Assembly (NCBI GenBank): GCA_051362555.1 | Contig: CM120647.1 | Location: 7,688,001 to 7,752,000, forward strand | Direction of reading: 5' to 3' | DNA: 64,000 nt | Origin: Lingula anatina | Lineage: Eukaryota; Animalia; Brachiopoda | Shown here: positions 1 through 64,000 of the stretch, one piece after another | How positions within the stretch are numbered: position 1 is the first letter of the stretch | Layout of the letters: the number at the start of each line of letters is the position of its first letter | Translations under genes and position numbers: made by a program | Notes under the pieces: generated by a model | What the model was told of the DNA's origin: nothing | The model's database searches: none | The model's input: the letters and a program-made list of their open reading frames with translations, nothing else

Positions 1-519
1 CTTTAACAGATTTAAACTTGAGGTCTGACATCTTGTTTGTCATTTTATTACACCTTTGACCAGGTAAAAACATGATACAGGCAAGGGGATAAAGCATATC
101 CACTTGGATCCCTCGATAAGAGCAATACAAGTATTGTGTAGTAGTTGCAAAATAAGTAATAAAGGAAATAACGACGTAGTAGAACATGTTGAAGAAGTTC
201 AACTGCTCGGTGGTTAAACAATAAAATTATCGTTTTGTATTCATACAGCGGTAGTTAAAGTGTAAGTGGCTGTAACATTATAAAATAAAGCACACGTGGA
301 AGTGGGTTCTGTACACGGCCGCCCAAAAGTTAAGCAACCCTTTGGTTCTTCATGGATATTTAAAGAGGCTTGCATCGTTTAGAGCAAAATTAATTAGAAC
401 GGTAACTTATCATGTCCTCACTTTTAAGAGTGAGGGCGTAGGAACACAGCTAACCTCCAAGCAGTTCAACAGTCACTTTCAACTTAACTAAGTAGTCATA
501 GTAGTACATGTAGTTTTAT

Positions 520-730
520 CAGTGGCGGATTTAAGGGGGTGCCAGGGTCCAGACACCCCTTCGATTTCTGTTTAAAAAATGCACCAAAAATGTCTAGCTA
601 AAACATAGTTCTAAAACGTACCAAATGGCGCCTTTTGTCCTCCAAACCTGAAGCCAAGGGGGTGAGGGTCGGCCTCGCAATTTGAGGACTAAAAAAGCCG
701 GACCCCTCAAAAAATTCTGCATCTACCCCT
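520..730. mobile_element. Short inverted-repeat element (CAGTGGCGGATTT...ATCTACCCCT) of a G/C-run-rich MITE-like family; relatives near 3340-3415, 15190-15270, 16615-16893, 50696-50862
   Basis: Shared CAG(T/G)GGCGGAT(C/T)...GATCCGCCCCTG-type termini flanking poly-G/poly-C tracts. Confidence 0.5.
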
Positions 731-1663
731 ATTTATAATTAATAATACAACTATCTTTATTAAAATATTTATTGTTTCCTGTTGTTCAAAATGATTGTAA
801 CATCTAATAATTTTATGAATTTCGTTTCAAATGTCAACTTTTTTGTGCAATGCTACAACTGCACAGATGTATCATTGCAGACACTAAAGATTTAGTCACA
901 AGACATACCAAACGAAACAAAAAAGAAAACAAAACACTTCCTCTCCCCACCCCCACTGCAAATGAACTCTTTTTGGATACAGATGCTATAAAACTAAAAC
1001 TCTTACAATTTGTAATACCTGACTAAAAATAACAAAAATAAAAACAACGACAAACCTGATGGATGATTTAACAAATCCAGGTGTTGCTTCACCTTAAGGC
1101 ATCACTGTAGGCGTATTTGTTCATTTTATATTGCAGATTTATATCTATTTACCGACACATTCTAGGGTTAAAGGACACATAGGGTTGAGGTAAACACCTG
1201 TTACTGCATAAGCAATTCTCGAATGGATTTTTGGCGGTTGTTCCCAAAAGCCAATACAATAAGTTACATATTAAATTTGAAGCTTGACCCAACAGTAGGA
1301 CGCTGCATGACCTTGTAGGGAAGCCAAATTAACAGTAAGCCCTGCTGCAACATTATATCCCATCTCCGCTGTAACAACACACCTGGCAAACGTTTTAAAT
1401 AGTTATGAATATAACCACCACACCTGGAGCGTAATTACTGACAGCGCCGAGAATTAATTACAGCTTTGGAAGTAACTGGCGCGCGATGCCCGTAATTACG
1501 CCGTGGGGTATTCAGGGCACAGACCGTGATCACAAGATATCGCAAATAGATTTTTAGATTTTTAGAAAATAGATTTTTCATGTGAACACAGCCATAATTT
1601 GTTCTGGTATGTCGCATACAGTGGACGATGAGTAGTTGTAACTAACTTTTACCACGGCTGGCA

Positions 1664-1760
1664 CTTCGAACAATATATAGGATGAACGCACCGACGCGCA
1701 TGGAAATAGAGGCAAGCTTTGTATGCGAAATACAAGTGCAATTATCCTATTGTTCGAAGT
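1664..1760. repeat. Short inverted repeat (MITE remnant)
   Basis: CTTCGAACAATA..TAGGAT at the left is complementary to ATCCTATTGTTCGAAG at the right. Confidence 0.5.
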
Positions 1761-2173
1761 GATTAAAAGTGATTAGATTAGGGTGGTCATCAGCGATCCG
1801 GATCATCATCTGGGTCTAGGAATTGTTAATGGATTCCTCGCCATTGCGACGATTCTTCACCATAGCAATGTATGACCTTGAGCCATTGTGCAATGAATGT
1901 GCTCCGAGACCCAACTACCGAAGAGTTATTATCCCTTTAACCATTAACTTCAAAACAAAGTGGCAATTTCCTGGTGAAATCTACGGAAGAAACGACGAGC
2001 TCATTCCCTCTACCGTTCGTGGAAGTCCAGTATACGAGATATATATCTCGTAAGATCTAATTTTTATTATGTCTTTGCTAGAAAAGTAACATTTGCTTAA
2101 TGCTAACATGAAAACCATCATGTGCATACTGTTTTCGCGCAAAATACCAAAACCCATGTAAAGAAAATGTTCG

Positions 2174-2533
2174 TCACTTTTCCTGACGATCCCGAATACA
2201 TTTATAAGAAATAAATGACAACAAGCCGAAACTAAACAGTGCGATATTGGCGAAGCACATTTCCTTGATGCACACGAAGTTTGTCACGCCGAGAAGTATA
2301 GCGCAGATGCCGTAGATGGTGGTCCGGAATATGATGAACATCGGCCATGTTTCATCCGGGAACTCATGTCCAATAAAGGCTGTAAAAGAAAAAATATTTT
2401 TATCATAGTAATAACCATTATAATAATTCCAAATAATAATAATGACATAAAAATAATCATATTAGAAAATAAAATAATCCACGATTAAGCTAGTTGCCCG
2501 TGCTTGCTCCTGAAATACGTATTTTATGATCAT

Positions 2534-2565
<32 letters not shown>

Positions 2566-4584
2566 TATTATTATTATTATTATCCAGAAGTTAGACTCGT
2601 TTTCACATCAAACCAAAGTACCTAATATCATTGGGCTGGTGCCAAAACGAGAGAACCATTCGGCTATGTAACAAATGATTTTTACGGACGAACAGCTTTG
2701 TATACTCTAACTGGACCAATAATTTGAGACAAGCAATGTAGTATTTAAACCAATCAAGTTGTAGGTTTTTTTCCACTGGATGATCGATAAAAACGTTTGT
2801 GTGCGCGGGCTCACGTGTGTGTGTGTGTGCATGTGTGAAACCAACATATACCTGATATCTGCACCATCCATACGGAATCCGTCAAACCGAAAGCGAAAGG
2901 AACCAAGAAAAAATACTCCACTGTGTCCCTTGACGCCTCGAAAAACAACATACTGAACAAGCAGCCTAGTTCCCCACAGGTAGCTGTCACCAACAGGGCA
3001 GTCATCCCGACGTACTTGGTCAGTCGCCCATTCACCAGGGACCCGAGTATGTCCCCAGCGGCAAAACAGATCATCGCCCACCCGTTGTATTCGATGCCAA
3101 GGTTACAACTGACAAAGGCCTGGAATTTCAAATGGAAAATTCAGTTAATGTAAAACTTATATGATTTCTTTCTATATATCTCTTTACAACAGGGCAACAC
3201 TAGGTTCGGGGTCCCCTGTAGTTCGCGTCGTGTGTCCTGCAGTATTCACAAGTAACGAGCAGTTTTTCTTTAAATCAAATAGGCCTATTAGTATATTATG
3301 TTAAGGCATTTTAAAGATGCATTTGGAGCTAGTCGACATGTCAAAGGAGGGAGGGTCGGCTTTACGTCTGTTACCTCCCCCCCCCCCCCCTTCAAATAAT
3401 CCTGGAACCGCCCCTGGGCAGCCTCAACCGACCTTAAACCTACCTTCGAAAACTCTGTGTTCATGAAGTACTGGCTTACGCCATATATGGATATGGCAGG
3501 GAGCAACACAAACACTTTCTTCCTCCACAACAAAGAGAGCACCTTCCCGCCAAAACTCAACGCGCTTTGCACAGCGTCATTGGTGCTAGGTTTTACATTC
3601 TCCAGGAAAATCAGGGCACATAAGAAAGCTAATCCTGTCATTCCAATATAGGCACCGAGTAGTATATGTACAATGTATTGTTCAGGTTGAGTTATGTAAG
3701 TGCCCGATGTATCTTCCCACGGGCAAAACGCAGGCCCGCACAAGTCGGTTAAGTTGTGGTGGGCGTCCAGACCACTAGTCGAATTCAGTCCATCGTTTGG
3801 ATCATTCGGCTTAATCAACACCAGTGACGAGATCAAGTTGCTCCATATACCGCATGTTAAGTACAGAGAATAGAATGCTCCCTGGAAAAGCGACAGCACG
3901 TGCTCTTTACTTTGGCCGGTGACGTCAGCATATTGCAATGCCTGATGGGTAATGAAGACGCCGATTGTTGCCGTTGTCTGGATATGAACTGAAAAGATAA
4001 TGACGTTGTCAGCGCTTTTCTGTTACTTGTATATGCTCAATTTAAATACGTTTAACGTTCATTTAACTATATATATATTGTATTAAGGACATGAAAAGCA
4101 CACTGTAAAGTTCGTACATGTACTCCTGAGTAACAAAAATGATTAAAATAAATAAATAAATTAATTAATTAATAAACTATTATGGGATTTTCAGCACACC
4201 TTTCTATGGTGTTTGTCAGTTCAGCACGCCAACACACACAACATAAACACGCATAAAGATAAACTATGCACACACAGTACATACACAACACACACACACA
4301 CACAGCACAAACACACACCTACTACATGCACAGCTAGTGTTACATGTCACCTTGACCAGTTAGTACGTAAACACAGTCGACATAAAAGATAAGAGTACTA
4401 CCCCTCTTTATACGCACTTTGATACCGGTGTCTCAAAAGTGAATTTGTCGAACTATGCTGATCAAGGTCATAAGTGCGCATGTCCGTTCATATTTATCAA
4501 TACTTAATCCATCCATCCATCTATGAACGTACCCATTCGCCCGTTCATCCACGCTTGCACAGTATATACCTGGTAGACACCTAT

Positions 4585-4631
<47 letters not shown>

Positions 4632-5637
4632 CTTTCAGCTTATAGAGTTTAAACAGAAAATTATTTTGCTGCCATTTGGTTGTTGTGTGGAAGCTTTGTT
4701 GAGGTTAATTCGAAAAATCAGCTGCAAAGATTTTAACAACGTTTTAATTTTTTTTTACAACAACGTTACTATCGATCCTGTTTATATTGGCGAAGTTTCA
4801 GGATTGCTCATTGTTGATCTTTATTTTGTTTTATATTACAAAGTTCCATAATACTTTTTTTATCTGAATAACTGTATTTACTAGCCTTCATGGCGATGCC
4901 AACAAATCCAAAAATTACGGATGCACGTATTCCTTACTTATGTTTTCATGTCTCATTTATCCAAAATCAATAAGTCGGTAAGATTAAAAAGGTAAACTTT
5001 TACTTTATCATTAGATTTAGCATTACGTTGAATAACAATAAAATAACGTTTTTTATGAATCTAAAACTAATGTTAAAATAAATCAAAACTATCTTCAAAA
5101 ATGAAAAAAAAAAAAAAACTCGAGAATTTCGCTAAAATGATGATAAAATCAATAAAACGATATGGGGGTCATTATATCGTTTGCTGGGGGTGGTACACCC
5201 AACCTAGCATCCAACATCTTCTATCCTAAACTGTACTTACCGGCCCCTACAAGAACGGAGACGGGTAACAAGATATAGGGTTCCTGGAAATAATGGGCCG
5301 AGACAAAGACAGCTTGTCCAACCCACCCCAGTAGCACGGACCCCTTGGTGCCAAACGTCCTGGTAAAGAAAGGACCGACGAAAAATATGAAATAGGACCC
5401 AATGTAGTTACACATCAATGCGTAGAAGCCGTACTCTGGAAACAGGATACCCTCTAGATTCCACAAAGCATTGAAGGGAGAGTAACCGATCATGTAGACG
5501 AAGGCAAGAACAAGAAGCTGAAACACTGGCTTCCACTTGCTTTTCGGTTTGGCACTAGGAATCTCCAGCAGGAGCTTTTTCTCCGGAATTTCATCTTCTG
5601 GAATTCTGTGGCTGATGCTCAACACGGCAGGGTCCAT
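2174..5637 (-). CDS. UNC-93-like MFS membrane protein (UNC93A-like), 4 coding exons: 5637-5241, 3988-3444, 3119-2852, 2379-2174
   Basis: In-frame GT-AG junctions join ORFs 5221..5637, 3288..3938, 2811..3131 and a last exon ending ...RDRQEK-TGA. UNC-93 motifs: F-G-FY...W-NLISSLVL, luminal loop CGPAFCPW, EFSK|AFVSCNLG...GWAMICF. About 12 hydrophobic segments. Confidence 0.85.
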
Positions 5638-5979
5638 TCTGTGTTTTGTCGTCTCGCTTTTGAAGGAGTGACATCACCCCACTGATACTTACATGTATCT
5701 TATCTAGGAATGTGTTTATTTTGTCTGGTTATGTAGGCCTGAGTGAAATCTTCTGACGTCAAGCCGAAGTCTCAGAGTTTATTAGATAACCTCTTTTATC
5801 AACATATGCTTCTCAGAAGTTCCATTTATAACGATCTAGCACGGATTCAGGGTTTTGTAAGGAGGGGGTGTGGGCAAAAATAAAAAAGATACACATAATG
5901 TGTGTTCTTAATGAAACTATCGCATTATGGAGTTCGAACTTACTAATAGGGGACTCTCGCTGAATGCAATTAGATTAAC

Positions 5980-6194
5980 ACCCCATTTCCATAGATTAGA
6001 TCGACCTACTTTAGATCGACCTAACTCCCTGGGGGTTCACGCTAAATAGCTGTCAGCCGGGCGGACACGAAAGTTAATTACCCCCTTAAAGCTTGTAGTA
6101 GGCGGGACGGACATTTAAGTCGGATTATCTGAAAGTAATCTAGTGAGACTCCCCGCGGGGATAGATCGATCTAAAATCTATGGGAATAGAGCCT
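5980..6194. mobile_element. MITE family A (~240 bp, PIF/Harbinger-like); other copies at 31468-31714, 40263-40485, 41990-42125 (partial), 44101-44343, 47960-48176, 48590-48845, 62655-62892
   Basis: Shared TIR ...TTCCCA(T/C)AGAT / ATCT(A/G)TGGGAA..., GATCGATC motifs, core GTCTGTC(A/C)CGCCTAC; TTA/TAA-like flanks in several copies. Confidence 0.8.
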
Positions 6195-7961
6195 AAGAGA
6201 TTAACACGCCTCTCTCGGCAGAATACAGAAAAGCTGGTGATTATAAGAGTACGTTGGGAAAGGGAAGAGGCGTACGAGTGTTCATCTGTTAATGTTATTG
6301 CATTCAGCGAGGGTCCCCTGCCTAGACCGATAGTTTCATTAAGAATGAACCCTAAGGTTCGATGATGTACTGGACTTGTCAGATATCAGTATTTATATGA
6401 CGTCATTTACTACCACGTGTGCATTGTCTGGGACAGTACGCCGGTACTGAGGCCTACAGGTTAATATCAGAGCAAGTCTGAAACCTGTCCTTGGGCTACA
6501 GTCTGAGCCTGCCAAACCTTGGCTGACTACCCAGCGTTGTACAAACAATCCAATCCTAAAGACCGCTGATTATTTATTTATTTATTTAGCCTCGATTACA
6601 GGTTGGGTAACAAAATGGAAATACTTACTAAGAATACAAGGATTCAGTATCTCTTTAGAAATATAAGAGGATTAGGCGTCTAATCCAAAATTTAACTCTG
6701 TAAAATGTAACGTTTCAAGGTACTTTACAAGGGATTAACTTGCCAAAATGAAGTTTTCTCGGAAAAAAAACGCTTATTCTTACTCGCGAAACGTTGTTTG
6801 ACGCGTCCCTGTACTTGGCTGTGATTTTTTTTTTTCTATTTTTAATTTTATGACTTAATTATGAATGACTGTCCAGTCATTGAAAGAAAGCCATAGCATG
6901 TCTTTCTGTACATTTCAGACGAGGTATCGGCAGCAAGTGCCTTGAAGGGCACGAAATTGATTTTATACATGCTCAAATCAGTTTATCTCCCTCTGGATTT
7001 GCGAGCGTACACCAACGTTAGCCTGCGTGCTTGAGACGTATACGACGTAAGTCGAACGAACCCTTAGTGTTTGTCTGCGTATGGGCTTTTTTTTCTCATA
7101 CGCTAAGTCTGAAAGTACCTTACGCCACGCTGCGTAGCAGCTAGACAATTATCTGTAACAGGGTCCCATATGAGGGGAATTATGATCACAGTTAAGGGGT
7201 AATAAAATCAATTAACAAAGCACAGTAAATAAAGGTTTATTTATATTTCACTGATAATCAAAAATGCCAAAAATCACGAATCACCTGGTATAATGACTTC
7301 GTTGCACTTAGCGCAAAGAATAAAAAGGCGCATTCGCGATTCACGAGAATGTGGTACATCACGGATCACGCATCTCGGGAAATAAAAAAGGTATTTTCAC
7401 GGGTAACGAAAGTAGGCCTATACAATGCGCCCGCTCCTGTGCTAGCGTGCACCAATTCCATATTGCGCAATTAAATTTATTCAAAGTGTTATTATTGACG
7501 TCTGTCTTGCATAAATATTTATCCTTCTCTATAGGGACCTATGCTTATGACTGCAACAGATGCATATCACCTGTTAATATTGCAAAACAATTAGTATGTA
7601 AATCACTAGCAGCCAATGGCATGCATAGATTCCCTTTAGATAAACTTGTATAAAGTCTGCTTATTTGTACATAAATAAAAGACACTTAAGATTTGGAACT
7701 GAAGGCGGGAGGTTGTTCTGTTCTGTTTCTCTGTGTACGTAAAGTGAAAGACTGGGTCAGAACTAAGTTATGTCGGAGCCCTTAGATTAGTTAAATCGTT
7801 GATAAAAAGTAATACGCTGGAATTCAGCACAATTATTCGTTGGAGTGAAAGCCATTTTGGACGGTTGACAACACTAGGCCTGTTTCTCCAATATTTCCCT
7901 ACATAAGAACTCTTAATATTGCTATTACAGCAAAGTTGAGGAGATTAGCGCTTCCAAAAAC

Positions 7962-9167
7962 ATGATCGAAGATGAACCAGACAACGTCGACTTTGGGGAC
8001 GGGGTCAAGGATTTCGACGACATCCTTGTGTTAATTGGCGAATTCGGAAAGTTCCAAAAATTAGTCTTCTTGTTACTCTCCATAGCAAGTATTCTACCAG
8101 CCATGGATTATGCTGCAGTTGTCTTTATAGAGGAGACTCCTGACTTCAGGTAGGTACATGTACGAAAGATGGGATTACTTGTAATTTCATAATGTGTACT
8201 CTGTGCTCTTTTGCATTATATCCATTCATTTCATTCACCTTGAGAGAGGGAGGGAGGTAGAGAGGGTACGAATAGAGATATTAACGTATTGTCAAAGTTT
8301 GAATTAGTTAAACCTTAATTTTGGTTGTGATTTTTTGTGTAGGCCTACATGCACGTTTATAACACACACCTCCCCCCCAAAAAAGAGAGATAGATAGATA
8401 TAGATAGATAGATAGATCACACTTCATAGGAACAAGTGTGCCTTATAAGTTATGAGCCTATAAATACCTCATCTGACAGAAATAAATAAAACCCATTATA
8501 AACTTGCACAGAATCCCAATGTGTATCTGTTGATGCATTTATTTGAAGGTGTAGACTCCCCGGAGATTTGAACGACTCTTACTCTCCAGGGATGGCACTG
8601 TACCTAAACACAAGTGATCACGTGACATCAAATGCAACGGCGCAATGTACACAACTCGATGTCGTTATCAATCACCAGGGGAATGTCAGCCAAGACGGGA
8701 CACACCCGAGCAAATGCACCGAATGGGTGTTTGATACTTCAGTAGTAAAGCATTCATACCCCATGCAGGTAAACTAATAACTAATAAGCAATCAAATAAC
8801 GGACAGTATGATGAATTATTATATCAAATTACAATAATCAAAATATTGACATTGATTGACTAAAAAATACATTGATGTTTTCTAATAACCCATACGAAAA
8901 AGTCCTATAGGATCCTATAAGATCCTATAGGATCATATAGGAAATTGGATCTTATAGGATCCTATAGGACTTTTTCGTAAGGGAAGAGCATGTACGAAGT
9001 GGTATACATGTATATATCTCATTTATCAGTTTATTGAAATATTACATATTACATATTATTGCAAATTGATTAATATACTACCTTAACAATTCTCTACTTG
9101 CCGCATAAATTACCAATGTCAAATTTTATAAAACAGCTTTAACAGTGGTAATTTCTAGATGCTTACA

Positions 9168-9210
<43 letters not shown>

Positions 9211-9824
9211 TAGTTCAAACTGGTCTGTGATAATTCCTGGATGCTCACGTTCTCTTACATCATGTACGTGTCGGGGACTTTGATTGGTGGTTTGGCGTTC
9301 GGTTTACTGTCAGACTGGTATGTATTATTTTATTAATCCATAAGATATAATTAATTCGTTTATTTCATTTTGAGTGTATTTTTGCCTATAAAATATTTTT
9401 CCGCTTCTGTAACTTGTATAAATGGCGAACCGTCCGTATCAAAGCAGAAGTTACTTTTCTCATCATTTGTCAAATCTACTTTTCTCTTCTCTAAATATTT
9501 AGTATTCACTTACCTGTACTCTTTTGTCTACAAACAAGCCTCCAAATGTGGCGGTGGATTGAGAAAAAAAACTCATCAAAAATACTATTCAACTTTTTAA
9601 AAGATTTAACCCGGGTACTTTCCTTTCAGGGCCGGCAGAAGGTTTTCTCTCCTGCTTGCCTTAGGGTTGAGTGGGTTCTTCGGATTAGGCTGGGTCTTTT
9701 CACCCACATATCCTTGTAGTATAGCTATACGGTTCATGTACGGAATGTTTACCAGCGAAATATTTACTCTCAGCACGACATTAGGTAACGACCATTTTTG
9801 TTATTATATAATAACGATAATATA

Positions 9825-9875
<51 letters not shown>

Positions 9876-12800
9876 TACTCTTTGCATGGTGCTTGCATTT
9901 GTTTTCAAAGTTGAAAAGAAACTAGCTAATGTTTTATATACTAGCAGTATTCACACCGAGCCACAAACAGCTATAATATGGTCTAACACGTGTGTTCACA
10001 TTAACGCATTTTTATTCTTTAAGCCCTGGAGCTTGTAGGGCCTCACAAACGCATGATAGCCGGAACAGCTGTGGGTATCGTCTCCACGGCGGGCGGAGTA
10101 GTGGTAACGGGAATAGCCTATTTTCTGCGAGACTGGCGCCATCTACAGTTATCAATATCTGCGCCGTATTTAGTATTTGCAGCGACTTTGTTTTGGTAAA
10201 CATTTTTATACTTTAAACATTGGACACATTAAAATTTAAATATGCTTTCATGAGAAAAGTTCCAGAATTAATTTTTCGATGAGTTTAATTTAACCATTTA
10301 TACGTCTGATAATAATTTAATGAATAGGCCTATATGAATATATATTAAATGTATTAAATAATTGGAAATTATTTATTATTTTTGTGGCTGTTGCTGTAAT
10401 TTATTTATTTATGAACATACTAATGTATTTAATATTATATAATGGAATGTATTGTAATGTATTGTAATGTAATGTAATTTGATTACTTTTATCAGTTATC
10501 ATTGTGATGATATAATCACGGACATAATGACGAATCTCTCATTATGTTCATGATATAATTAATAAATGTTAGAATTAAATTGCACATATCCACCTAACAG
10601 GCTCCTTCCTGAATCTCCACGATGGCTGCTAACGAAAGGACGTCACGAGGAAGCCGAGAAGATCCTGAGGCGTGCAGCGAAAATGAACGGCAAAGAATTC
10701 CCCAAGGGCCTTCTGACCAAGGTGGAAATAAACGAGCTACCTAGCACGAGTATCCGGGCTCTACTACACGCCCCAAAATTGATGTTTAGGATGCTGTTGT
10801 TGTATATTAATTGGTATGTATGTTTCGGATATCGAAACCGGTATACAGGGTACATCAATAGGCTCAAATAATAATAATAATAGATAGATAGATAGATAGA
10901 TAGATAACAAATAAAACAAATAAAAAATGATAACAAAGTTTTATGACAAAAGTTTCACAGGTACCTTTGCTAGTCGACCATGAAATTGTATTACTATCCA
11001 ACGTGTAGAAATTTCGCGCAGCCTTTGGAATTAGAATCGCCTAGGCTACTATCTATTTCATGAAAGTTATTCGGCTTCAGTTCTTATTCAAAATTTTGTG
11101 TGCAGGTTGTACTGGTACATGCTTGGCGCCAACAGTTACGTCAAAACCATCCCGGTGAACATTGTGCAAACTTAAAACTTCTTCACTAATCACTCTTTGT
11201 AAAGATAAGATAGATTAACTATCCACGGTACATTTTTCTCTTTTAGTATAATTTTTTCTTAAACACCTGTTTTGGTTGACTCCTCAAAAAGAGTTCACTA
11301 AAAAGCCTAACAAATTAGACATTTTTCCCATAATTTCATCATTTCTTTGAAATATTTCTTCATTTCTTACAGGATGGTACTCGATATGACACACTATGGG
11401 ATAAATCTCCATACGGGCAACATGGCGGGGAACATCTACCTGAACTTTTTACTCTACTCTCTCGTGGATTTCCCCGGATACGCCCTGTGTTTTACCATAG
11501 ACAGATTTGGTCGGAAGAAGATTTACACGCTGTGTTTAGTCACGGGCGGCCTGGCATGCCTTTCAACACTCTTCGTACATCTCTATGGAGAGGAAGGTAA
11601 AAATAATAAAAAAGGGAACATTTGAGACACGTTGGTGATAAATAAATTTTACATTAAAAACGCGCCTATAAATATCAAGCATGAAGTATAAAAAATATAA
11701 GAAGTGCCCAAGCTTTCCTTATTCTGATAGCACACAAGCCGAAAGCTCGGGGTCTTTTTATCTATCATTTTTTTATCTTTAAAAGATGCGTTCTTTATGT
11801 AATTTACGGATTTCTTATTCAAGATCTGTATAAGATCGATGTGATTATGATGAATCTTCAAAGTCACGCACGCATTTTGTGTAATATTTATTTTATGTTT
11901 ATTTTCCGTTACTGTTGCTTTCTTGTCATAACGTAGGGTTCTGCAGTATAAACATCAACAATAATGGGTCAGATCCGAATATTGCAATTATAACGAAAAA
12001 AATATGCGCGTCACTGGTGCAATTCAAATGTTCATTTTAAAGTGGACGTTATCTATCATGTAAAATCGATGTCGTCATTATTTTATGATTTTTGTGATTC
12101 TCCATCGACCTCCTATCCTAGACAAAACCCTGTATATTAAAGTATAGAGTGTCAGAAGGCGAATAAGTTTGTTTTTTTATTATTTTTTTTCCATAGAAAC
12201 TAATGTCTGTCGGTGTGATAGATCTACATTATATCGGATGGATAAAAAAAACGCAACGAATTTTAAAATGTAATAGTTAATAAATAAATAAATGAATAAA
12301 TATTCACTATAATTATTAAAAAATCAACAATCCAATTGTTACATCCGTCCATGGTCTTAATCCTGAAGTTTCTTTTCCGTTCTTTTACATGTATCTCGTT
12401 TTTTTATTGACTTGTTCAATTTTTTCCAGATGCTACTTATTCTTACTACGTCAAAATGGCGCTCTCTACAGTCGGGAAATTAGGAATCGCGGCAGCTTAC
12501 GGAATCAGTTACATATGGGGTGTTGAACTGTTCCCGACTGTGGTCCGTAACTTCAGTTTAGGTCTAGGGTCGGTGGCTTCCTGCGCGGGGGCTATTCTTA
12601 CACCAATAGTTGTCGTAAGTATTACTATTAATGAGAAAATTACTGTCCCTTGCTAAGGGAGGGGTGTTTGATTTCCCTAGAACTTCGATACTTTGCCCCG
12701 AAAGGTACGACTATTTTTAACTATTTTTAACTTTAAAAACATGATAAAATGTTCACGTGTAGAATACTGAAGAAATGGTGTGAGTATTAAGAAGAAAAAA

Positions 12801-13754
12801 ATGTCCAACCTTTAGCGCATAGGCCTATAATAAAGAATTGGTGAATTTATAATATTGCTCATTATGATAGTAATTAAATATGATAATAAAATAATGATGA
12901 ATATTGGTAAATGATTAAAAACGTGAATGAATATAATTTTAAAATAAATACATGAATAAGATTTAAAATAAATAGATAGATACAATGTACAAACAAAATG
13001 ATGAATTGGAATTTAACATATACTAAAATTTTAAAATTCAGAGAGAAGTCAAGGCAGACAGTATAGGAGAGGACACTCTGCCACTCGTGATATTCGGAGT
13101 GGCCGCCATATTTGGAGCCATATGTACGATACCCTTGCCAGAAACGACGAACCGAGACTTACCCGAAACTATAGAAGACGCGGAGAATTTTCAAAGGTAC
13201 ATTTCCGTTTATTAGTATTATTATTATTATCATTATTATTATTATTGTAAATGTAAACCAAACGCGTCTTTGAAAATTGGCTAACTATTTAAATGACTAA
13301 AATTAACTAATTTTAAAATGACTAACCAAATATTTATTATGTGGAAAAATATCAACACAGAAGCAATGTACATGTACATGTATGTTTTTTCGAGTAAAAA
13401 TGTTTTAAAAATTGGGGGAAAAATCCACTGTACATGTATACAAGGCATGACTGGATTTTGACCACAAGATCTGCACATAGCAGAGCTTGAGAACGTTTAA
13501 TTGATTAAAAGTCTATTTGTGCGTGCTTGTTTGCGCCCTCATTTATACAAGACCGTGTCCGTGCAAGAGCGGATGGGGGGGGGGGGGGGGGGGGGGGGTT
13601 TGGACTGACTAGCCTTAATTACATCATTACCATTTTTGATTCCAGACGCACAAAACGCAAACTCGATGAAAAAGAATACTACATTTCACCAACGATCGAA
13701 ATGACGGAGATGCCACGGAAAAACGTATCAGCCACATCGCGCTTATCTATATGA
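7962..13754 (+). CDS. SLC22-family organic cation transporter (Orct-like), 10 exons: 7962-8149, 8549-8768, 9214-9317, 9630-9784, 10024-10195, 10601-10813, 11373-11596, 12430-12614, 13042-13196, 13646-13754
   Basis: SLC22 signatures in consistent phase: [76 protein letters not shown]. All introns GT-AG. Confidence 0.92.
8888..8983. repeat. Near-perfect palindrome (hairpin MITE) in SLC22 intron 2
   Basis: TACGAAAAAGTCCTATAGGATCCTATAAGATCC is the reverse complement of GGATCTTATAGGATCCTATAGGACTTTTTCGTA. Confidence 0.8.
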
Positions 13755-14154
13755 TAACGAAAAACAATTTAAACCGAATAACGAAAACAGAAACCAAATA
13801 GAGCAATAGAAAACTTTTTTAGTATGTATGTATGTATGTATGTATGTATGTATTATTATTATTATTATTATTATTATTTTGATACTCATAAAGTTTGTCA
13901 GTAGGTTACATCAGAATACCCATGATTGTGAAAGGATAGGACATACAAGTACACATTAACAGCGGCTCTTCCGGGAACTTGGGTACATTGAAGGCAGCCT
14001 ACTGTAGAAAGACCTATTGGAATTTGAATCTTGAATCATCAAATGCAGCTGTGGTCTTTCGCTTTCTTAAAAAAAAGAGCATTTACTTAAATGTGTGGTA
14101 GGCGCATGTACACCTGTAATAAATAAACAGGGCGTATATAGATAGGGAAGAGGC

Positions 14155-14198
<44 letters not shown>

Positions 14199-14929
14199 AT
14201 AGGGCCTAAGAAAAACGATTGACAAAAAAATGAAAAGTGGCCTACGTATTGATTGAAATCAATAAAAATAAAAATTGATTGACTTTGCTGCTTGGATGAA
14301 ACACGCACCTCTCAGGGTCGATGGCTGAGTAGGCCTTGTAGGTCTAAGCTTGAGGCAGCTGTTGAAGTCTACAATAGGGTACTAGTATATGGGCCCTTCC
14401 TGTAAGCAGGTTATTTTAATAATTGGTATGACAAAGGTCTTCATAAGTGATAGGACCTCACTGCCGTTTAGGATCTCGAGTCATGGATTTCACAAAGAAA
14501 ACATTCTTTTCAAAACATTTTCAAAACATATTCAAAACATTATTCTCACAAAGATAGCATTGGACTTCCATTTACGCTTTATTTTTGTCAAGTTTTTAAC
14601 TTGTTTTAACAAAATAAACCAGAGTAATACCTGCAGGTTAAAAAACGAACTACATGTAAAAGGCGTCTTATTCAAGATTGACGTAATTTTATTCAAGCGT
14701 TTTTTTTTTTTTTATTTTATTATTATTATTATTATTTTTTTTTTTTTGTAATCAATTTCAATATCTTCACAGCAAAATACTGAATATTTACATTTAACAA
14801 CAAGGAATTCTACGAATTCTACTGATTCGCTTTTATAATTATCTCGTCCTAATTAGATTAAAAAGCATTCCCTTAAAAATTTTGATGTGGCAGGCTCAGA
14901 TGTGCAGTTGGTGAGTTTACGGGCATATT

Positions 14930-15199
14930 TCATCCACGCCAGGGACTCACGATCTTACAACTTTTTACGGTGTGCCACTCTGAAATGGCACAATTATCAT
15001 CATCTTCATCATCTTCATCGTCATCAGAAGAGGAAACTGTTTTGGTAGCGGCGTTTTTCTTTGTCCGACTTTCTTTGAAGGATCTGGGAAAAATGATGCC
15101 ACAATGATGAACGTTCGTTTTCTTAAGGCGGGTTATGCTTCCTTTCTGTTGTAGAGTTTTAAAACATTTTAAATGGCACTTTACATCCATGCGTTTTAC

Positions 15200-15248
<49 letters not shown>

Positions 15249-17039
15249 GCCACGGACCTGCGTCTGCACCTCTAATTATTTCTGTCCATACTGTTACATG
15301 TAGCATTTTAAACACCTTCGGTTTGCAGGTTTTAAATTGTATCAAAAAAAAAACCCCAAAGAGATCATTAAAAATGAGAATGAAACACGGAAGTTTGTTT
15401 ACCTGCTGTCTTTTCTTGTCCTTTTTAGCCAGAGCCTCCTTGTTCTTATCAAAGCGCTCCTGATGCCGCCTAGCGGCTTTCTCGTGTTTCTTGTTGTACG
15501 TCTCTGAGGTAGCTTCTTGCATGGTTGCTATGCGCACAGCTTTCACACGCGGGACCTAAGATAAAGAAACAAGACTGAAGTCAGCTGGTTTTATATTTTA
15601 TCTACAATTGTAATTGCTAATCATGCACATAAAGACATTTTAATTGAATCTGTCTCTCATTTACCTATGTATAGTTTTGCAAACATCAAAGAATAAAATG
15701 AATTACCACAAAAAGTACTTAAACGCGCCTCTTCAATTAAATCTGCATAAGGCAATATTAATGAAATGAGTGAATTTTAGCTCATGAAATAAAAAAACTA
15801 ATTACATCAGCAGCTTTGCCAAGCTTTTTTCTTATTGCAGCCGCATGATGAAGCATTGATTCTCTGCGGCGTTCGATAGCGGCTTCCTCCCTTCTCTTAA
15901 GTTCCTCTGCATCTTTCCGAATTGCAGTGCTTGGTCTAGCTAGTCTTAAAGAGAAGAAAACAAGGCATTGGCTGAATTTATTTGTAGAAAAGTACAAGTA
16001 GAGTTAGCTAAAGCCTATAAAGTTCTTTTAATAATAAATTAACAGACATGCTGAAACTGTCGGTCCGATCAGTCATGACTGGGAAAATTTGTTTGGACCG
16101 GTAAAAAATTAAACAGTTTTAAGAACCTCAATTTCGAATCTACAGTCATCATTCGACATAGGCTACTTCACTAATACAAATATTTAAAACCCAAAGCGTT
16201 TTCTCTTCCATTTCAAACCTATCACATTCACAAACAAAGTAAACTACTCAGTACCTAGTCATACTGGTAGTATCTGTCTCAAACGAATAGGGTGATTTTC
16301 GGTCCGACAAAAATCTATCCGGCAAATTTTTCATTACTGCCTGTCCAAATATCCGGCCATTCTGAAAAGTTTTCAGCATGTCTGAAGTAATGTTTCTATA
16401 ATTGAAATGAGCGCAGCCTAGGGCAACACGACTGAATGGAATGTTTGACGATGAAATGGAAATATCGCGACCTTGCTTATGTTGTATAGCATGAATGTCA
16501 AGCCTACTTTTTTCATAATTTTTACTGTATAGGGCCTTTTATGTTATTATGTTTCATCAATTATAGGCCCCCTACAATAAATGGACATATTACATTTTCA
16601 GTTATTACATCAGTTCATCGGAGGATTTAGATGGAGGGGGGGGGGGCCTGACCCCCCCCCCCCCCCCTCTTCGATTTCCGAAACCTAGGCCTAAAGTTCC
16701 CCTCTTGAAATTAGAATTTTGACCGGCTGAATCATTACTCTAAACAGTAGGCCTAATGGCACCGTTCGCCCTCTAAAAAATCCCCACGCCAGGAGGGGGG
16801 AGGATCGGCTTCGCATCTGCACCCCCTCTCCCCCCCCCCCCCCCCCCCCCAACACACACACACACACTTCAAATAATCCTGGATCCGCCCCTGTTGATAA
16901 GGTCTGCTTAAACACGTATCTAGCCTACATTCAATTGTACATGTACATACCGTAGGCCTATAGGCCTCCTACTCAATAGCTGACTGTAGGAAAAGTGGCT
17001 CAAGAGAGACTTACGGCGGAAAAAAGACAAACAATTCAT
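14930..17039 (-). CDS. Divergent stathmin-like coiled-coil protein (~175 aa), predicted exons 17039-17015, 15939-15806, 15555-15403, 15145-14930
   Basis: Spliced product MNCLSFFRPRPSTAIRKDAEELKRREEAAIERRRES...ETYNKKHEKAARRHQERFDKNKEALAKKDKKRQQ...SSSDDDEDDEDDD...PWRG. EE..EAA.ERR and KDK are spaced as in the stathmin domain. First and last exon choices are less certain than the two middle exons. Confidence 0.6.
16043..16384. mobile_element. Non-autonomous TIR element (CAG termini, hAT-like MITE)
   Basis: 14-bp TIR CAGACATGCTGAAA / TTTCAGCATGTCTG; subterminal TCGGTCCGA repeats; no clear TSD. Confidence 0.65.
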
Positions 17040-17392
17040 ATCAAACAGTTTGTAGCGCAATTTCTTCCACCCCCAGCAAATGAATTATTTTTCAAAAAAA
17101 AAAATCTAGGGGGAAGGGCGGACACTAACCGCCGCCTGTCAAAACAAACTAATTTTGTCACAGATAATCCACTATTTCATGAGAAAGTGGGCGGCACCTT
17201 TCGCTTAAATTAAGAGTAAGTAATTTAAAAAAACTTCTAAAAGGCTCATTAATAGATATACAAACTTGATGGACTTTTTGTTCAACTTATTCTCCACCAC
17301 AAGTCCTATTTTTTGACCTCGCAGACGACGATAAGCGCTCTCCTATAAAAGGAGGTTTGGAAGTTCGAGGCACTCACAACAAGACAAGCAAG
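17040..17392. promoter_or_regulatory. Putative bidirectional promoter between the stathmin-like gene (-) and ACOX1 (+)
   Basis: Two predicted ATGs ~350 bp apart head-to-head; GC-box-like GGGCGG at ~17116 and ~17189; TATAAAA at 17344-17350, 49 nt before the ACOX1 ATG. Confidence 0.5.
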
Positions 17393-20300
17393 ATGCCGGG
17401 AACGGCCAAGGTGAATCCCGATCTCCAGAAGGAGAGGAACAGAGCCACTTTTCCTGTCCATGTAATGACTTATGTATTAGATGGAGATCCTGAAAAAACG
17501 AAAAGGCGGAGATACGTAGGTGAGAGGCTAAATTTTATGTTATTTTGATGGATTTATAGGTGAGGGTTGGGGTTCAAAACTAATGGGAGGACTTTCGTAA
17601 TTGATGGACGAAAGGCCGTGGGAAACTTTTTGGTTTACGCCTCAGGTAATTACTCAAGTTGCTCCTCATCGACAGGTTATGTGGCAACATGTCTTTTTTT
17701 TTTCAAATGTAAACTGAAGAAAATGTGCAGTCTTAGTGTGGAAGATCGTGCCCTGACTTGGAGGGAATCCCTGACTTGTACCTAGTTTTTGACCTCGACC
17801 TTTGGTATGGAGGACGTGTTGTGTGATGAACATTGTCACTTAGAATTGAGGTCTCAAAATTAGGTCACAACTTTAAAAGGTCCGGGGGGGGGGGCACTCG
17901 ATCGTTTCCAGTTCTTCTGTTTGGATAGGCAGCTGAAAGGTTGCAGTAACCAGTGACACGCAGTTGAAAAATATTTGTTTGTGGAAGGGGGGGTGACTTT
18001 TTCCAGTTTTGTACAGTCAGAATAGGTAGATCACAATCCGCTAGGGGCGCTACAGTCGTAACTGTCCACGGGCAGTGAAGTGTAAAACTGAAGTCGGCCT
18101 GCTGACAGTTCGCCTATGGAACCCCTTTTTCAAATCTCTCTTTTAGCGCCGCGTAAAAAAACTAATACAAGCCATTAACTAAATAAGTTGTAAATCAAAG
18201 AGTAAAATCCGGTCACGTGATTTTCCCATGTTGCAGTCTTTGACAAGTTTCGGTTCTGCTTGTTTTAAGCTTTGCCTCTACAAAATGATAAAAAATTTCA
18301 GTTAAGTGCTGGTATCATCTTTTTGAAATTTATATCCAGCAAAGTTTATGAAATTTGCTATATTATGTAGAAAAATCATGAAATTTGAAGGTTGCGAAGT
18401 ATAGTTAATTTAATCCGCAATATTACATGATGTGAAAATTACCACAGGGAAATAGCTTTGCCCTGATTAGTCACAGGCTATGTGAGCCAGACAATAGTCT
18501 GAGCACACAAAGACACACAGGGTGCTCTGCTGCGCCTGAGTGATCACTGCTGGTCAGTGGGCACAGGTTTTGAGCTGAGAAGTGTGGACACTTTTGGTGG
18601 ATTTTTGCAGTTAAAAAACTTCAATATCTTTGTTGCTTGTAGGAATATTTAAAAAATTCCAAATGATTTCATCCGGTTTTTGCATTACCTTTCAGATGAT
18701 GTAAGTATTTTAATTTTCTGATCAGTTTGAAAATTTTTCTGATATACCTAGTCAGAATGATGTTGAGCATGAAAAATGAATTCAAGAGTCTTATTACATT
18801 AATTGGCATTAACAAGAAAGATAATAAAAGTTAAGATGTAACATATATCAGTATTTTATTAAAAAAAGGTGGGAAGTTAATTACTTGCAATATGGTAATT
18901 CATATAATTTCATAGATGTATAATAAATAAAAAAATCCAATAATGTAAACTGTTATGGAATAGCTATCTTTCTAAATCAATGATAAATTGCAAAAATACC
19001 AATCACAGTGCATTATTGCTCCTAGTTATTTATTGCCCTGAGCAAATATTTATCTTCCTTGGGTTAAAAAGTGGATACAAACAGATAACACTGGTGTGGT
19101 GAATCAGCATGTACATCCTTTTCTACCACTTGACCCTTGTGACATCCAATAAAACCAGCATAGTCGTATAAGCTCTGTCTGATCTGGGAGTTAAGAAAGG
19201 GGGGATATGGGGCATTCTTAACTTATTGTTGATATTTGTTGATTATTATAATTTATGTTCATAAATGTATTTTAATATCATGATTATTATAATTATGCAC
19301 AGTATAACTGTTGAATATTTAACTAATTAATTCATTTTTTTTCTAGACAATTTAGTGCATATACTTTGCAAAAATATTAATGAAATGTGATTGACTTTTT
19401 TAAATTTCATTTTCATATTTGTTTGTTAATTTGTTTATTTTAAATTTTCTTGAAATTTAGGTTCAGAGATTACAGTAATGTGTAATGCATTGCACATGTG
19501 TCACAGCACACCCATTGATGTGTGCCTATACTGTACTAGTAGTTGGTTTTTGGCAAACATTCAAAATTTGTTGCCCGATTTTCAATAGATCTCATCTTTT
19601 ATTTTTCAGAGAACCTTGTACTCAACGACCCTGTGTACAAACACAAACCAGTATGTTTTATGTCTCGCGGGGAAAGATACTCCCTGGGGATGAAGAAGGC
19701 GCTGCATGCTGTGAAAAAATTGAAGGAACTCAACCTGACGGACCCTGCTGATCAGTACTATTACAGATCGTGAGTGCTGGCATTTACTTTATATCTCTTT
19801 TCCTAGAGATTGGTTAACCCAGGAAACACAGAAATTTTCTTTGGCCTTGTGTTAAATATGGTATATTCGACTTCCACACAATCCCATTTTTTTCAAAATC
19901 ATATTGGAATTAATGGTAAAGGATAGTGTGTATGGTTTATTTATTTTAAAAAACATTATTATTGAACATTATTATTATATTTATCTTATCATGTCTAAAA
20001 GTTATTTTCAGTGAAAGCAAGTTAATTGATAAAACTAACTTAAGATACTAGTATGGTACATGTGACACTTTTATATATTTCATCTATATAAATTCTATCT
20101 ACTGCTGAAAATGGAAAATATTGAAAAGATGCCAGTCCCAAGCCCCAAATTATATCTGTTTATTAGGACATGACTTCATAGTTATGCTGATATCAACAAG
20201 TGACCCAGATAATATTCCAGTGACCGAGATGGAAATCTCTGTGACTTAGATAGAAATTCCCGTCTAAGGGAGTAGGTCATTGCATATAAGCCTTCTACTG

Positions 20301-23300
20301 TACATTTTAATTTTTAAAATTCATAGGCAGTTTAATATATCAAAATAAGTTCAAATTTTGCATGGCCTGATGAAACTGCTTTCATTAACTAAATCTGATA
20401 TTCTTAAAAGATGTTCAAGGTGACTGTTGAGGTGTGAAGAAATTGACGTTTAACCCGTGAAAGTCTGCTCTACATCACTTTATTTCCCCCTCAGTTTTTT
20501 TAATGAAGAATTGTCATCCCTTTATTTATTACATATGCCCACACGTACAGGAGCACACACACACACATACATACATATAAAGATCTGGTTTAATTTTTAT
20601 ATCATTTCAACGCATATAAATCCAGGTTCACAATGCCACACGAGAATTCCCCAATTGCCCTCCAAGATGACATGTTCATTCCCATAATCTCCACACAGAC
20701 CACCGATGAGCAAAAAGCAAAATGGCTGACACTGGCAAAGAGTCTCCAGATTATTGGCACATATGCACAGACAGAGTTGGGACATGGTATATTAACTTAT
20801 CAGTAGATTCTTTTTAGGCATTTGCATGATATTTTTGGTAATAAGAGAATTTTTTGTGGGGGGGGGGGGGGGGGTAAGGGAGTTTGCTTTGGACATTGCG
20901 CAATATGTACAGGTCTTAATATTATTGGTACTTTCATTTCCAACACTTGCCTCAGTTGCTTTTTACAAGTAACTAACAGGTGTGGTTTAAAATTAGAAAA
21001 GGGGCAAGCTTTACTGACATAAAACTCCTGGACCTTGACCATCAAAGGAAAAAAATAAGGAGAGCTAAAAATATTTTTAAAAAAATTTGGAAATCCTGAC
21101 AGAGCATCGAGCCTTGGCAAATTATTTATTTATTTATTTATTTATTGTGTCAAATAACACGTTTGAAGAAATTGGAGGAGAGGCTTTTTAAGTTTGAAAA
21201 ACATATATTTAAGCAAGTAGTAACGGGTATGTGATCAGAGAGTCTGAATGGATTTATATAACTAGGTTTTATTTTATTTAAATTCTTAATATTCAACTAA
21301 AACTGTTAAGTTGCAGATTGGTATATGACCTGTTTTGATGACTTAAAGTGATAATAACTCTTCTTTTCAGCCAAAAAATGAATTTTCCTGGAGTAAACAA
21401 CAATTTTCCCATACTTACCAATGGTTAATGAATCCATTTTTACATTCAAAGTTAGTCCCTGGTTTTTTTCTAAAAAGTTTGGTTTTTTGTTAAAATCTCT
21501 TAAGAGATTTTAGCAGAGTATAGCCATCAGTGGAGGTCACGTGGTCTAAAGACAAGCTCAGATATCAGAATAATAGCTATAACTGCCGTTTTTGTGGTAA
21601 AACAGAATATATTATATTTCTATGAGTTATTCACAATGTTTTTATTGTGAAATATAGATCTCATACGAAGAGTTATTATCCCTTTTAAGTAGCTGTTCTG
21701 AATTCCCTTTAATTAGTACCACCAGCGTGTACGCTGGCGGTACTCATGGTTTTAGTCCCGACCCGTCTCGTCCGGCTCCGCCGGCTCCGCCGGCTCCGTT
21801 GGCTCCGCCGGCTCCGTAAGCTCCGCCGGCTCCGCGTACTGGCGCCGGATACAAGTCACCGTTACCGCTTCTCCTCCTAGACCACAAGGACCCCTGTCCC
21901 CATCTCTTGGATTTAGGTCACATATAACCTCAACTTGAACCCCCAGGTTTTTTTGTCTCAGTCGGTACATTAACCTGGGCGTGACGCTCGTTGAAATGCA
22001 CCCTTGTCAAAATTTTTGAAAATTCAATGCCATTTATCTACCCTACGGAAGGAATTATGGGAAAAATTTCTACAGACGGCTTTCCAAAAGTCATATGTGT
22101 AGATTTCAAATATGCCCTTGGATTTGACCTTTGACCTTTATTTCAAGGTCAAACGGGCCAAAATTTTCAAAAAAATGAAATTTTTTACAAAAAAAATATT
22201 ATTTGCGCTGTTATTCAGACACTACACAGACTTAACCAATAATATTATTGGAAAGTGTTACCCTTTGGGTCTTCTTTGATCTCCGTGAATTTGGGGTCAA
22301 TCGGTGCATTTTCACGGGAGAAGCGGCCATAAGATACTGAAACTGAAAACTGTCTCTAATTCGGGAACCGTTAATGCTAGCGACCTGTTCTTTTTTGCAT
22401 TTTATAGAGCATGTAAAGCCCAACATTAAAAAGGGTCTCCGTTTTTTTGTATTTCATACGGTTTTCGTGTTATGCTGTATTAAAAAGTACATTGTGGTGG
22501 CACATTATTGTAACTCAGAATTGTAACATTATATCTCCAAAACTGGCAGAGATAGGTCAATAGTTACTATAAAAGTTGAATAGGATGTCACATACTGGCA
22601 ATTTAACAGTGACCATAAAATTGACCTTTGACCTACTTTTCATCATGAATTGAACTTTGCAAATTTTCGTTCCCTTTTATCTCCAAAACTGGCAGAGATA
22701 GGTTCATAGTTACTATTGAACTTGAATAGGAAGTCATATACTGGCAATTTACTGTGACCTTAAATTTGACCTTTGACCTACTTTTTACCATGAACTGAAC
22801 TTTGCAAATTTTCATTCCCTTTTATCTCCAAAACTGGCAGAGATAGGTCCATAGTTACTATTGAACTTGAATAGGAAGTAATACACTAGCAATCTGTGAC
22901 TTTGAAATTGACCTTTGACCTACTTTTTATAATGAACTGCTTTTTGCATGTTTTCAGGCCTTTAAATCTGCAAAATTGGCAAAGAAATACCCATGGTTGC
23001 TATTGAAATTGAATAGAAATTCATATACTATGATATTGAAATTGACCTTTGACCTACTTTTTCACCATGAACTGAGCTTTGCATATTTTCTTGCCTCTCA
23101 TATCTTTAAAACTAGCAGAGATGTGCCCCTTGTTGCCCCTAGGTTTTCTCTTTTGTCAGCATATATGCACCATTGACAACACTTTTCAAGGAAAACCAAT
23201 AGGCCTTTTGTCTAGAGAATACAGGAGTGATCAAGGGTAGGAAAATGCAAGTCAATTCGAAAATCTGCTTGATTATACCATTTTTAGTTATATTTTTTTG

Positions 23301-26300
23301 CATATTTTGAGAACTCTTATTGATTGCATCTTATAGAGCTTGTCAAGCACAAGACTGGTGATGGTGTCCCTTTTTGGAGGGGTGGGGGGGTCCATACAAA
23401 TGCGCTTACTCCAGCTGGTGGTACAATATCCGGAGGCGGTATCGCCTCTCTGATCCTCTAGTTAAAGACTGATTTTTGACTGAGCAACACCAATTCTGTA
23501 GAAGTAGGCTCACAGCAGGTCCTACCTAAAACATTTCATGATAATTTCACCCTTAAGATTTTTTTACGTAACCTCAGTGCAGTGGCTCTACAGACACTGT
23601 TTTTTTCCTTTTTTTACCTCCGCCATGGAAGTTATGTTTTCGCCCCTGTTTGTCTATCTTTCTGTCTGTTTTTCATCAACATAACTCAAAAAGTTATGGA
23701 CCAATTTAGATGAAATTTTCAGGGTAGGTCAGAAATGGGTTAACTTAGAAGTGATTAGTTTTTGGTGGTGGTCTGGATCAATAATCAATCAGTAATAAAA
23801 AAAATAATAAGTTATGGACCTATTTTGATGAAATTTTCAGGATCTGTCAGAAGTGGGCCAAGGAACAGATGATTAGTTTTTGATGATGATCAGGATCAAT
23901 AATCAATCAAAAATCAATAATAATAAAAAACCGCTGCCGTGGCGGAGGTCTGCGCTCTCGGAGTGCTCTTCTAGTTTTTTTTTTTTTTTTTTTCTGCATT
24001 AAGTGACCTCTAAACCCCTGGTTACAAGGCCAACAAGCCATTTCTACCATGATGTACAACCCTGTGGATAACTGTGTTGGGAATCTGCCAGTATTTCATG
24101 GTTTGACAATTAACAACTCGTTAGAAATCTGCATAAAATACCCTCTAGCGTAGGTATGGAGATCAGGGAATTCTCTGAAATTCCGTTTTTCCAGCCAGAA
24201 GAGTGTTCTGCAATGTGATGAGAGATCTCTTTAACATTTCAAGGCCATTCGAATGTACTGTATAGTAATGACTTGAATCTTTTTAAATGGGGAAATTTAA
24301 TCTGACAGGAACATAATTTTGGATTCACTAAAAATTCTATTCTGAATAAATGTTTTGTGATTTCACTGTATGGAATAGAATTATAGGGTAACCTGTTTTA
24401 AATTTTGTTGCTGCCACTTAATAGAAATGATATTATTTTCAGAATTTATCACTTAAAAAATAAACAGTATCAGTAAAGCTCACAATTTCCCCCCCCTGAC
24501 AAGGTCAAATCATTACCATGATACTTAAAGCGCATTCGGAAAGGCAAAAAAAAAAAAACTAACAGATCGTCAAATCAAATATGGCTGACCCACTTGAATG
24601 CATGTTGCATAACCCCTGCAGGGAATCTGATCAGTGTATAATTGGGAATTAAGCAACAGATTTTTAGTGGGTAACCATGTTTTAACCGTGGATCTATTAG
24701 TCAGCTGTTCTGAATGTACTATAATTTGTCTTCAGCATCTACCAAGCTCATGAGAATTCCCCCCTTGCCATTCACGAAGGAGTGTCAATCCCCTGTGTGC
24801 GCTCTCTAGGCACAGACTAAAAGGAAAAAAACATGGCTGCCAAAGATGGAAAACTATCAAATCATATTCACGTATAATCAGACCGAGATGGGACATGGTA
24901 CATTCAATGTTTCCGATATTTGTCTTGTGATTTTTATGTGGCGGTTGATTATGGGAGTTTCTTTGATTGCAGTTATAGTTTTAATTCACATTAAAATGAT
25001 AATTATTGAATAAGGAAACAATAATTGTTTGGGAATTATGGGTTTCAGCATCCAGTTTCAAATTCTTTGGTGACATGTTCCCAATATTTAAATTGTTAAA
25101 ATGCAATTATAATCACTGTATTTCTCATTGAGTTTGTGCTTGTAAATGTTGTGTTTGTCTTACAGCATGCTAGGCTACTGACCCCCCTTGATTGAGAGCT
25201 TGTTTTAGCTCTCATGTTCGCTACACCTAAAGCTTAATACATCTAGATTTACTTTGATTGAACTGGGCCATCAAAAATCGATGTCAATATCGAGCTGAGA
25301 ATGCAGGCCGAAAAGTTAAAAAAAGAAATTATTCTTGTTAATGCTTATATACATTGAGGGAAGGAGTGTGCTTTCTTATCCACAGAGGTGCAATGCCCCA
25401 TGAAAGTTCTCCAATAGGCCTTCACACAACTATGTTTATCCCAGCAATTGCAGGACAGGGCAGTGACAAACAGAGGAGAAAATGGCTGCCATTATGTGAA
25501 AGTTACAGAATAGTTGGAACCTATGCTCAGACTGAGGTGGGGCATGGTAAGGAAATTGGGAACCCAGTCCCATAAATTGGGATAATTGGTATCAATAGAA
25601 AGGCTGGAAAGGATAGTAGAATCTGAGATGGCAGTCAGAAACAGGAGTGCTAGTCTAGTATGAATATTGGGATTATTGATGTAAGGGGGTGGTAAGGAAG
25701 TTAAAAACTGACATCAATGTAGTCAGGTAAAGGGTATTAGAAATGGAGTTTTACAGGCAGGCTTTTATTGTTTTATACGTAGGATGGAATCAGAGGGCTA
25801 AATAACTGGCATTTTATCATTTTCAATTATCATTTCTCTGAAAAGCATTTTGTATGTATTATTGTTGGACCCATTTTGCTTTGTTTGTTATAGATTATAA
25901 AAATAAGAAAAGTCAAATTTGAAATGAGGCATGTGATTGGGAGTGGTCTTCTAGAGGATAGCTGTTTAGTTTTTCAGCTTGGTTACCATTTAATGAAGTA
26001 AAAGTTTAAAATATTCAGGAAATGAGCCCAAAATAGTCTATATTAATTAGTGGTGTGTGAAATTGATCGCAATGACGGAAAATAATACCCAATAAATAAT
26101 ATAAGTTGTAGACTATAATGTTACCAAATTGCAGCTGATCCCCACCTTTTGTTACATAAATATGGATGTTTATATAATAACAAATACAATATAATCTGTA
26201 GACTATAATATAAACAACTTACAGCTGATCCCAACTTTATTTTAAATAAATATGTATGTTTATTTTATTTATTTTTTTTTTTTTAAATAAAGACTGAGCT

Positions 26301-28424
26301 TTAAATATACATGCACAAACACTTCGAAATATCAAGCAGGAATCTGTTTTGATGATCAAAAAATGTCTGTAATAATGTTTAGAATATTACCTGCATCATA
26401 ATGTGTCTCATTTACATTGGCAGAACTTGATCATTAGCAGTCTGTGTTAAGCATTGTTAAGGTGTATAATGGCACTGATATATTCAAAGGGACCTCTCTG
26501 ACTTTTCAATGTTTCGTGCTGGTATTTTTTATGTAACAACAGCTCTTTTCATTCATGTCACTAACATGATCCCTTGATTATAATTTCATGTCTGGAAAGG
26601 TCTATACCTGACTAAGTGAATCAAAAAGCTTACTTATTATTCTGGTCCTTTAGAATACTGTTAGCCTTTGCCAAAAAACTCCTTATGTACTACATTATAT
26701 ATATTCTTTTGGATAACAGATAAATCTCTAGTGTTATGTGACTAAATTATTTGATATTTACACACACCATCTTGCGGATGATGTCATAATTACAATTTTG
26801 GGGTACAAATTGAAAAATTGGTTTTTCAAATGTCTCCATTACCTGAGCACCCACGAACACCATTTTAACGCCAATTTAATGACACCATTTAGTATCCTAA
26901 AACCATGCCATTATTTTATCTTAAAAGTGTTAGTTCAGATTTTATTATTGATAAAATAAAGTGATGCCTTTGTTTAATAAAGATCTGTAAAGAGGGACTC
27001 ATGAATCCATAACAAAAACATTTAAATAAAATTGACAATGTGATTGTAGCCCCTACACTTGTGGTCAGTTATGTCAACTACACTTCACAAGGCCTTTAAA
27101 AGCATTTGTAGTACCTTACAGAAAACTATGTGTTTATATTAAAAAAAAACTTTTACATGCCTGTCACAATAAGAAGTTTAACTATAAGTTTAACTATAAG
27201 TATATTTGAAGTGAAAAAAAAACCTTAACTTTTTGTACTAGGACATGGTAAAATAAACACATTTGATAAAGAATTCAAATCATTTTTTTACAGTGTTTTT
27301 TTTCTTCCCAAAGAAATTGCACTAGTAAAACCTGAGGAGTGAAAAATTCACCTGAGAGCAAAGCCAAAGTTTGCCTCAATGTATTGGAAACATTTGATAT
27401 GCATTAGTAAAATCATCTTTTCTCCAGTTTTTCGGCTCCCCATGAAAACTCTCCTTTGGCCCTTCAATATGGCATGTTTATTCCAATGCTTATGGCCCAG
27501 TGCAGTGAGAAACAGGGAGAAAAATGGCTGCCATTGTGTGAGAATTTGACTGTTATTGGGACCTATGCTCAAACTGAGTTGGGTCATGGTAAGCTGAAAT
27601 TAAGAAAAGCTTCATCTTGCTTTCATTGCACATGTGCGTGATTATTGTCAATCAGGAAAGAATTTGATTGCAAAAAAATTGGCAATTTTTCCATAATTTG
27701 AGATTTCCCCATTGCTTTATTGGATGTAGTCAATGATATTAAATACAAAACAAATTTAAGCTGAGATTTATAAAAAAAATTGTTAATATTTGTGATCACT
27801 GGCTGTTGCTTTAAAGAAATGTTTATTTTAATCCTTGTTGTCCCCAAAGACCAAAGGTATGTCGCACATGTACCACAACAAGTAAGAATATGACTGGGTT
27901 TGTTTAATATGCCTGTCACAAAAATGTGAAAATATTTTTCATATTTAATTTTTTAATGATTAATAAAGGAAATATAATTAAAAAATGAAAATGTAATAAA
28001 TAAACTGCTTGCAATGCTTTACATTATATTATCTGCTTACGCAGTGGTTCCTCTGTCACAGGTGCTTTTTCACATAAATTTTGTACTCCAGGATCAGTAT
28101 AATATGAAAAACACAAACACAAATTTGAAAATTATTTAAATTTATTTTCCATGAAGCTTTGTATGCAAAAGCAAGTTCCGTTTGCCTATGCTCTCTCCAT
28201 TTATGGAGTCTGAAATGCTGCATAGCATCCATTCTTTCACTGATCACATGCCTCATATCAAAACTGTCAATATTAGTAAATTTTATTTAAATGCTTGCAA
28301 AAATAACTGAAAGACTTTGACTTTTTTTGGCAGTTTCCAGTGGAAAAAATGTTTCACAGAGATGTAGCCTTGCATTAAACTGACAGCTTGGCTTATCTGT
28401 GACTGCTTCTGCTTTTTTTTTCTT

Positions 28425-28492
<68 letters not shown>

Positions 28493-31162
28493 TTTGGTAT
28501 ATTGTTTTTTCTTGTTATGGTCATTTTTGGTAGCATTTTGAGGGATGCTTAATTTTTTTGGGGGGGGGGTGGGAAAGGGGGTTGATAGCTTCTACAGTCC
28601 AATTTTAGAAAAAAATATTAAGTTGTCATTTTTGGGGTTGTGTCTATTTTATTTTTCTTAATGGCTTTGAATTATTAAGACCGGTCAGTTTTACCTTACC
28701 AGTGCATAAGATTTTGATTAATATATCAGTAACATTGCTTTATGGTGTGGGAAATAAGCAAAAGTTTTAAGTAGCAGTTATTGAAACCAAAATATAATGT
28801 TTATTCAGAAAAACAAAACATAATGTTATTTAAGAATATTTGAATTCACATATATAATGGTAATGTTTGTCAATGTTTTATAGAATGGGATAAGTTTCAA
28901 GTGTGGACAATTTTAATGAAAAGATAATGTAATAATAAAGTAAAAACAAAAATGCTTTTGTAATGATATGTTATCTCTTTTCATTAATTAATTAATGAAA
29001 TGGTTTTTAATTGAAAAATTAATTAATTTGCTGTTACTTTAATGTGAAATCCTGACCACTTCCAGGTACATTTGTGAGGGGTCTGGAAACTACTGCCACC
29101 TATGATCCCCAAACCGAGCAGTTTATTATCAATAGCCCTACTCTGACTTCTACCAAATGGTGGCCTGGAAATTGTAAGATTTGTTATTTTAATGAATATT
29201 TATTTATTTATTTAGTTATTGCCAAGAATTATTGTAAGGCAGCTTTAAACTAGATGATTTTGAGTGCCTTTTTGAAAAATACAGCCCTGGATTTTTATTT
29301 CAAGTAGCCAAATCACTACTTTTTCATCTTTTTTTCAACAAATTGATAAAAACAAGTCACATCAACCTTGTTTTGTCAAGCCAGTTTAAGTCAGTTTAAG
29401 CATTTGACTAAATCGGTGAGTGTTAGCACTTACCTAGAATTTAATAACTAACTTCTTCGGTCTTTTCTTTTTTCATTTTAAATTTATTTATGTTAATTCA
29501 TTTTAATTATTATTTTGATTATTTATTTATTAAGTGGGAAAAACCACCAACCATGCCGTAGTCTTGGCCCAACTGTATACGGGTGGCAAGTGTCATGGTA
29601 TTCATGCCTTCATTGTCCAACACAGAGACATGGAAACCCACCAGCCATTGCCAGGTAATGTGAGCTATTATACTTAAATGTCATGGTATCCATGCCTTCA
29701 TTGTCTAACACAGGGACATGGAAACCCACCGGCCATTGCCAGGTACAGTGCGATATTACAAGTAAATGTCATGGTATCCATGCCTTCATTGTCTAACATA
29801 GGGACATGGAAACCCACAAGCCATTGCCAGGTACTATGTGATATTATACATAAATGTCATGGTATCCATGCCTTCATTGTCCAACACACACAGTGATATG
29901 GAAACCCACCAGCCATTGCCAGGTACTATGTGATATTATATATAAACGTCATGGTATCTATGCCTTCATTGTCCAACATAAGGACATGGAAGCCCAACAG
30001 CCATTGCCAATTACTGTATGGCATTATGTAAACCAAAATGCTGGCATGGGATTGAAGCTAATAAACTTGTGGTCAACTATACCAGTTTTCATGTTCAGGA
30101 TAATATTTCATCCTCAGGTAATATACCAAAAAATAAAATGATCATGATTATCATATCAGGGATAGAGGAGAGAGATATCAGCTCCAAGTTTAACATCTAT
30201 CCCAAGTTTGGCTGTTATTATTATTGTTGTTGTTGCTGTTGTTGTTGTTATTATTATTATTATGTTTTACATTTCAGGCGTTGAGGTGGGAGATATTGGT
30301 CCTAAGTTTGGCTATGAGGCAGTGGACAACGGTTTCTTACGTTATCACAATGTCCGCATACCTCGGGACAACATGCTGATGAGATATTCTGAGGTAACGT
30401 ATGTCAATCATATATACGTACTTATGGCAGTAATATTTATTCAAAGGGAAAGTGCATTAAGGCATACTACTTGTTGATTAAATTTATTTAATTAATAATA
30501 GTTTTAATGAAAGATGGTTAGTTAATTAAGTTTTTATATTATAATCTTAGTTTGGCAGTTCAGTTCAATATTAAAATTTGAGTATTAAAATAGATAATAA
30601 TGTTTTGAGGTTGGTTTTAATGAAATAAATTTAAAAGTGAGTCTTACCGGATTTGTTATTTTTCCCTTAAGGTAACCAAAGATGGTCGCTACATAAGAAA
30701 GGCCAATGAGAAGCTGACTTATGGCACCATGGTTTTTGTACGATCTGCAATTGTAAGTACTGCAGCAAAGAACCTGGGGGAGGCCTGCACGATTGCTATA
30801 AGATACAGTGCAGTGCGGAGACAGTCGGAGATGAAGCCCGGGTAAGGCTGTGATGCATTCTGGGATGGAAAAATTGAAGATGGCTGGTCATTAGGACCTG
30901 TGGGCCTCAGAGTACGACTAATTTGAAATCAAAACTTATTGAACAGTCAAAAAGTCAAGTCTGTGTATTGATGATGTTAATTGAATTTTAGTTTTTTTTT
31001 TATGAAATTCATTCAGTTTTCAGGTTCAGTGACAATTGGCATGGGTCTTTCAACTTTGGATTATCACTGATGGTCCATTATATGTTAGATATTAAATAAT
31101 TTACATGGGGCATTACTATTTTTACTCAGTGAACCTGAATTTCATTGGCAGAATAAACATAA

Positions 31163-31201
<39 letters not shown>

Positions 31202-34200
31202 TTTATTATTTTTGAATTAAGAGAACCAGGTATTGGACTACCAAACTATTATAATTATTTTTATTATTATTATTATTTTTATTATTTTTGAATTCAGAGA
31301 ACCAGAGCCACAGGTATTGGACTACCAAACCCAGCAACACAAGTTATTTCCCTTGCTGGCCACCAGCTATGCCTACTGGTTTGCTGGTCGTTCCATGAGG
31401 GAGACCTACCTGGATATTCAGGGCCAGATCATGGCTGGGGATTTTAAGAGGTTACCAGAGGTATGTGAGACTGGGTTCCCATACCCAGATAGATCCATCT
31501 GAATCGGTCTAACTCCCTGCGGAGTCTCACTAAATTGCCATCAACTAAACTGGCTTAAATGTCTGTCACGCCTACCGAATCAGCTATGGTAAAGATAGTT
31601 ACCCCCTAACAGCTTTACTTGGCGTGACAGACATTTAAGCCGGTTATGTTGATAGCAATTAAGTGAGACTCCCCAGAGAGATAGATCGATCCAAATATCT
31701 GTGGGAATGGTCCCTTAACCATTTGACATGCTCCAGTGATTTAGTGTGTAATCAGTGACATGGTTATTCTCAGTTGTATTCAAACCAAAGTGTTATATTT
31801 ATTATAGTGTTTGAAATTCATGCTTCCTGTGTGCCATCTTTATTGCCACCCCTTAATAAAAATAATTAAACAAATAAAAGAAAGAAGGGGAGAGTAAAGG
31901 ATTGTGTATTTAACTGCTGCATGGTTCATATTTGTGAAACATGTTTTTCATTATCTCTTGTACAAATGATAGAAAAAAAATTCCGAAGTTTCTAAAGGGA
32001 TGAAATGAAGGGTAAAAACATCCTGCCTCATCGATGAAAAATGCATTAAAAAAAAAAAATTTTTCTTTTTTTTACTGTCTTTCACATTAATCCTTCAAGT
32101 AGTCAATTTTTTACATATTATCTGTATTAGTCTGGTATTTATTTTTCTTTACAGCTTCATGCTCTGTCAGCAGGACTGAAGGCTATGAGCACCTGGGCAA
32201 CAAATGAAGGTATCGAGACCTGTCGACTGTCGTGCGGTGGCCATGGCTATTCGCATGCCAGTGGACTGCCCAAGATCTATGTGGATGCAACGCCAGCGTG
32301 TACCTACGAGGGAGAGAATACGGTGATGATGCTACAGACAGCAAGGTAATAGGCAGTGGCAGATTGAGGGCGTCTTCAGATTTTCAAATTTACATTGATG
32401 GGTAACTGATGCTTCTGTCGGAAGATGGTCATAAATAGAGGATGGATCAACAAAAATAATTCAAAGGACGGTCAGAAAATATCTCTGGGTCTGTCTCTGA
32501 TAGAAATACTATACAACACCATAAAGAAATATAGCACACTCAGACTGTTAATTTTACAATTTATTGTGACGGGTTAAAACTTTCCCCAGAGAGCCATCCA
32601 GCCATCCTTTGGATAGCCATTAGCATCAATAGAAAGCCTTAATTTTGAAAGACAGCTGCTCAGCATACAAACTTTTTTGGGATGAAATCCCTGTTAATTG
32701 ATGACCAAATTACAGATTAATATTTTGCACTTTGTGTACCCCTGTTTCAGGTATAAATTTGGTGATTTGTAAAAACAGTGTATAATCAGCAATGTAAGAA
32801 TAAAAACAATTGAGTATATTTCTTTTAACTCTTTAATGAAGGCCTGCAGACATACTGGGCAGGGAAAGGACCTGTAATTAGCTCTGACTGTTAAATTATT
32901 ACTATATTATATCAAATTTTAAATTGAACTGTTTTGAATGTATTGCTTCAGATATTTAATGAAAGCGTGTGGACAAGCAGCCCAGGGGAATGAGTTGCCA
33001 GGTTTTGTGGCTTACCTTAATCAGAAAGGAGTGGACAGGTGCATGATTGGGGATGACCTCAGTTTGAACAGTCTGGTCTCTGCATATCAACACAGGGCTA
33101 GAAGGTATGATATGTTTTAGGTGTCCTGTCTGGGATTTTCAGGCCAAAACAGTCACTTTCCCTTGGATAAAAGCAATTTTCTAACCTGTTTTTGCTCAAC
33201 TTATCCCTTCAGTACACTCAGTTTCCCTTTTTTTATTTGTATAAATTCTTAATGCCTTGCCAGATATTTGGACTGCTATTATATCTACCAGTGCAATCAA
33301 TTGAGGAGGAAATTACCAAGCCAGGTATTTCGATTTGAAGGGTTTTAAGTTTTAAGGGTCTGTTATATATCATCCTTGATTACTCTTTGTTCAACTCCTT
33401 CAACCTGTACTGTAAATTGCAACTTATCTACTCATTGCCTATCTACATCATTGAACTTCCTGTTTTACATCTGTATATTTGCCAGTGTTGCTGTCTAAAT
33501 TCCTATTTGTGTTCAGGTTAATTGGTAAAGCTGCCCTGCAAATGAAGGCCCACATGGAAAGAGGCCAGCCCCAGGAGGTGGCCTGGAACTTGACCTCTGT
33601 CCAGTTAGTCCACTGTGCCAAGGTAAGGAATTGAAACGACCTGTCCATCTAGTTAAAATAGGCTTCTGTCCTCTGCAATCAATTTTTTCAAGGCCTATGT
33701 ATGCCTCCTGTAATTGGTGACCTATTGTAGTGTTGACCTTTTCCCCTAGGCTATTGCCTACTGTAATTGATGACCTAATTTTGTGTTGACCTATCTTTCC
33801 AGGCCCATGCGCATTGTAACTGGTACCCTTCTTTTGTGTTGACAAATTTTCCATTCCCAAGTCCATTGTAGCTGGTAAACAAAATTGGGTTTATCTTTTT
33901 TTCCTAAGCCCAATTGGGTTTATCTTTTTTTCCTAAGCCCATGACCACTTTTATCTGTGACCTTATTTTATGTTGACCTATTTTTCCAGGCCAATAGTCA
34001 GTAAAATAGGTGACCTTATTTTATGTTGACCTATTTTTCCAGGCCCATGTCCAGTGCTATGTGTTGAAGAACTTTGTAGATTCCATTGAACAATATGGCC
34101 ACCATGAGGATGTTGCCAAGGTGCTGACTCAGCTGTGTCAGCTGTTTGCTGTGGATGGTATCTTGAATAATGCTGGAGACTATTTACAGGTAGGAATGCT

Positions 34201-34468
34201 GTGGAAAACATGACATTGTATCTGGCTGTTAAGTGGTTGTGAGTTTGTGTGAGAGAGAGAGAGAGTTGGTGTGTGTGTGAGATAGAGAGAGAGAGAGAGA
34301 GAAAGAAAGAAAGAGAGAGGGAGAGAGAAAAGAGAGAGAGAGAGTGTGTGTGTGAAAGAGAGAGGAAGAAGATAGGGGAGAGAGTGTTCGTGTAGAAGAG
34401 AGAGAGGAGATGGAATGGGAGATGAGAGAGAAAGTGTGTTAGAGAAACAAATGGAGTGTGTGACAACC

Positions 34469-34520
<52 letters not shown>

Positions 34521-35362
34521 GTTTAGTGTGTATGTGTGTGTAAACAGATAGTGGGGATGTAGATGAGAGATACATAGAAGAGAAAGACGAGAAAGCATGT
34601 TTATGTGTAGAATGTAAGAGAGAGTATAACTCTTTGATAACAATAAGATCAAAATCTTTTGGGTAAAGCTTTGAACATCTTTTGAACATTTACAAAGTAA
34701 AATATCAGCACTGCATGACCTCAGTCTATTTCATTCATAGGGTGGCTTCATGTCATATGACCAACTGGACAATATGACCGCCAAATTGCTGGACCTTTTG
34801 GCCGCCATCAGGCCAAACGCCGTGGCTCTGGTAGATGCGTTTGACTTCAGCGATCACCTCCTTCAGAGTGTGCTGGGACGCTATGATGGAAACGTCTATG
34901 AAAATATGCTAGAATGGGCCAAGTCTTCCCCACTGAATGACACACAGGTATGTTGATATAACGCCAGCCCTAAGTTTCAGAGGTCACGTAGAAAAATCTC
35001 TATACTCAGTTTGCCTGTTCCATAGATCGAGAGTCTTCCAGATTTGGGCATTGTATTTGATTTCAGTATGGGTTTTTGTACTTAGCACTCCCCCTCACAC
35101 ACACAAAAAAAAAGAGCTGCAAACTTTTGTCACTTAATTTTTCTGATTTTAATTATCAATTTATTATGTGTGTATTTCATTTTGAATATAATCATTTAGT
35201 TCCTTTGTTACTTCTTCCTGTTCATGCATTATTTATATGATGTTTTATGTACGTATATTATTTGTCCACTAGTCACTTTTAATTATTTTTTTTCAGGTTC
35301 ATGATTCATACTACCAGTACATGCAGCCATTCCTGAAGGAAATGCACAAGTCAAAGTTGTAA
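17393..35362 (+). CDS. ACOX1: Peroxisomal acyl-CoA oxidase 1. Exons: 17393-17519, 19610-19769, [one alternative exon 3], 29066-29173, 29535-29654, 30278-30393, 30672-30841, 31298-31460, 32155-32345, 32952-33104, 33517-33622, 34043-34189, 34741-34947, 35297-35362
   Basis: [90 protein letters not shown] (catalytic Glu), [24 protein letters not shown]; C-terminal PTS1 SKL-stop. 14-exon layout with consistent phases. Confidence 0.97.
20626..20786 (+). CDS. ACOX1: ACOX1 alternative exon 3a (161 nt, intact)
   Basis: tccag|G...GGACATG|gtat; encodes (S)[53 protein letters not shown](G); phase 2 in, phase 1 out, fitting exons 2 and 4. Confidence 0.88.
21225..21253 (+). promoter_or_regulatory. Putative splicing selector sequence for exon 3a (pairs with 28227-28253)
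   Basis: GGGTATGTGATCAG-AGAGTCT-GAATGGAT can form 14 contiguous bp (2 G-U) with CTGATCACATGCCT (28240-28253) and 8 Watson-Crick bp with ATCCATTC (28227-28234). Confidence 0.65.
21343..21688. mobile_element. MITE family B (~345 bp, TTAA-flanked, Kolobok-like); other copies at 40980-41290 (partial), 42614-42962, 47470-47813, 58440-58700
   Basis: TIR TTAAAG(G/T)GATAATAACTCTTC / GAAGAGTTATTATCCCTTTAA and near-identical internal sequence (ATCTCTTAAGAGATTTT, CAGGGACTAACTTTGAATG). Confidence 0.85.
21712..23463 (+). mobile_element. Non-autonomous Helentron/DINE-1-like element (HINE) with ~145-bp central tandem repeats
   Basis: 5' subTIR GTACCACCAGC in a hairpin, CCGGCTCCG microsatellite, repeats ATCTCCAAAACTGGCAGAGATAGG at ~22533, 22679, 22824, 3' subTIR GCTGGTGGTAC (23414), stem-loop GAGGCG..CGCCTC, CTAGTT end. 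Confidence 0.75.
23611..23976 (+). mobile_element. Short HINE/DINE-like non-autonomous Helentron
   Basis: TTTTTACCTCCGCCATGG start, (TCTG)-like microsatellite, two internal repeats, CCGTGGCGGAGGT subTIR, GCGCTC..GAGTGC hairpin, CTAGTTT end. Confidence 0.75.
24736..24897 (+). pseudogene. ACOX1: ACOX1 exon 3b pseudo-exon (162 nt; in-frame TAA and +1 frameshift)
   Basis: ttcag|C...GGACATG|gtac; reads [27 protein letters not shown] (TAA 24818-24820), then after one extra base [22 protein letters not shown](G). Splice dinucleotides remain. Confidence 0.85.
24935..24957 (+). promoter_or_regulatory. Putative degenerate selector sequence for pseudo-exon 3b
   Basis: TATGTGGCGGTTGATTATGGGAG pairs with 28234-28257 using several G-U pairs, 3 mismatches and a 1-nt bulge. 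Confidence 0.4.
25386..25546 (+). CDS. ACOX1: ACOX1 alternative exon 3c (161 nt, intact)
   Basis: cacag|A...GGGCATG|gtaag; encodes [53 protein letters not shown](G). Confidence 0.92.
25918..25946 (+). promoter_or_regulatory. Putative splicing selector sequence for exon 3c (pairs with 28229-28262)
   Basis: TTTGAAATGAGGCATGTGATTGG pairs with CTGATCACATGCCTCATATCAAA (22 of 23 positions, including an exact 14-nt reverse complement); GAGTGG pairs with CCATTC. Confidence 0.7.
27428..27588 (+). CDS. ACOX1: ACOX1 alternative exon 3d (161 nt, intact)
   Basis: tccag|T...GGTCATG|gtaag; encodes [53 protein letters not shown](G). Confidence 0.9.
28227..28262 (+). promoter_or_regulatory. Putative splicing docking site downstream of the ACOX1 exon-3 cluster
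   Basis: ATCCATTCTTTCACTGATCACATGCCTCATATCAAA is the common complement of three intronic segments, each downstream of a different exon-3 copy. Confidence 0.7.
29588..30030 (+). repeat. Tandem array (~88-92 bp x5) derived from the 3' part of ACOX1 exon 5 plus its donor site
   Basis: Unit AAATGTCATGGTATCCATGCCTTCATTGTC...GAAACCCACCAGCCATTGCCAG|GTA; GT at 29655 (true), 29743, 29831, 29923; lost in the fifth copy. Confidence 0.92.
33690..34042 (+). repeat. Degenerate ~60-bp tandem copies of the ACOX1 exon 12 acceptor region
   Basis: Recurrent GTTGACCTAT(C/T)TTTCCAGGCC(C/A) matching the true acceptor at 34025-34048. Confidence 0.75.
34240..34600. repeat. (AG)n/(TG)n compound microsatellite
   Basis: Directly visible. 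Confidence 0.95.
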
Positions 35363-36762
35363 GGTTTCTCAGAAAATCCCCCCGTCCTTCCATACATTCC
35401 AAGTGGGACTTCCAAGTTGGGGATTAATCCTCAGAGACTTTCTAAGTCACCATTAACAATAAACTAGGTTTAGCCCTTTTCCATTCATTTTGGTGCTTTC
35501 CTCAGTGCTTTAGAAGAAGCGCATTACTGTCACAATGAAGAACTTTATTTTTTTTGCTGAGAAAGATGGAGGAGGAAATGAGGCTTAAACAAAAATATTA
35601 TGATTACTTTAAAAAAAAATGGAATGCTAGTGCAGGTTTTTATTTATCCCGGGATTTTTCTAATGTGAGATCATTTTTAGTCAGCTTTTTTTTAAAGAAC
35701 TAATGGTTGGATGGGTTGTGAACAATATGGTAAAATTCGTCTGATTTAAGACATGAATTTAAAAGTAAATACACTCACATATAGCTAATTTCAATTTCAA
35801 GAAATGTAATAACTTCTTATTGTTTATGTCCCCATACATGTCATAATTATAAAATTCATGGTGCTTGCGAACTACTTCTGATAGTGATTTTTTCTTTCAG
35901 ATTTGATTCTTTTTACATTGGAGGAGTCACTTTTTAAATGTCACTACAAGATAATGAAATAAAGTAACTATGCAATTGTGTTATAAACAGCAATTCCACT
36001 CAGTGGTCTTAATAAGTCAAGGTTGATCATGTCATCAAGGAGTATATTTCATATGAAATTGTGTACAGTCATCGATAATTGGCATCATGTTATGAAACTT
36101 ACACATTATCATTTTAGTTGTTATGTATATAAGAAGAAATTATAGTTCTGTGGTCTTTTTATTGAATTCCTTTTCACATAAAATCTAAACAAGGTTACTC
36201 TTCCTCGAGTGCAACACCTAAGCAAACAAAGCTAGGACTTCAGACTTTATGAAAGACTCCTGGTCAACTGCATTGTTATCCACCTAGCAAGGTCACTTTG
36301 CCCAAGCAAGTCAAAACTACGGATTTGAGATTCTTTGTGAAATGGGACCACGTCCTTATCAGGTGAAATGGTTGTGTCAGTTTTAAGTTGTATTGCCTCA
36401 CAATTTACATGATAATAATAGAATTTATATATATTCTTGATTCAGGGAGGATTTTTTTTTTTTTTTTTTTTTTTTTTTGGCTTAATTGCAAACACCTCGT
36501 TTTTGACCAAAAACAAATCAATACATCTTATTGGTTTTAGTAAATTTATGAATTAATTGATAGAGATGAAAGTAGTCCACATTTATCCAGAAATCCAGGT
36601 ATTTGGGTGTTGTATTATTGCCACCCATACCCACCACAAGCTGTGCACCATGGGCGCTTGCCATTTCTGGATGTTTTTAAAGGTCCACTTCCTCTGTGAA
36701 TTGTTATTGAAATAAGAACTTTTCAACTGATAAAATGTGGAACAAGAAATGTATATATTTAA

Positions 36763-39700
36763 TTTTTATGTACAGACACAGATGTGTCTGTACATATAGC
36801 CATCATCTGCGTCTGTCGTCGCCGTTGCCGTCGCCGTCGTCGCCGTCGCCGTGCACTTTTACCGATAACACGATAAGTGGAAAACTGTTTTTTCTTTTGG
36901 CTTGAAACTTACAGAACTGATGAATATTTGTAATACGCAGGTCAAGTTTGAAAATCAGCATGATCGGGTCACTTATAGGGAATTTATGCTGTTTTTTCAC
37001 TTTTTTCAGCATATATGCAGCACCGATAACACGATAAGTGGAAAACCATTTTACCTTTTGGCTTGAAACTTACAGAACTGATAAATATTCATAATACAGA
37101 GGTTAAGTTCGAAAATCAGCATGATCGGGTCACTTATAGGGAATTTATGCTGTTTTTTCACTTTTTTCAGCATGTATGCAGCACCGATAACACGATAAGT
37201 GGAAAACCATTTTACCTTTTGGCTTGAAACTTACAGAACTGATGAATATACATAATACGCAGGTCAAGTTTGAAAATCAGCGTGATTGGGTCATTTTTAG
37301 TGAATTTAGGCTATTTTTTCTCTTTTTTCAGCATATAAGCAGCACCGATAACACCATAAATGTAAAACCATTTTACCTTTTGGCTTGAAACTTACAGAAC
37401 TAATGAATATTTATAATACGCAGGTAAAGTTCGAAAATCAGCATGATCGGGCCATTTTTAGGGAAGTTATGCTGTTTTTTCACTTCTTTCAACATATATG
37501 CAACGCTAATAACACAATATAAGAAAAACAGATAGGCCAATTGTCATTATACTCACAGGAGTAGTCAGACTAACTAAAATGCAGGTTGAGTTCCAAAATC
37601 AGCATAAACGGGCCATTCTTTTAGAAGTTCTGCTGTTTTTTCACATTTCCTCAGATTTAATTGTTAGGCATGTTAACAGTCTCATTATTGAACTAATAAG
37701 ATACGTAAAAGTGTTTGTTTGACATTTCCTGTATCTTAATAACATTGTTAGTTGATTATGTGAAAATGATGGTAAACTTGTTATTGAGTATTATGTTATA
37801 AAGTGTCAAAAATGGAAATAAACAAATATCATTGCAGTTTGTCAGATTCAATCATCTACTATATTCATTATCTCAGAATGGAGGAAATTGGACATTTAAC
37901 ACTGTTCTATTGATATTTTTCCCATCTCATCAATTTTCTTAGTTGATCATATACAAATGGTAGAAAACTGTTTATTTTGTTTTATGTTAAAAAAGTGTTT
38001 TAAAAATGGAAGTAAACCCATTGCAGAACAGTGCTGTCTTGTTTCAGCATATATGCAGCACCGATAACACGATAAGTGGAAAACCATTTTACCTTTTCCC
38101 TTGAAACTTACAAAACTGATGAATATTCATAATACGCAGGTCAAGTTCGAAAATCAGCATGATCGGGTCATTTTTAGGAGAGTTATGCTGTTTTTCACTT
38201 TTTTCACCATATATGCAACACTGATAACATGATAAGTGAAAAATCATTTTACCTTTTGGTTTGAAACTTGCAGAACTTATGAATATTCATATTACGCAGG
38301 TCAAGTTCGAAAATCAGCATGATCGGGTCATTTTTAGGGTAGTTATGCTGTTTTTTCACTTTTTTCAGCATATATGCAGCACCGATAACACGATAAGTGG
38401 AAAACCATTTTACCTTTTGGTTTCAAACTTAACGAACTGATGAATATTCATAATACGCAGGTCAAGTTTGAAAATCAGTATGATTGGGTCATTTTTAGGG
38501 AAGTTATGCTGTTTTTCACTTTTTTCAGCATATATGCAACACTGAAAACATGATAAGTGGAAAACCATTTTACCTTTTGGTTTGAAACTTGCAGAACTAA
38601 TGAATATTCATAATACGCAGGTCAAGTTTGAAAATCAGCATGATCAGGTCATTTTTAGGGAAGTAATGCTGTTTTTTCACTTTTTTTCAGCATGTATGCA
38701 ACACCTTTGTGCTATATGATGGTACTGTATGGATAGCAGTTTTTTAAATTGTCCCTTGGGTGATCACTAATTAAATTAAGGTCTATAAAGTCACTTGCCT
38801 ACTCATTAATTTTCAATTGGCCATTAAATGAGATTACATAAAACACTCCTTGAGATTTCCCTGTAAAGTCCCATAGGTTTAGCTCTCTTAACTGTGTCAC
38901 AAAATTAGGATTTGGTGATAATTGTGCAGATAAATGGTGTTTAACATTGCAAATAAATTTACAACAAAAAGAATGTGTTATGCCAACATGCTATAGATGA
39001 ATAACAGTGGTTTATTTTTCTCAAACTTGTTGGGGTTATTAATATCAAGTTAATACAGCTAGATTAAAAGTTTGAATAGCAGCTTTATTGGAATTTTTTA
39101 CGTTTTATTTAAAATTTTTTTGAAATTATTTTTCAAACACTACATCTTCAAGATGTGATTTTTTACTCCCATCCACCAGAAGTGCTGTGCATTTTCTGTA
39201 TTTTTGTGTATAATTGTTATTTCTTCAGATTTAATTCTTAGGCATGTTAACAGTCTCATTATGGAACTAATAAGATATGTAAAAGTGTTGTTTTGACATT
39301 TTCTGCTTCTTAACAATATTGTTTGTTGATTATAAAAAAATGACGGTAAACCTGTTATAATATTGTGCATTGTGTAATAAAGTATCATAAATGGAAAGGA
39401 ACTCATCATTGCAGTTTGTCAGATTTAATCATTCACTATGTTCAGCATCTGCAAATGGAGCAAATTGGACATTGAAAATTGTTTTATTGATATTTTTCCT
39501 ATGTCAACAATTTTCCTAGTTGAACATTTAAAAATGACAGTTTATTGATCATTTTGTTTTAAAAAAGGTGTTGAAAATGGAAAGAAAATCATTTCAGTAC
39601 AGTTATTTCTTGTTTACATTTTGGCATTTTGAAAGTGTGACTCTGAACTGCCATGGCCTTGAAGACCTTCCCAAATCACATTTTCTGAATATTCATGATA

Positions 39701-40082
39701 CTTTTATTTTTTTATAAAAATTTTTGATGGTAATTATGCTGTTAAGTATTATGTTTTATTGCATGAAAGTTGAAGAAAACCCTATTTTGGACACTGCTGC
39801 CAGGATAGTGATTAAGGGAAAACCATGTTACTTACGATACTGAAACTTACTGAAAAGTTTCATAAGACAGAAGTGCGCAGCTTGTGTTTGAAAACCAGTG
39901 TGATTGTTTTCTGTTTTGGAGGCAATGCAGGTTTATAGAGTGCTATACTGGCATTTTCAAGTTGTGACTTATCACTCCCATCTGCCAGTAGCCCTGTACT
40001 CTTACTTTGTAACATTTTCTGTATTTTGTTAAGTTACAAGAATGATTCTTAGGATTGACATACAGCCAAAAAAAAAAAAAAA

Positions 40083-40147
<65 letters not shown>

Positions 40148-40666
40148 TAGATAGATAGATAGATATTTTTTTAATGAGTTTAAGCAATTTTTTTTTGTGT
40201 GTAATTTTCACTGTACCTCATTCTGGCATTTCCAAAGTTTAACTCCTATCAGCCTGACACCTTAGGGACTATTTCCAGACCCTATCACGCTAACTGTGGA
40301 TCGATCTATCTCCATGGGAATTCTTGCTAAATTGCAATCAATGTAAGTGGCTTAGTTGTCTGTCACGCCTACTGAAACTGGCATGCCAGAATCCTAAGAC
40401 TCTCAAACTGAAAGCAATTTATTGAGAAACCCCTTGGAGTTGGATTGATCCTGTTAGATTGATCTAGGTATGGGAACTTAGTCTAATGCTTGATACACAT
40501 TTTACTTTCATCCTAATCCAATGTTATGCAGAATAAGAATTTGATGTTGGCTATGCAGTTACAGTAAGCATAATACATTAGTTTATCAGAATTGACAGTA
40601 TCCTATTTCCTGCGTTTTTATTTTCTGGTTTTTGTCTGTACATTTGACAGCTTTGCTGCCTTGTTT
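36763..40666 (+). mobile_element. ~3.9-kb non-autonomous Helentron-like element carrying a ~160-bp satellite array
   Basis: 5' hairpin ATGTACAGACA..TGTCTGTACAT, (GTCGCC)n microsatellite, unit ACCGATAACACGATAAGTGGAAAA at ~36861, 37023, 37183, 37344, 38060, 38219, 38380, 38540; 3' subTIR TGTCTGTACAT (40633) with hairpin GACAGC-TTT-GCTGCC and TTGTTT end. Confidence 0.72.
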
Positions 40667-41326
40667 ATGCAAAGTGCTCAGCAATGTGATGATAAAAATT
40701 TTAAATTTCATGAAAACTAGATAACTGTATCAAAATTGCCCATCATATTTATTTGATCCGGAATTGTTATTTATGTGATGTGAAATAAATATATGACATG
40801 AAAAATGAAAACATTCTTTGACTCTCTCTATTTACCAACGCAATAATAAACAAAAATTGAAAGAAAAACCTTAAGGTATACACGCTTTTCCCTGACCTTC
40901 AATTTGTAATACCATGCAACAATGACCATGACTTCAAAATGTGTATTCTTTAATGAAACCCAGGAAACTGTTACATCTTAATGGGATAGCAACTCTTCGT
41001 AAGAGATCCATGTCACATAAATGCATAGTAAATGACAGAAATATAATAAATTATCTTTTTACCACCAAAACAGCAGTTTTCACAACTATTGTGAAATCTT
41101 TTCTTGCCATCAGACCATGTGATCTCCATAGACTGCTACCTGCTGTAATAATCTCTTAAGTCGAATTTAATTATCTCTTCAGAGATTATTGCAAAAAAAA
41201 AATTAACATTTTAGAAAAAACAGGGACTAACTTTGAATGTCAGAATGGATTCGTTAACCAGTGGTTAGTTTGGGATGATTCTTATTTTAGGCTTTCAATT
41301 CCACCTGTGGTTTAAGCAAAACACCT

Positions 41327-41536
41327 AGGCCCAGTCTAATAAAGGACTTTAAGCACTAACCAGCCGGGTAGTTAATAGACGTTTAAATATTTTGTCCAGT
41401 TAAACACTGGCCACTTAACTCACAGGCTGTTTAAAAACTGTTTATGAAACACATTTTTAACTATTGTTTAGTAAACAGGTGTTAGGAGAATTTATCCAGT
41501 GGTTAGTGCTAAAAGTCCTTTATGAAACTGGGCCCT
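41327..41536. mobile_element. MITE with AGGCCCAGT/ACTGGGCCCT termini
   Basis: GGCCCAGTCTAATAAAGGACTTT-AAGCACTAACCA vs TGGTTAGTGCTAAAAGTCCTTTATGAAACTGGGCC; similar short element at 48318-48457. Confidence 0.7.
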
Positions 41537-41805
41537 GTATGTTAACCAGGCTTGGAAGAATCCTGGGCTAAAAAAGGAAGTCTCTTCAAACCCAAACATG
41601 CCCTTTTGTTTTTTTTTTTTTCAAAAAAAAAAAAAAAAAGTTATCATTATGAGCAATAAATGTTTCAATTAAGAGACAAAATATGCTGCCTCTTTCACAA
41701 CGTGTATTGTTACTGTAACAGAAATAAACAAAAATTCTTGCTGAAAAAGGAGTGTGGTGTGTCGTCATGGCAACATAACATTGTCCAGCTAGTTTTCTAG
41801 TATTT

Positions 41806-44800
41806 TCATGAATCATTTACATCGAAGGGCATTTTTCTCCAGACGTGTATTGCTTTTGCAGTGTCTGCTGAATCATTCTTTAACCTTGCAAATGTCACGC
41901 ATCCTTTCCCGAGAATTTGTTCAGAAGACGTGTTGTCTAAGTGGTAAATCTGAAATATCAAAAGCATATTTATTAAATTTAGTAACACGCCTGGGTTCCC
42001 ATGCCTAAATCGATCCAGCAGGATCAGTCTAGGTCTATGGGGATTCATGCTAAATTCCAACCAACTTCAGCAGTTTTAATGTGTGTCATGCCTACCATAT
42101 CAGCTAGGGGTAATTAACTTTCGTGAAACTTATTTTCTCCTTATGTAAAACTTCAATCTGTTCATATCCCATGAAAGAATTGGGGAGGGTGGGGGGGTTG
42201 ACAAAATAAATTTTACTTTTTTGATGTTACTGTCAAGTACATACATGGCAAAAAAAAAACAATAATAATAAATAAAAAATAAAATAAGTCACTGCCTAAC
42301 ATTTAAAAGCATTATTTGATTTTGTATGTTTTTTTAAAAATCCATGCATTACACAGCCATGAGACTGCCATCACTAGTGCACCCGACTTGGTCTTATAGT
42401 GCAATTTCTGATCACAAACAATCTTACATGGTCTTAAACCATAAGTTATACCATTACCGGACCGAATTCCAATTAAATTGTAATGCAATTGTCTCTTCTC
42501 ACATGTTCTCCTATTGTGAACAGAGGTGTCCTCCACTGAGAGGGGAGGAAGTCACTTGACCACTTATGTAGATGTTAGATCATTTTTGATCTTAAAAGCA
42601 GACTCAGTCCAGCTTAAAGGAATATAACTCTTCGTATAAGATCGATATTTCACAATAAAAACATTGTGAACAACTCATAAAAATATAATATATTCTGTTG
42701 TACCACAATAAAGGCAGTTAAAGCTGTTATTCTGATATCTGAGCTTGTCTTTAGACCACATGACCTCCATTGATGGCTATACTCTGTTATAATCTCTTAA
42801 GAGATTTTAACAAAAAAAAAAAAAAACTTTTTAGAAAAAAAACAGGGACTAACTTTGAATGTAAATATGGATTCATTAACCACTGGTAAGTATGGGAAAA
42901 TTGTTGTTTACTCCAGGAAAATTCATTTTTTGGCCAAAACGAAGAGTTATTATCCCTTTAAGACTAGTGTGGTAATGATTAGGATCATGTAAGATCATTT
43001 GTGATCTAAAATTGCACTCTATTATTATTAAGACAAAATCAAGTGCACTAGTGCATTTAGTGCAAAAGTCTGAAAATATGACCTGAGGTCTAAGGGACCA
43101 TACAGAGCAATGATATTTTGGCTCCCAAAAAATCGGAAATCCTCCGATAGTCAGAAAAATCTCATCCTTCTAAATTATATCTTCTTCTGAATCAATGAGC
43201 ATTTCCATTAAATTTTATCCAATAGTGCCCTTACTTATTTAAACAAAATTTGTCTCATATCTGGTACTGTCATGCTGTACAAGTAAAATCACGTTAACTC
43301 TCTTCAAAAGGGTCTTATTGAATAATAACTGAAAAGGCAAAAAATTTTTTTTCTCTCTTCAAATATAACTCACTTTTTTCCACCATCTTTACATAAAAAT
43401 CTCATTCCCTTCAAAACTAATGCACCTTCATGAAAAGAAGCTTAATTAATATTCAATTTTATACCTGCATTCAAAAACTCAAAAGACACTGAAAAAACCC
43501 ACCTGTTTTCTGACATATTCCACCATGGAAGCTAAGTGTTCTGGTTCTTTAGGTTTAACATGAAACACATGCCTCCATATTGCCCCCGCCAGGCACTTGT
43601 CATCACTCAACATACCCTGAAAAGGGCATGATAATATTTTACAGGGGCAGATCCAGAGATTTTTTCTAACAGCCTTCAAAAGTATCTTAAAGTTCAAGTG
43701 GGTAAGCCATATTTAATTTGCAGATCTGTTAGTTCACTGTTCTAAATGCGCACATCGTTATTCTATGGACTGTTATCCTGATGACAGCCGGCTTTTTCAA
43801 CAATATCAGAGTCCAAGAAGCAAGCAGTACTTCTTAGTAGTCTGAGAAACATCGCTACATTCAGTCCATATGAGAACAATTATATGTAGTGGATGGTGTT
43901 ATCCATAGGACAACACTATTCGGTGTTGATGTCAGATGAAACTGGGTGCAGTATTTCTTTTTTTTTATTACATTTACCTCGTCCATCCCTAGCAACATGT
44001 GCTGAAACAGGCCCCAGAAGTGTTCCTTGGCTTCATCCCTCTCTGCCAAGGTAATTATCTCTCTCTGAAATGTATTGGTCAATATTTTCAATACCACTAC
44101 GACTGGGTTCCCATGCCTAGATCGATCTAACTGGATCAACCCATCTCCAAGGGGTTTCCGCTAAATTGTTAGTTATATGTCTGGCACATCAACTGAAGCT
44201 GCCAAACTATAGTTAATTACCCTCTAACAGCTTCAGTGGGCGTGCGAGACATCTAAGCCACAGAAGTTGATAGCAATTTAGTAAGAACCCCCTTGGAGAT
44301 AGATCGATTCAAAGTTAGTACCATAGTCTCTGGGAACGGCCTCTGAGCGCATTCAGAACGGACGATCTGCAGAATAACTGATTGGCAGACTAAACATGGC
44401 CAACCCCAGTTCAAAAGCAATGCTGCTAATTCCATGATGGCCTAGCTCCTCACACGCACCATTTTACATGTTAAATCTCAGCTCTGAGGTTTAATTGCTA
44501 GGTCCCTGCAGTGACGGAGCATGTGGAGGCGGAGAGAGACTATTACGGAATATGTGGCATTGCTTTAAAAGTGGGGTCGGCCATTTTTAGTCGACAGATC
44601 AGTTAGTCTCTGTTCTGAATGCATCCTATTTTAATAAATCATGGAGAAATGGGAATGAACCACCCTACTAGCTTGAACTGTACATTATTTCCAACTCATG
44701 CAACTTTTTCTTAATAATGAAAATTAAGTTTTTATTTTGCTTTGAAAATGTTTAATTTATTTCTAAAATTATATTATTATTTTGACTAAAACAAGTTAAA

Positions 44801-47800
44801 TTTTTTCTAACGCATAAAATGAACCTTTTATCTCAAATATCTAAATTCATGCAACTGTGACTATAAGTTCATTGATTTGCATGACTAAGGGTATTCAAAA
44901 CATGAAAACTAATGAAGTTGAACAGCAGTACAGTACTTTTTACAGAACAAAAAAAAAAATAATAATAATAACAATGACAAAACTCCAACTTACACCTAAA
45001 GCTTTCAGTCTATTTTCCACATCCTCCATGAAGAGTTCACCAAAGTTCTCTTTGTATGTCTTGACATTATAATTGAGATCTTCTCCTGGACGATTTATTC
45101 GGACTGCCAATAGCCTGGAAAAAGCATAAAATATTTCACACTTTCACCAACACAAATGTCATGTCACAAGAACCAGTATGTCATGTCATGTCATGTAATG
45201 TTGTGTCATGTCACAACAACCAGTATGCCATGTCATGTAATGTCATGACGTCATAACAACCAGTATGTCATGTCATATAATGCAATGTTTCCCCTGCACT
45301 TAAATGAGCGAGGCGCCCGCCTCGATGATATTTGCAAGCGCCTCGCTGAAATTTGTCAAAAGCACCGCCTCGCTGGACTATATGGAACAACAAAGTATAT
45401 TTTCACTCATGCTAACTGAAAATTATATTTATTTCTAAGCAAATATGGCATTTTCTGTTTACATACGTAATCCCATGCTTCTGAGCACTTGATTTAGTAG
45501 TAACGGAAAGACGCATGCGCGTATGCCTAAAAATAACCAGCAGTTACTATCTCCCTGTGAGTGCCTCGTTTTCGCAGTTCTGTGCCTTATTTGAAGTATA
45601 AGAAACAGAACGAAACGAGGCAACTGTTCTTGACACCATTTAATCACGTGTCAAGAATACACTTTCTCTATCACTTCATGTTCCGAAATTCAGACCGCCT
45701 GTTGTTTGTTTTTATAGTTTACGAATATTCACTGATAAAAAAGGAGCAAATAAAATGGACTTCGTTGATTTTATAAACTTGGAGAAGATTTTCTATTGAT
45801 TTACGGGTGAGTTTTGTGAAAGCAGTAGCGTTGTAAAACTGGGTCACGTCAGTATTTCGCGTGGAAACCTATGCATTGTATATGAATTTCCATGACTGAA
45901 TAGAACCATATAAATGAATAAACGAAGAACTAAAATTGATGATAAGTGTGATTTTCATCTCTTTAATTCCGAAGAATTCATTTAACGGTGTTTGAAGTTG
46001 ATTATAAATTACATCTCAAACTACGTATAACTAGTAGCGGGAGTCGCTTTGCGCTGAACGACAAGAGAGAGAACTTTTGCGGCAGTTTTATATTAGGATG
46101 AAGCGCTCCCACACGCAAAGTCAATTGACCAGTTACTTTCGCAAGAATGTGAAAACGGTAAAAACAACATATTTTATTAACTTTTTGGTCAATTTAAAAA
46201 TAATTCAATGTAGTAAGCCCTTTTTCTCGTTTCTTGTAAGTATTAAATTAGTTAACTTTTTTTTTTTTGAAAGTATTAACTTTTTTTTTTTTTTGAAAGA
46301 GTATGTTCTATAAACTGAAAAGGACTAAACATAGTGAATGCACAGACTGGAAAATAAATTTTGTCCAAACCTTTGTTATGTCATTACTGAATTTACTCCT
46401 CAAAACATCTAAAACAAGACAATTCAGTGCCACATAAAATGTAAAAAAATCAGTTCTAAATACCCTAAAATGCACCAAATTGCACCTCGATTTAAAAAAT
46501 TTTCCGGGGGGGCATGCCCCCGGACCCCCCTAGTATTGCTGGGATCGCGGACTGCCTACCACCTCGCAGAGCTTGAAAGCCAGGGGAAACACTGTAATGT
46601 CATGCCACAACCACCATAATTGTCATGTGACAGTGACACACAGAGTCACAATGTGTAATGTGTCAAAACTGCAAAACTGTCAAGTCAAGAGGAAAGCTAT
46701 TGCCATGCCACAGCTTAAATGCATGTCATGGTCACAACCGATACACAGGTCAGAACACAACAAATATAATTTCACAGCTGTCATGTTCAAACTGGCATTT
46801 TGTCATGTCAAAACTATAATGTCAATAGTAATGCAATCATCATGCAACAACTGACACTGTGACAATAAGTCACATTTGCCACAACTGACACAATAGTTCA
46901 ACATGTCATGCCTGAACTGACACAATGGTCACATCATGCCACAACTGACACAATGGTCACATCATGCCATAACTGACACAATGGTCACATATCATGCCAC
47001 ACCTAACAAAATGGTCACATGTCATGCCACAACTGACACAAATTCAATGGTCACATTTGTCATGCCACAAATGACACAATGGTCACATGTCATGCCACAA
47101 CTGACACAATTATCATGGCACTACTGATACATACGTCATGGCACAACCGACAAATGCAACTGTTACAGTACCTGTCATGCCACAACTGTGATTTGATAAC
47201 TGACAAATCATCTACTGTGTTTTCTGTCTCTTGCCATTTTAAACATTTAAGGGATTACTCATTGCATTCAAACATCATTTCAACAAAATATTAAGGTTTT
47301 CTTGTTTCAAAATATGCAATGCTTCACATCAGAAAAACATTTCAATTTTATGGCTTAGAATTATACAATTTGATGCAGTAAAATATGATAACTAGCAACA
47401 TATTTAAACATTTTAACACTGTCGCTTGACTGATTTTCAACCTACTGAATTTTAAACTTTCTGAGATACTTAAAGGGACAATAACTCTTCGTATGAAATC
47501 TATATTTCACAATAAAAACATTGTGAATAACTCACAGAAATATAATATATTCTGTTTTACGACGAAAACAGCAGTTGTAGCTATTATTCTGATATCTGAG
47601 CTTGTCTTCAGATCACGTGACCTCCATTGATGGCTATACTCTGTTATAATCTCTTAAGAGATTTTAACAAAAAACCAAACTTTTTAGAAAAAAACCAGGG
47701 ACTAACTTTGAATGTAAAAATGGATTCATTAACCATTGGTAAGTATGGGAAAATTGTTGTTTACTCCAGGAAAATTCATTTTTGGCCAAAACGAAGAGTT

Positions 47801-50800
47801 ATTAACCCTTTAAAAAAATGCAGCTGATTGCCAACCTTCACCTACCACATGTGCAGCATTGTGAGAGTTGCCCAGGTCTCGAATGAATCTTCCAGGTCAA
47901 ATTCTGAAAGCAAAAAGTGAATCCAAAATCTTTCTGAGGCTGCTTTCTATGACTTTTAGAGTGCATTCCCAGAGATTTATATCGATCCGTCCGAATCGAC
48001 CAAACTCCCTAGGGGTTCATGCTAAATTGCAGTCAGCTGAGCGCGTAGGACAGTTAATTATCCCCTTACAGCTTTTAGTAGGCGGGACAGACGCTTAAGC
48101 CGTCTAAGCTGACAGTAATCTAGTGAGACTCCCCACAGGGATAGATCGATGTAAAATCTATGGGAATGGGGTCTTAGCCTGTTACGAAATTAAACGGTGA
48201 AAAAATGAACACAGTGTGAGATGCAAACACTGGTCTCACGGTAAAAATAAAGTTATTTTTCTTCAATCAACAGCTTAATATTATAATAGTTTACTTCCAA
48301 TACAGTTTGAATCGAAGGCCCCATTTAGAATAGGGTACTAACTAGTCAGAGGGTCAAATATTCTGTATCTATTCAGGGTCTATTGGCAGATTACAAGGCA
48401 AGCTTTGTAGTGGGTCACCATATTTGACTAGTTAGTCCCCTATTCTGACTGGAGCCTAACCAAACATCTTCATACATCTCACAGTACATTTGAAAATGAC
48501 TCATTAAAAAAAAATTAATTTAAATGTTAAAATGTCAAATTGCAGGTCCCAGTAACTGCTCTGGGACTGCTCTGTGTCAGTGACTCCTTAGGGCCTGTTC
48601 CCAATGAAAGCAAATTGTTCTGGATCCAACTCTGTGGGGGTCTCTCGCCGATTGCAATCAGTTTAACAGATTAACGCATTTCCTGTGACTACCAACATAT
48701 TCATATAATCACCAGCTTACTGTATTCTACTCAATGCCTGCAGGAGACATGACAATCTGTGAAACTGATTGCTTTCAGCGAGATTCCCCATGGAATTGGA
48801 TCAATCTACGTACTAGACAGATAGTTTCAATGGGAATAAGCCCTTAGTAGAGAGGGACATACCCTGTAAGAAATCTTCATATTCCCATAGCTCAGCACAG
48901 CAAGAGTACGCCCTCAACATGACCTTCTGAAACACCAAAAATTTAATGCCAATACAAATATTGATAGCTGATTTAGTGAGTTTAATTTTCACTTAAATCT
49001 GTGTTTTATTCTTTTTTTATCACAAATTTCAACACTAATTTATCCATAAAATAATTAACACGAGTTGTGTAAAAATATAAATAAAAAGGTACAACTTTTC
49101 CCAAGATAAGTTAAACAGGAAGTGGTTGATATATGTGCTTTAAAAAAGTAAAAAAAAGTGTGTTTTTGTAATAATCTCTTAAGGGATCTTATTAAGGAGG
49201 GTAGACATCTTTGTAGGTCCATATGGTTGGATGGCAAGCATACACTTCAGATTTGTTGAAATAAACATCGTTTTAGTGGTAAAATGAAATTTATTATATT
49301 TGAATGTTTTGTGTACAATGTCTTAATTAGGGAACTTTGAATCTCATATGAACAGTTGTTAAATCTTTAATAATATTTTTAAAACATGAATCATCTCCTT
49401 ACCTTGATATCTGACCTATCTAACAGTTTATGAACACCTGTAAACTGTACAATTGTGTTTCTTTCAGTAATTGGAGTGACTATGATTCTGAATTCTTGTG
49501 GCACCACAGTCGTTGAACTTTTATATCTCTGAAAAAAAAATGTTTTTATAAAGAAGGACACTTAACCATAGTCTTCAATACAACATATGAATATTTAACA
49601 TGTATCCAAGTACAAAACCAGTGCTAGTATATTTTCCACTTAACAAAAGTATATTTCACAGATACCTAAGAAAATCTGAGGTATGGCTGCCTCAAAACTT
49701 CATACAGAAGTAACTCAATATATTTTCTTGTATGTAGATGCCATTTTTGGGGGAGGGGTGGGCACTGGGCCCAGCTGGAGGGCAGAGATCGCACTCTGAC
49801 TTAGCTTTACATCCATATTTATTTTGCACCACAAACATTCACACAAAAAAAAAAAAATAATAAAATAAAATTTATAACGACTGTTCTGTCTTTTGATCCC
49901 AGTAGTGGCAAGCTTACTGTATCAGCTAGAAAGTTAAATAGATGAAAACTTCAAACTTAGAAATAAAAATTCCACATTATATCACCTTTACATAACTACA
50001 CTTTAAAAAAACTATAAGAATGAAAAGGTTTTTTAAAACATTGTAGCCAAAAGGTTGAAATTGTACAGATAAATGAGTTTGAATAAATAAATAAATAAAT
50101 AAAAACATGATTACAGTACTAGTAACACTGAAAGAAATTTTCATTATATAGTACTACTGGTAATTAGATATACAAAAACTGAATTTTACTTTTTTTCTGT
50201 ATTTCATACCTTGGTTGGTAGATATTGTCTAGAACTGCACATGTATCCTCTTAAACTGTTATTTACTGTGTAACTCTGAGGTAGCCGCTTGGTTGTGGTA
50301 GTTGCCATGGCAGCCTGACGTGTTAATAGACACTGTTGACACTTCTGCAGGGTGGACTGGCGAAAAGAGAGAAAAAATTAGTTTGCTCATGAAAGAAAAC
50401 TTGTTTTGCACTACGTGAGCACCTACTGTGCATGTCTGAGTGTACATGCAATATGTATACCCGTTTAAACTTTAAGTAGTTAGAGATACAAATATCAGTC
50501 CATGTACAACTCTTAATGGGGGTGTCTCGATAGTCCAAAGGGTCATTGGTCTGAAAAGTGGTAACATTTTCATCGATTTTTAAATCAAGGGCTCATTGGT
50601 CCTAAGGTTCTATAGTGAACGTTCAGACCAATGAACCTTCGGACTATTGAACCTTCAGCCTACAGCCCCTTCTTTGTAATTAAGTGACATATACCAGGCC
50701 CGTAGCCAGCAATTTCAAAAGGGGTTTTTTATTTTTTTGAAAAAGTGGACCTTTTCTGATAAAAACTTAATGTACCTAGATCAAATTTTACCGAGAGTGG

Positions 50801-51550
50801 ACCTTTTCCCAGCAAAAGGGGCGGTTCTTTCGAACCCCCCCAACCCCCCTGGCTACAGGCCTGTATACTGTCACTACAGATTTTATGATTTTTGGTACTA
50901 GTGCAGCATCATCCCCCCCAACTCAAACCCTAAAACTCACTCATTTGTAACGTCTATCCAAATTAAGTTTTTCATTGTGTGGTTACTTTAATCGGTGTAT
51001 CTGCTCATTAAATAAATTAGTTTGGAAATATTCTAATTTTTAATATATTTTTATTAATCCTTTTATTAGGTTCTTTGCATGACCAATGAGATTACTAGTA
51101 CAACATATTTTCACACCAGCCATGGCTACTCAATACTAACAATGTAGATATCATTAAACACTGCTAAATTAGCATATTAATTGCCGAACTACTGGTACAT
51201 GTACTAATAAATTATAATTTAACAGAGGAGGCAACTCAAAAATTAATTCTGAAAAGATAATGAAAATCAAACAGATATATTGTGGGGAAAATCCTTAAAT
51301 TTTTTATTCATAACACATAACACAGTTACAAGCCCAACACTTTACTCGGTACATATGCACAATACATTCAACTACAAGTACATGCATGTACCCCTGTAAT
51401 GGTATTAGCAGTGCATGTGCATGTTGTTCAGCCGGTAGTGTGTTGCCTGCAAATTTTTACGTTCCCTACACGTGTATATTCCGGTGGGTTAAAATTTACC
51501 TGAGTCGTCCGCCCTACTGTGAATGCTTGCATTACACCACTTCTCAGCAT
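41806..51550 (-). CDS. UQCC1: Ubiquinol-cytochrome c reductase complex assembly factor 1 (CBP3 family), 9 exons: 51550-51500, 50356-50210, 49528-49403, 48926-48863, 47903-47846, 45114-44994, 44064-43978, 43616-43503, 41949-41806
   Basis: F-LEDSF-TW..T-LHMWLL-VR, EDVE-RL..LG, DEGM-SDDK-LAGAIWR..F, LA-MVEYVRKQ-..LD are CBP3/UQCC1 motifs. N-terminus MLRSGVMQAF... is basic and acid-free like a mitochondrial presequence. Phases consistent. Confidence 0.88.
45157..47195. repeat. TGTCATG/CACAACTGACACAATGGTCACA minisatellite, split by a TIR element
   Basis: Degenerate ~30-bp units at 45157-45282 and 46595-47195. Confidence 0.8.
45283..46594. mobile_element. 1.3-kb non-autonomous TIR DNA transposon in a UQCC1 intron
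   Basis: TIR CAATGTTTCCCCTG / CAGGGGAAACACTG (13 of 14), TAATG on both flanks, subterminal CGCCTCG repeats; no transposase ORF. Confidence 0.75.
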
Positions 51551-52006
51551 ATTTCACGACAAACCCCACTAACAATTGGAAACTTTTACAGACTTCGTTC
51601 TTTTCTCTCACAGTTTGAGTTACACAAGAGAAAGCTTCACACGTTATGTCACTTTGCTTAGGACGAAAAAAAAACACAGGTTTCCATTCTTCCTCATTTC
51701 GTATTTACATTTGCCATATTCCTAGAATTCTTTCTTTGTTAACCAATAATAATTCTCAAAACATGTAAAACTTTCGTTTGAGATAGAAATTAACTCAAAA
51801 TTTAGATTGAATTATTTTTGTTGTAAGCGAATTTTGTTGCATTGTGGGTAGTATCCAATATGTCTGCGCCCATGAAAGATCGTCCGCTTAAATCGCGTTA
51901 TCGGTTACAGGGTCGTGCGGGTCAATCTTCATGTCGTGCTGATCATTAAACTCGGGTCAATGTACCAAAGGTTACTGAACAAAATACACGGGGCGGTGAG
52001 GATTAC
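51551..52006. promoter_or_regulatory. Putative bidirectional promoter / 5' UTRs between UQCC1 (-) and LDAH (+)
   Basis: Head-to-head predicted start codons at 51550 (-) and 52007 (+); locally raised CpG at ~51860-52000 and GGGGCGG at ~51990. Confidence 0.5.
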
Positions 52007-54799
52007 ATGTTCAACCGTCTGAAGGTAAATTTCATCAAAAAAATCAATTTAAATCATTGCACCATCGTGCTGAGTAACTTGTTGAATTCACAAGTGATGT
52101 GTCCTGTCAAAATTCAGGTTTTACTAGGTACAGTGCACGAGTATGTACTTTGACAAAATAGGCAATGGTATTCTTACGTCTCATATGCGAATTCTACTCA
52201 TAACTGCCATACAGAATGCAACATTGTTCCAAATCAATTGGCGATCTAAAATAATTATTTGTATATTGATGCCCAAACTCATATTTGACAGGTACAAGTA
52301 CACCGTTTATGATGACTTAAAATCAAGGTATCAGTTGTGTGCACATAAAAAAATAACGAGTATTGATTTTTTTTTTTTTTTTCAGTGTGGGACAAAGGTT
52401 AAACAAAGGACACAAATTGACATTAATTTTTACAGAATATGTATACTTGGTGAAAAATAGTTTAGTTTTTACATGCTATAAGATTGAGTCATTTTTGACT
52501 GACTTTTATGTTACAGGTAAGAGTAGGTGCATGCATCAACCTGTGCCATAGATCCAAAATGGAGAAAGTACAGCACCGTTCATATATGCAGTCACAGTTT
52601 TTAACTCTCCATGGTGTTCCCACACATGTGCTGAAGTGTGGAGATGTCAAGAAAGGAAATCCGTCTGGAAACAAGCCTTTTTTGGCTGTGATAATACCTG
52701 GTGTGTAGACTGGATCCTTTATCCGTATCGTATCGTATCGTATCGTATCATATTGTATAGTATGGTATCGTATCCTCATTATCTTATACCAGTTCTGTAG
52801 ATGACACCACTATACTGCAGCCCCAACTGTAGGTGTCTCTAAAATAAGTAAGTTAACTTACTAACTTAGATAATTCACAAAAAAAAAAACTTTTAAAACA
52901 TACATATATATATATATATATTTATTTATATCGTTTTTGAAATATATCTTGTTCAATGAGTTTTAAGAATTAGACTCCAACATTTTTCACAATTGTGCTA
53001 TGGTCATAAAGAGAAAGGTTTATGCTAAGTAGTAACATTTTATTATTAGTTCTAATACAACACAGTTTCTGCAAGATTACTGTCTTTTTTTCCACCAAGA
53101 GTTGGAATTTTAAGTCAATGTTTAAATTGATTATGAAGACATCAGTGAGGGTTTATTGCATACTGTGTAAAGGCCTTGTACCTCAATGCTTTTAGTTTAT
53201 ACCATTATGCTGATTGTATTGAATTCATTTTGACAATCAGTTTCTAGGTTGGTAAAAATCTATGCCTCAATACCATTGTGCTGGGTGTGCTGGTTTTTCT
53301 TCTCTAACACAATCAGTTTCCGACGGGTTAAAATTTAGCACCAGTGCTCAGTACTATTGTGCTCTGGTCTTCTCTAACACAATTGATTCCAGGCAGGTTG
53401 AAATCTGTGCCATCAATGATATTAAATGCCATTGTGCTAGATGTGCTCATTGTCTTCTCTAACACAATCCATTCCAGGCAACCCAGGAATTGCAGGCTAC
53501 TATGAGGAGTTTATGGACAAACTTTACACCCTGAGTAACAAGAGACTGCCTGTGTGGGCTGTGTCACATGCAGGGCACGTAAAGATTCCTAAAGAATTGG
53601 AGATTCAGGGTAATCATGCTCGTGTTTTCTATAAATTTGCAAAAAAAAAAGAAAAAGAAAAAAATGGTATTGAAGTTACTACTTTCTCAAATTCCGTTGG
53701 TTCAAGTTTCAAGATTTTTCCCAAATACAGGTTTTTCAGTCTTCAGTTGGATCTTTTTTATATATTGATCTTTTTTTATTTATGGACTTACTGTATTGAG
53801 AAAATTCAAGCTATGTTTTCCAGATTTTCAGTTTTAAAAACCTTCACCCATGAAATTCTATTGAGATGTATGATTACATCTGTTCATATAAAATGTTGTT
53901 ATGGATACACTCTTTACAAAGGACATGTTTATTGATGTACAGAATCTGATTTGGTTTTTATTTTCAATTTTCCCATCATATCTTTTAAAATAATTGCAAG
54001 AATTTTATTTATATCACCCAATTTTAAGTTATAAGATTAAAATGTTTATCATATTTATTTTTCTCAATTATTGAATATTTATTATTTGTAAAATATGATG
54101 TTCTTTTTGATTTCAGCCTCCAGTCATGATCCTTTCAACCTTGAGGGTCAAATTCAACACAAGATGGACTTTCTCAGGAACCACGTACCCAAAGATGTAA
54201 ACATAATTTTGATTGGTCATTCCATAGGCTGTTACATCATTCTCCAACTCATGAACAGACTGCCCGATTTAAACATACACCGCGCCATCATGCTATTCCC
54301 AACAATAGAGCGAATGGCTCTGTCACCTCAGGGACGTATTGCAACACCATTCCTACGCTATTTTCGCTGGATTGCTCGTGGGGCTGCTTATTTCCTGTCC
54401 TTCCTTCCCCAAAACCTTCAGCGAAAGCTAATAACTTGGCACCTAGCAGATGACAACCTTCCAGAATGTGCAATCGAATCTAGTTTGAATTTAGTGGACC
54501 ATTTTTGTCTTGGGAACGTAATGTACATGGCCAACACCGAAATGAACGAGGTCACTGACCTACATGTGGACATCATCCGTGCTCACCTGAAGAAACTCAC
54601 CTTCTATATGGGATTGACGGATGCATGGTGCCCTGTGGAGTACTATGAGGGAATGAAAGAGAGGTTTCCAGACGGAGACATTAAATTGTGCCAAGTTGGC
54701 TATGAGCATGCCTTTGTTCTCACAGCTAGTGAGCCAGTCGCTCAGTTAACATGGAGTTGGTTGGAAAAAGATGTTTCAGAGAAAATAGATGCAGATTAA
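52007..54799 (+). CDS. LDAH: Lipid droplet-associated hydrolase (C2orf43 family alpha/beta hydrolase); exons 52007-52024, 52517-52700, 53478-53609, 54117-54799 (alternative start ATG 52559)
   Basis: IIPG|NPGI..YY.EF, W.VSHAGH, LEGQI.HK..F, LIGHSIG.Y (GxSxG nucleophile), LFPTIERMA.SP.G, D.WCP..YY, HAFV. Confidence 0.92.
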
Positions 54800-55257
54800 C
54801 AGAGCTATTCTTTAATACCATTGTGGTGGATGTGTTCATTGTCTTCTCTGACACAATCCAGTCCAGGCATCCTGGGGCTATTATGAGGATTTTTTAACAC
54901 ATTGATGCAGATTTACAGAGATTTCTACATAGACTAAAGGAGTATTTTGCAATATGATGACTTAGCTACCCAGTAACGCATCAAATTCTGTAACAGCAGA
55001 ATTAAAATAAATTTATTTTCAGTGTTCATATTAACAGTGCACTCAAATAGCATGAATTCATCATTTACAGAAAAAGAAATATGTTCTTTAAAATTCATTT
55101 TTTTTCTTTTTTTGGGAATTTAAGCCAAATGATTTTCTTCAAGAAAAACATTTGCTTCCAAGGTATTCATTTATACTGGAGATACCAGTACAGTACATTG
55201 TACTTCTCTGCCAATGAACTACTAAAATGTGTTTGTCAGTATCTTAAAGATTTCCAG

Positions 55258-55545
55258 CCCTTAGCAAAATGAAAAGTTTGCCAAACTATTGCAGCAAATA
55301 TGGTGCAAACTAAAGCGGTTTTCAAGAAAAATTGGCATTGCTGCTAATTTGCAGCAAGTTTGCAAGAAAAAAGAATATATTGAGTTTGCAGCAGGCTTGC
55401 AAGAAAGTATGTATGTTCTAGCAAACCTGCGGCAAATTAGCAGCTAATTTGCCAGAACATCCAAGTTTGCAGTAACTTTGCAAGATATTTGCAAATTTGC
55501 AGCATATTTGAGAGAGTTTGCGGCAGGGCTGACATTTTGCTAAGA
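55258..55545. mobile_element. MITE with internal TTTGCAGCAA repeats
   Basis: TIR CTTAGCAAAATG / CATTTTGCTAAG. Confidence 0.7.
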
Positions 55546-56460
55546 GATTACAGACTATCGATAAACTATACATCTTGATTTAAGAAGGGTCTTAGCGAGC
55601 AAAGGTAACTCTGATGTCATAATCTGAGTGATAATACTAAAGGTACTTAAGTCACCTCTCTCTCAAAATTCACAATTATATACGTGAATAAATGAAATCT
55701 AAAAGTTTGGACTTAATTACTGGTGAAGACTACAGTGCTCAAAGATAGGATCTTTCTGTTTTCATATATACCATATTTCATATATGTCAAAGTAAAGAGC
55801 ACTGTGCACTTAAATACATCTATTTACATCATAATTTCTCGATCTAGGAATCATTTTTTTTTTTACTTTATCATAATTCATACGTAATGGTGGGATAACG
55901 TTTAAAATGTTGTACGAACATATATGATGGGAAACTAATTGGCTCAACCTTTCCAATAAAAGCTAAACATTTCAAGTCTGCAAAACAAAACAGTTAAGGA
56001 ACCTGTTTCACAAATGAATAAAAATCTAATCTACTTATACATTCATTGAAGACTTATTTGCGCTAAATTCATAACAAGCAAATCTTTTAAACCAGTATTA
56101 TCATTTAATTTATTTCTATTATTATTATTATTATTATTAATTTATTTATTATTATTTTTTTTATTATTTATTTCTTTCTTTATTATTAGTATTATTATTA
56201 TTATTATTATTATTTTTTTTTTTTTTGAAAACTGCAGAAGTATTAAGAATTCAAGCAGACCAAACCTAAAGCAAGACTTTCAGGACTACACGTGCACTTT
56301 GCATTGCATGGGAATTTGTTCCGTATTAAAAATATTCATATAATATCGTATTGTCATTTCTGCAAACGGTTACTCATCAAATCATTGTCACGTGACCTAA
56401 CACTCTGACCAGGACCACAATCACGTGGTATCCAAGCTGGCATTGAAACACAGCGCCACC

Positions 56461-57994
56461 TTAAGGAACAGCCATTTCCATTTTAACACAGTCGTTGACG
56501 TCTTTACACTGGTAATACGTCACGTTTTCACCACTTGGGCGGATCTCCCAGAAATTAAACGCGTCGCTTACCGATCTGGTGTGGTTCACCGTTGACATAT
56601 TGACGCACAGCGACCTCTCAAGTTGCAAGTTGGGGTCATGAAACGCGCGGTTTGTACCACAGAACATGCGTTTCTCGCTGTCGTCTTCCTCGGGTCTTGG
56701 GATCCACGAGCTGACGTTCTGGTCTTCGGGTATTCGTTGAAAGTACACATCCAACTCTTGTTTGTACGGGTAAACATTACAGCCGCCCGTGCTGTTCTTC
56801 AATACACAAACGTGGTTGTAGAATATCGCGGACTCTTGGGGATGATATTGAAGAAAAAAGGCAACGTTGCAATTTTCTATGCCAGAAGCGTTATTCCAGT
56901 TATAATTCGCTGACAGAGGTGAATCTGAGATGAAATTGGTTTGGTTGTCGAATATGGGACAAGGCATTGGGATTGAAAGGTTGCCCTGCGCAAGAACGCC
57001 GAGAGAAATTTTATTGAAATTGAAGACCATCGGGGCCTGAAAGGTGGTGGTGGCGTTTCCGTTGTAATGAAAAAAATGACAAGGGAATCTAATCATCCGA
57101 CCTGCATCTCCGTCATAAAAGACGGGGGCGGCAAAAGCTAGCAAAAACAAACGAGAGAGCCTCGGTACTTCTCGACTAGTTCCGTTTATTTCCGGCACAC
57201 TGCTCTGCAGGCGGGCGAACATTGTGACGTCCGTTGAGTTTTCATTGGCGGCCAATTTGGCAAGGCCTTGCAGAGCCGGGGGAGCGTTTTTTATTCGAAT
57301 TTTTCCTATCTCTATGCCAAAAGATTCAAACAGGTCCACCACGTCTTGTGTGTGCAACATGGCGGCAATAAAAAGGATATCGAAGACGATGGAAGCAAGA
57401 GCTGGCAAACAAGTAAGAATGTCTATGACAAATCTGCACTTGTTCCGATTTTTGTCGTCTTCCGCGCAACATTTGCAACACCCATTTATAGCCTTGAAAA
57501 TGTTAATGACCACAATGACAGAGGAGAGGGCCAGACCAACGGCCCGTGCCACAAATGTAAACTTTCCCGTAAGTTTTTGAGTGAACGCACAATATTCTGT
57601 ATTCGCTATACTCCATGTCAAATACGCAAGGGGCAATTCTCCTAGCGCCTGCTTCAAAAGTAGAACAAAGTCAAGAGCGACTTCTATCTTCTTCTCACGC
57701 GCTTCATCGGACTTGGAGACTTCGCCCCGCCTTATATGTATCGCCGTGGTTGTAAGTTTGAAGATGCAGAACGGAATAACAAGAGAGACCGTTAATGTCA
57801 CGTCAATACAGCAAACTAAGTACCAGGTGTGCAAGGCACTGTTTTCCTCTTTTCCGTCTATATATGAGACATCAATTCTTAATACCTCTGTATACGATAT
57901 CCAGTCCATGACGGCGTCAACGATTGCACATCCCATGAGGACGAGCGTTTGTATGAAAATAACATATGGTTTACATTTCTTGATGTTGTCACAC
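56461..57994 (-). CDS. Uncharacterised multi-pass membrane protein with a large Cys-rich, N-glycosylation-site-rich C-terminal domain (single large coding exon; 5' exon not located)
   Basis: 491-aa ORF with higher GC than flanks; frame stays open upstream to acceptor ccattccag at 57995; about 5 hydrophobic segments in the first ~200 aa; many N-x-S/T sites (NST, NGT, NAT, NLS, NQT, NAS, NVS, NMS, NHT, NVT). Confidence 0.75.
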
Positions 57995-59123
57995 CTGGAA
58001 TGGATGTAATGGATGAATATTCAAAGAGAAATTAAAGTTGTTTACAAGGTTTGTACTTTTGCTTTAGAAAGTCAGATACATTCTGTTGCTAATAGCAGCT
58101 GCTTCTGAAATGACATGGGAAGAAAAAATATTGTATATATAGCATAACAAATAAATATAATACGACGAACTTTACCGATTGTTAAAGAATACCCAGTTTT
58201 TTAAATTATTTTTTGACGCTGATTGTTAAAGAATATAGAGTTTTTAATTTTATTATGACGTCACCATAGTCAAATTTCATTTTGGTTGTATACATCCTTC
58301 TGCCGTGATAGATCCGCTAACAGACGAAGCGATTGTAAATTTAGCAATCACTATCGTTTAAATTTTCTGCATGTTAGCAAAAGCTTCAAGGGATAACAAC
58401 TGTTCGCATGAGATTTATATTTCACAACAACGTACATACTGTAGTAAGCAACTCTTAGAAATGTAATATATCCCGTTTTACCACAAAAACGGCAGTTACG
58501 TCAATTATTCTGAAATATGTGCCTGTCATCGGACCACGTGGCCTCTATAGATGGTTATACACTGTAAAAATCTGTTAAGAGATTATAACAAAAAAACAGG
58601 GACTTAATTTTAATGTAGAAATGGATTTATTGACGATTGGCAAGTATGGGAAAATTGTCGTTTAACCCAGAAAATTCATTTTAGGCCAAATCCTTTTAAA
58701 ATCGGCAAATTGTTGAGTTTTGCTCCCACCCCATCCAACACCGATAAGATTCATCTCGGTGTAACATAAGAGAGAGTCTACCATGATAGAGGGTCCACCT
58801 CACATTCATTTTTAAAGGTAAATCTCGCCCTAGGTTTTGACTACCCTCTACCAGGGCGAGTGATAGATTTTTTACAGATATTCACATATGTCTCTAGCTA
58901 GATAGATGGTCATTTAGGGCTCAACAAACCCTGTTGAGAAATCTGAAGGCTGATTACATGGCTGATAATCAAAGGTAAATCTCGCCCTAGGTTTTGACCC
59001 ACTTTGGTCAGGCTATAACCCTAACCATTATAACTATATCAGGCCTACCCAACTACCAGACTGAATTAACCGGTATATCGGACCACACTACCCGTTTTCA
59101 AGGTGTGTGTCAGATCGCATATC

Positions 59124-61318
59124 GGAGTATCATACTCCAGAACAATTTTTGTAGGACGACCGCTGTAGAGCCGCATTTTGCAACCGACCGCATTTTGCGA
59201 CCGGTTGCAAAATGCGTTCCGTTGCAAAATGCGGTCCTACTAAGTAGAGCCGCATTTTGCAACTGAACGCATTTTGCAACTGCAACGCATTTTGCAACCA
59301 AAGAAAATCGTGAAAACGCATTTTGCAACCGCAACGCATTTTGCAACCAGGATTTTTTTTAAGTCCCTGAAACAGCTTGAAGTACGAGACAGGTAGAATT
59401 GGAGTGCGGACGGGTTTGCCTGAAACTGGCCAGGCCGCCCCTGGGGTGGACGAAAATATAAAACTTATTGCACATTGTAATTTCCTAAACTATTAGAGTT
59501 AGGAACTTTAAACGTTAATATACATTTTGTTAGGAATATGCATAGGATTTCGGATGTTTTGTTTTTTTTTTTTAATTTGGGGTGTGGCCGTCCCTAGGGG
59601 TGGTTGATTGTACTTTTTTACTTCGTATTTTTCCCCTATCTACCCTTATATCTTCAGAATTAGGAAATAAAAACGTTGGGGATTAATACACTATCGTAAG
59701 AAATGTGCACGGGAAATTTATTGTGACATGGGTGTGGTTGTCCCTGGGGGTGGTTGATTTTAATTTTACAACGTATTTTCTGCTATCTGTCCATTGTATC
59801 GGCCATTTGAGTTCAAGCATGAAAAGTAGCTACAGTATAATTTGGGATGTTGAATGGCATTTAATTTTTTTTTTACTTAGGGTGTGGTCCTGGGGGTGGT
59901 TGAATATAATTAGACGTTGTAATTTCTGCTATCTACCTTTAGACCATATAAGTTAGGAACGGAAGGCTATGGGAATTGAAAACATGTCTTTAGGGATATG
60001 GGTCCCTCTGGGGTATTGATGGGTGTGGCCGTCCCTGGGGGTGGTTGATTCTGTTATTTGCACCGTTACTTCTACTATCTACCCTGAGAGTTAGAAACAT
60101 GAAATGTTGGGGATTGATAATGAATGTACCTGGGTCTTTGAGGAATGTAGAGATCAGCAGCGGCGCACATAGCACATTAGTAAACGGACTTACAGTCGTA
60201 GGCATGAATATAGGTCAAGGAATCCAGTTAAAGCTGTCCTTCTGACCCATACCAACCATAAGGCCCTATACACTCAGGAATCCTGGCGTTCAACTAGCCG
60301 TTGTGTCTTAATACAAAACAAATATGTTAATTAATCATAGATAGTAATTAGCAAGTGTGTTGCTCTATAGAGGCTATGCCTGAAAGTATGGGGTCTTGCA
60401 TGGGTTTTTAATTAACTTGACCTATATTCAAGCATACCGCTGAATGTCTGTTATTAAGTGCCGTCTGCTGCGTTCTTTGCATTCCCCTTCCTTCTTAACT
60501 CGAAGACAACTTTTAGATTTACACATCCTACTAGCTGGGTCGGTCCAACTCTGCAGGGGATCTCACTTAAGTGCAATCAGTGGAATCAACTTAACTGTCT
60601 GACATACCACCAATCACCCCATCCCCTGAGGGACAGTCACACCGAAAGTCACACTAAAATTCCCCTGTACCCATGCACCAAAGACTCGTGCTCCTAACTC
60701 GAACGGTCGAGAAGGAGATGAAAGAAATTACAGTGAAAATATTACAGTCAAGTAACTATCCCCAGGGACGGCCACTCCCAAAGTGACCAAAAAATTCCGA
60801 TGTGCCCAAGCACATCTCTAACGATCTCAACCACCCCCAGGGACAACTACACCCCAAGTCACAAAAAATCTGGAGTGCCTACGCACATTTCTTACGATGG
60901 TATTAATCCCCAACGCTTTTATTTCCTAATTCTAAAGATATAAGGGTAGATAACAGAAAATACAATGTAAAATTTCAATCAACCACCCCTAGGGACAGCC
61001 ACACCCCTATGTGCATGCCTAACAATATCTTTTTTACTCACTGACGTTTCAACCTCCTAACTCTAATAGATTAGGAAATTACAATGTAAAATAAGTTTTA
61101 TATAATCGTCCACCCCAGGGGCAGTCTGGCCAGTTTTAGCATACATAGTCGAAGCAAACCCCTCCCCACTCCAATTCTACCCGTAGCCTACCTGTCTCCT
61201 ACTTCAAGCTGTTTAAGGGACTTAGAAAAAAATCTTGGTTGCAAAATGCGTTGCGGTTGCAAAATGCGGTCAGTTGCAAAATGCGGGCTCATCCTGTCGG
61301 TGTTCTGACTGATACTCC
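59124..61318. mobile_element. Foldback-like element with ~600-bp imperfect inverted arms
   Basis: GGAGTATCA / TGATACTCC ends; CGCATTTTGCAAC arrays on the left mirrored by GTTGCAAAATGCG on the right; 59340-59760 mirrors 60830-61240; internal GGGTGTGGCCGTCCCTGGGGGTGGTTGA repeats. Confidence 0.8.
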
Positions 61319-61607
61319 AAAAAGAACTCTCATTTAAGACGTCTGTCAAGAGAGCTACTGTAGTACATGAAGTGTGAGCCACTCTAAAATGATTACACTT
61401 GTCACTACTACATACTTTTAAACTACGAATGAATGCTATTGTTAACTGTTTACAGTACCTAGATTTTGATATCTAAGTTTTTTTAGCCGCTACCACATGT
61501 GGCACAACCAATAACTGATGACTGAACTCTACTTTACTTTTTTGGCTTATAGTAATAATAATAATAATAATAATATTTATTATATAATATAATAATAATA
61601 ATAATAA

Positions 61608-61653
<46 letters not shown>

Positions 61654-61827
61654 GTAGGTGTGTGTGTGTGTGTATTTGTGTAGTAGCAATTGAAAAGGGA
61701 TAAAAGAAGTGGTAATGTATACCCTTGTGGGATGGTTTTGATCAATTTTAGCCAATAATTAACTGCCTTCATTCATCAAATGACCTTTTTTTCAAGGTTT
61801 AACCTTTTTTTTACATTTAGTATCTTG

Positions 61828-63086
61828 TTGGAGATGGATCTAACAGTTCAAAACCTCCACCTCCAGACATTTCAGCTACCTTTCCTAGTACTGTTTTGAT
61901 AAAAAAAAAGGTTTAGTCAAAATCCTAGGCGGTTCCTTATCCAGAATCAACACATTCTGCATTAGTCTGTGGGAGAGACGCCCGTTCCCATTCGGCAAAG
62001 GATAATGAACGAGGTCAATTATTAAACTTGCAAAGTGAAACTAGGTCAAGTATGATTGAAGATCAAATCTTTGTACGTTTCTTTGTGCACGTGTGTTTTA
62101 ATCAAAAGTATATTTTACTACACCTTATTAAATATGTATAAAGAAGGGACAGTATTCAACTACAATTACAGTAAAACGGTCAAATGTGACAATTGATTGG
62201 ATTCTAGGCGTTTCCATTTTGAAAGACAAGTTCATGTCATGGCCGATAATTTTGCTCATAAGTACCTCATATCAGATGGAAATTGTATTGTTTATACCTT
62301 GTTGAGTGGATTTAATCACCTTGAGTCAATTATTAACTGCATTTTATTACCTTAATGACCCTAGTGAGTGTCTTCCAAGATTCCCTCTTGTTGCAATATT
62401 AAATTCATCTCTTTTTGCGCTTTAACATTTTTTGCAAATGCATTATACACTACTTCTACCAATATGTCTTGACTTGGTGCATGCCACTCATTTCTACACC
62501 ATGATTAAAAATAGGCACAAGCATCTTATAAAACAGTGTGAGACACACATGAACGACAATTTCACCAAATTTAAACATGTGATTTTTTAACATCAGCAGT
62601 GTTTTTATGGTTTGATCTACCAAATATTTTTACTGTTGTATCCAAGTGTCCTTTAGAGACCATTCCCACAGATATAGATCGATCTATTCCCCTGGGGGAG
62701 TCTCAGTTGTCCCATTAGATTGCTGTCAGCTTAATCGGCTTAAATGTCTGTCCCGCCTACTAAAAGCTGTAAGGGGGTAATTAACTTGTGCGCGCGCTCG
62801 GCTCCCAGAAGCTGACAGCAATTTAGCGGGAACCCCCAGGGAGTTAGGTCGATCCAGATATATCGAACTAGATCTGTGGGAAACCAGTCTTAGTGTCAGT
62901 GTTACTCCCAGATACGATATTTGTATTGATATTAAATAACAAATCTCTTACCTGCATGTGGATATTTGCATTATCTTAACCGCTGCCGAACACGATAGTT
63001 TTGTCTTTTTGTCTTATTTACACCCAAATGAACACCCAAATAAGGCAGAAAGATGAACAAACTTTTGTATAAGCTCATTTTTATCA

Positions 63087-63120
<34 letters not shown>

Positions 63121-63700
63121 TACTGCAAAATGATTATGTACATGTACCTTTGAGGAGGTGGATTTAACGGTTCAAATCTTGCAATTCCAGGCATTTCAGC
63201 TACTTTCCCTAGTCCTGTTTGGGAAACGAAATGTGATAGTCAGAGAAAAAACACAAAGGTCTAGCCAAAATCCTAGGTCGTTCTTAATCCAGGAGCGACA
63301 CACACTGTTCTAGTTTGTCAAAGAGACGCCTTTTGTTCCCATTCGACCGAAGATAAGGAACGAGTACGTCAAACTTTCAAAGTGAAACTAGGTCAAATAT
63401 AATTGACGATGAAACCTAGTAAATTTCTTTGTGCACGTGTGACATGATGAAAGTATATCTTTTACTACATCTTGTTATATATGTACAAAGAAAGGGCAGT
63501 ATCCAAATACAATTATAGTAAAACGGTCTGTTGTGGCAATTGATTGGATTCAACGTGTAGACGTCTCAATTTTGAAAGACAAGTTCATGTTAGGGCCGAT
63601 AATTTTGCTAATAAGTAAGCCCTATCTCATGTCAGAACGCAATCGTATTGTTTATACCTTTTTGGGGTGGCTTTAATCAACTTTAGTCAATTATTAAATG
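61828..63700 (+). repeat. Diverged direct duplication of a ~520-550-bp non-coding block (61828-62340 and 63152-63700)
   Basis: Colinear shared motifs CATTTCAGCTAC, CAAAATCCTAGG, CAAAGTGAAACTAGGTCAA, TTTCTTTGTGCACGTGTG, TTTTGAAAGACAAGTTCATGT, GGCCGATAATTTTGCT. Confidence 0.85.
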
Positions 63701-64000
63701 AATCCTAAGACAATATGTGTGTGTGGGGGGGGGGGTATATTTCTTGAATAGAGGCTATTCACCTGGATTCCCTGATAAAGATGTCTTATCGAAATATTGG
63801 AGGTAAAATCTCAATATTAGCTTTGACTGAAGAAAAATTACATAACATATATAACACAGCTGATGAAATTCTTCTCTAATCATTAGTTTCCATAAAATAA
63901 ATAGATTTTGCTAAATCTGCCAAATACTTGTTACTTTTTTTTTTTTTTTTTTTTTTGTCAAAGTGGATTTGATGTTACCCCCAGGTATATAAGATGTGAT

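Follow-up and report, generated by a model that had tools for sequence, protein, structure and literature searches.

A putative docking-site/selector RNA switch among four tandem copies of ACOX1 exon 3 in the brachiopod Lingula anatina

The window analysed here, a 64,000-nt stretch of the Lingula anatina genome, contains ACOX1 with four tandem copies of exon 3, and all features below lie on the forward strand unless noted. Constitutive exon 2 (19611..19769) has AG and GT ends and translates into residues of XP_013413464.1 (P0003); constitutive exon 4 (29066..29173) matches P0001-P0003 in translation and has RNA depth. Between them lie exon 3a (20626..20786, 161 nt, weak donor ATG/GTATAT), exon 3b (24736..24897, 162 nt, weak donor ATG/GTACAT), exon 3c (25386..25546, 161 nt, donor ATG/GTAAGG) and exon 3d (27428..27588, 161 nt, donor ATG/GTAAGC). 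These are tandem homologous exons of equal length (three of 161 nt and one of 162 nt) and phase, with 90-110 identical bases per pair. Exons 3a and 3c are saturated, sharing the same base at just 2 of 11 four-fold third positions, and the matches between their downstream introns are AT-rich or chance-level only. In a tree of 32 exon-3 peptides (53 columns), a common origin of the four copies within brachiopods was neither recovered nor rejected, as the Lingula copies did not group but were compatible with a clade (p-AU 0.47). The intron between 3a and 3b harbours a high-copy repeat block (21343..24100, no strand assigned), consisting of an element with inverted ends (21345-21685) and 145-bp and 118-bp tandem arrays, with hundreds to thousands of RNA reads that have loose ends at 21343, 21685 and 23463.

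The RefSeq proteins each carry one of 3a, 3c and 3d. Exon 3a is contained in XP_013413464.1 (2 of 53 residues differ), 3c is a 100% match to XP_013401428.1 isoform X1, and 3d is present in XP_013401429.1 isoform X2. The 92% match of P0003 to P0001 hinted at a second ACOX1 copy, a candidate that we rejected: each DNA run with coverage gave a single contig at the docking site described below, and there is therefore no usable ACOX1 paralog.

RNA reads, dominated by repeats, were mapped over 19600-29200 from four of nine RNA runs (X12, X15, X16 and X18), with 6-25% of each run read. Exons 3a, 3b and 3c are in use: RNA depth was found on 3a in X12, X15 and X18, on 3c in X12, X15 and X16, and on 3b in X12, where it was the deepest variable exon. 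Exon choice varied strongly between runs, with 3a dominant in X18 and 3c in X16, and 3d was near zero throughout (0-0.16 per bin in all four runs). The variable exons summed to ~26x in X12 (exon 2, ~21x; exon 4, 18-24x) and to 8.4x in X18 (exon 2, 6.9x; exon 4, 4.6x); X15 and X16 were too shallow for this comparison (exon 2 at 0.3x and 0.5x). The depths in X12 and X18 fit a single exon-3 copy per transcript, support that is indirect because the best 15 of 152 joints listed all lie in repeats and include no exon-exon junction.

A first-pass annotation of this DNA had called 3b a pseudo-exon. That description is right for the assembled haplotype, in which a TAA at 24818-20 interrupts the exon, but not for X12, in which 11 of 11 reads have G at 24818 and C at 24821 and the stop is removed. 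Exon 3b is thus likely to be intact in another population. Its 1-nt length difference was not among the best ~40 of ~1,600 letter differences or the 12 of 81 indel rows listed.

A 36-nt intronic segment, 804 nt upstream of exon 4, forms the candidate docking site (28227..28262; common core 28240-28253), as judged from duplex energies, shuffles and helix ranks. It had been proposed to be complementary to three segments, one each downstream of 3a, 3b and 3c, and these were expected to rank above shuffled controls; all three sites are present, but only those after 3a and 3c exceed the controls. The best partner on the sense strand of the whole 64 kb is a putative selector after 3c (Sc, 25917..25947; -37.2 kcal/mol) and the second best a putative selector after 3a (Sa, 21219..21254; -34.5 kcal/mol), with the third-best site at -27.1. 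None of 413 dinucleotide-shuffled docks reached -34.5 anywhere in the cluster once repeats had been excluded, and shuffles of the respective introns matched neither Sa (0/300) nor Sc (0/300). Sc pairs exactly as first described, through 25918-25940 with dock 28240-28262 (22 of 23 bp) and 25941-25946 with 28229-28234 (6 bp). Sa pairs through a core helix (21225-21238 with 28240-28253) and a second helix (21246-21253 with 28227-28234); the original account of 14 + 8 bp omitted a further 3-bp helix (14 + 3 + 8 bp). Among 101 uninterrupted helices in 19770-29065, the Sa and Sc dock helices rank 2 and 3, the first being repeat ends pairing with each other. One dock behind the cluster therefore has beyond-chance complementarity to two selectors.

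Both selectors occupy dock positions 28240-28253 (the 3' arm) and 28229-28234 and, because 28240-28253 is common to them, only one can pair at a time; the proposed overlap on one core thus stands for these two, whereas the site after 3b is at chance level. Over the common 14 bp, Sa and Sc differ at four positions, all of which are G-U-compatible, in agreement with the earlier reading of selector differences. The non-Watson-Crick positions of both duplexes include six G-U pairs and favour the sense strand, a count partly biased by helix finding. Sense pairing is also stronger than antisense pairing (-34.5 versus -29.6 for Sa and -37.2 versus -32.7 for Sc), and the antisense strand of the region yielded no two-partner hub. 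In a region-wide test for any two-partner hub, which takes no account of the additional helices or of the ordered arrangement of the sites, 4 of 108 shuffles gave one, so the core helices alone reach p ~0.04 after multiple testing. Hubs also occurred in 7 of 12 control strand-regions of the window, with repeats in the examples listed. The predicted local opening cost is 3.1 kcal/mol for the dock core, which favours pairing; the costs of 11.7 for Sa and 9.4 for Sc weigh against it. The reverse complement of the dock is similar in sequence to both Sa and Sc, which also resemble each other.

Selectors after the other two copies are far less convincing. The weak candidate after 3b (Sb, 24934..24958), claimed as the third selector, pairs with the dock at -19.6 kcal/mol, no better than chance in the assembly: it was bettered by all 413 shuffles somewhere in the cluster and by 89 of 300 inside its intron and, within 100 nt of 3b, was matched by 255 of 1,000 dock shuffles and 52 of 1,000 target shuffles. 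A weak and doubtful candidate after 3d (Sd, 27630..27664; -18.8 kcal/mol), absent from the first-pass annotation, pairs with the 5' half of the dock. We rejected Sd as a reliable selector, as it is borderline against shuffles within 100 nt of 3d (52/1,000 and 49/1,000), has stronger antisense pairing (-22.0) and is weakened by 5.3 kcal/mol by the dock form of DNA run X10. Solid selectors thus follow 3a and 3c, and those after 3b and 3d are chance-level or borderline. No second or upstream dock of the bidirectional srp type was found among 360 windows of 36 nt, taken at 18-nt steps with the repeats at 21343-24100 excluded, a search that a short or weak dock could escape; the strongest rival windows were poly-G tracts (20850-20875 and 28547-28590), which were discarded. 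An Rfam scan gave one weak match, to SCARNA7 (21.8 bits versus 65), which was rejected, and nothing close to a gathering score.

We examined copy number and variation of the dock at 28140-28345 in 4 of 11 DNA runs (X2, X3, X10 and X11) at 80% likeness, at which very short copies may be missed. One contig each was recovered in X2, X3 and X10, indicating that the dock is not a dispersed repeat; X11 (organism B) gave no contig over the dock, which is not proof of absence. RNA depth was 0 in the dock bin, compared with thousands at repeats, and the 17-nt core had three matches with up to three mismatches in 64 kb, two of which are the dock and Sc. The high-copy motif that the first-pass annotation had named as fatal to its proposal is therefore not what we find.

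X10 differs from the assembly at 19 of 165 nt (~12% diverged here), none of them in 28240-28263. This 24-nt core is identical in X2, X3 and X10, and the chance of no change in 24 nt is P 0.04 (with 19 differences) or 0.10 (with the 14 listed). In X10 the 36-nt dock as a whole carries three changes, not below expectation (P 0.37), and dock conservation taken alone is weak. Scored against the selectors of this genome, the three changes rank 1, 4 and 6 of 108 single changes for strengthening Sa, Sb and Sc together, and random triples were as good in 24 of 3,000 cases for Sa + Sc and in 10 of 3,000 for Sa + Sb + Sc; this scoring is one-sided, and the changes are at most candidate compensatory ones. 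Sb reaches -24.2 with the X10 dock, from -20.7 in the same frame. X10 thus fits the anticipated conservation in part, with an unchanged core and dock changes that strengthen pairing to the selectors of this genome, but not across the dock as a whole. An outgroup retaining ancestral letters would match old copies better as well.

We consider it probable that Lingula ACOX1 has a downstream dock/selector switch of the 14-3-3zeta type, with competing pairings likely steering which copy is joined to exon 4. With Sa paired to the dock, 3b, 3c and 3d would lie in the loop together with 2.7 kb of repeats, and the path from 3a to exon 4 would shrink from 8.3 to ~1.2 kb, which may rescue the weak 3a donor; pairing of Sc would loop out 3d and shorten the path from 3c to exon 4 from 3.5 to ~1.2 kb. 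Exon 3d, 1.5 kb from exon 4 and without a solid selector, would be used only with a free dock, and thus rarely. Its near-zero depth fits looping-out by a paired dock, although the earlier suggestion that 3d is the default for an unpaired dock is not thereby shown. By default, splicing would likely pass over the upstream copies, and any double-inclusion products, being frameshifted, would be removed by decay as a second safeguard; 3b may rely on its weaker selector, likely better with the X10 form of the dock. Set against the switch, Sb is at chance level even though 3b has the greatest depth of the variable exons in X12.

A broader version, which we regard as unlikely, is a four-way switch in which dock differences between Lingula lineages adjust the set of isoforms: the X10 dock would favour Sb where 3b is live and abundant, and the dock of this haplotype would disfavour Sb where 3b is dead. 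If true, drift of a dock would here be linked in nature to an enzyme isoform being lost, and dock/selector control would be described for ACOX1 for the first time.

Three other explanations compete with the 14-3-3zeta-type switch. In the first, which we judge quite unlikely, the pairing is real and selected but merely shortens long, repeat-filled introns or helps weak donors, and exclusivity comes from nonsense-mediated decay and protein factors at the acceptors. Decay could enforce exclusivity because 161 is not divisible by 3, such that including zero, two or three copies shifts the frame, and the choice between human ACOX1 exons 3a and 3b is reported to respond to U2AF (PMC5224494) and to ILF2 loss (10.1101/2022.06.15.495552). 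The strong differences between runs, too, are not explained by a fixed duplex alone. However, Sa and Sc pair with one shared set of 14 dock bases, not each with a partner of its own, which is relevant only if competition matters, and 3d is the least used copy despite a strong donor and the shortest path.

We consider it very unlikely that an old hairpin or inverted duplication left the three segments behind as neutral relics that were copied with the exons, an origin proposed in PMC6071210, and now have no function. The resemblance of Sa and Sc to the reverse complement of the dock would be expected of such relics, ancestral letters in X10 would likewise improve the match, and the whole dock is not significantly conserved there. 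Relics should nevertheless have decayed, because four-fold sites are saturated between 3a and 3c and the rest of their introns does not align, and the departures from Watson-Crick pairing favour the sense strand, within the bias noted above. A chance match or fragments of dispersed repeats, favoured by the repeat-rich intron and by the hubs in shuffled and control regions, is extremely unlikely and already largely refuted by the single contigs, the silent dock bin and the three core matches, and the hub test overlooks the extra helices and ordered layout.

Pairing between a downstream docking site and selectors has been described for Drosophila 14-3-3zeta (xi) exon 5, Dscam1 exons 4 and 9, Mhc and MRP1 (PMC4691838, PMC6071210, PMC8042237, PMC8791459). 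Lingula ACOX1 resembles the 14-3-3zeta/Dscam1 type in that the dock lies in the post-cluster intron, the putative selectors follow variable exons and overlap in their pairing, G-U intermediates occur, and the chosen exon is predicted to be brought close to the next constitutive exon. It differs in that the gene encodes a brachiopod metabolic enzyme, the predicted loops are 2.3 and 7 kb long and cross a repeat block, and the pairing is predicted from sequence. In 14-3-3zeta, the last variable exon may lack a selector. In human CD55, too, four exons form a mutually exclusive cluster, for which a docker and selectors after every variant have been predicted (PMC5740500), but in a different gene and lineage, and only two of the four Lingula selectors are solid. 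Human ATE1 exons 7a and 7b are governed by competing long-range intronic pairings (PMC7797038), similar to those proposed here but again in another gene and lineage. Bidirectional pairing at Drosophila srp exon 4 includes a downstream dock, as in Lingula, and an upstream selector (PMC4691838), whereas in Lingula no upstream dock stood out among the tiled windows apart from the poly-G tracts.

The vertebrate ACOX1 exons 3a and 3b (ACOX1a/ACOX1b) swap the same exon and protein stretch, with two copies rather than four, and parallel exon-3 duplications are reported in molluscs and echinoderms (PMC8373072, PMC11178532); we found isoform pairs that differ only in the exon-3 stretch in Mytilus, Owenia and Glandiceps. 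Human exon 3 is reported to set acyl-chain preference, in which the isoforms differ (PMC11178532). The literature searched contained no published RNA pairing mechanism for any ACOX1 and no dock/selector switch in brachiopods, and a 2022 list of such cases covers flies, amphioxus MRP and human genes but no lophotrochozoan (PMC8791459). The initial statement that no such mechanism is known for ACOX1 agrees with the literature searched; the mechanism itself is already published for several genes and is not new, and Lingula ACOX1 adds to a known type.

A simple, strong case with two selectors in a brachiopod would add another phylum to the range of the dock/selector mechanism. It would also lend weight to the view that such switches emerge spontaneously whenever exons are duplicated along with one hairpin arm (PMC6071210). 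Independent duplications of ACOX1 exon 3 are reported from several animal groups (PMC8373072), with no RNA-level mechanism for the choice found in the literature searched, and the Lingula case gives reason to look for dock/selector pairing in the ACOX1 genes of vertebrates, mussels and annelids.

The ACOX1 locus carries four tandem copies of exon 3 between constitutive exons 2 (ending at 19769) and 4 (starting at 29066). Copies 3a (20626-20786), 3c (25386-25546) and 3d (27428-27588) each span 161 nt with an open frame; 3b (24736-24897) is 162 nt and contains a TAA. All four have AG/GT ends. Judged against the donor consensus, 3a (GTATAT) and 3b (GTACAT) lie off it and 3c (GTAAGG) and 3d (GTAAGC) near it. 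Translated 3c is 100% identical to XP_013401428.1, L. anatina peroxisomal acyl-CoA oxidase 1 isoform X1, and Pfam confirmed ACOX domains in the product. Three RefSeq proteins each carry a single copy: 3c (X1), 3d (X2) or 3a (XP_013413464.1). RNA shows three copies in use: 3a, 3b and 3c. Inclusion of zero, two or three copies shifts the frame.

RNA depth, taken from four of nine runs (6-25% of each), was scaled from bins to exon length, assuming all reads lay on the exon. Run X12 gave 21x over exon 2, 5.9 over 3a, 12.1 over 3b, 7.8 over 3c, 0 over 3d and 18.5 over exon 4 (24 reads at 29115); X18 gave 6.9, 7.9, 0, 0.3, 0.2 and 4.6. In both runs the depths of the variable exons add up to roughly that of a single constitutive exon, which is what one copy per transcript would give; X15 and X16 were too shallow for this sum. 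Exon use varied by run, with small counts: 3a in X18, 3c in X16 and a mixture in X12. The first-pass annotation had called 3b a pseudo-exon, which fits this assembly, with its TAA and 162 nt, but not X12, where G at 24818 and C at 24821 remove the stop in 11 of 11 reads. We therefore infer an intact 3b in X12, the 1-nt length difference being absent among the rows listed.

Several other features of the locus and window were observed. The first intron bases after 3b (24898-24904), GTACATT, are also the first bases of exon 4 (29066-29072), and those after 3a (20787-20793) differ by one, so short junction overhangs are ambiguous; the likeness may record the origin of the copies. An 88-bp tandem repeat (4.7 copies, 29591-30009) repeats the 3' half of exon 5 with its GT donor, leaving several possible donors after exon 5. 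The start of a downstream exon is partially duplicated just upstream of it (31221-31300), between ATT microsatellites. All four RNA runs have G at 29119, encoding Glu as in XP_013413464.1, where the window and a second Lingula ACOX1 protein (P0001) have Gln; the two proteins are just 92% identical, a high divergence for alleles that may reflect a second ACOX1 copy or very divergent haplotypes. Neighbouring genes comprise a lipid-droplet-associated hydrolase (53441-54799, + strand, PF10230), a sugar/organic-ion transporter exon (10566-11625, +, PF00083), membrane-protein exons (1981-5673, −; no Pfam match for two pieces tested) that we take to resemble UNC93, and a 519-codon open frame (56461-58020, −) whose N-terminal half is hydrophobic and which has no Pfam match.

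A 36-nt intronic segment between 3d and exon 4 (28227-28262), the putative docking site or dock, has its two strongest partners on the whole 64-kb sense strand after exon-3 copies: Sc after 3c (25917-25947, −37.2 kcal/mol) and Sa after 3a (21219-21254, −34.5 kcal/mol), with the third-best site at −27.1 kcal/mol. With the repeat block at 21343-24100 left out, none of 413 dock shuffles reached −34.5, and all 413 beat Sb, the candidate after 3b, which at −19.6 kcal/mol falls outside the dock's top 20 sites in 64 kb. The first-pass expectation that selectors would outrank shuffled controls thus held after 3a and 3c but failed after 3b. The Sc-dock (17 bp) and Sa-dock (14 bp) helices rank 2 and 3 of 101 uninterrupted helices in 19770-29065, and they overlap, as proposed, on the same dock bases (28240-28253). 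Predicted opening costs are 7.2 kcal/mol for the dock, 11.7 for Sa, 9.4 for Sc and 12.6 for Sb; after these, modelled pairing stays favourable for Sa and Sc and is near zero for Sb in this haplotype.

When 360 tiled 36-nt windows were ordered by the strength of their second-best partner, the dock came second to a poly-G tract. Arms with two partners this strong appeared in 4 of 108 region shuffles and in 7 of the window's 12 control strand-regions (printed examples were homopolymers, microsatellites and repeats); the same test found none on the antisense strand of the cluster region. Core helices alone are therefore modestly significant after multiple testing, in a test that counts neither the additional helices (8 bp, and 5+6 bp) nor the ordered layout. 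The sense duplex was stronger than the antisense for Sa, Sb and Sc, not for Sd, the weak candidate after 3d. Within its own intron, each of Sb and Sd is the top-scoring dock site, with shuffle counts of 89/300 and 26/300; at ≤100 nt from the exon, two sets of 1000 shuffles gave 255 and 52 for Sb, and 52 and 49 for Sd. As selectors, both are borderline at most. An 11-bp helix with two G-U pairs, adjacent to a poly-G tract, joins 20879-20890 (93 nt after 3a) to 28169-28180 (47 nt before the dock), and could be auxiliary pairing or chance.

That the dock is a high-copy dispersed repeat, which would have undone the first-pass reading, is ruled against: DNA runs X2, X3 and X10 each gave one contig over 28140-28345 at 80% likeness (X11, from another organism, gave none), RNA depth was 0 in the dock bin in all four runs and hundreds to thousands in the repeat block, and across the window the 17-nt core, with ≤3 mismatches allowed, matches three places: itself, Sc and a site at 58950 (expectation 0.10). 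Very short copies elsewhere could escape these tests.

Four-fold third bases are shared at 2 of 11 sites between 3a and 3c, 2 of 12 between 3a and 3d and 9 of 12 between 3c and 3d, and the introns after 3a and 3c have only AT-rich or chance matches. Sa and Sc thus appear to have persisted while the remainder of their introns decayed, an argument for selection. Over 28145-28309, X10 differs from the window at 19 positions (14 listed by position, the other five near the ends of its piece), including 28227, 28236 and 28239 in the dock and none in 28240-28263; X2 has five substitutions and two gaps and X3 one gap, none in the dock. Zero changes in 24 nt has P = 0.04 with 19 differences or 0.10 with 14, and the dock as a whole shows no depletion of changes (P = 0.37). 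The three dock changes rank 1, 4 and 6 of 108 single changes for strengthening Sa+Sb+Sc, and together contribute −1.3, −3.6 and −2.4 kcal/mol for Sa, Sb and Sc of this genome. Random triples matched them in 24 of 3000 cases when scored on Sa+Sc and in 10 when scored on Sa+Sb+Sc; transition weighting gave 27 and 8 of 3000. The X10 dock weakens Sd by 5.3 kcal/mol, and with Sd included 74 and 80 of 3000 triples were as good. Scored against the window's selectors, this is one-sided rather than two-sided compensation, and ancestral letters in X10 would also fit old copies better. Separately, 27151-27172 and 27903-27924, in the 3c-3d and 3d-4 introns, share a 22-nt same-strand similarity (86%) holding ATGCCT and TCACA, pieces also in the dock; it is possibly a relic of a younger 3c/3d duplication.

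Exon-3 duplication in ACOX1 is known, and PMC8373072 concludes that it occurred three times: in chordates, in echinoderms and in molluscs. Isoform pairs differ in the exon-3 stretch alone in Mytilus (25 residues), Owenia (12), Glandiceps (7), mouse (27) and milkfish (28); the Patella difference is not so confined. An exon-3 peptide tree strongly supports the grouping of the Owenia pair and that of the Glandiceps pair; the four Lingula copies as one group gave p-AU 0.47. Mytilus ACOX1 proteins (P0067, P0132, P0136) contain three different exon-3 peptides, and mussels, too, may possess an exon-3 array at least three copies long. Human exon choice has been tied to U2AF (PMC5224494) and ILF2 (10.1101/2022.06.15.495552), and the human isoforms are described as differing in chain-length preference (PMC11178532); passages of PMC9741552 and PMC7434440 add no pairing mechanism. 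Among the main-text matches listed, the literature contained no RNA pairing for ACOX1 and no dock/selector system in Lingula.

Lingula ACOX1 has the layout of downstream-dock systems, resembling insect 14-3-3zeta, Dscam1 exon 4/9, Mhc and MRP1 as outlined in PMC4691838, PMC6071210, PMC8042237 and PMC8791459; a four-exon case has been predicted in human CD55 (PMC5740500). A downstream dock/selector switch is the likely mechanism of ACOX1 exon 3 choice. Pairing would loop out the copies downstream of the chosen one and leave the donor of 3a or 3c ~1.2 kb from exon 4 (804 nt added to 439 nt for 3a or 372 nt for 3c), against unpaired paths of 8.3 kb for 3a, 3.5 kb for 3c and 1.5 kb for 3d. A usually paired dock would explain why 3d is rare. 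The structure itself gives no account of upstream-copy skipping when Sc pairs; the likely explanation is default skipping combined with decay of frameshifted products, because zero, two or three copies shift the frame. In Drosophila srp, according to PMC4691838, mutation shows that downstream pairing works through proximity and that the exon with the weaker sites depends on it. The system may have originated when an exon was duplicated together with one hairpin arm, along lines set out in PMC6071210.

Follow-up and report, generated by a model that had tools for sequence, protein, structure and literature searches.

The window, the whole 64 kb stretch of DNA that was analysed, was found to contain the ACOX1 gene of Lingula anatina in full, with 14 exons and with the 161-nt exon 3 in four copies (A to D). 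Copies A, C and D are intact and copy B is broken, only messages with a single copy are productive, and a site shared by two intron pairings probably helps to pick the copy that is spliced, which would give three enzymes that are predicted to differ in fatty-acid preference. At the level of the sequence, this reading is supported by the exon layout, the frame arithmetic, the selection on A, C and D, the decay of B and the complementarity between introns, and from these we infer the steps of the mechanism.

All exons were found on the + strand. The coding part of exon 1, from the ATG (17393..17519), contained no difference from RefSeq XP_013413464 in 42 residues and was followed by the constitutive exon 2 upstream of the cassette (19610..19769). 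The cassette contained copy A (20626..20786), copy B (24736..24897), copy C (25386..25546) and copy D (27428..27588), the closest to exon 4, followed by the constitutive exon 4 downstream (29066..29173). Exons 5-9 were found at 29535-29654, 30278-30393, 30672-30841, 31298-31460 and 32155-32345, followed by the presence of exons 10-14 at 32952-33104, 33517-33622, 34043-34189, 34741-34947 and 35297-35362. The encoded ACOX1 keeps the catalytic Glu (Glu427, aligned to rodent Glu421) and the C-terminal SKL, a peroxisomal signal, exon 9 was found to be 100% identical to the RefSeq Lingula ACOX1, and the RefSeq form with copy A matched rat 1is2 with an E value of 1e-240.

The four paralogous exons reported in the initial annotation were all found, with AG and GT ends and the Q-T-E-x-G-H-G end of the peptide. 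The length of 161 nt and the identical phases described for all of them hold for A, C and D and not for B, which has 162 nt, with one base extra and stops in all three frames. The statement that none or two copies shift the frame was borne out, since only 3 of 16 exon combinations, those with A, C or D by itself, gave the full 664-aa enzyme; each of these copies has stops in both off-frames. A ceiling of three copies set by the frame arithmetic was considered and dropped, as the off-frame stops would also end a four-copy message. Copies A, C and D scored 45-56 bits on Pfam Acyl-CoA_ox_N (cut-off 25), the first 27 codons of B gave a weak match to the same family, and no fifth copy was found in the 64 kb with a profile built from the four.

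The DNA identity among the copies was 55-68%, with 30-32 of 53 residues in common in the intact pairs, and the flanks were alike in only 10-18 of 38 nt, so the copies are old duplicates and not the echoes of mis-assembly that the initial annotation had allowed for. The dN/dS near 1 that had been named as an argument against the cassette was likewise not found in the intact copies: pN/pS was 0.31 for A-C, 0.32 for A-D and 0.57 for C-D, with bootstrap ranges below 1, and the synonymous sites were close to saturation with low amino-acid change. In comparison with 221 homologous peptides, A, C and D were found to keep 14 of 14 conserved columns. The presence of LQ instead of LH is real in A and D and is uncommon, not unique (5 of 221 other exon-3 peptides). 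The panel of at least three variants is thus one of three, with A, C and D usable and under purifying selection and the fourth copy dead. The splice sites of A were the weakest among the intact copies. The introns between the copies have 3949, 488 and 1881 nt, none of them very short, and the copies contained ordinary GT-AG sites, with no U12-type donor by the general U12 consensus and no mixture of spliceosome types; an exon pair kept apart by steric hindrance or by U2/U12 incompatibility was therefore not found.

The intron between D and exon 4 was found to contain a candidate docking site (28222..28261, + strand) complementary to a candidate selector after A (21225..21257, +; 439 nt 3′ of the A donor) and to another after C (25919..25945, +; 373 nt 3′ of the C donor), and the same bases, with a common core at 28233-28253, serve both. 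Selector A gave 14 contiguous pairs (12 Watson-Crick and 2 G-U), with a duplex energy of -34.4 and a net energy of -14.9 kcal/mol after opening, followed by selector C with 21 of 22 positions paired, 17 of them contiguous with two G-U pairs (duplex -32.2, net -21.9 kcal/mol). The two core helices contained four imperfect positions, all of them G-U pairs. The pairing was detected post hoc by a whole-intron energy scan with an extension cost, after two negative scans: the one of 250-nt flanks, in which 5-20 of 20 shuffles were as good, missed the selectors because of their distances from the donors, and in the other 6 of 100 controls were as good as the best result. The joint pairing score of this post hoc pair (-16.9) was reached by none of 395 background draws (mean -10.3, sd 1.1), 210 shuffles or 158 random docking regions, the antisense strand gave only -8.5, and with the docking site held fixed, again post hoc, none of 1000 controls was as good for either selector. 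Each duplex taken singly was modest (22/395 and 15/395 of the background). With up to 3 mismatches, the 64 kb contained one other dock-like and two other partner-like matches to the core, which is therefore not a dispersed repeat; among the 25 inverted repeats listed of 478, most were simple repeats.

This arrangement corresponds to a putative single site after the last variable exon with complementary sites after each earlier functional exon, and to predicted overlapping and competing pairings which, judged post hoc, appear stronger than chance. A docking site upstream of the cluster, of the Dscam exon 6 type, does not appear to be present, as 13 and 20 of 20 shuffles were as good for the intron before the cluster and the best duplexes of intron 2 with the cassette introns were -9.4 to -11.2. 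The candidate pairing was absent from the initial annotation, and no description of a docking and selector layout for ACOX1 was found in the literature searched.

In the proposed mechanism, the pairing of selector A with the docking site would loop out B, C and D, so that A is spliced to exon 4, whereas the pairing of selector C would loop out D, so that C is spliced to exon 4; with neither selector paired, D would be used as the nearest copy. Only one pairing could form at a time because both selectors need the bases 28233-28253. Messages that carry no copy, more than one, or only B would run into a stop at codon 109-190 of about 665, and nonsense-mediated decay would then clear them. When the choice falls on C or D, the skipping of a copy upstream of it lies outside the reach of the pairing and is likely due to the weak splice sites of A together with decay. 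In the swapped 53 residues the FAD-binding end would be kept and the segment around the L-H motif would vary, as in human ACOX1a and ACOX1b.

A three-way cassette in which the intron complementarity is incidental, with the choice made by splice-site strength and protein factors, a control that has been proposed for the two human exons, and the errors cleared by decay, is somewhat unlikely. Among the 120 intron pairs of the gene the top rank was taken by an unrelated pair and duplexes of -18.3 and -16.2 occur elsewhere, the scan was post hoc, decay by itself could clear every wrong combination, and human ACOX1 3a and 3b respond to U2AF and differ in the branch point and pyrimidine tract (PMC5224494). 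However, incidental pairing would have to account for two strong duplexes with one site, in the expected places and on the sense strand only, for the outcome of the joint controls, for a core with so few other matches, and for the lack of a selector after the dead copy B, where 867 of 1000 controls were as good. A selector look-alike at about 24936-24953 was rejected as no better than chance. Judged by its changes, B is a decayed pseudo-exon. It is quite unlikely that B acts as a poison exon lowering output via decay or is intact in other alleles: it retains AG and GT, differs in length by one change only and still has the peptide motif at both ends, but 7 of its 14 conserved columns are broken, one adjoining the break and six away from it, two of these within G-T-Y-A-Q-T-E, its branch exceeds the others by 3-5 times (1.16 vs 0.24-0.38), and it has no selector.

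The use of more than one copy is suggested by RefSeq models from another haplotype or individual, in which each of C, D and A is carried singly. Isoform X1 (XP_013401428) contained C with no difference in the 51 residues covered and isoform X2 (XP_013401429), on the same scaffold, contained D with one difference in the 38 residues covered, whereas a third model on a different scaffold (XP_013413464) contained exons 1-2, A (2/53 differences) and exon 4. It is unlikely that only C and D are alternatives here and that A with exons 1-2 comes from a neighbouring paralogue or haplotype, the window being a natural or an assembly chimera. In exons 4-13 the A model differs from the window in 23 of 488 residues (4.7% of the 3′ body) and the C model in 4 of 494 (Fisher p 1.4e-4), so the use of A may be documented perhaps only in a paralogue or divergent haplotype, and the C and D models have no exons 1-2. 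Against a chimera, the window is unbroken and without N, no second ACOX1 body was found within its 64 kb, the 5′ and 3′ divergence of the A model did not differ significantly (2/149 vs 23/488, p 0.09), and the candidate selector in the intron after A has its docking partner beyond D, a link that places A in the same pre-mRNA. The use of a single copy, with the others as decaying leftovers or assembly duplicates, is very improbable; the decay of B and the uncommon LQ of A and D would agree with it, but the nearly saturated synonymous sites with low amino-acid change, the 14 conserved columns, the unrelated flanks and the presence of A, C and D in RefSeq proteins speak against it. The preferred reading remains the choice among three intact copies, with the probable help of the docking site.

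The identity of the exon with vertebrate 3I/3II, as first proposed, was confirmed by the human exon of 161 nt with the same peptide ends and by matching boundaries in the alignment. The motif HE(N/S)SP, which had been taken as a sign of lineage-specific duplication, does not support it: besides the four copies, 41 of 283 non-Lingula proteins carry the motif, including those of bivalves, limpets and the annelid Owenia. In the exon-3 peptide trees, built from 56 hand-picked rows of 286 proteins with most fish and tetrapod rows excluded, a Lingula clade was not recovered (0% of 200 bootstrap trees), yet it was not rejected (AU p 0.19 when B was included, 0.12 when it was left out), and the joining of any Lingula copy to vertebrate 3II gave AU p 0.29-0.34 (53 columns). 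By this tree the copies are not datable. The best tree for the duplication order was (A,B),(C,D), with two alternative trees not rejected. The intact Lingula pairs had 0, 2 and 2 rare residues in common vs a mean of 0.54 with other spiralians, numbers too small to demonstrate a Lingula origin. A homologue search with copy D only gave 2 candidates, neither significant, and the profile search (1.84 billion representatives, 1518 matches) gave no copy from another brachiopod, as none of the 149 proteins newly retrieved was identical to any copy in more than 34 of 53 residues.

Protein comparison of annotated isoforms gave sets differing in exon 3 only in Owenia (2), Glandiceps (2) and two lampreys (3 each). 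We tentatively suggest, with rather less confidence than for the switch itself, that ACOX1 exon 3 may be a recurrent duplication hot spot in Bilateria, taking in chordates (three copies in lampreys), echinoderms, hemichordates, molluscs, annelids and brachiopods. In Lingula each duplication may have brought one arm of the intron stem, building an insect-type competing-RNA switch outside the arthropods that tunes peroxisomal chain-length specificity among three enzymes, with the selector lost when the exon died.

In humans, ACOX1a has its peak at C10 and acts on dicarboxylyl-CoA, whereas ACOX1b has its peak at C16 and is the only one of the two to act on C24 (PMC11178532), and by analogy with these human isoforms the Lingula isoforms would have different acyl-CoA preferences. 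A list of pocket residues was not found in the available parts of PMC8354476, PMC12334608 and PMC5986272. The columns 11, 14 and 15 around L-H were found to differ between the alternative copies in 6 of 7 lineages, and the three Lingula variants, taken together with the sets from lampreys, the annelid and the hemichordate, form a panel for locating the exon-3 residues that set acyl-chain preference.

The two-exon vertebrate ACOX1 cassette is textbook knowledge and a convergent invertebrate origin has been published, so the cassette alone is modest news; what appears to be new is the predicted pairing of one site in the last intron with sites after A and after C. With three live copies, one dead copy, a predicted docking site and selectors after just the two copies that need one, the gene forms a natural test case. 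If confirmed, it would add a metabolic gene of a brachiopod to those in which competing RNA structures control the choice of exon, and would test the proposal, made in the available part of PMC6071210, that tandem duplication by itself makes such switches.

Among the known systems, vertebrate ACOX1 3I/3II (ACOX1a/ACOX1b) is like Lingula in the gene, the 161-nt exon and its boundaries, and, in the available text of PMC9741552, in the conserved FAD-binding end, whereas Lingula has three intact copies and a pseudo-exon in place of two copies, together with the candidate docking and selector layout. Molluscs and echinoderms are described as having duplicated ACOX1 exon 3 independently, and thus resemble Lingula as invertebrates in which this exon was duplicated convergently; the accessible part of that account does not name brachiopods or discuss copy number and splicing mechanism (PMC8373072). 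In C. elegans, according to the portion of PMC5986272 at hand, ACOX-1.1 to 1.x likewise provide a single animal with several active sites of the ACOX1 type that differ in chain-length preference, but by whole-gene duplication and not by exon choice. The downstream docking-site systems of insects, namely 14-3-3zeta exon 5, Mhc, MRP1 and Dscam exon 4/9, as far as the excerpts of PMC6071210 and PMC4691838 describe them, contain one site 3′ of the last variable exon and selectors 3′ of the earlier exons, with overlapping pairing and a last exon that needs no selector, as in the candidate Lingula layout; the latter differs from them in belonging to a brachiopod metabolic gene, in being predicted from one sequence, and in an exon length that would also allow decay as a back-up.

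The ACOX1 gene model (17393-35362) was found to contain 14 exons and four copies of exon 3, namely A (20626-20786), B (24736-24897), C (25386-25546) and D (27428-27588), all present with the AG/GT ends and at the positions reported in the initial annotation. The copies A, C and D are of 161 nt each whereas B is of 162 nt, and a profile scan of the 64-kb window found no fifth copy. As read from the sequence, the feature is real and consists of a three-way exon-3 cassette together with a pseudo-exon, B. The full ORF of 664 aa with an SKL end was obtained with A, C or D alone (3/16 copy combinations) and the remaining 13/16 combinations were found to hit a stop at codon 109-190, which agrees with the earlier claim that a single copy has to be included. 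The catalytic glutamate was found to be retained and exon 9 showed 100% identity to a Lingula anatina RefSeq protein. Human exon 3 is also of 161 nt and its peptide ends as in Lingula (supplement rows, PMC8373072). Alignment to 1is2 and 7q84 gave the same equivalence, and by sequence correspondence the exon duplicated in Lingula is the one duplicated in vertebrates.

The copies were found to be identical at 88-110/161 positions in DNA and the intact peptides of A, C and D at 30-32/53 residues pairwise, with 28/53 columns differing among the Lingula copies. The 38-nt flanks contained only 10-18 bases in common, which rules out duplication by mis-assembly, an artefact that the initial annotation had allowed for. 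Among 221 distinct non-Lingula exon-3 peptides, 14 columns were at least 90% conserved; A, C and D were found to retain 14/14 of them and B to deviate at 7/14, one beside its break. B contained stops in all three frames, and its branch was of length 1.16 against 0.24-0.38 for the other copies. The pN/pS values were 0.31 (A-C), 0.32 (A-D) and 0.57 (C-D), every bootstrap range lying below 1 and synonymous sites being close to saturation in the pairs involving A, so that the ratio near 1 once set against the cassette was not seen for A, C and D. The LQ found in place of LH was present in 5/221 homologues and is thus a tolerated variant.

The RefSeq cluster of the Lingula protein contained three members. 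Of these, X1 (XP_013401428) carries C and X2 (XP_013401429) carries D, and the two come from a common scaffold, begin within exon 3 and differ downstream from the window at 4 residues. XP_013413464 (P0122), from a different scaffold, was found to contain exons 1-2, A and exon 4 joined, and differs from the window in exons 4-13 at 23/488 residues (4.7%), 7 of them in exon 7. Isoform models of the RefSeq kind usually rest on transcript alignments. By sequence match, C and D are corroborated from a second haplotype, and copy A from either a paralogue or a haplotype that has diverged. Exon 7 of XP_013413464 includes Phe286 to Thr, present in 0/195 homologues, and this model may be a specialised paralogue. 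Exon 12 (34043-34189) of the window contained Tyr572, the position being occupied by Phe in 194/195 homologues and in the RefSeq Lingula models, which reflects either a private allele or an erroneous base.

Three origins of the exon-3 event are described, one each in the chordates, the echinoderms and the molluscs (PMC8373072); its recurrence was already known, and two of the Lingula isoforms were already annotated. The ACOX1 isoforms of the annelid Owenia (P0230/P0278) were found to contain 12 differences and those of the hemichordate Glandiceps (P0188/P0273) 7 differences, all within exon 3 and 0 outside. Each pair groups inside its own lineage in the exon-3 tree, and the two add lineages to the published three. 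The three annotated isoforms each of Petromyzon (P0238/P0283/P0284) and Lethenteron (P0280/P0282/P0285) contained 26-29 differences, 0 outside exon 3, in contrast to the two exons at most that vertebrate internal mutually exclusive clusters supposedly hold according to PMC8373072. A three-exon statement for lamprey ACOX1 was not found in the consulted portions of the one relevant paper. In the bivalve-like pair P0009/P0155, 13/14 differences fall in exon 3. The Gymnothorax (eel) model P0177 contained two near-identical 3I-like stretches and 3II, where the extra stretch is either a recent copy or an assembly duplicate. No report of mutually exclusive splicing of acyl-CoA oxidase in Lingula was found in the literature searched, mostly outside subscription papers.

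By analogy with these lineages, an independent expansion in Lingula is likely. The initial annotation had argued for lineage-specific duplication from the shared HE(N/S)SP motif, which was found in 41/283 non-Lingula proteins compared, including oysters, scallops, limpets and Owenia, and so cannot show it. In a tree of the kind that it had proposed, with vertebrate 3I/3II (56 rows, 53 columns), the Lingula copies were scattered, unsupported, among spiralian sequences; a Lingula clade was recovered in 0% of 200 bootstrap trees and was not rejected either (AU p 0.19; 0.12 without B), nor was a link of the copies to vertebrate 3II (p 0.29-0.34).

The two human exon-3 forms have their maxima at C10 (1a) and C16 (1b), with C24 handled by 1b only and dicarboxylyl-CoA preferred by 1a (PMC11178532), and the five predicted FAD contacts within exon 3 are common to both forms (PMC9741552). 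The Lingula copies were found to retain the FAD-contact end. The alternative copies differ at columns 11, 14 and 15, around rodent Leu102-His103, in 6/7 lineages and at column 39 in 7/7, and by analogy the Lingula isoforms may differ in acyl preference.

Exon edges in this gene appear to be liable to small duplications. An 88-bp tandem repeat of 4.7 copies (29591-30009) covers the exon 5 3′ end and donor and supplies further GT donors at three positions (+88, +176 and +268 nt), each frame-shifting; partial local duplications of the exon 8 and exon 12 acceptor regions were found at 31171-31330 and 33717-34056. Directly past the gene, tandem arrays (36861-38705) have a period of 160-161 bp, to which the exon-3 profile does not match, and the likeness to the exon 3 length is coincidental. 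A multi-exon gene lies upstream on the same strand (about 8000-13760), which by eye resembles an SLC22-type transporter in one motif.

With regard to the choice of one copy, the mechanisms listed in PMC6071210 were considered. Steric hindrance is excluded along with spliceosome incompatibility, since the cassette introns run from 488 to 3949 nt and have ordinary donors. In each of A, C and D, stops were found in either off-frame, through which decay can remove any wrongly spliced message. The human exon pair is tied to U2AF and not to pairing in PMC5224494, and no description of docking-site pairing for ACOX1 was found among the literature matches listed. No docking site was found in a scan of the 250-nt flanks of the copies. 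A single weak candidate emerged from a word scan (6/100 shuffles as good, best of 9 tests), the site 28222-28261 between D and exon 4, complementary to 21225-21257 after A (candidate selector A) and 25919-25945 after C (candidate selector C). In a whole-intron duplex scan with extension cost, these duplexes took the two top ranks of the 10 cassette intron pairs. Their joint score of -16.9 was reached in 0/395 draws taken from elsewhere in the window (mean -10.3, sd 1.1), 0/210 shuffles and 0/158 random docking regions, and the antisense strand scored -8.5; this test was chosen post hoc and was one of about 15 attempts. Taken singly, the two duplexes were reached by 22/395 and 15/395 draws, and an unrelated pair ranks first among the 120 intron pairs of the gene.

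Of all duplexes between introns of the gene, the strongest is that of 25557-25575, just past the C donor, with 31461-31490 at the intron 8 start; the latter arm borders a dispersed palindromic repeat, and the duplex was treated as chance. The exon 2 donor region 19770-19788 can pair with 29414-29433 in intron 4 (19-pair helix, -28.2 kcal/mol). Each arm looks self-complementary by eye, and a local hairpin over the donor is possible, or may be chance. A dispersed element of ~350 bp (21342-21694), with several window copies in either orientation, lies 85 nt past selector A.

A candidate docking/selector switch in ACOX1 is statistically supported at the level of predicted pairing. The bases 28233-28253 are common to both selector pairings, the four non-Watson-Crick pairs of the core helices are every one G-U, and the net energy after local opening was -14.9 for selector A and -21.9 kcal/mol for selector C. 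No selector was found in the intron after the dead B (867/1000 controls as good), and D, as the last copy, would need none. This candidate layout has the arrangement described in 14-3-3zeta, Mhc and MRP1 as well as at exons 4 and 9 of Dscam (PMC6071210, PMC4691838, PMC11802352).
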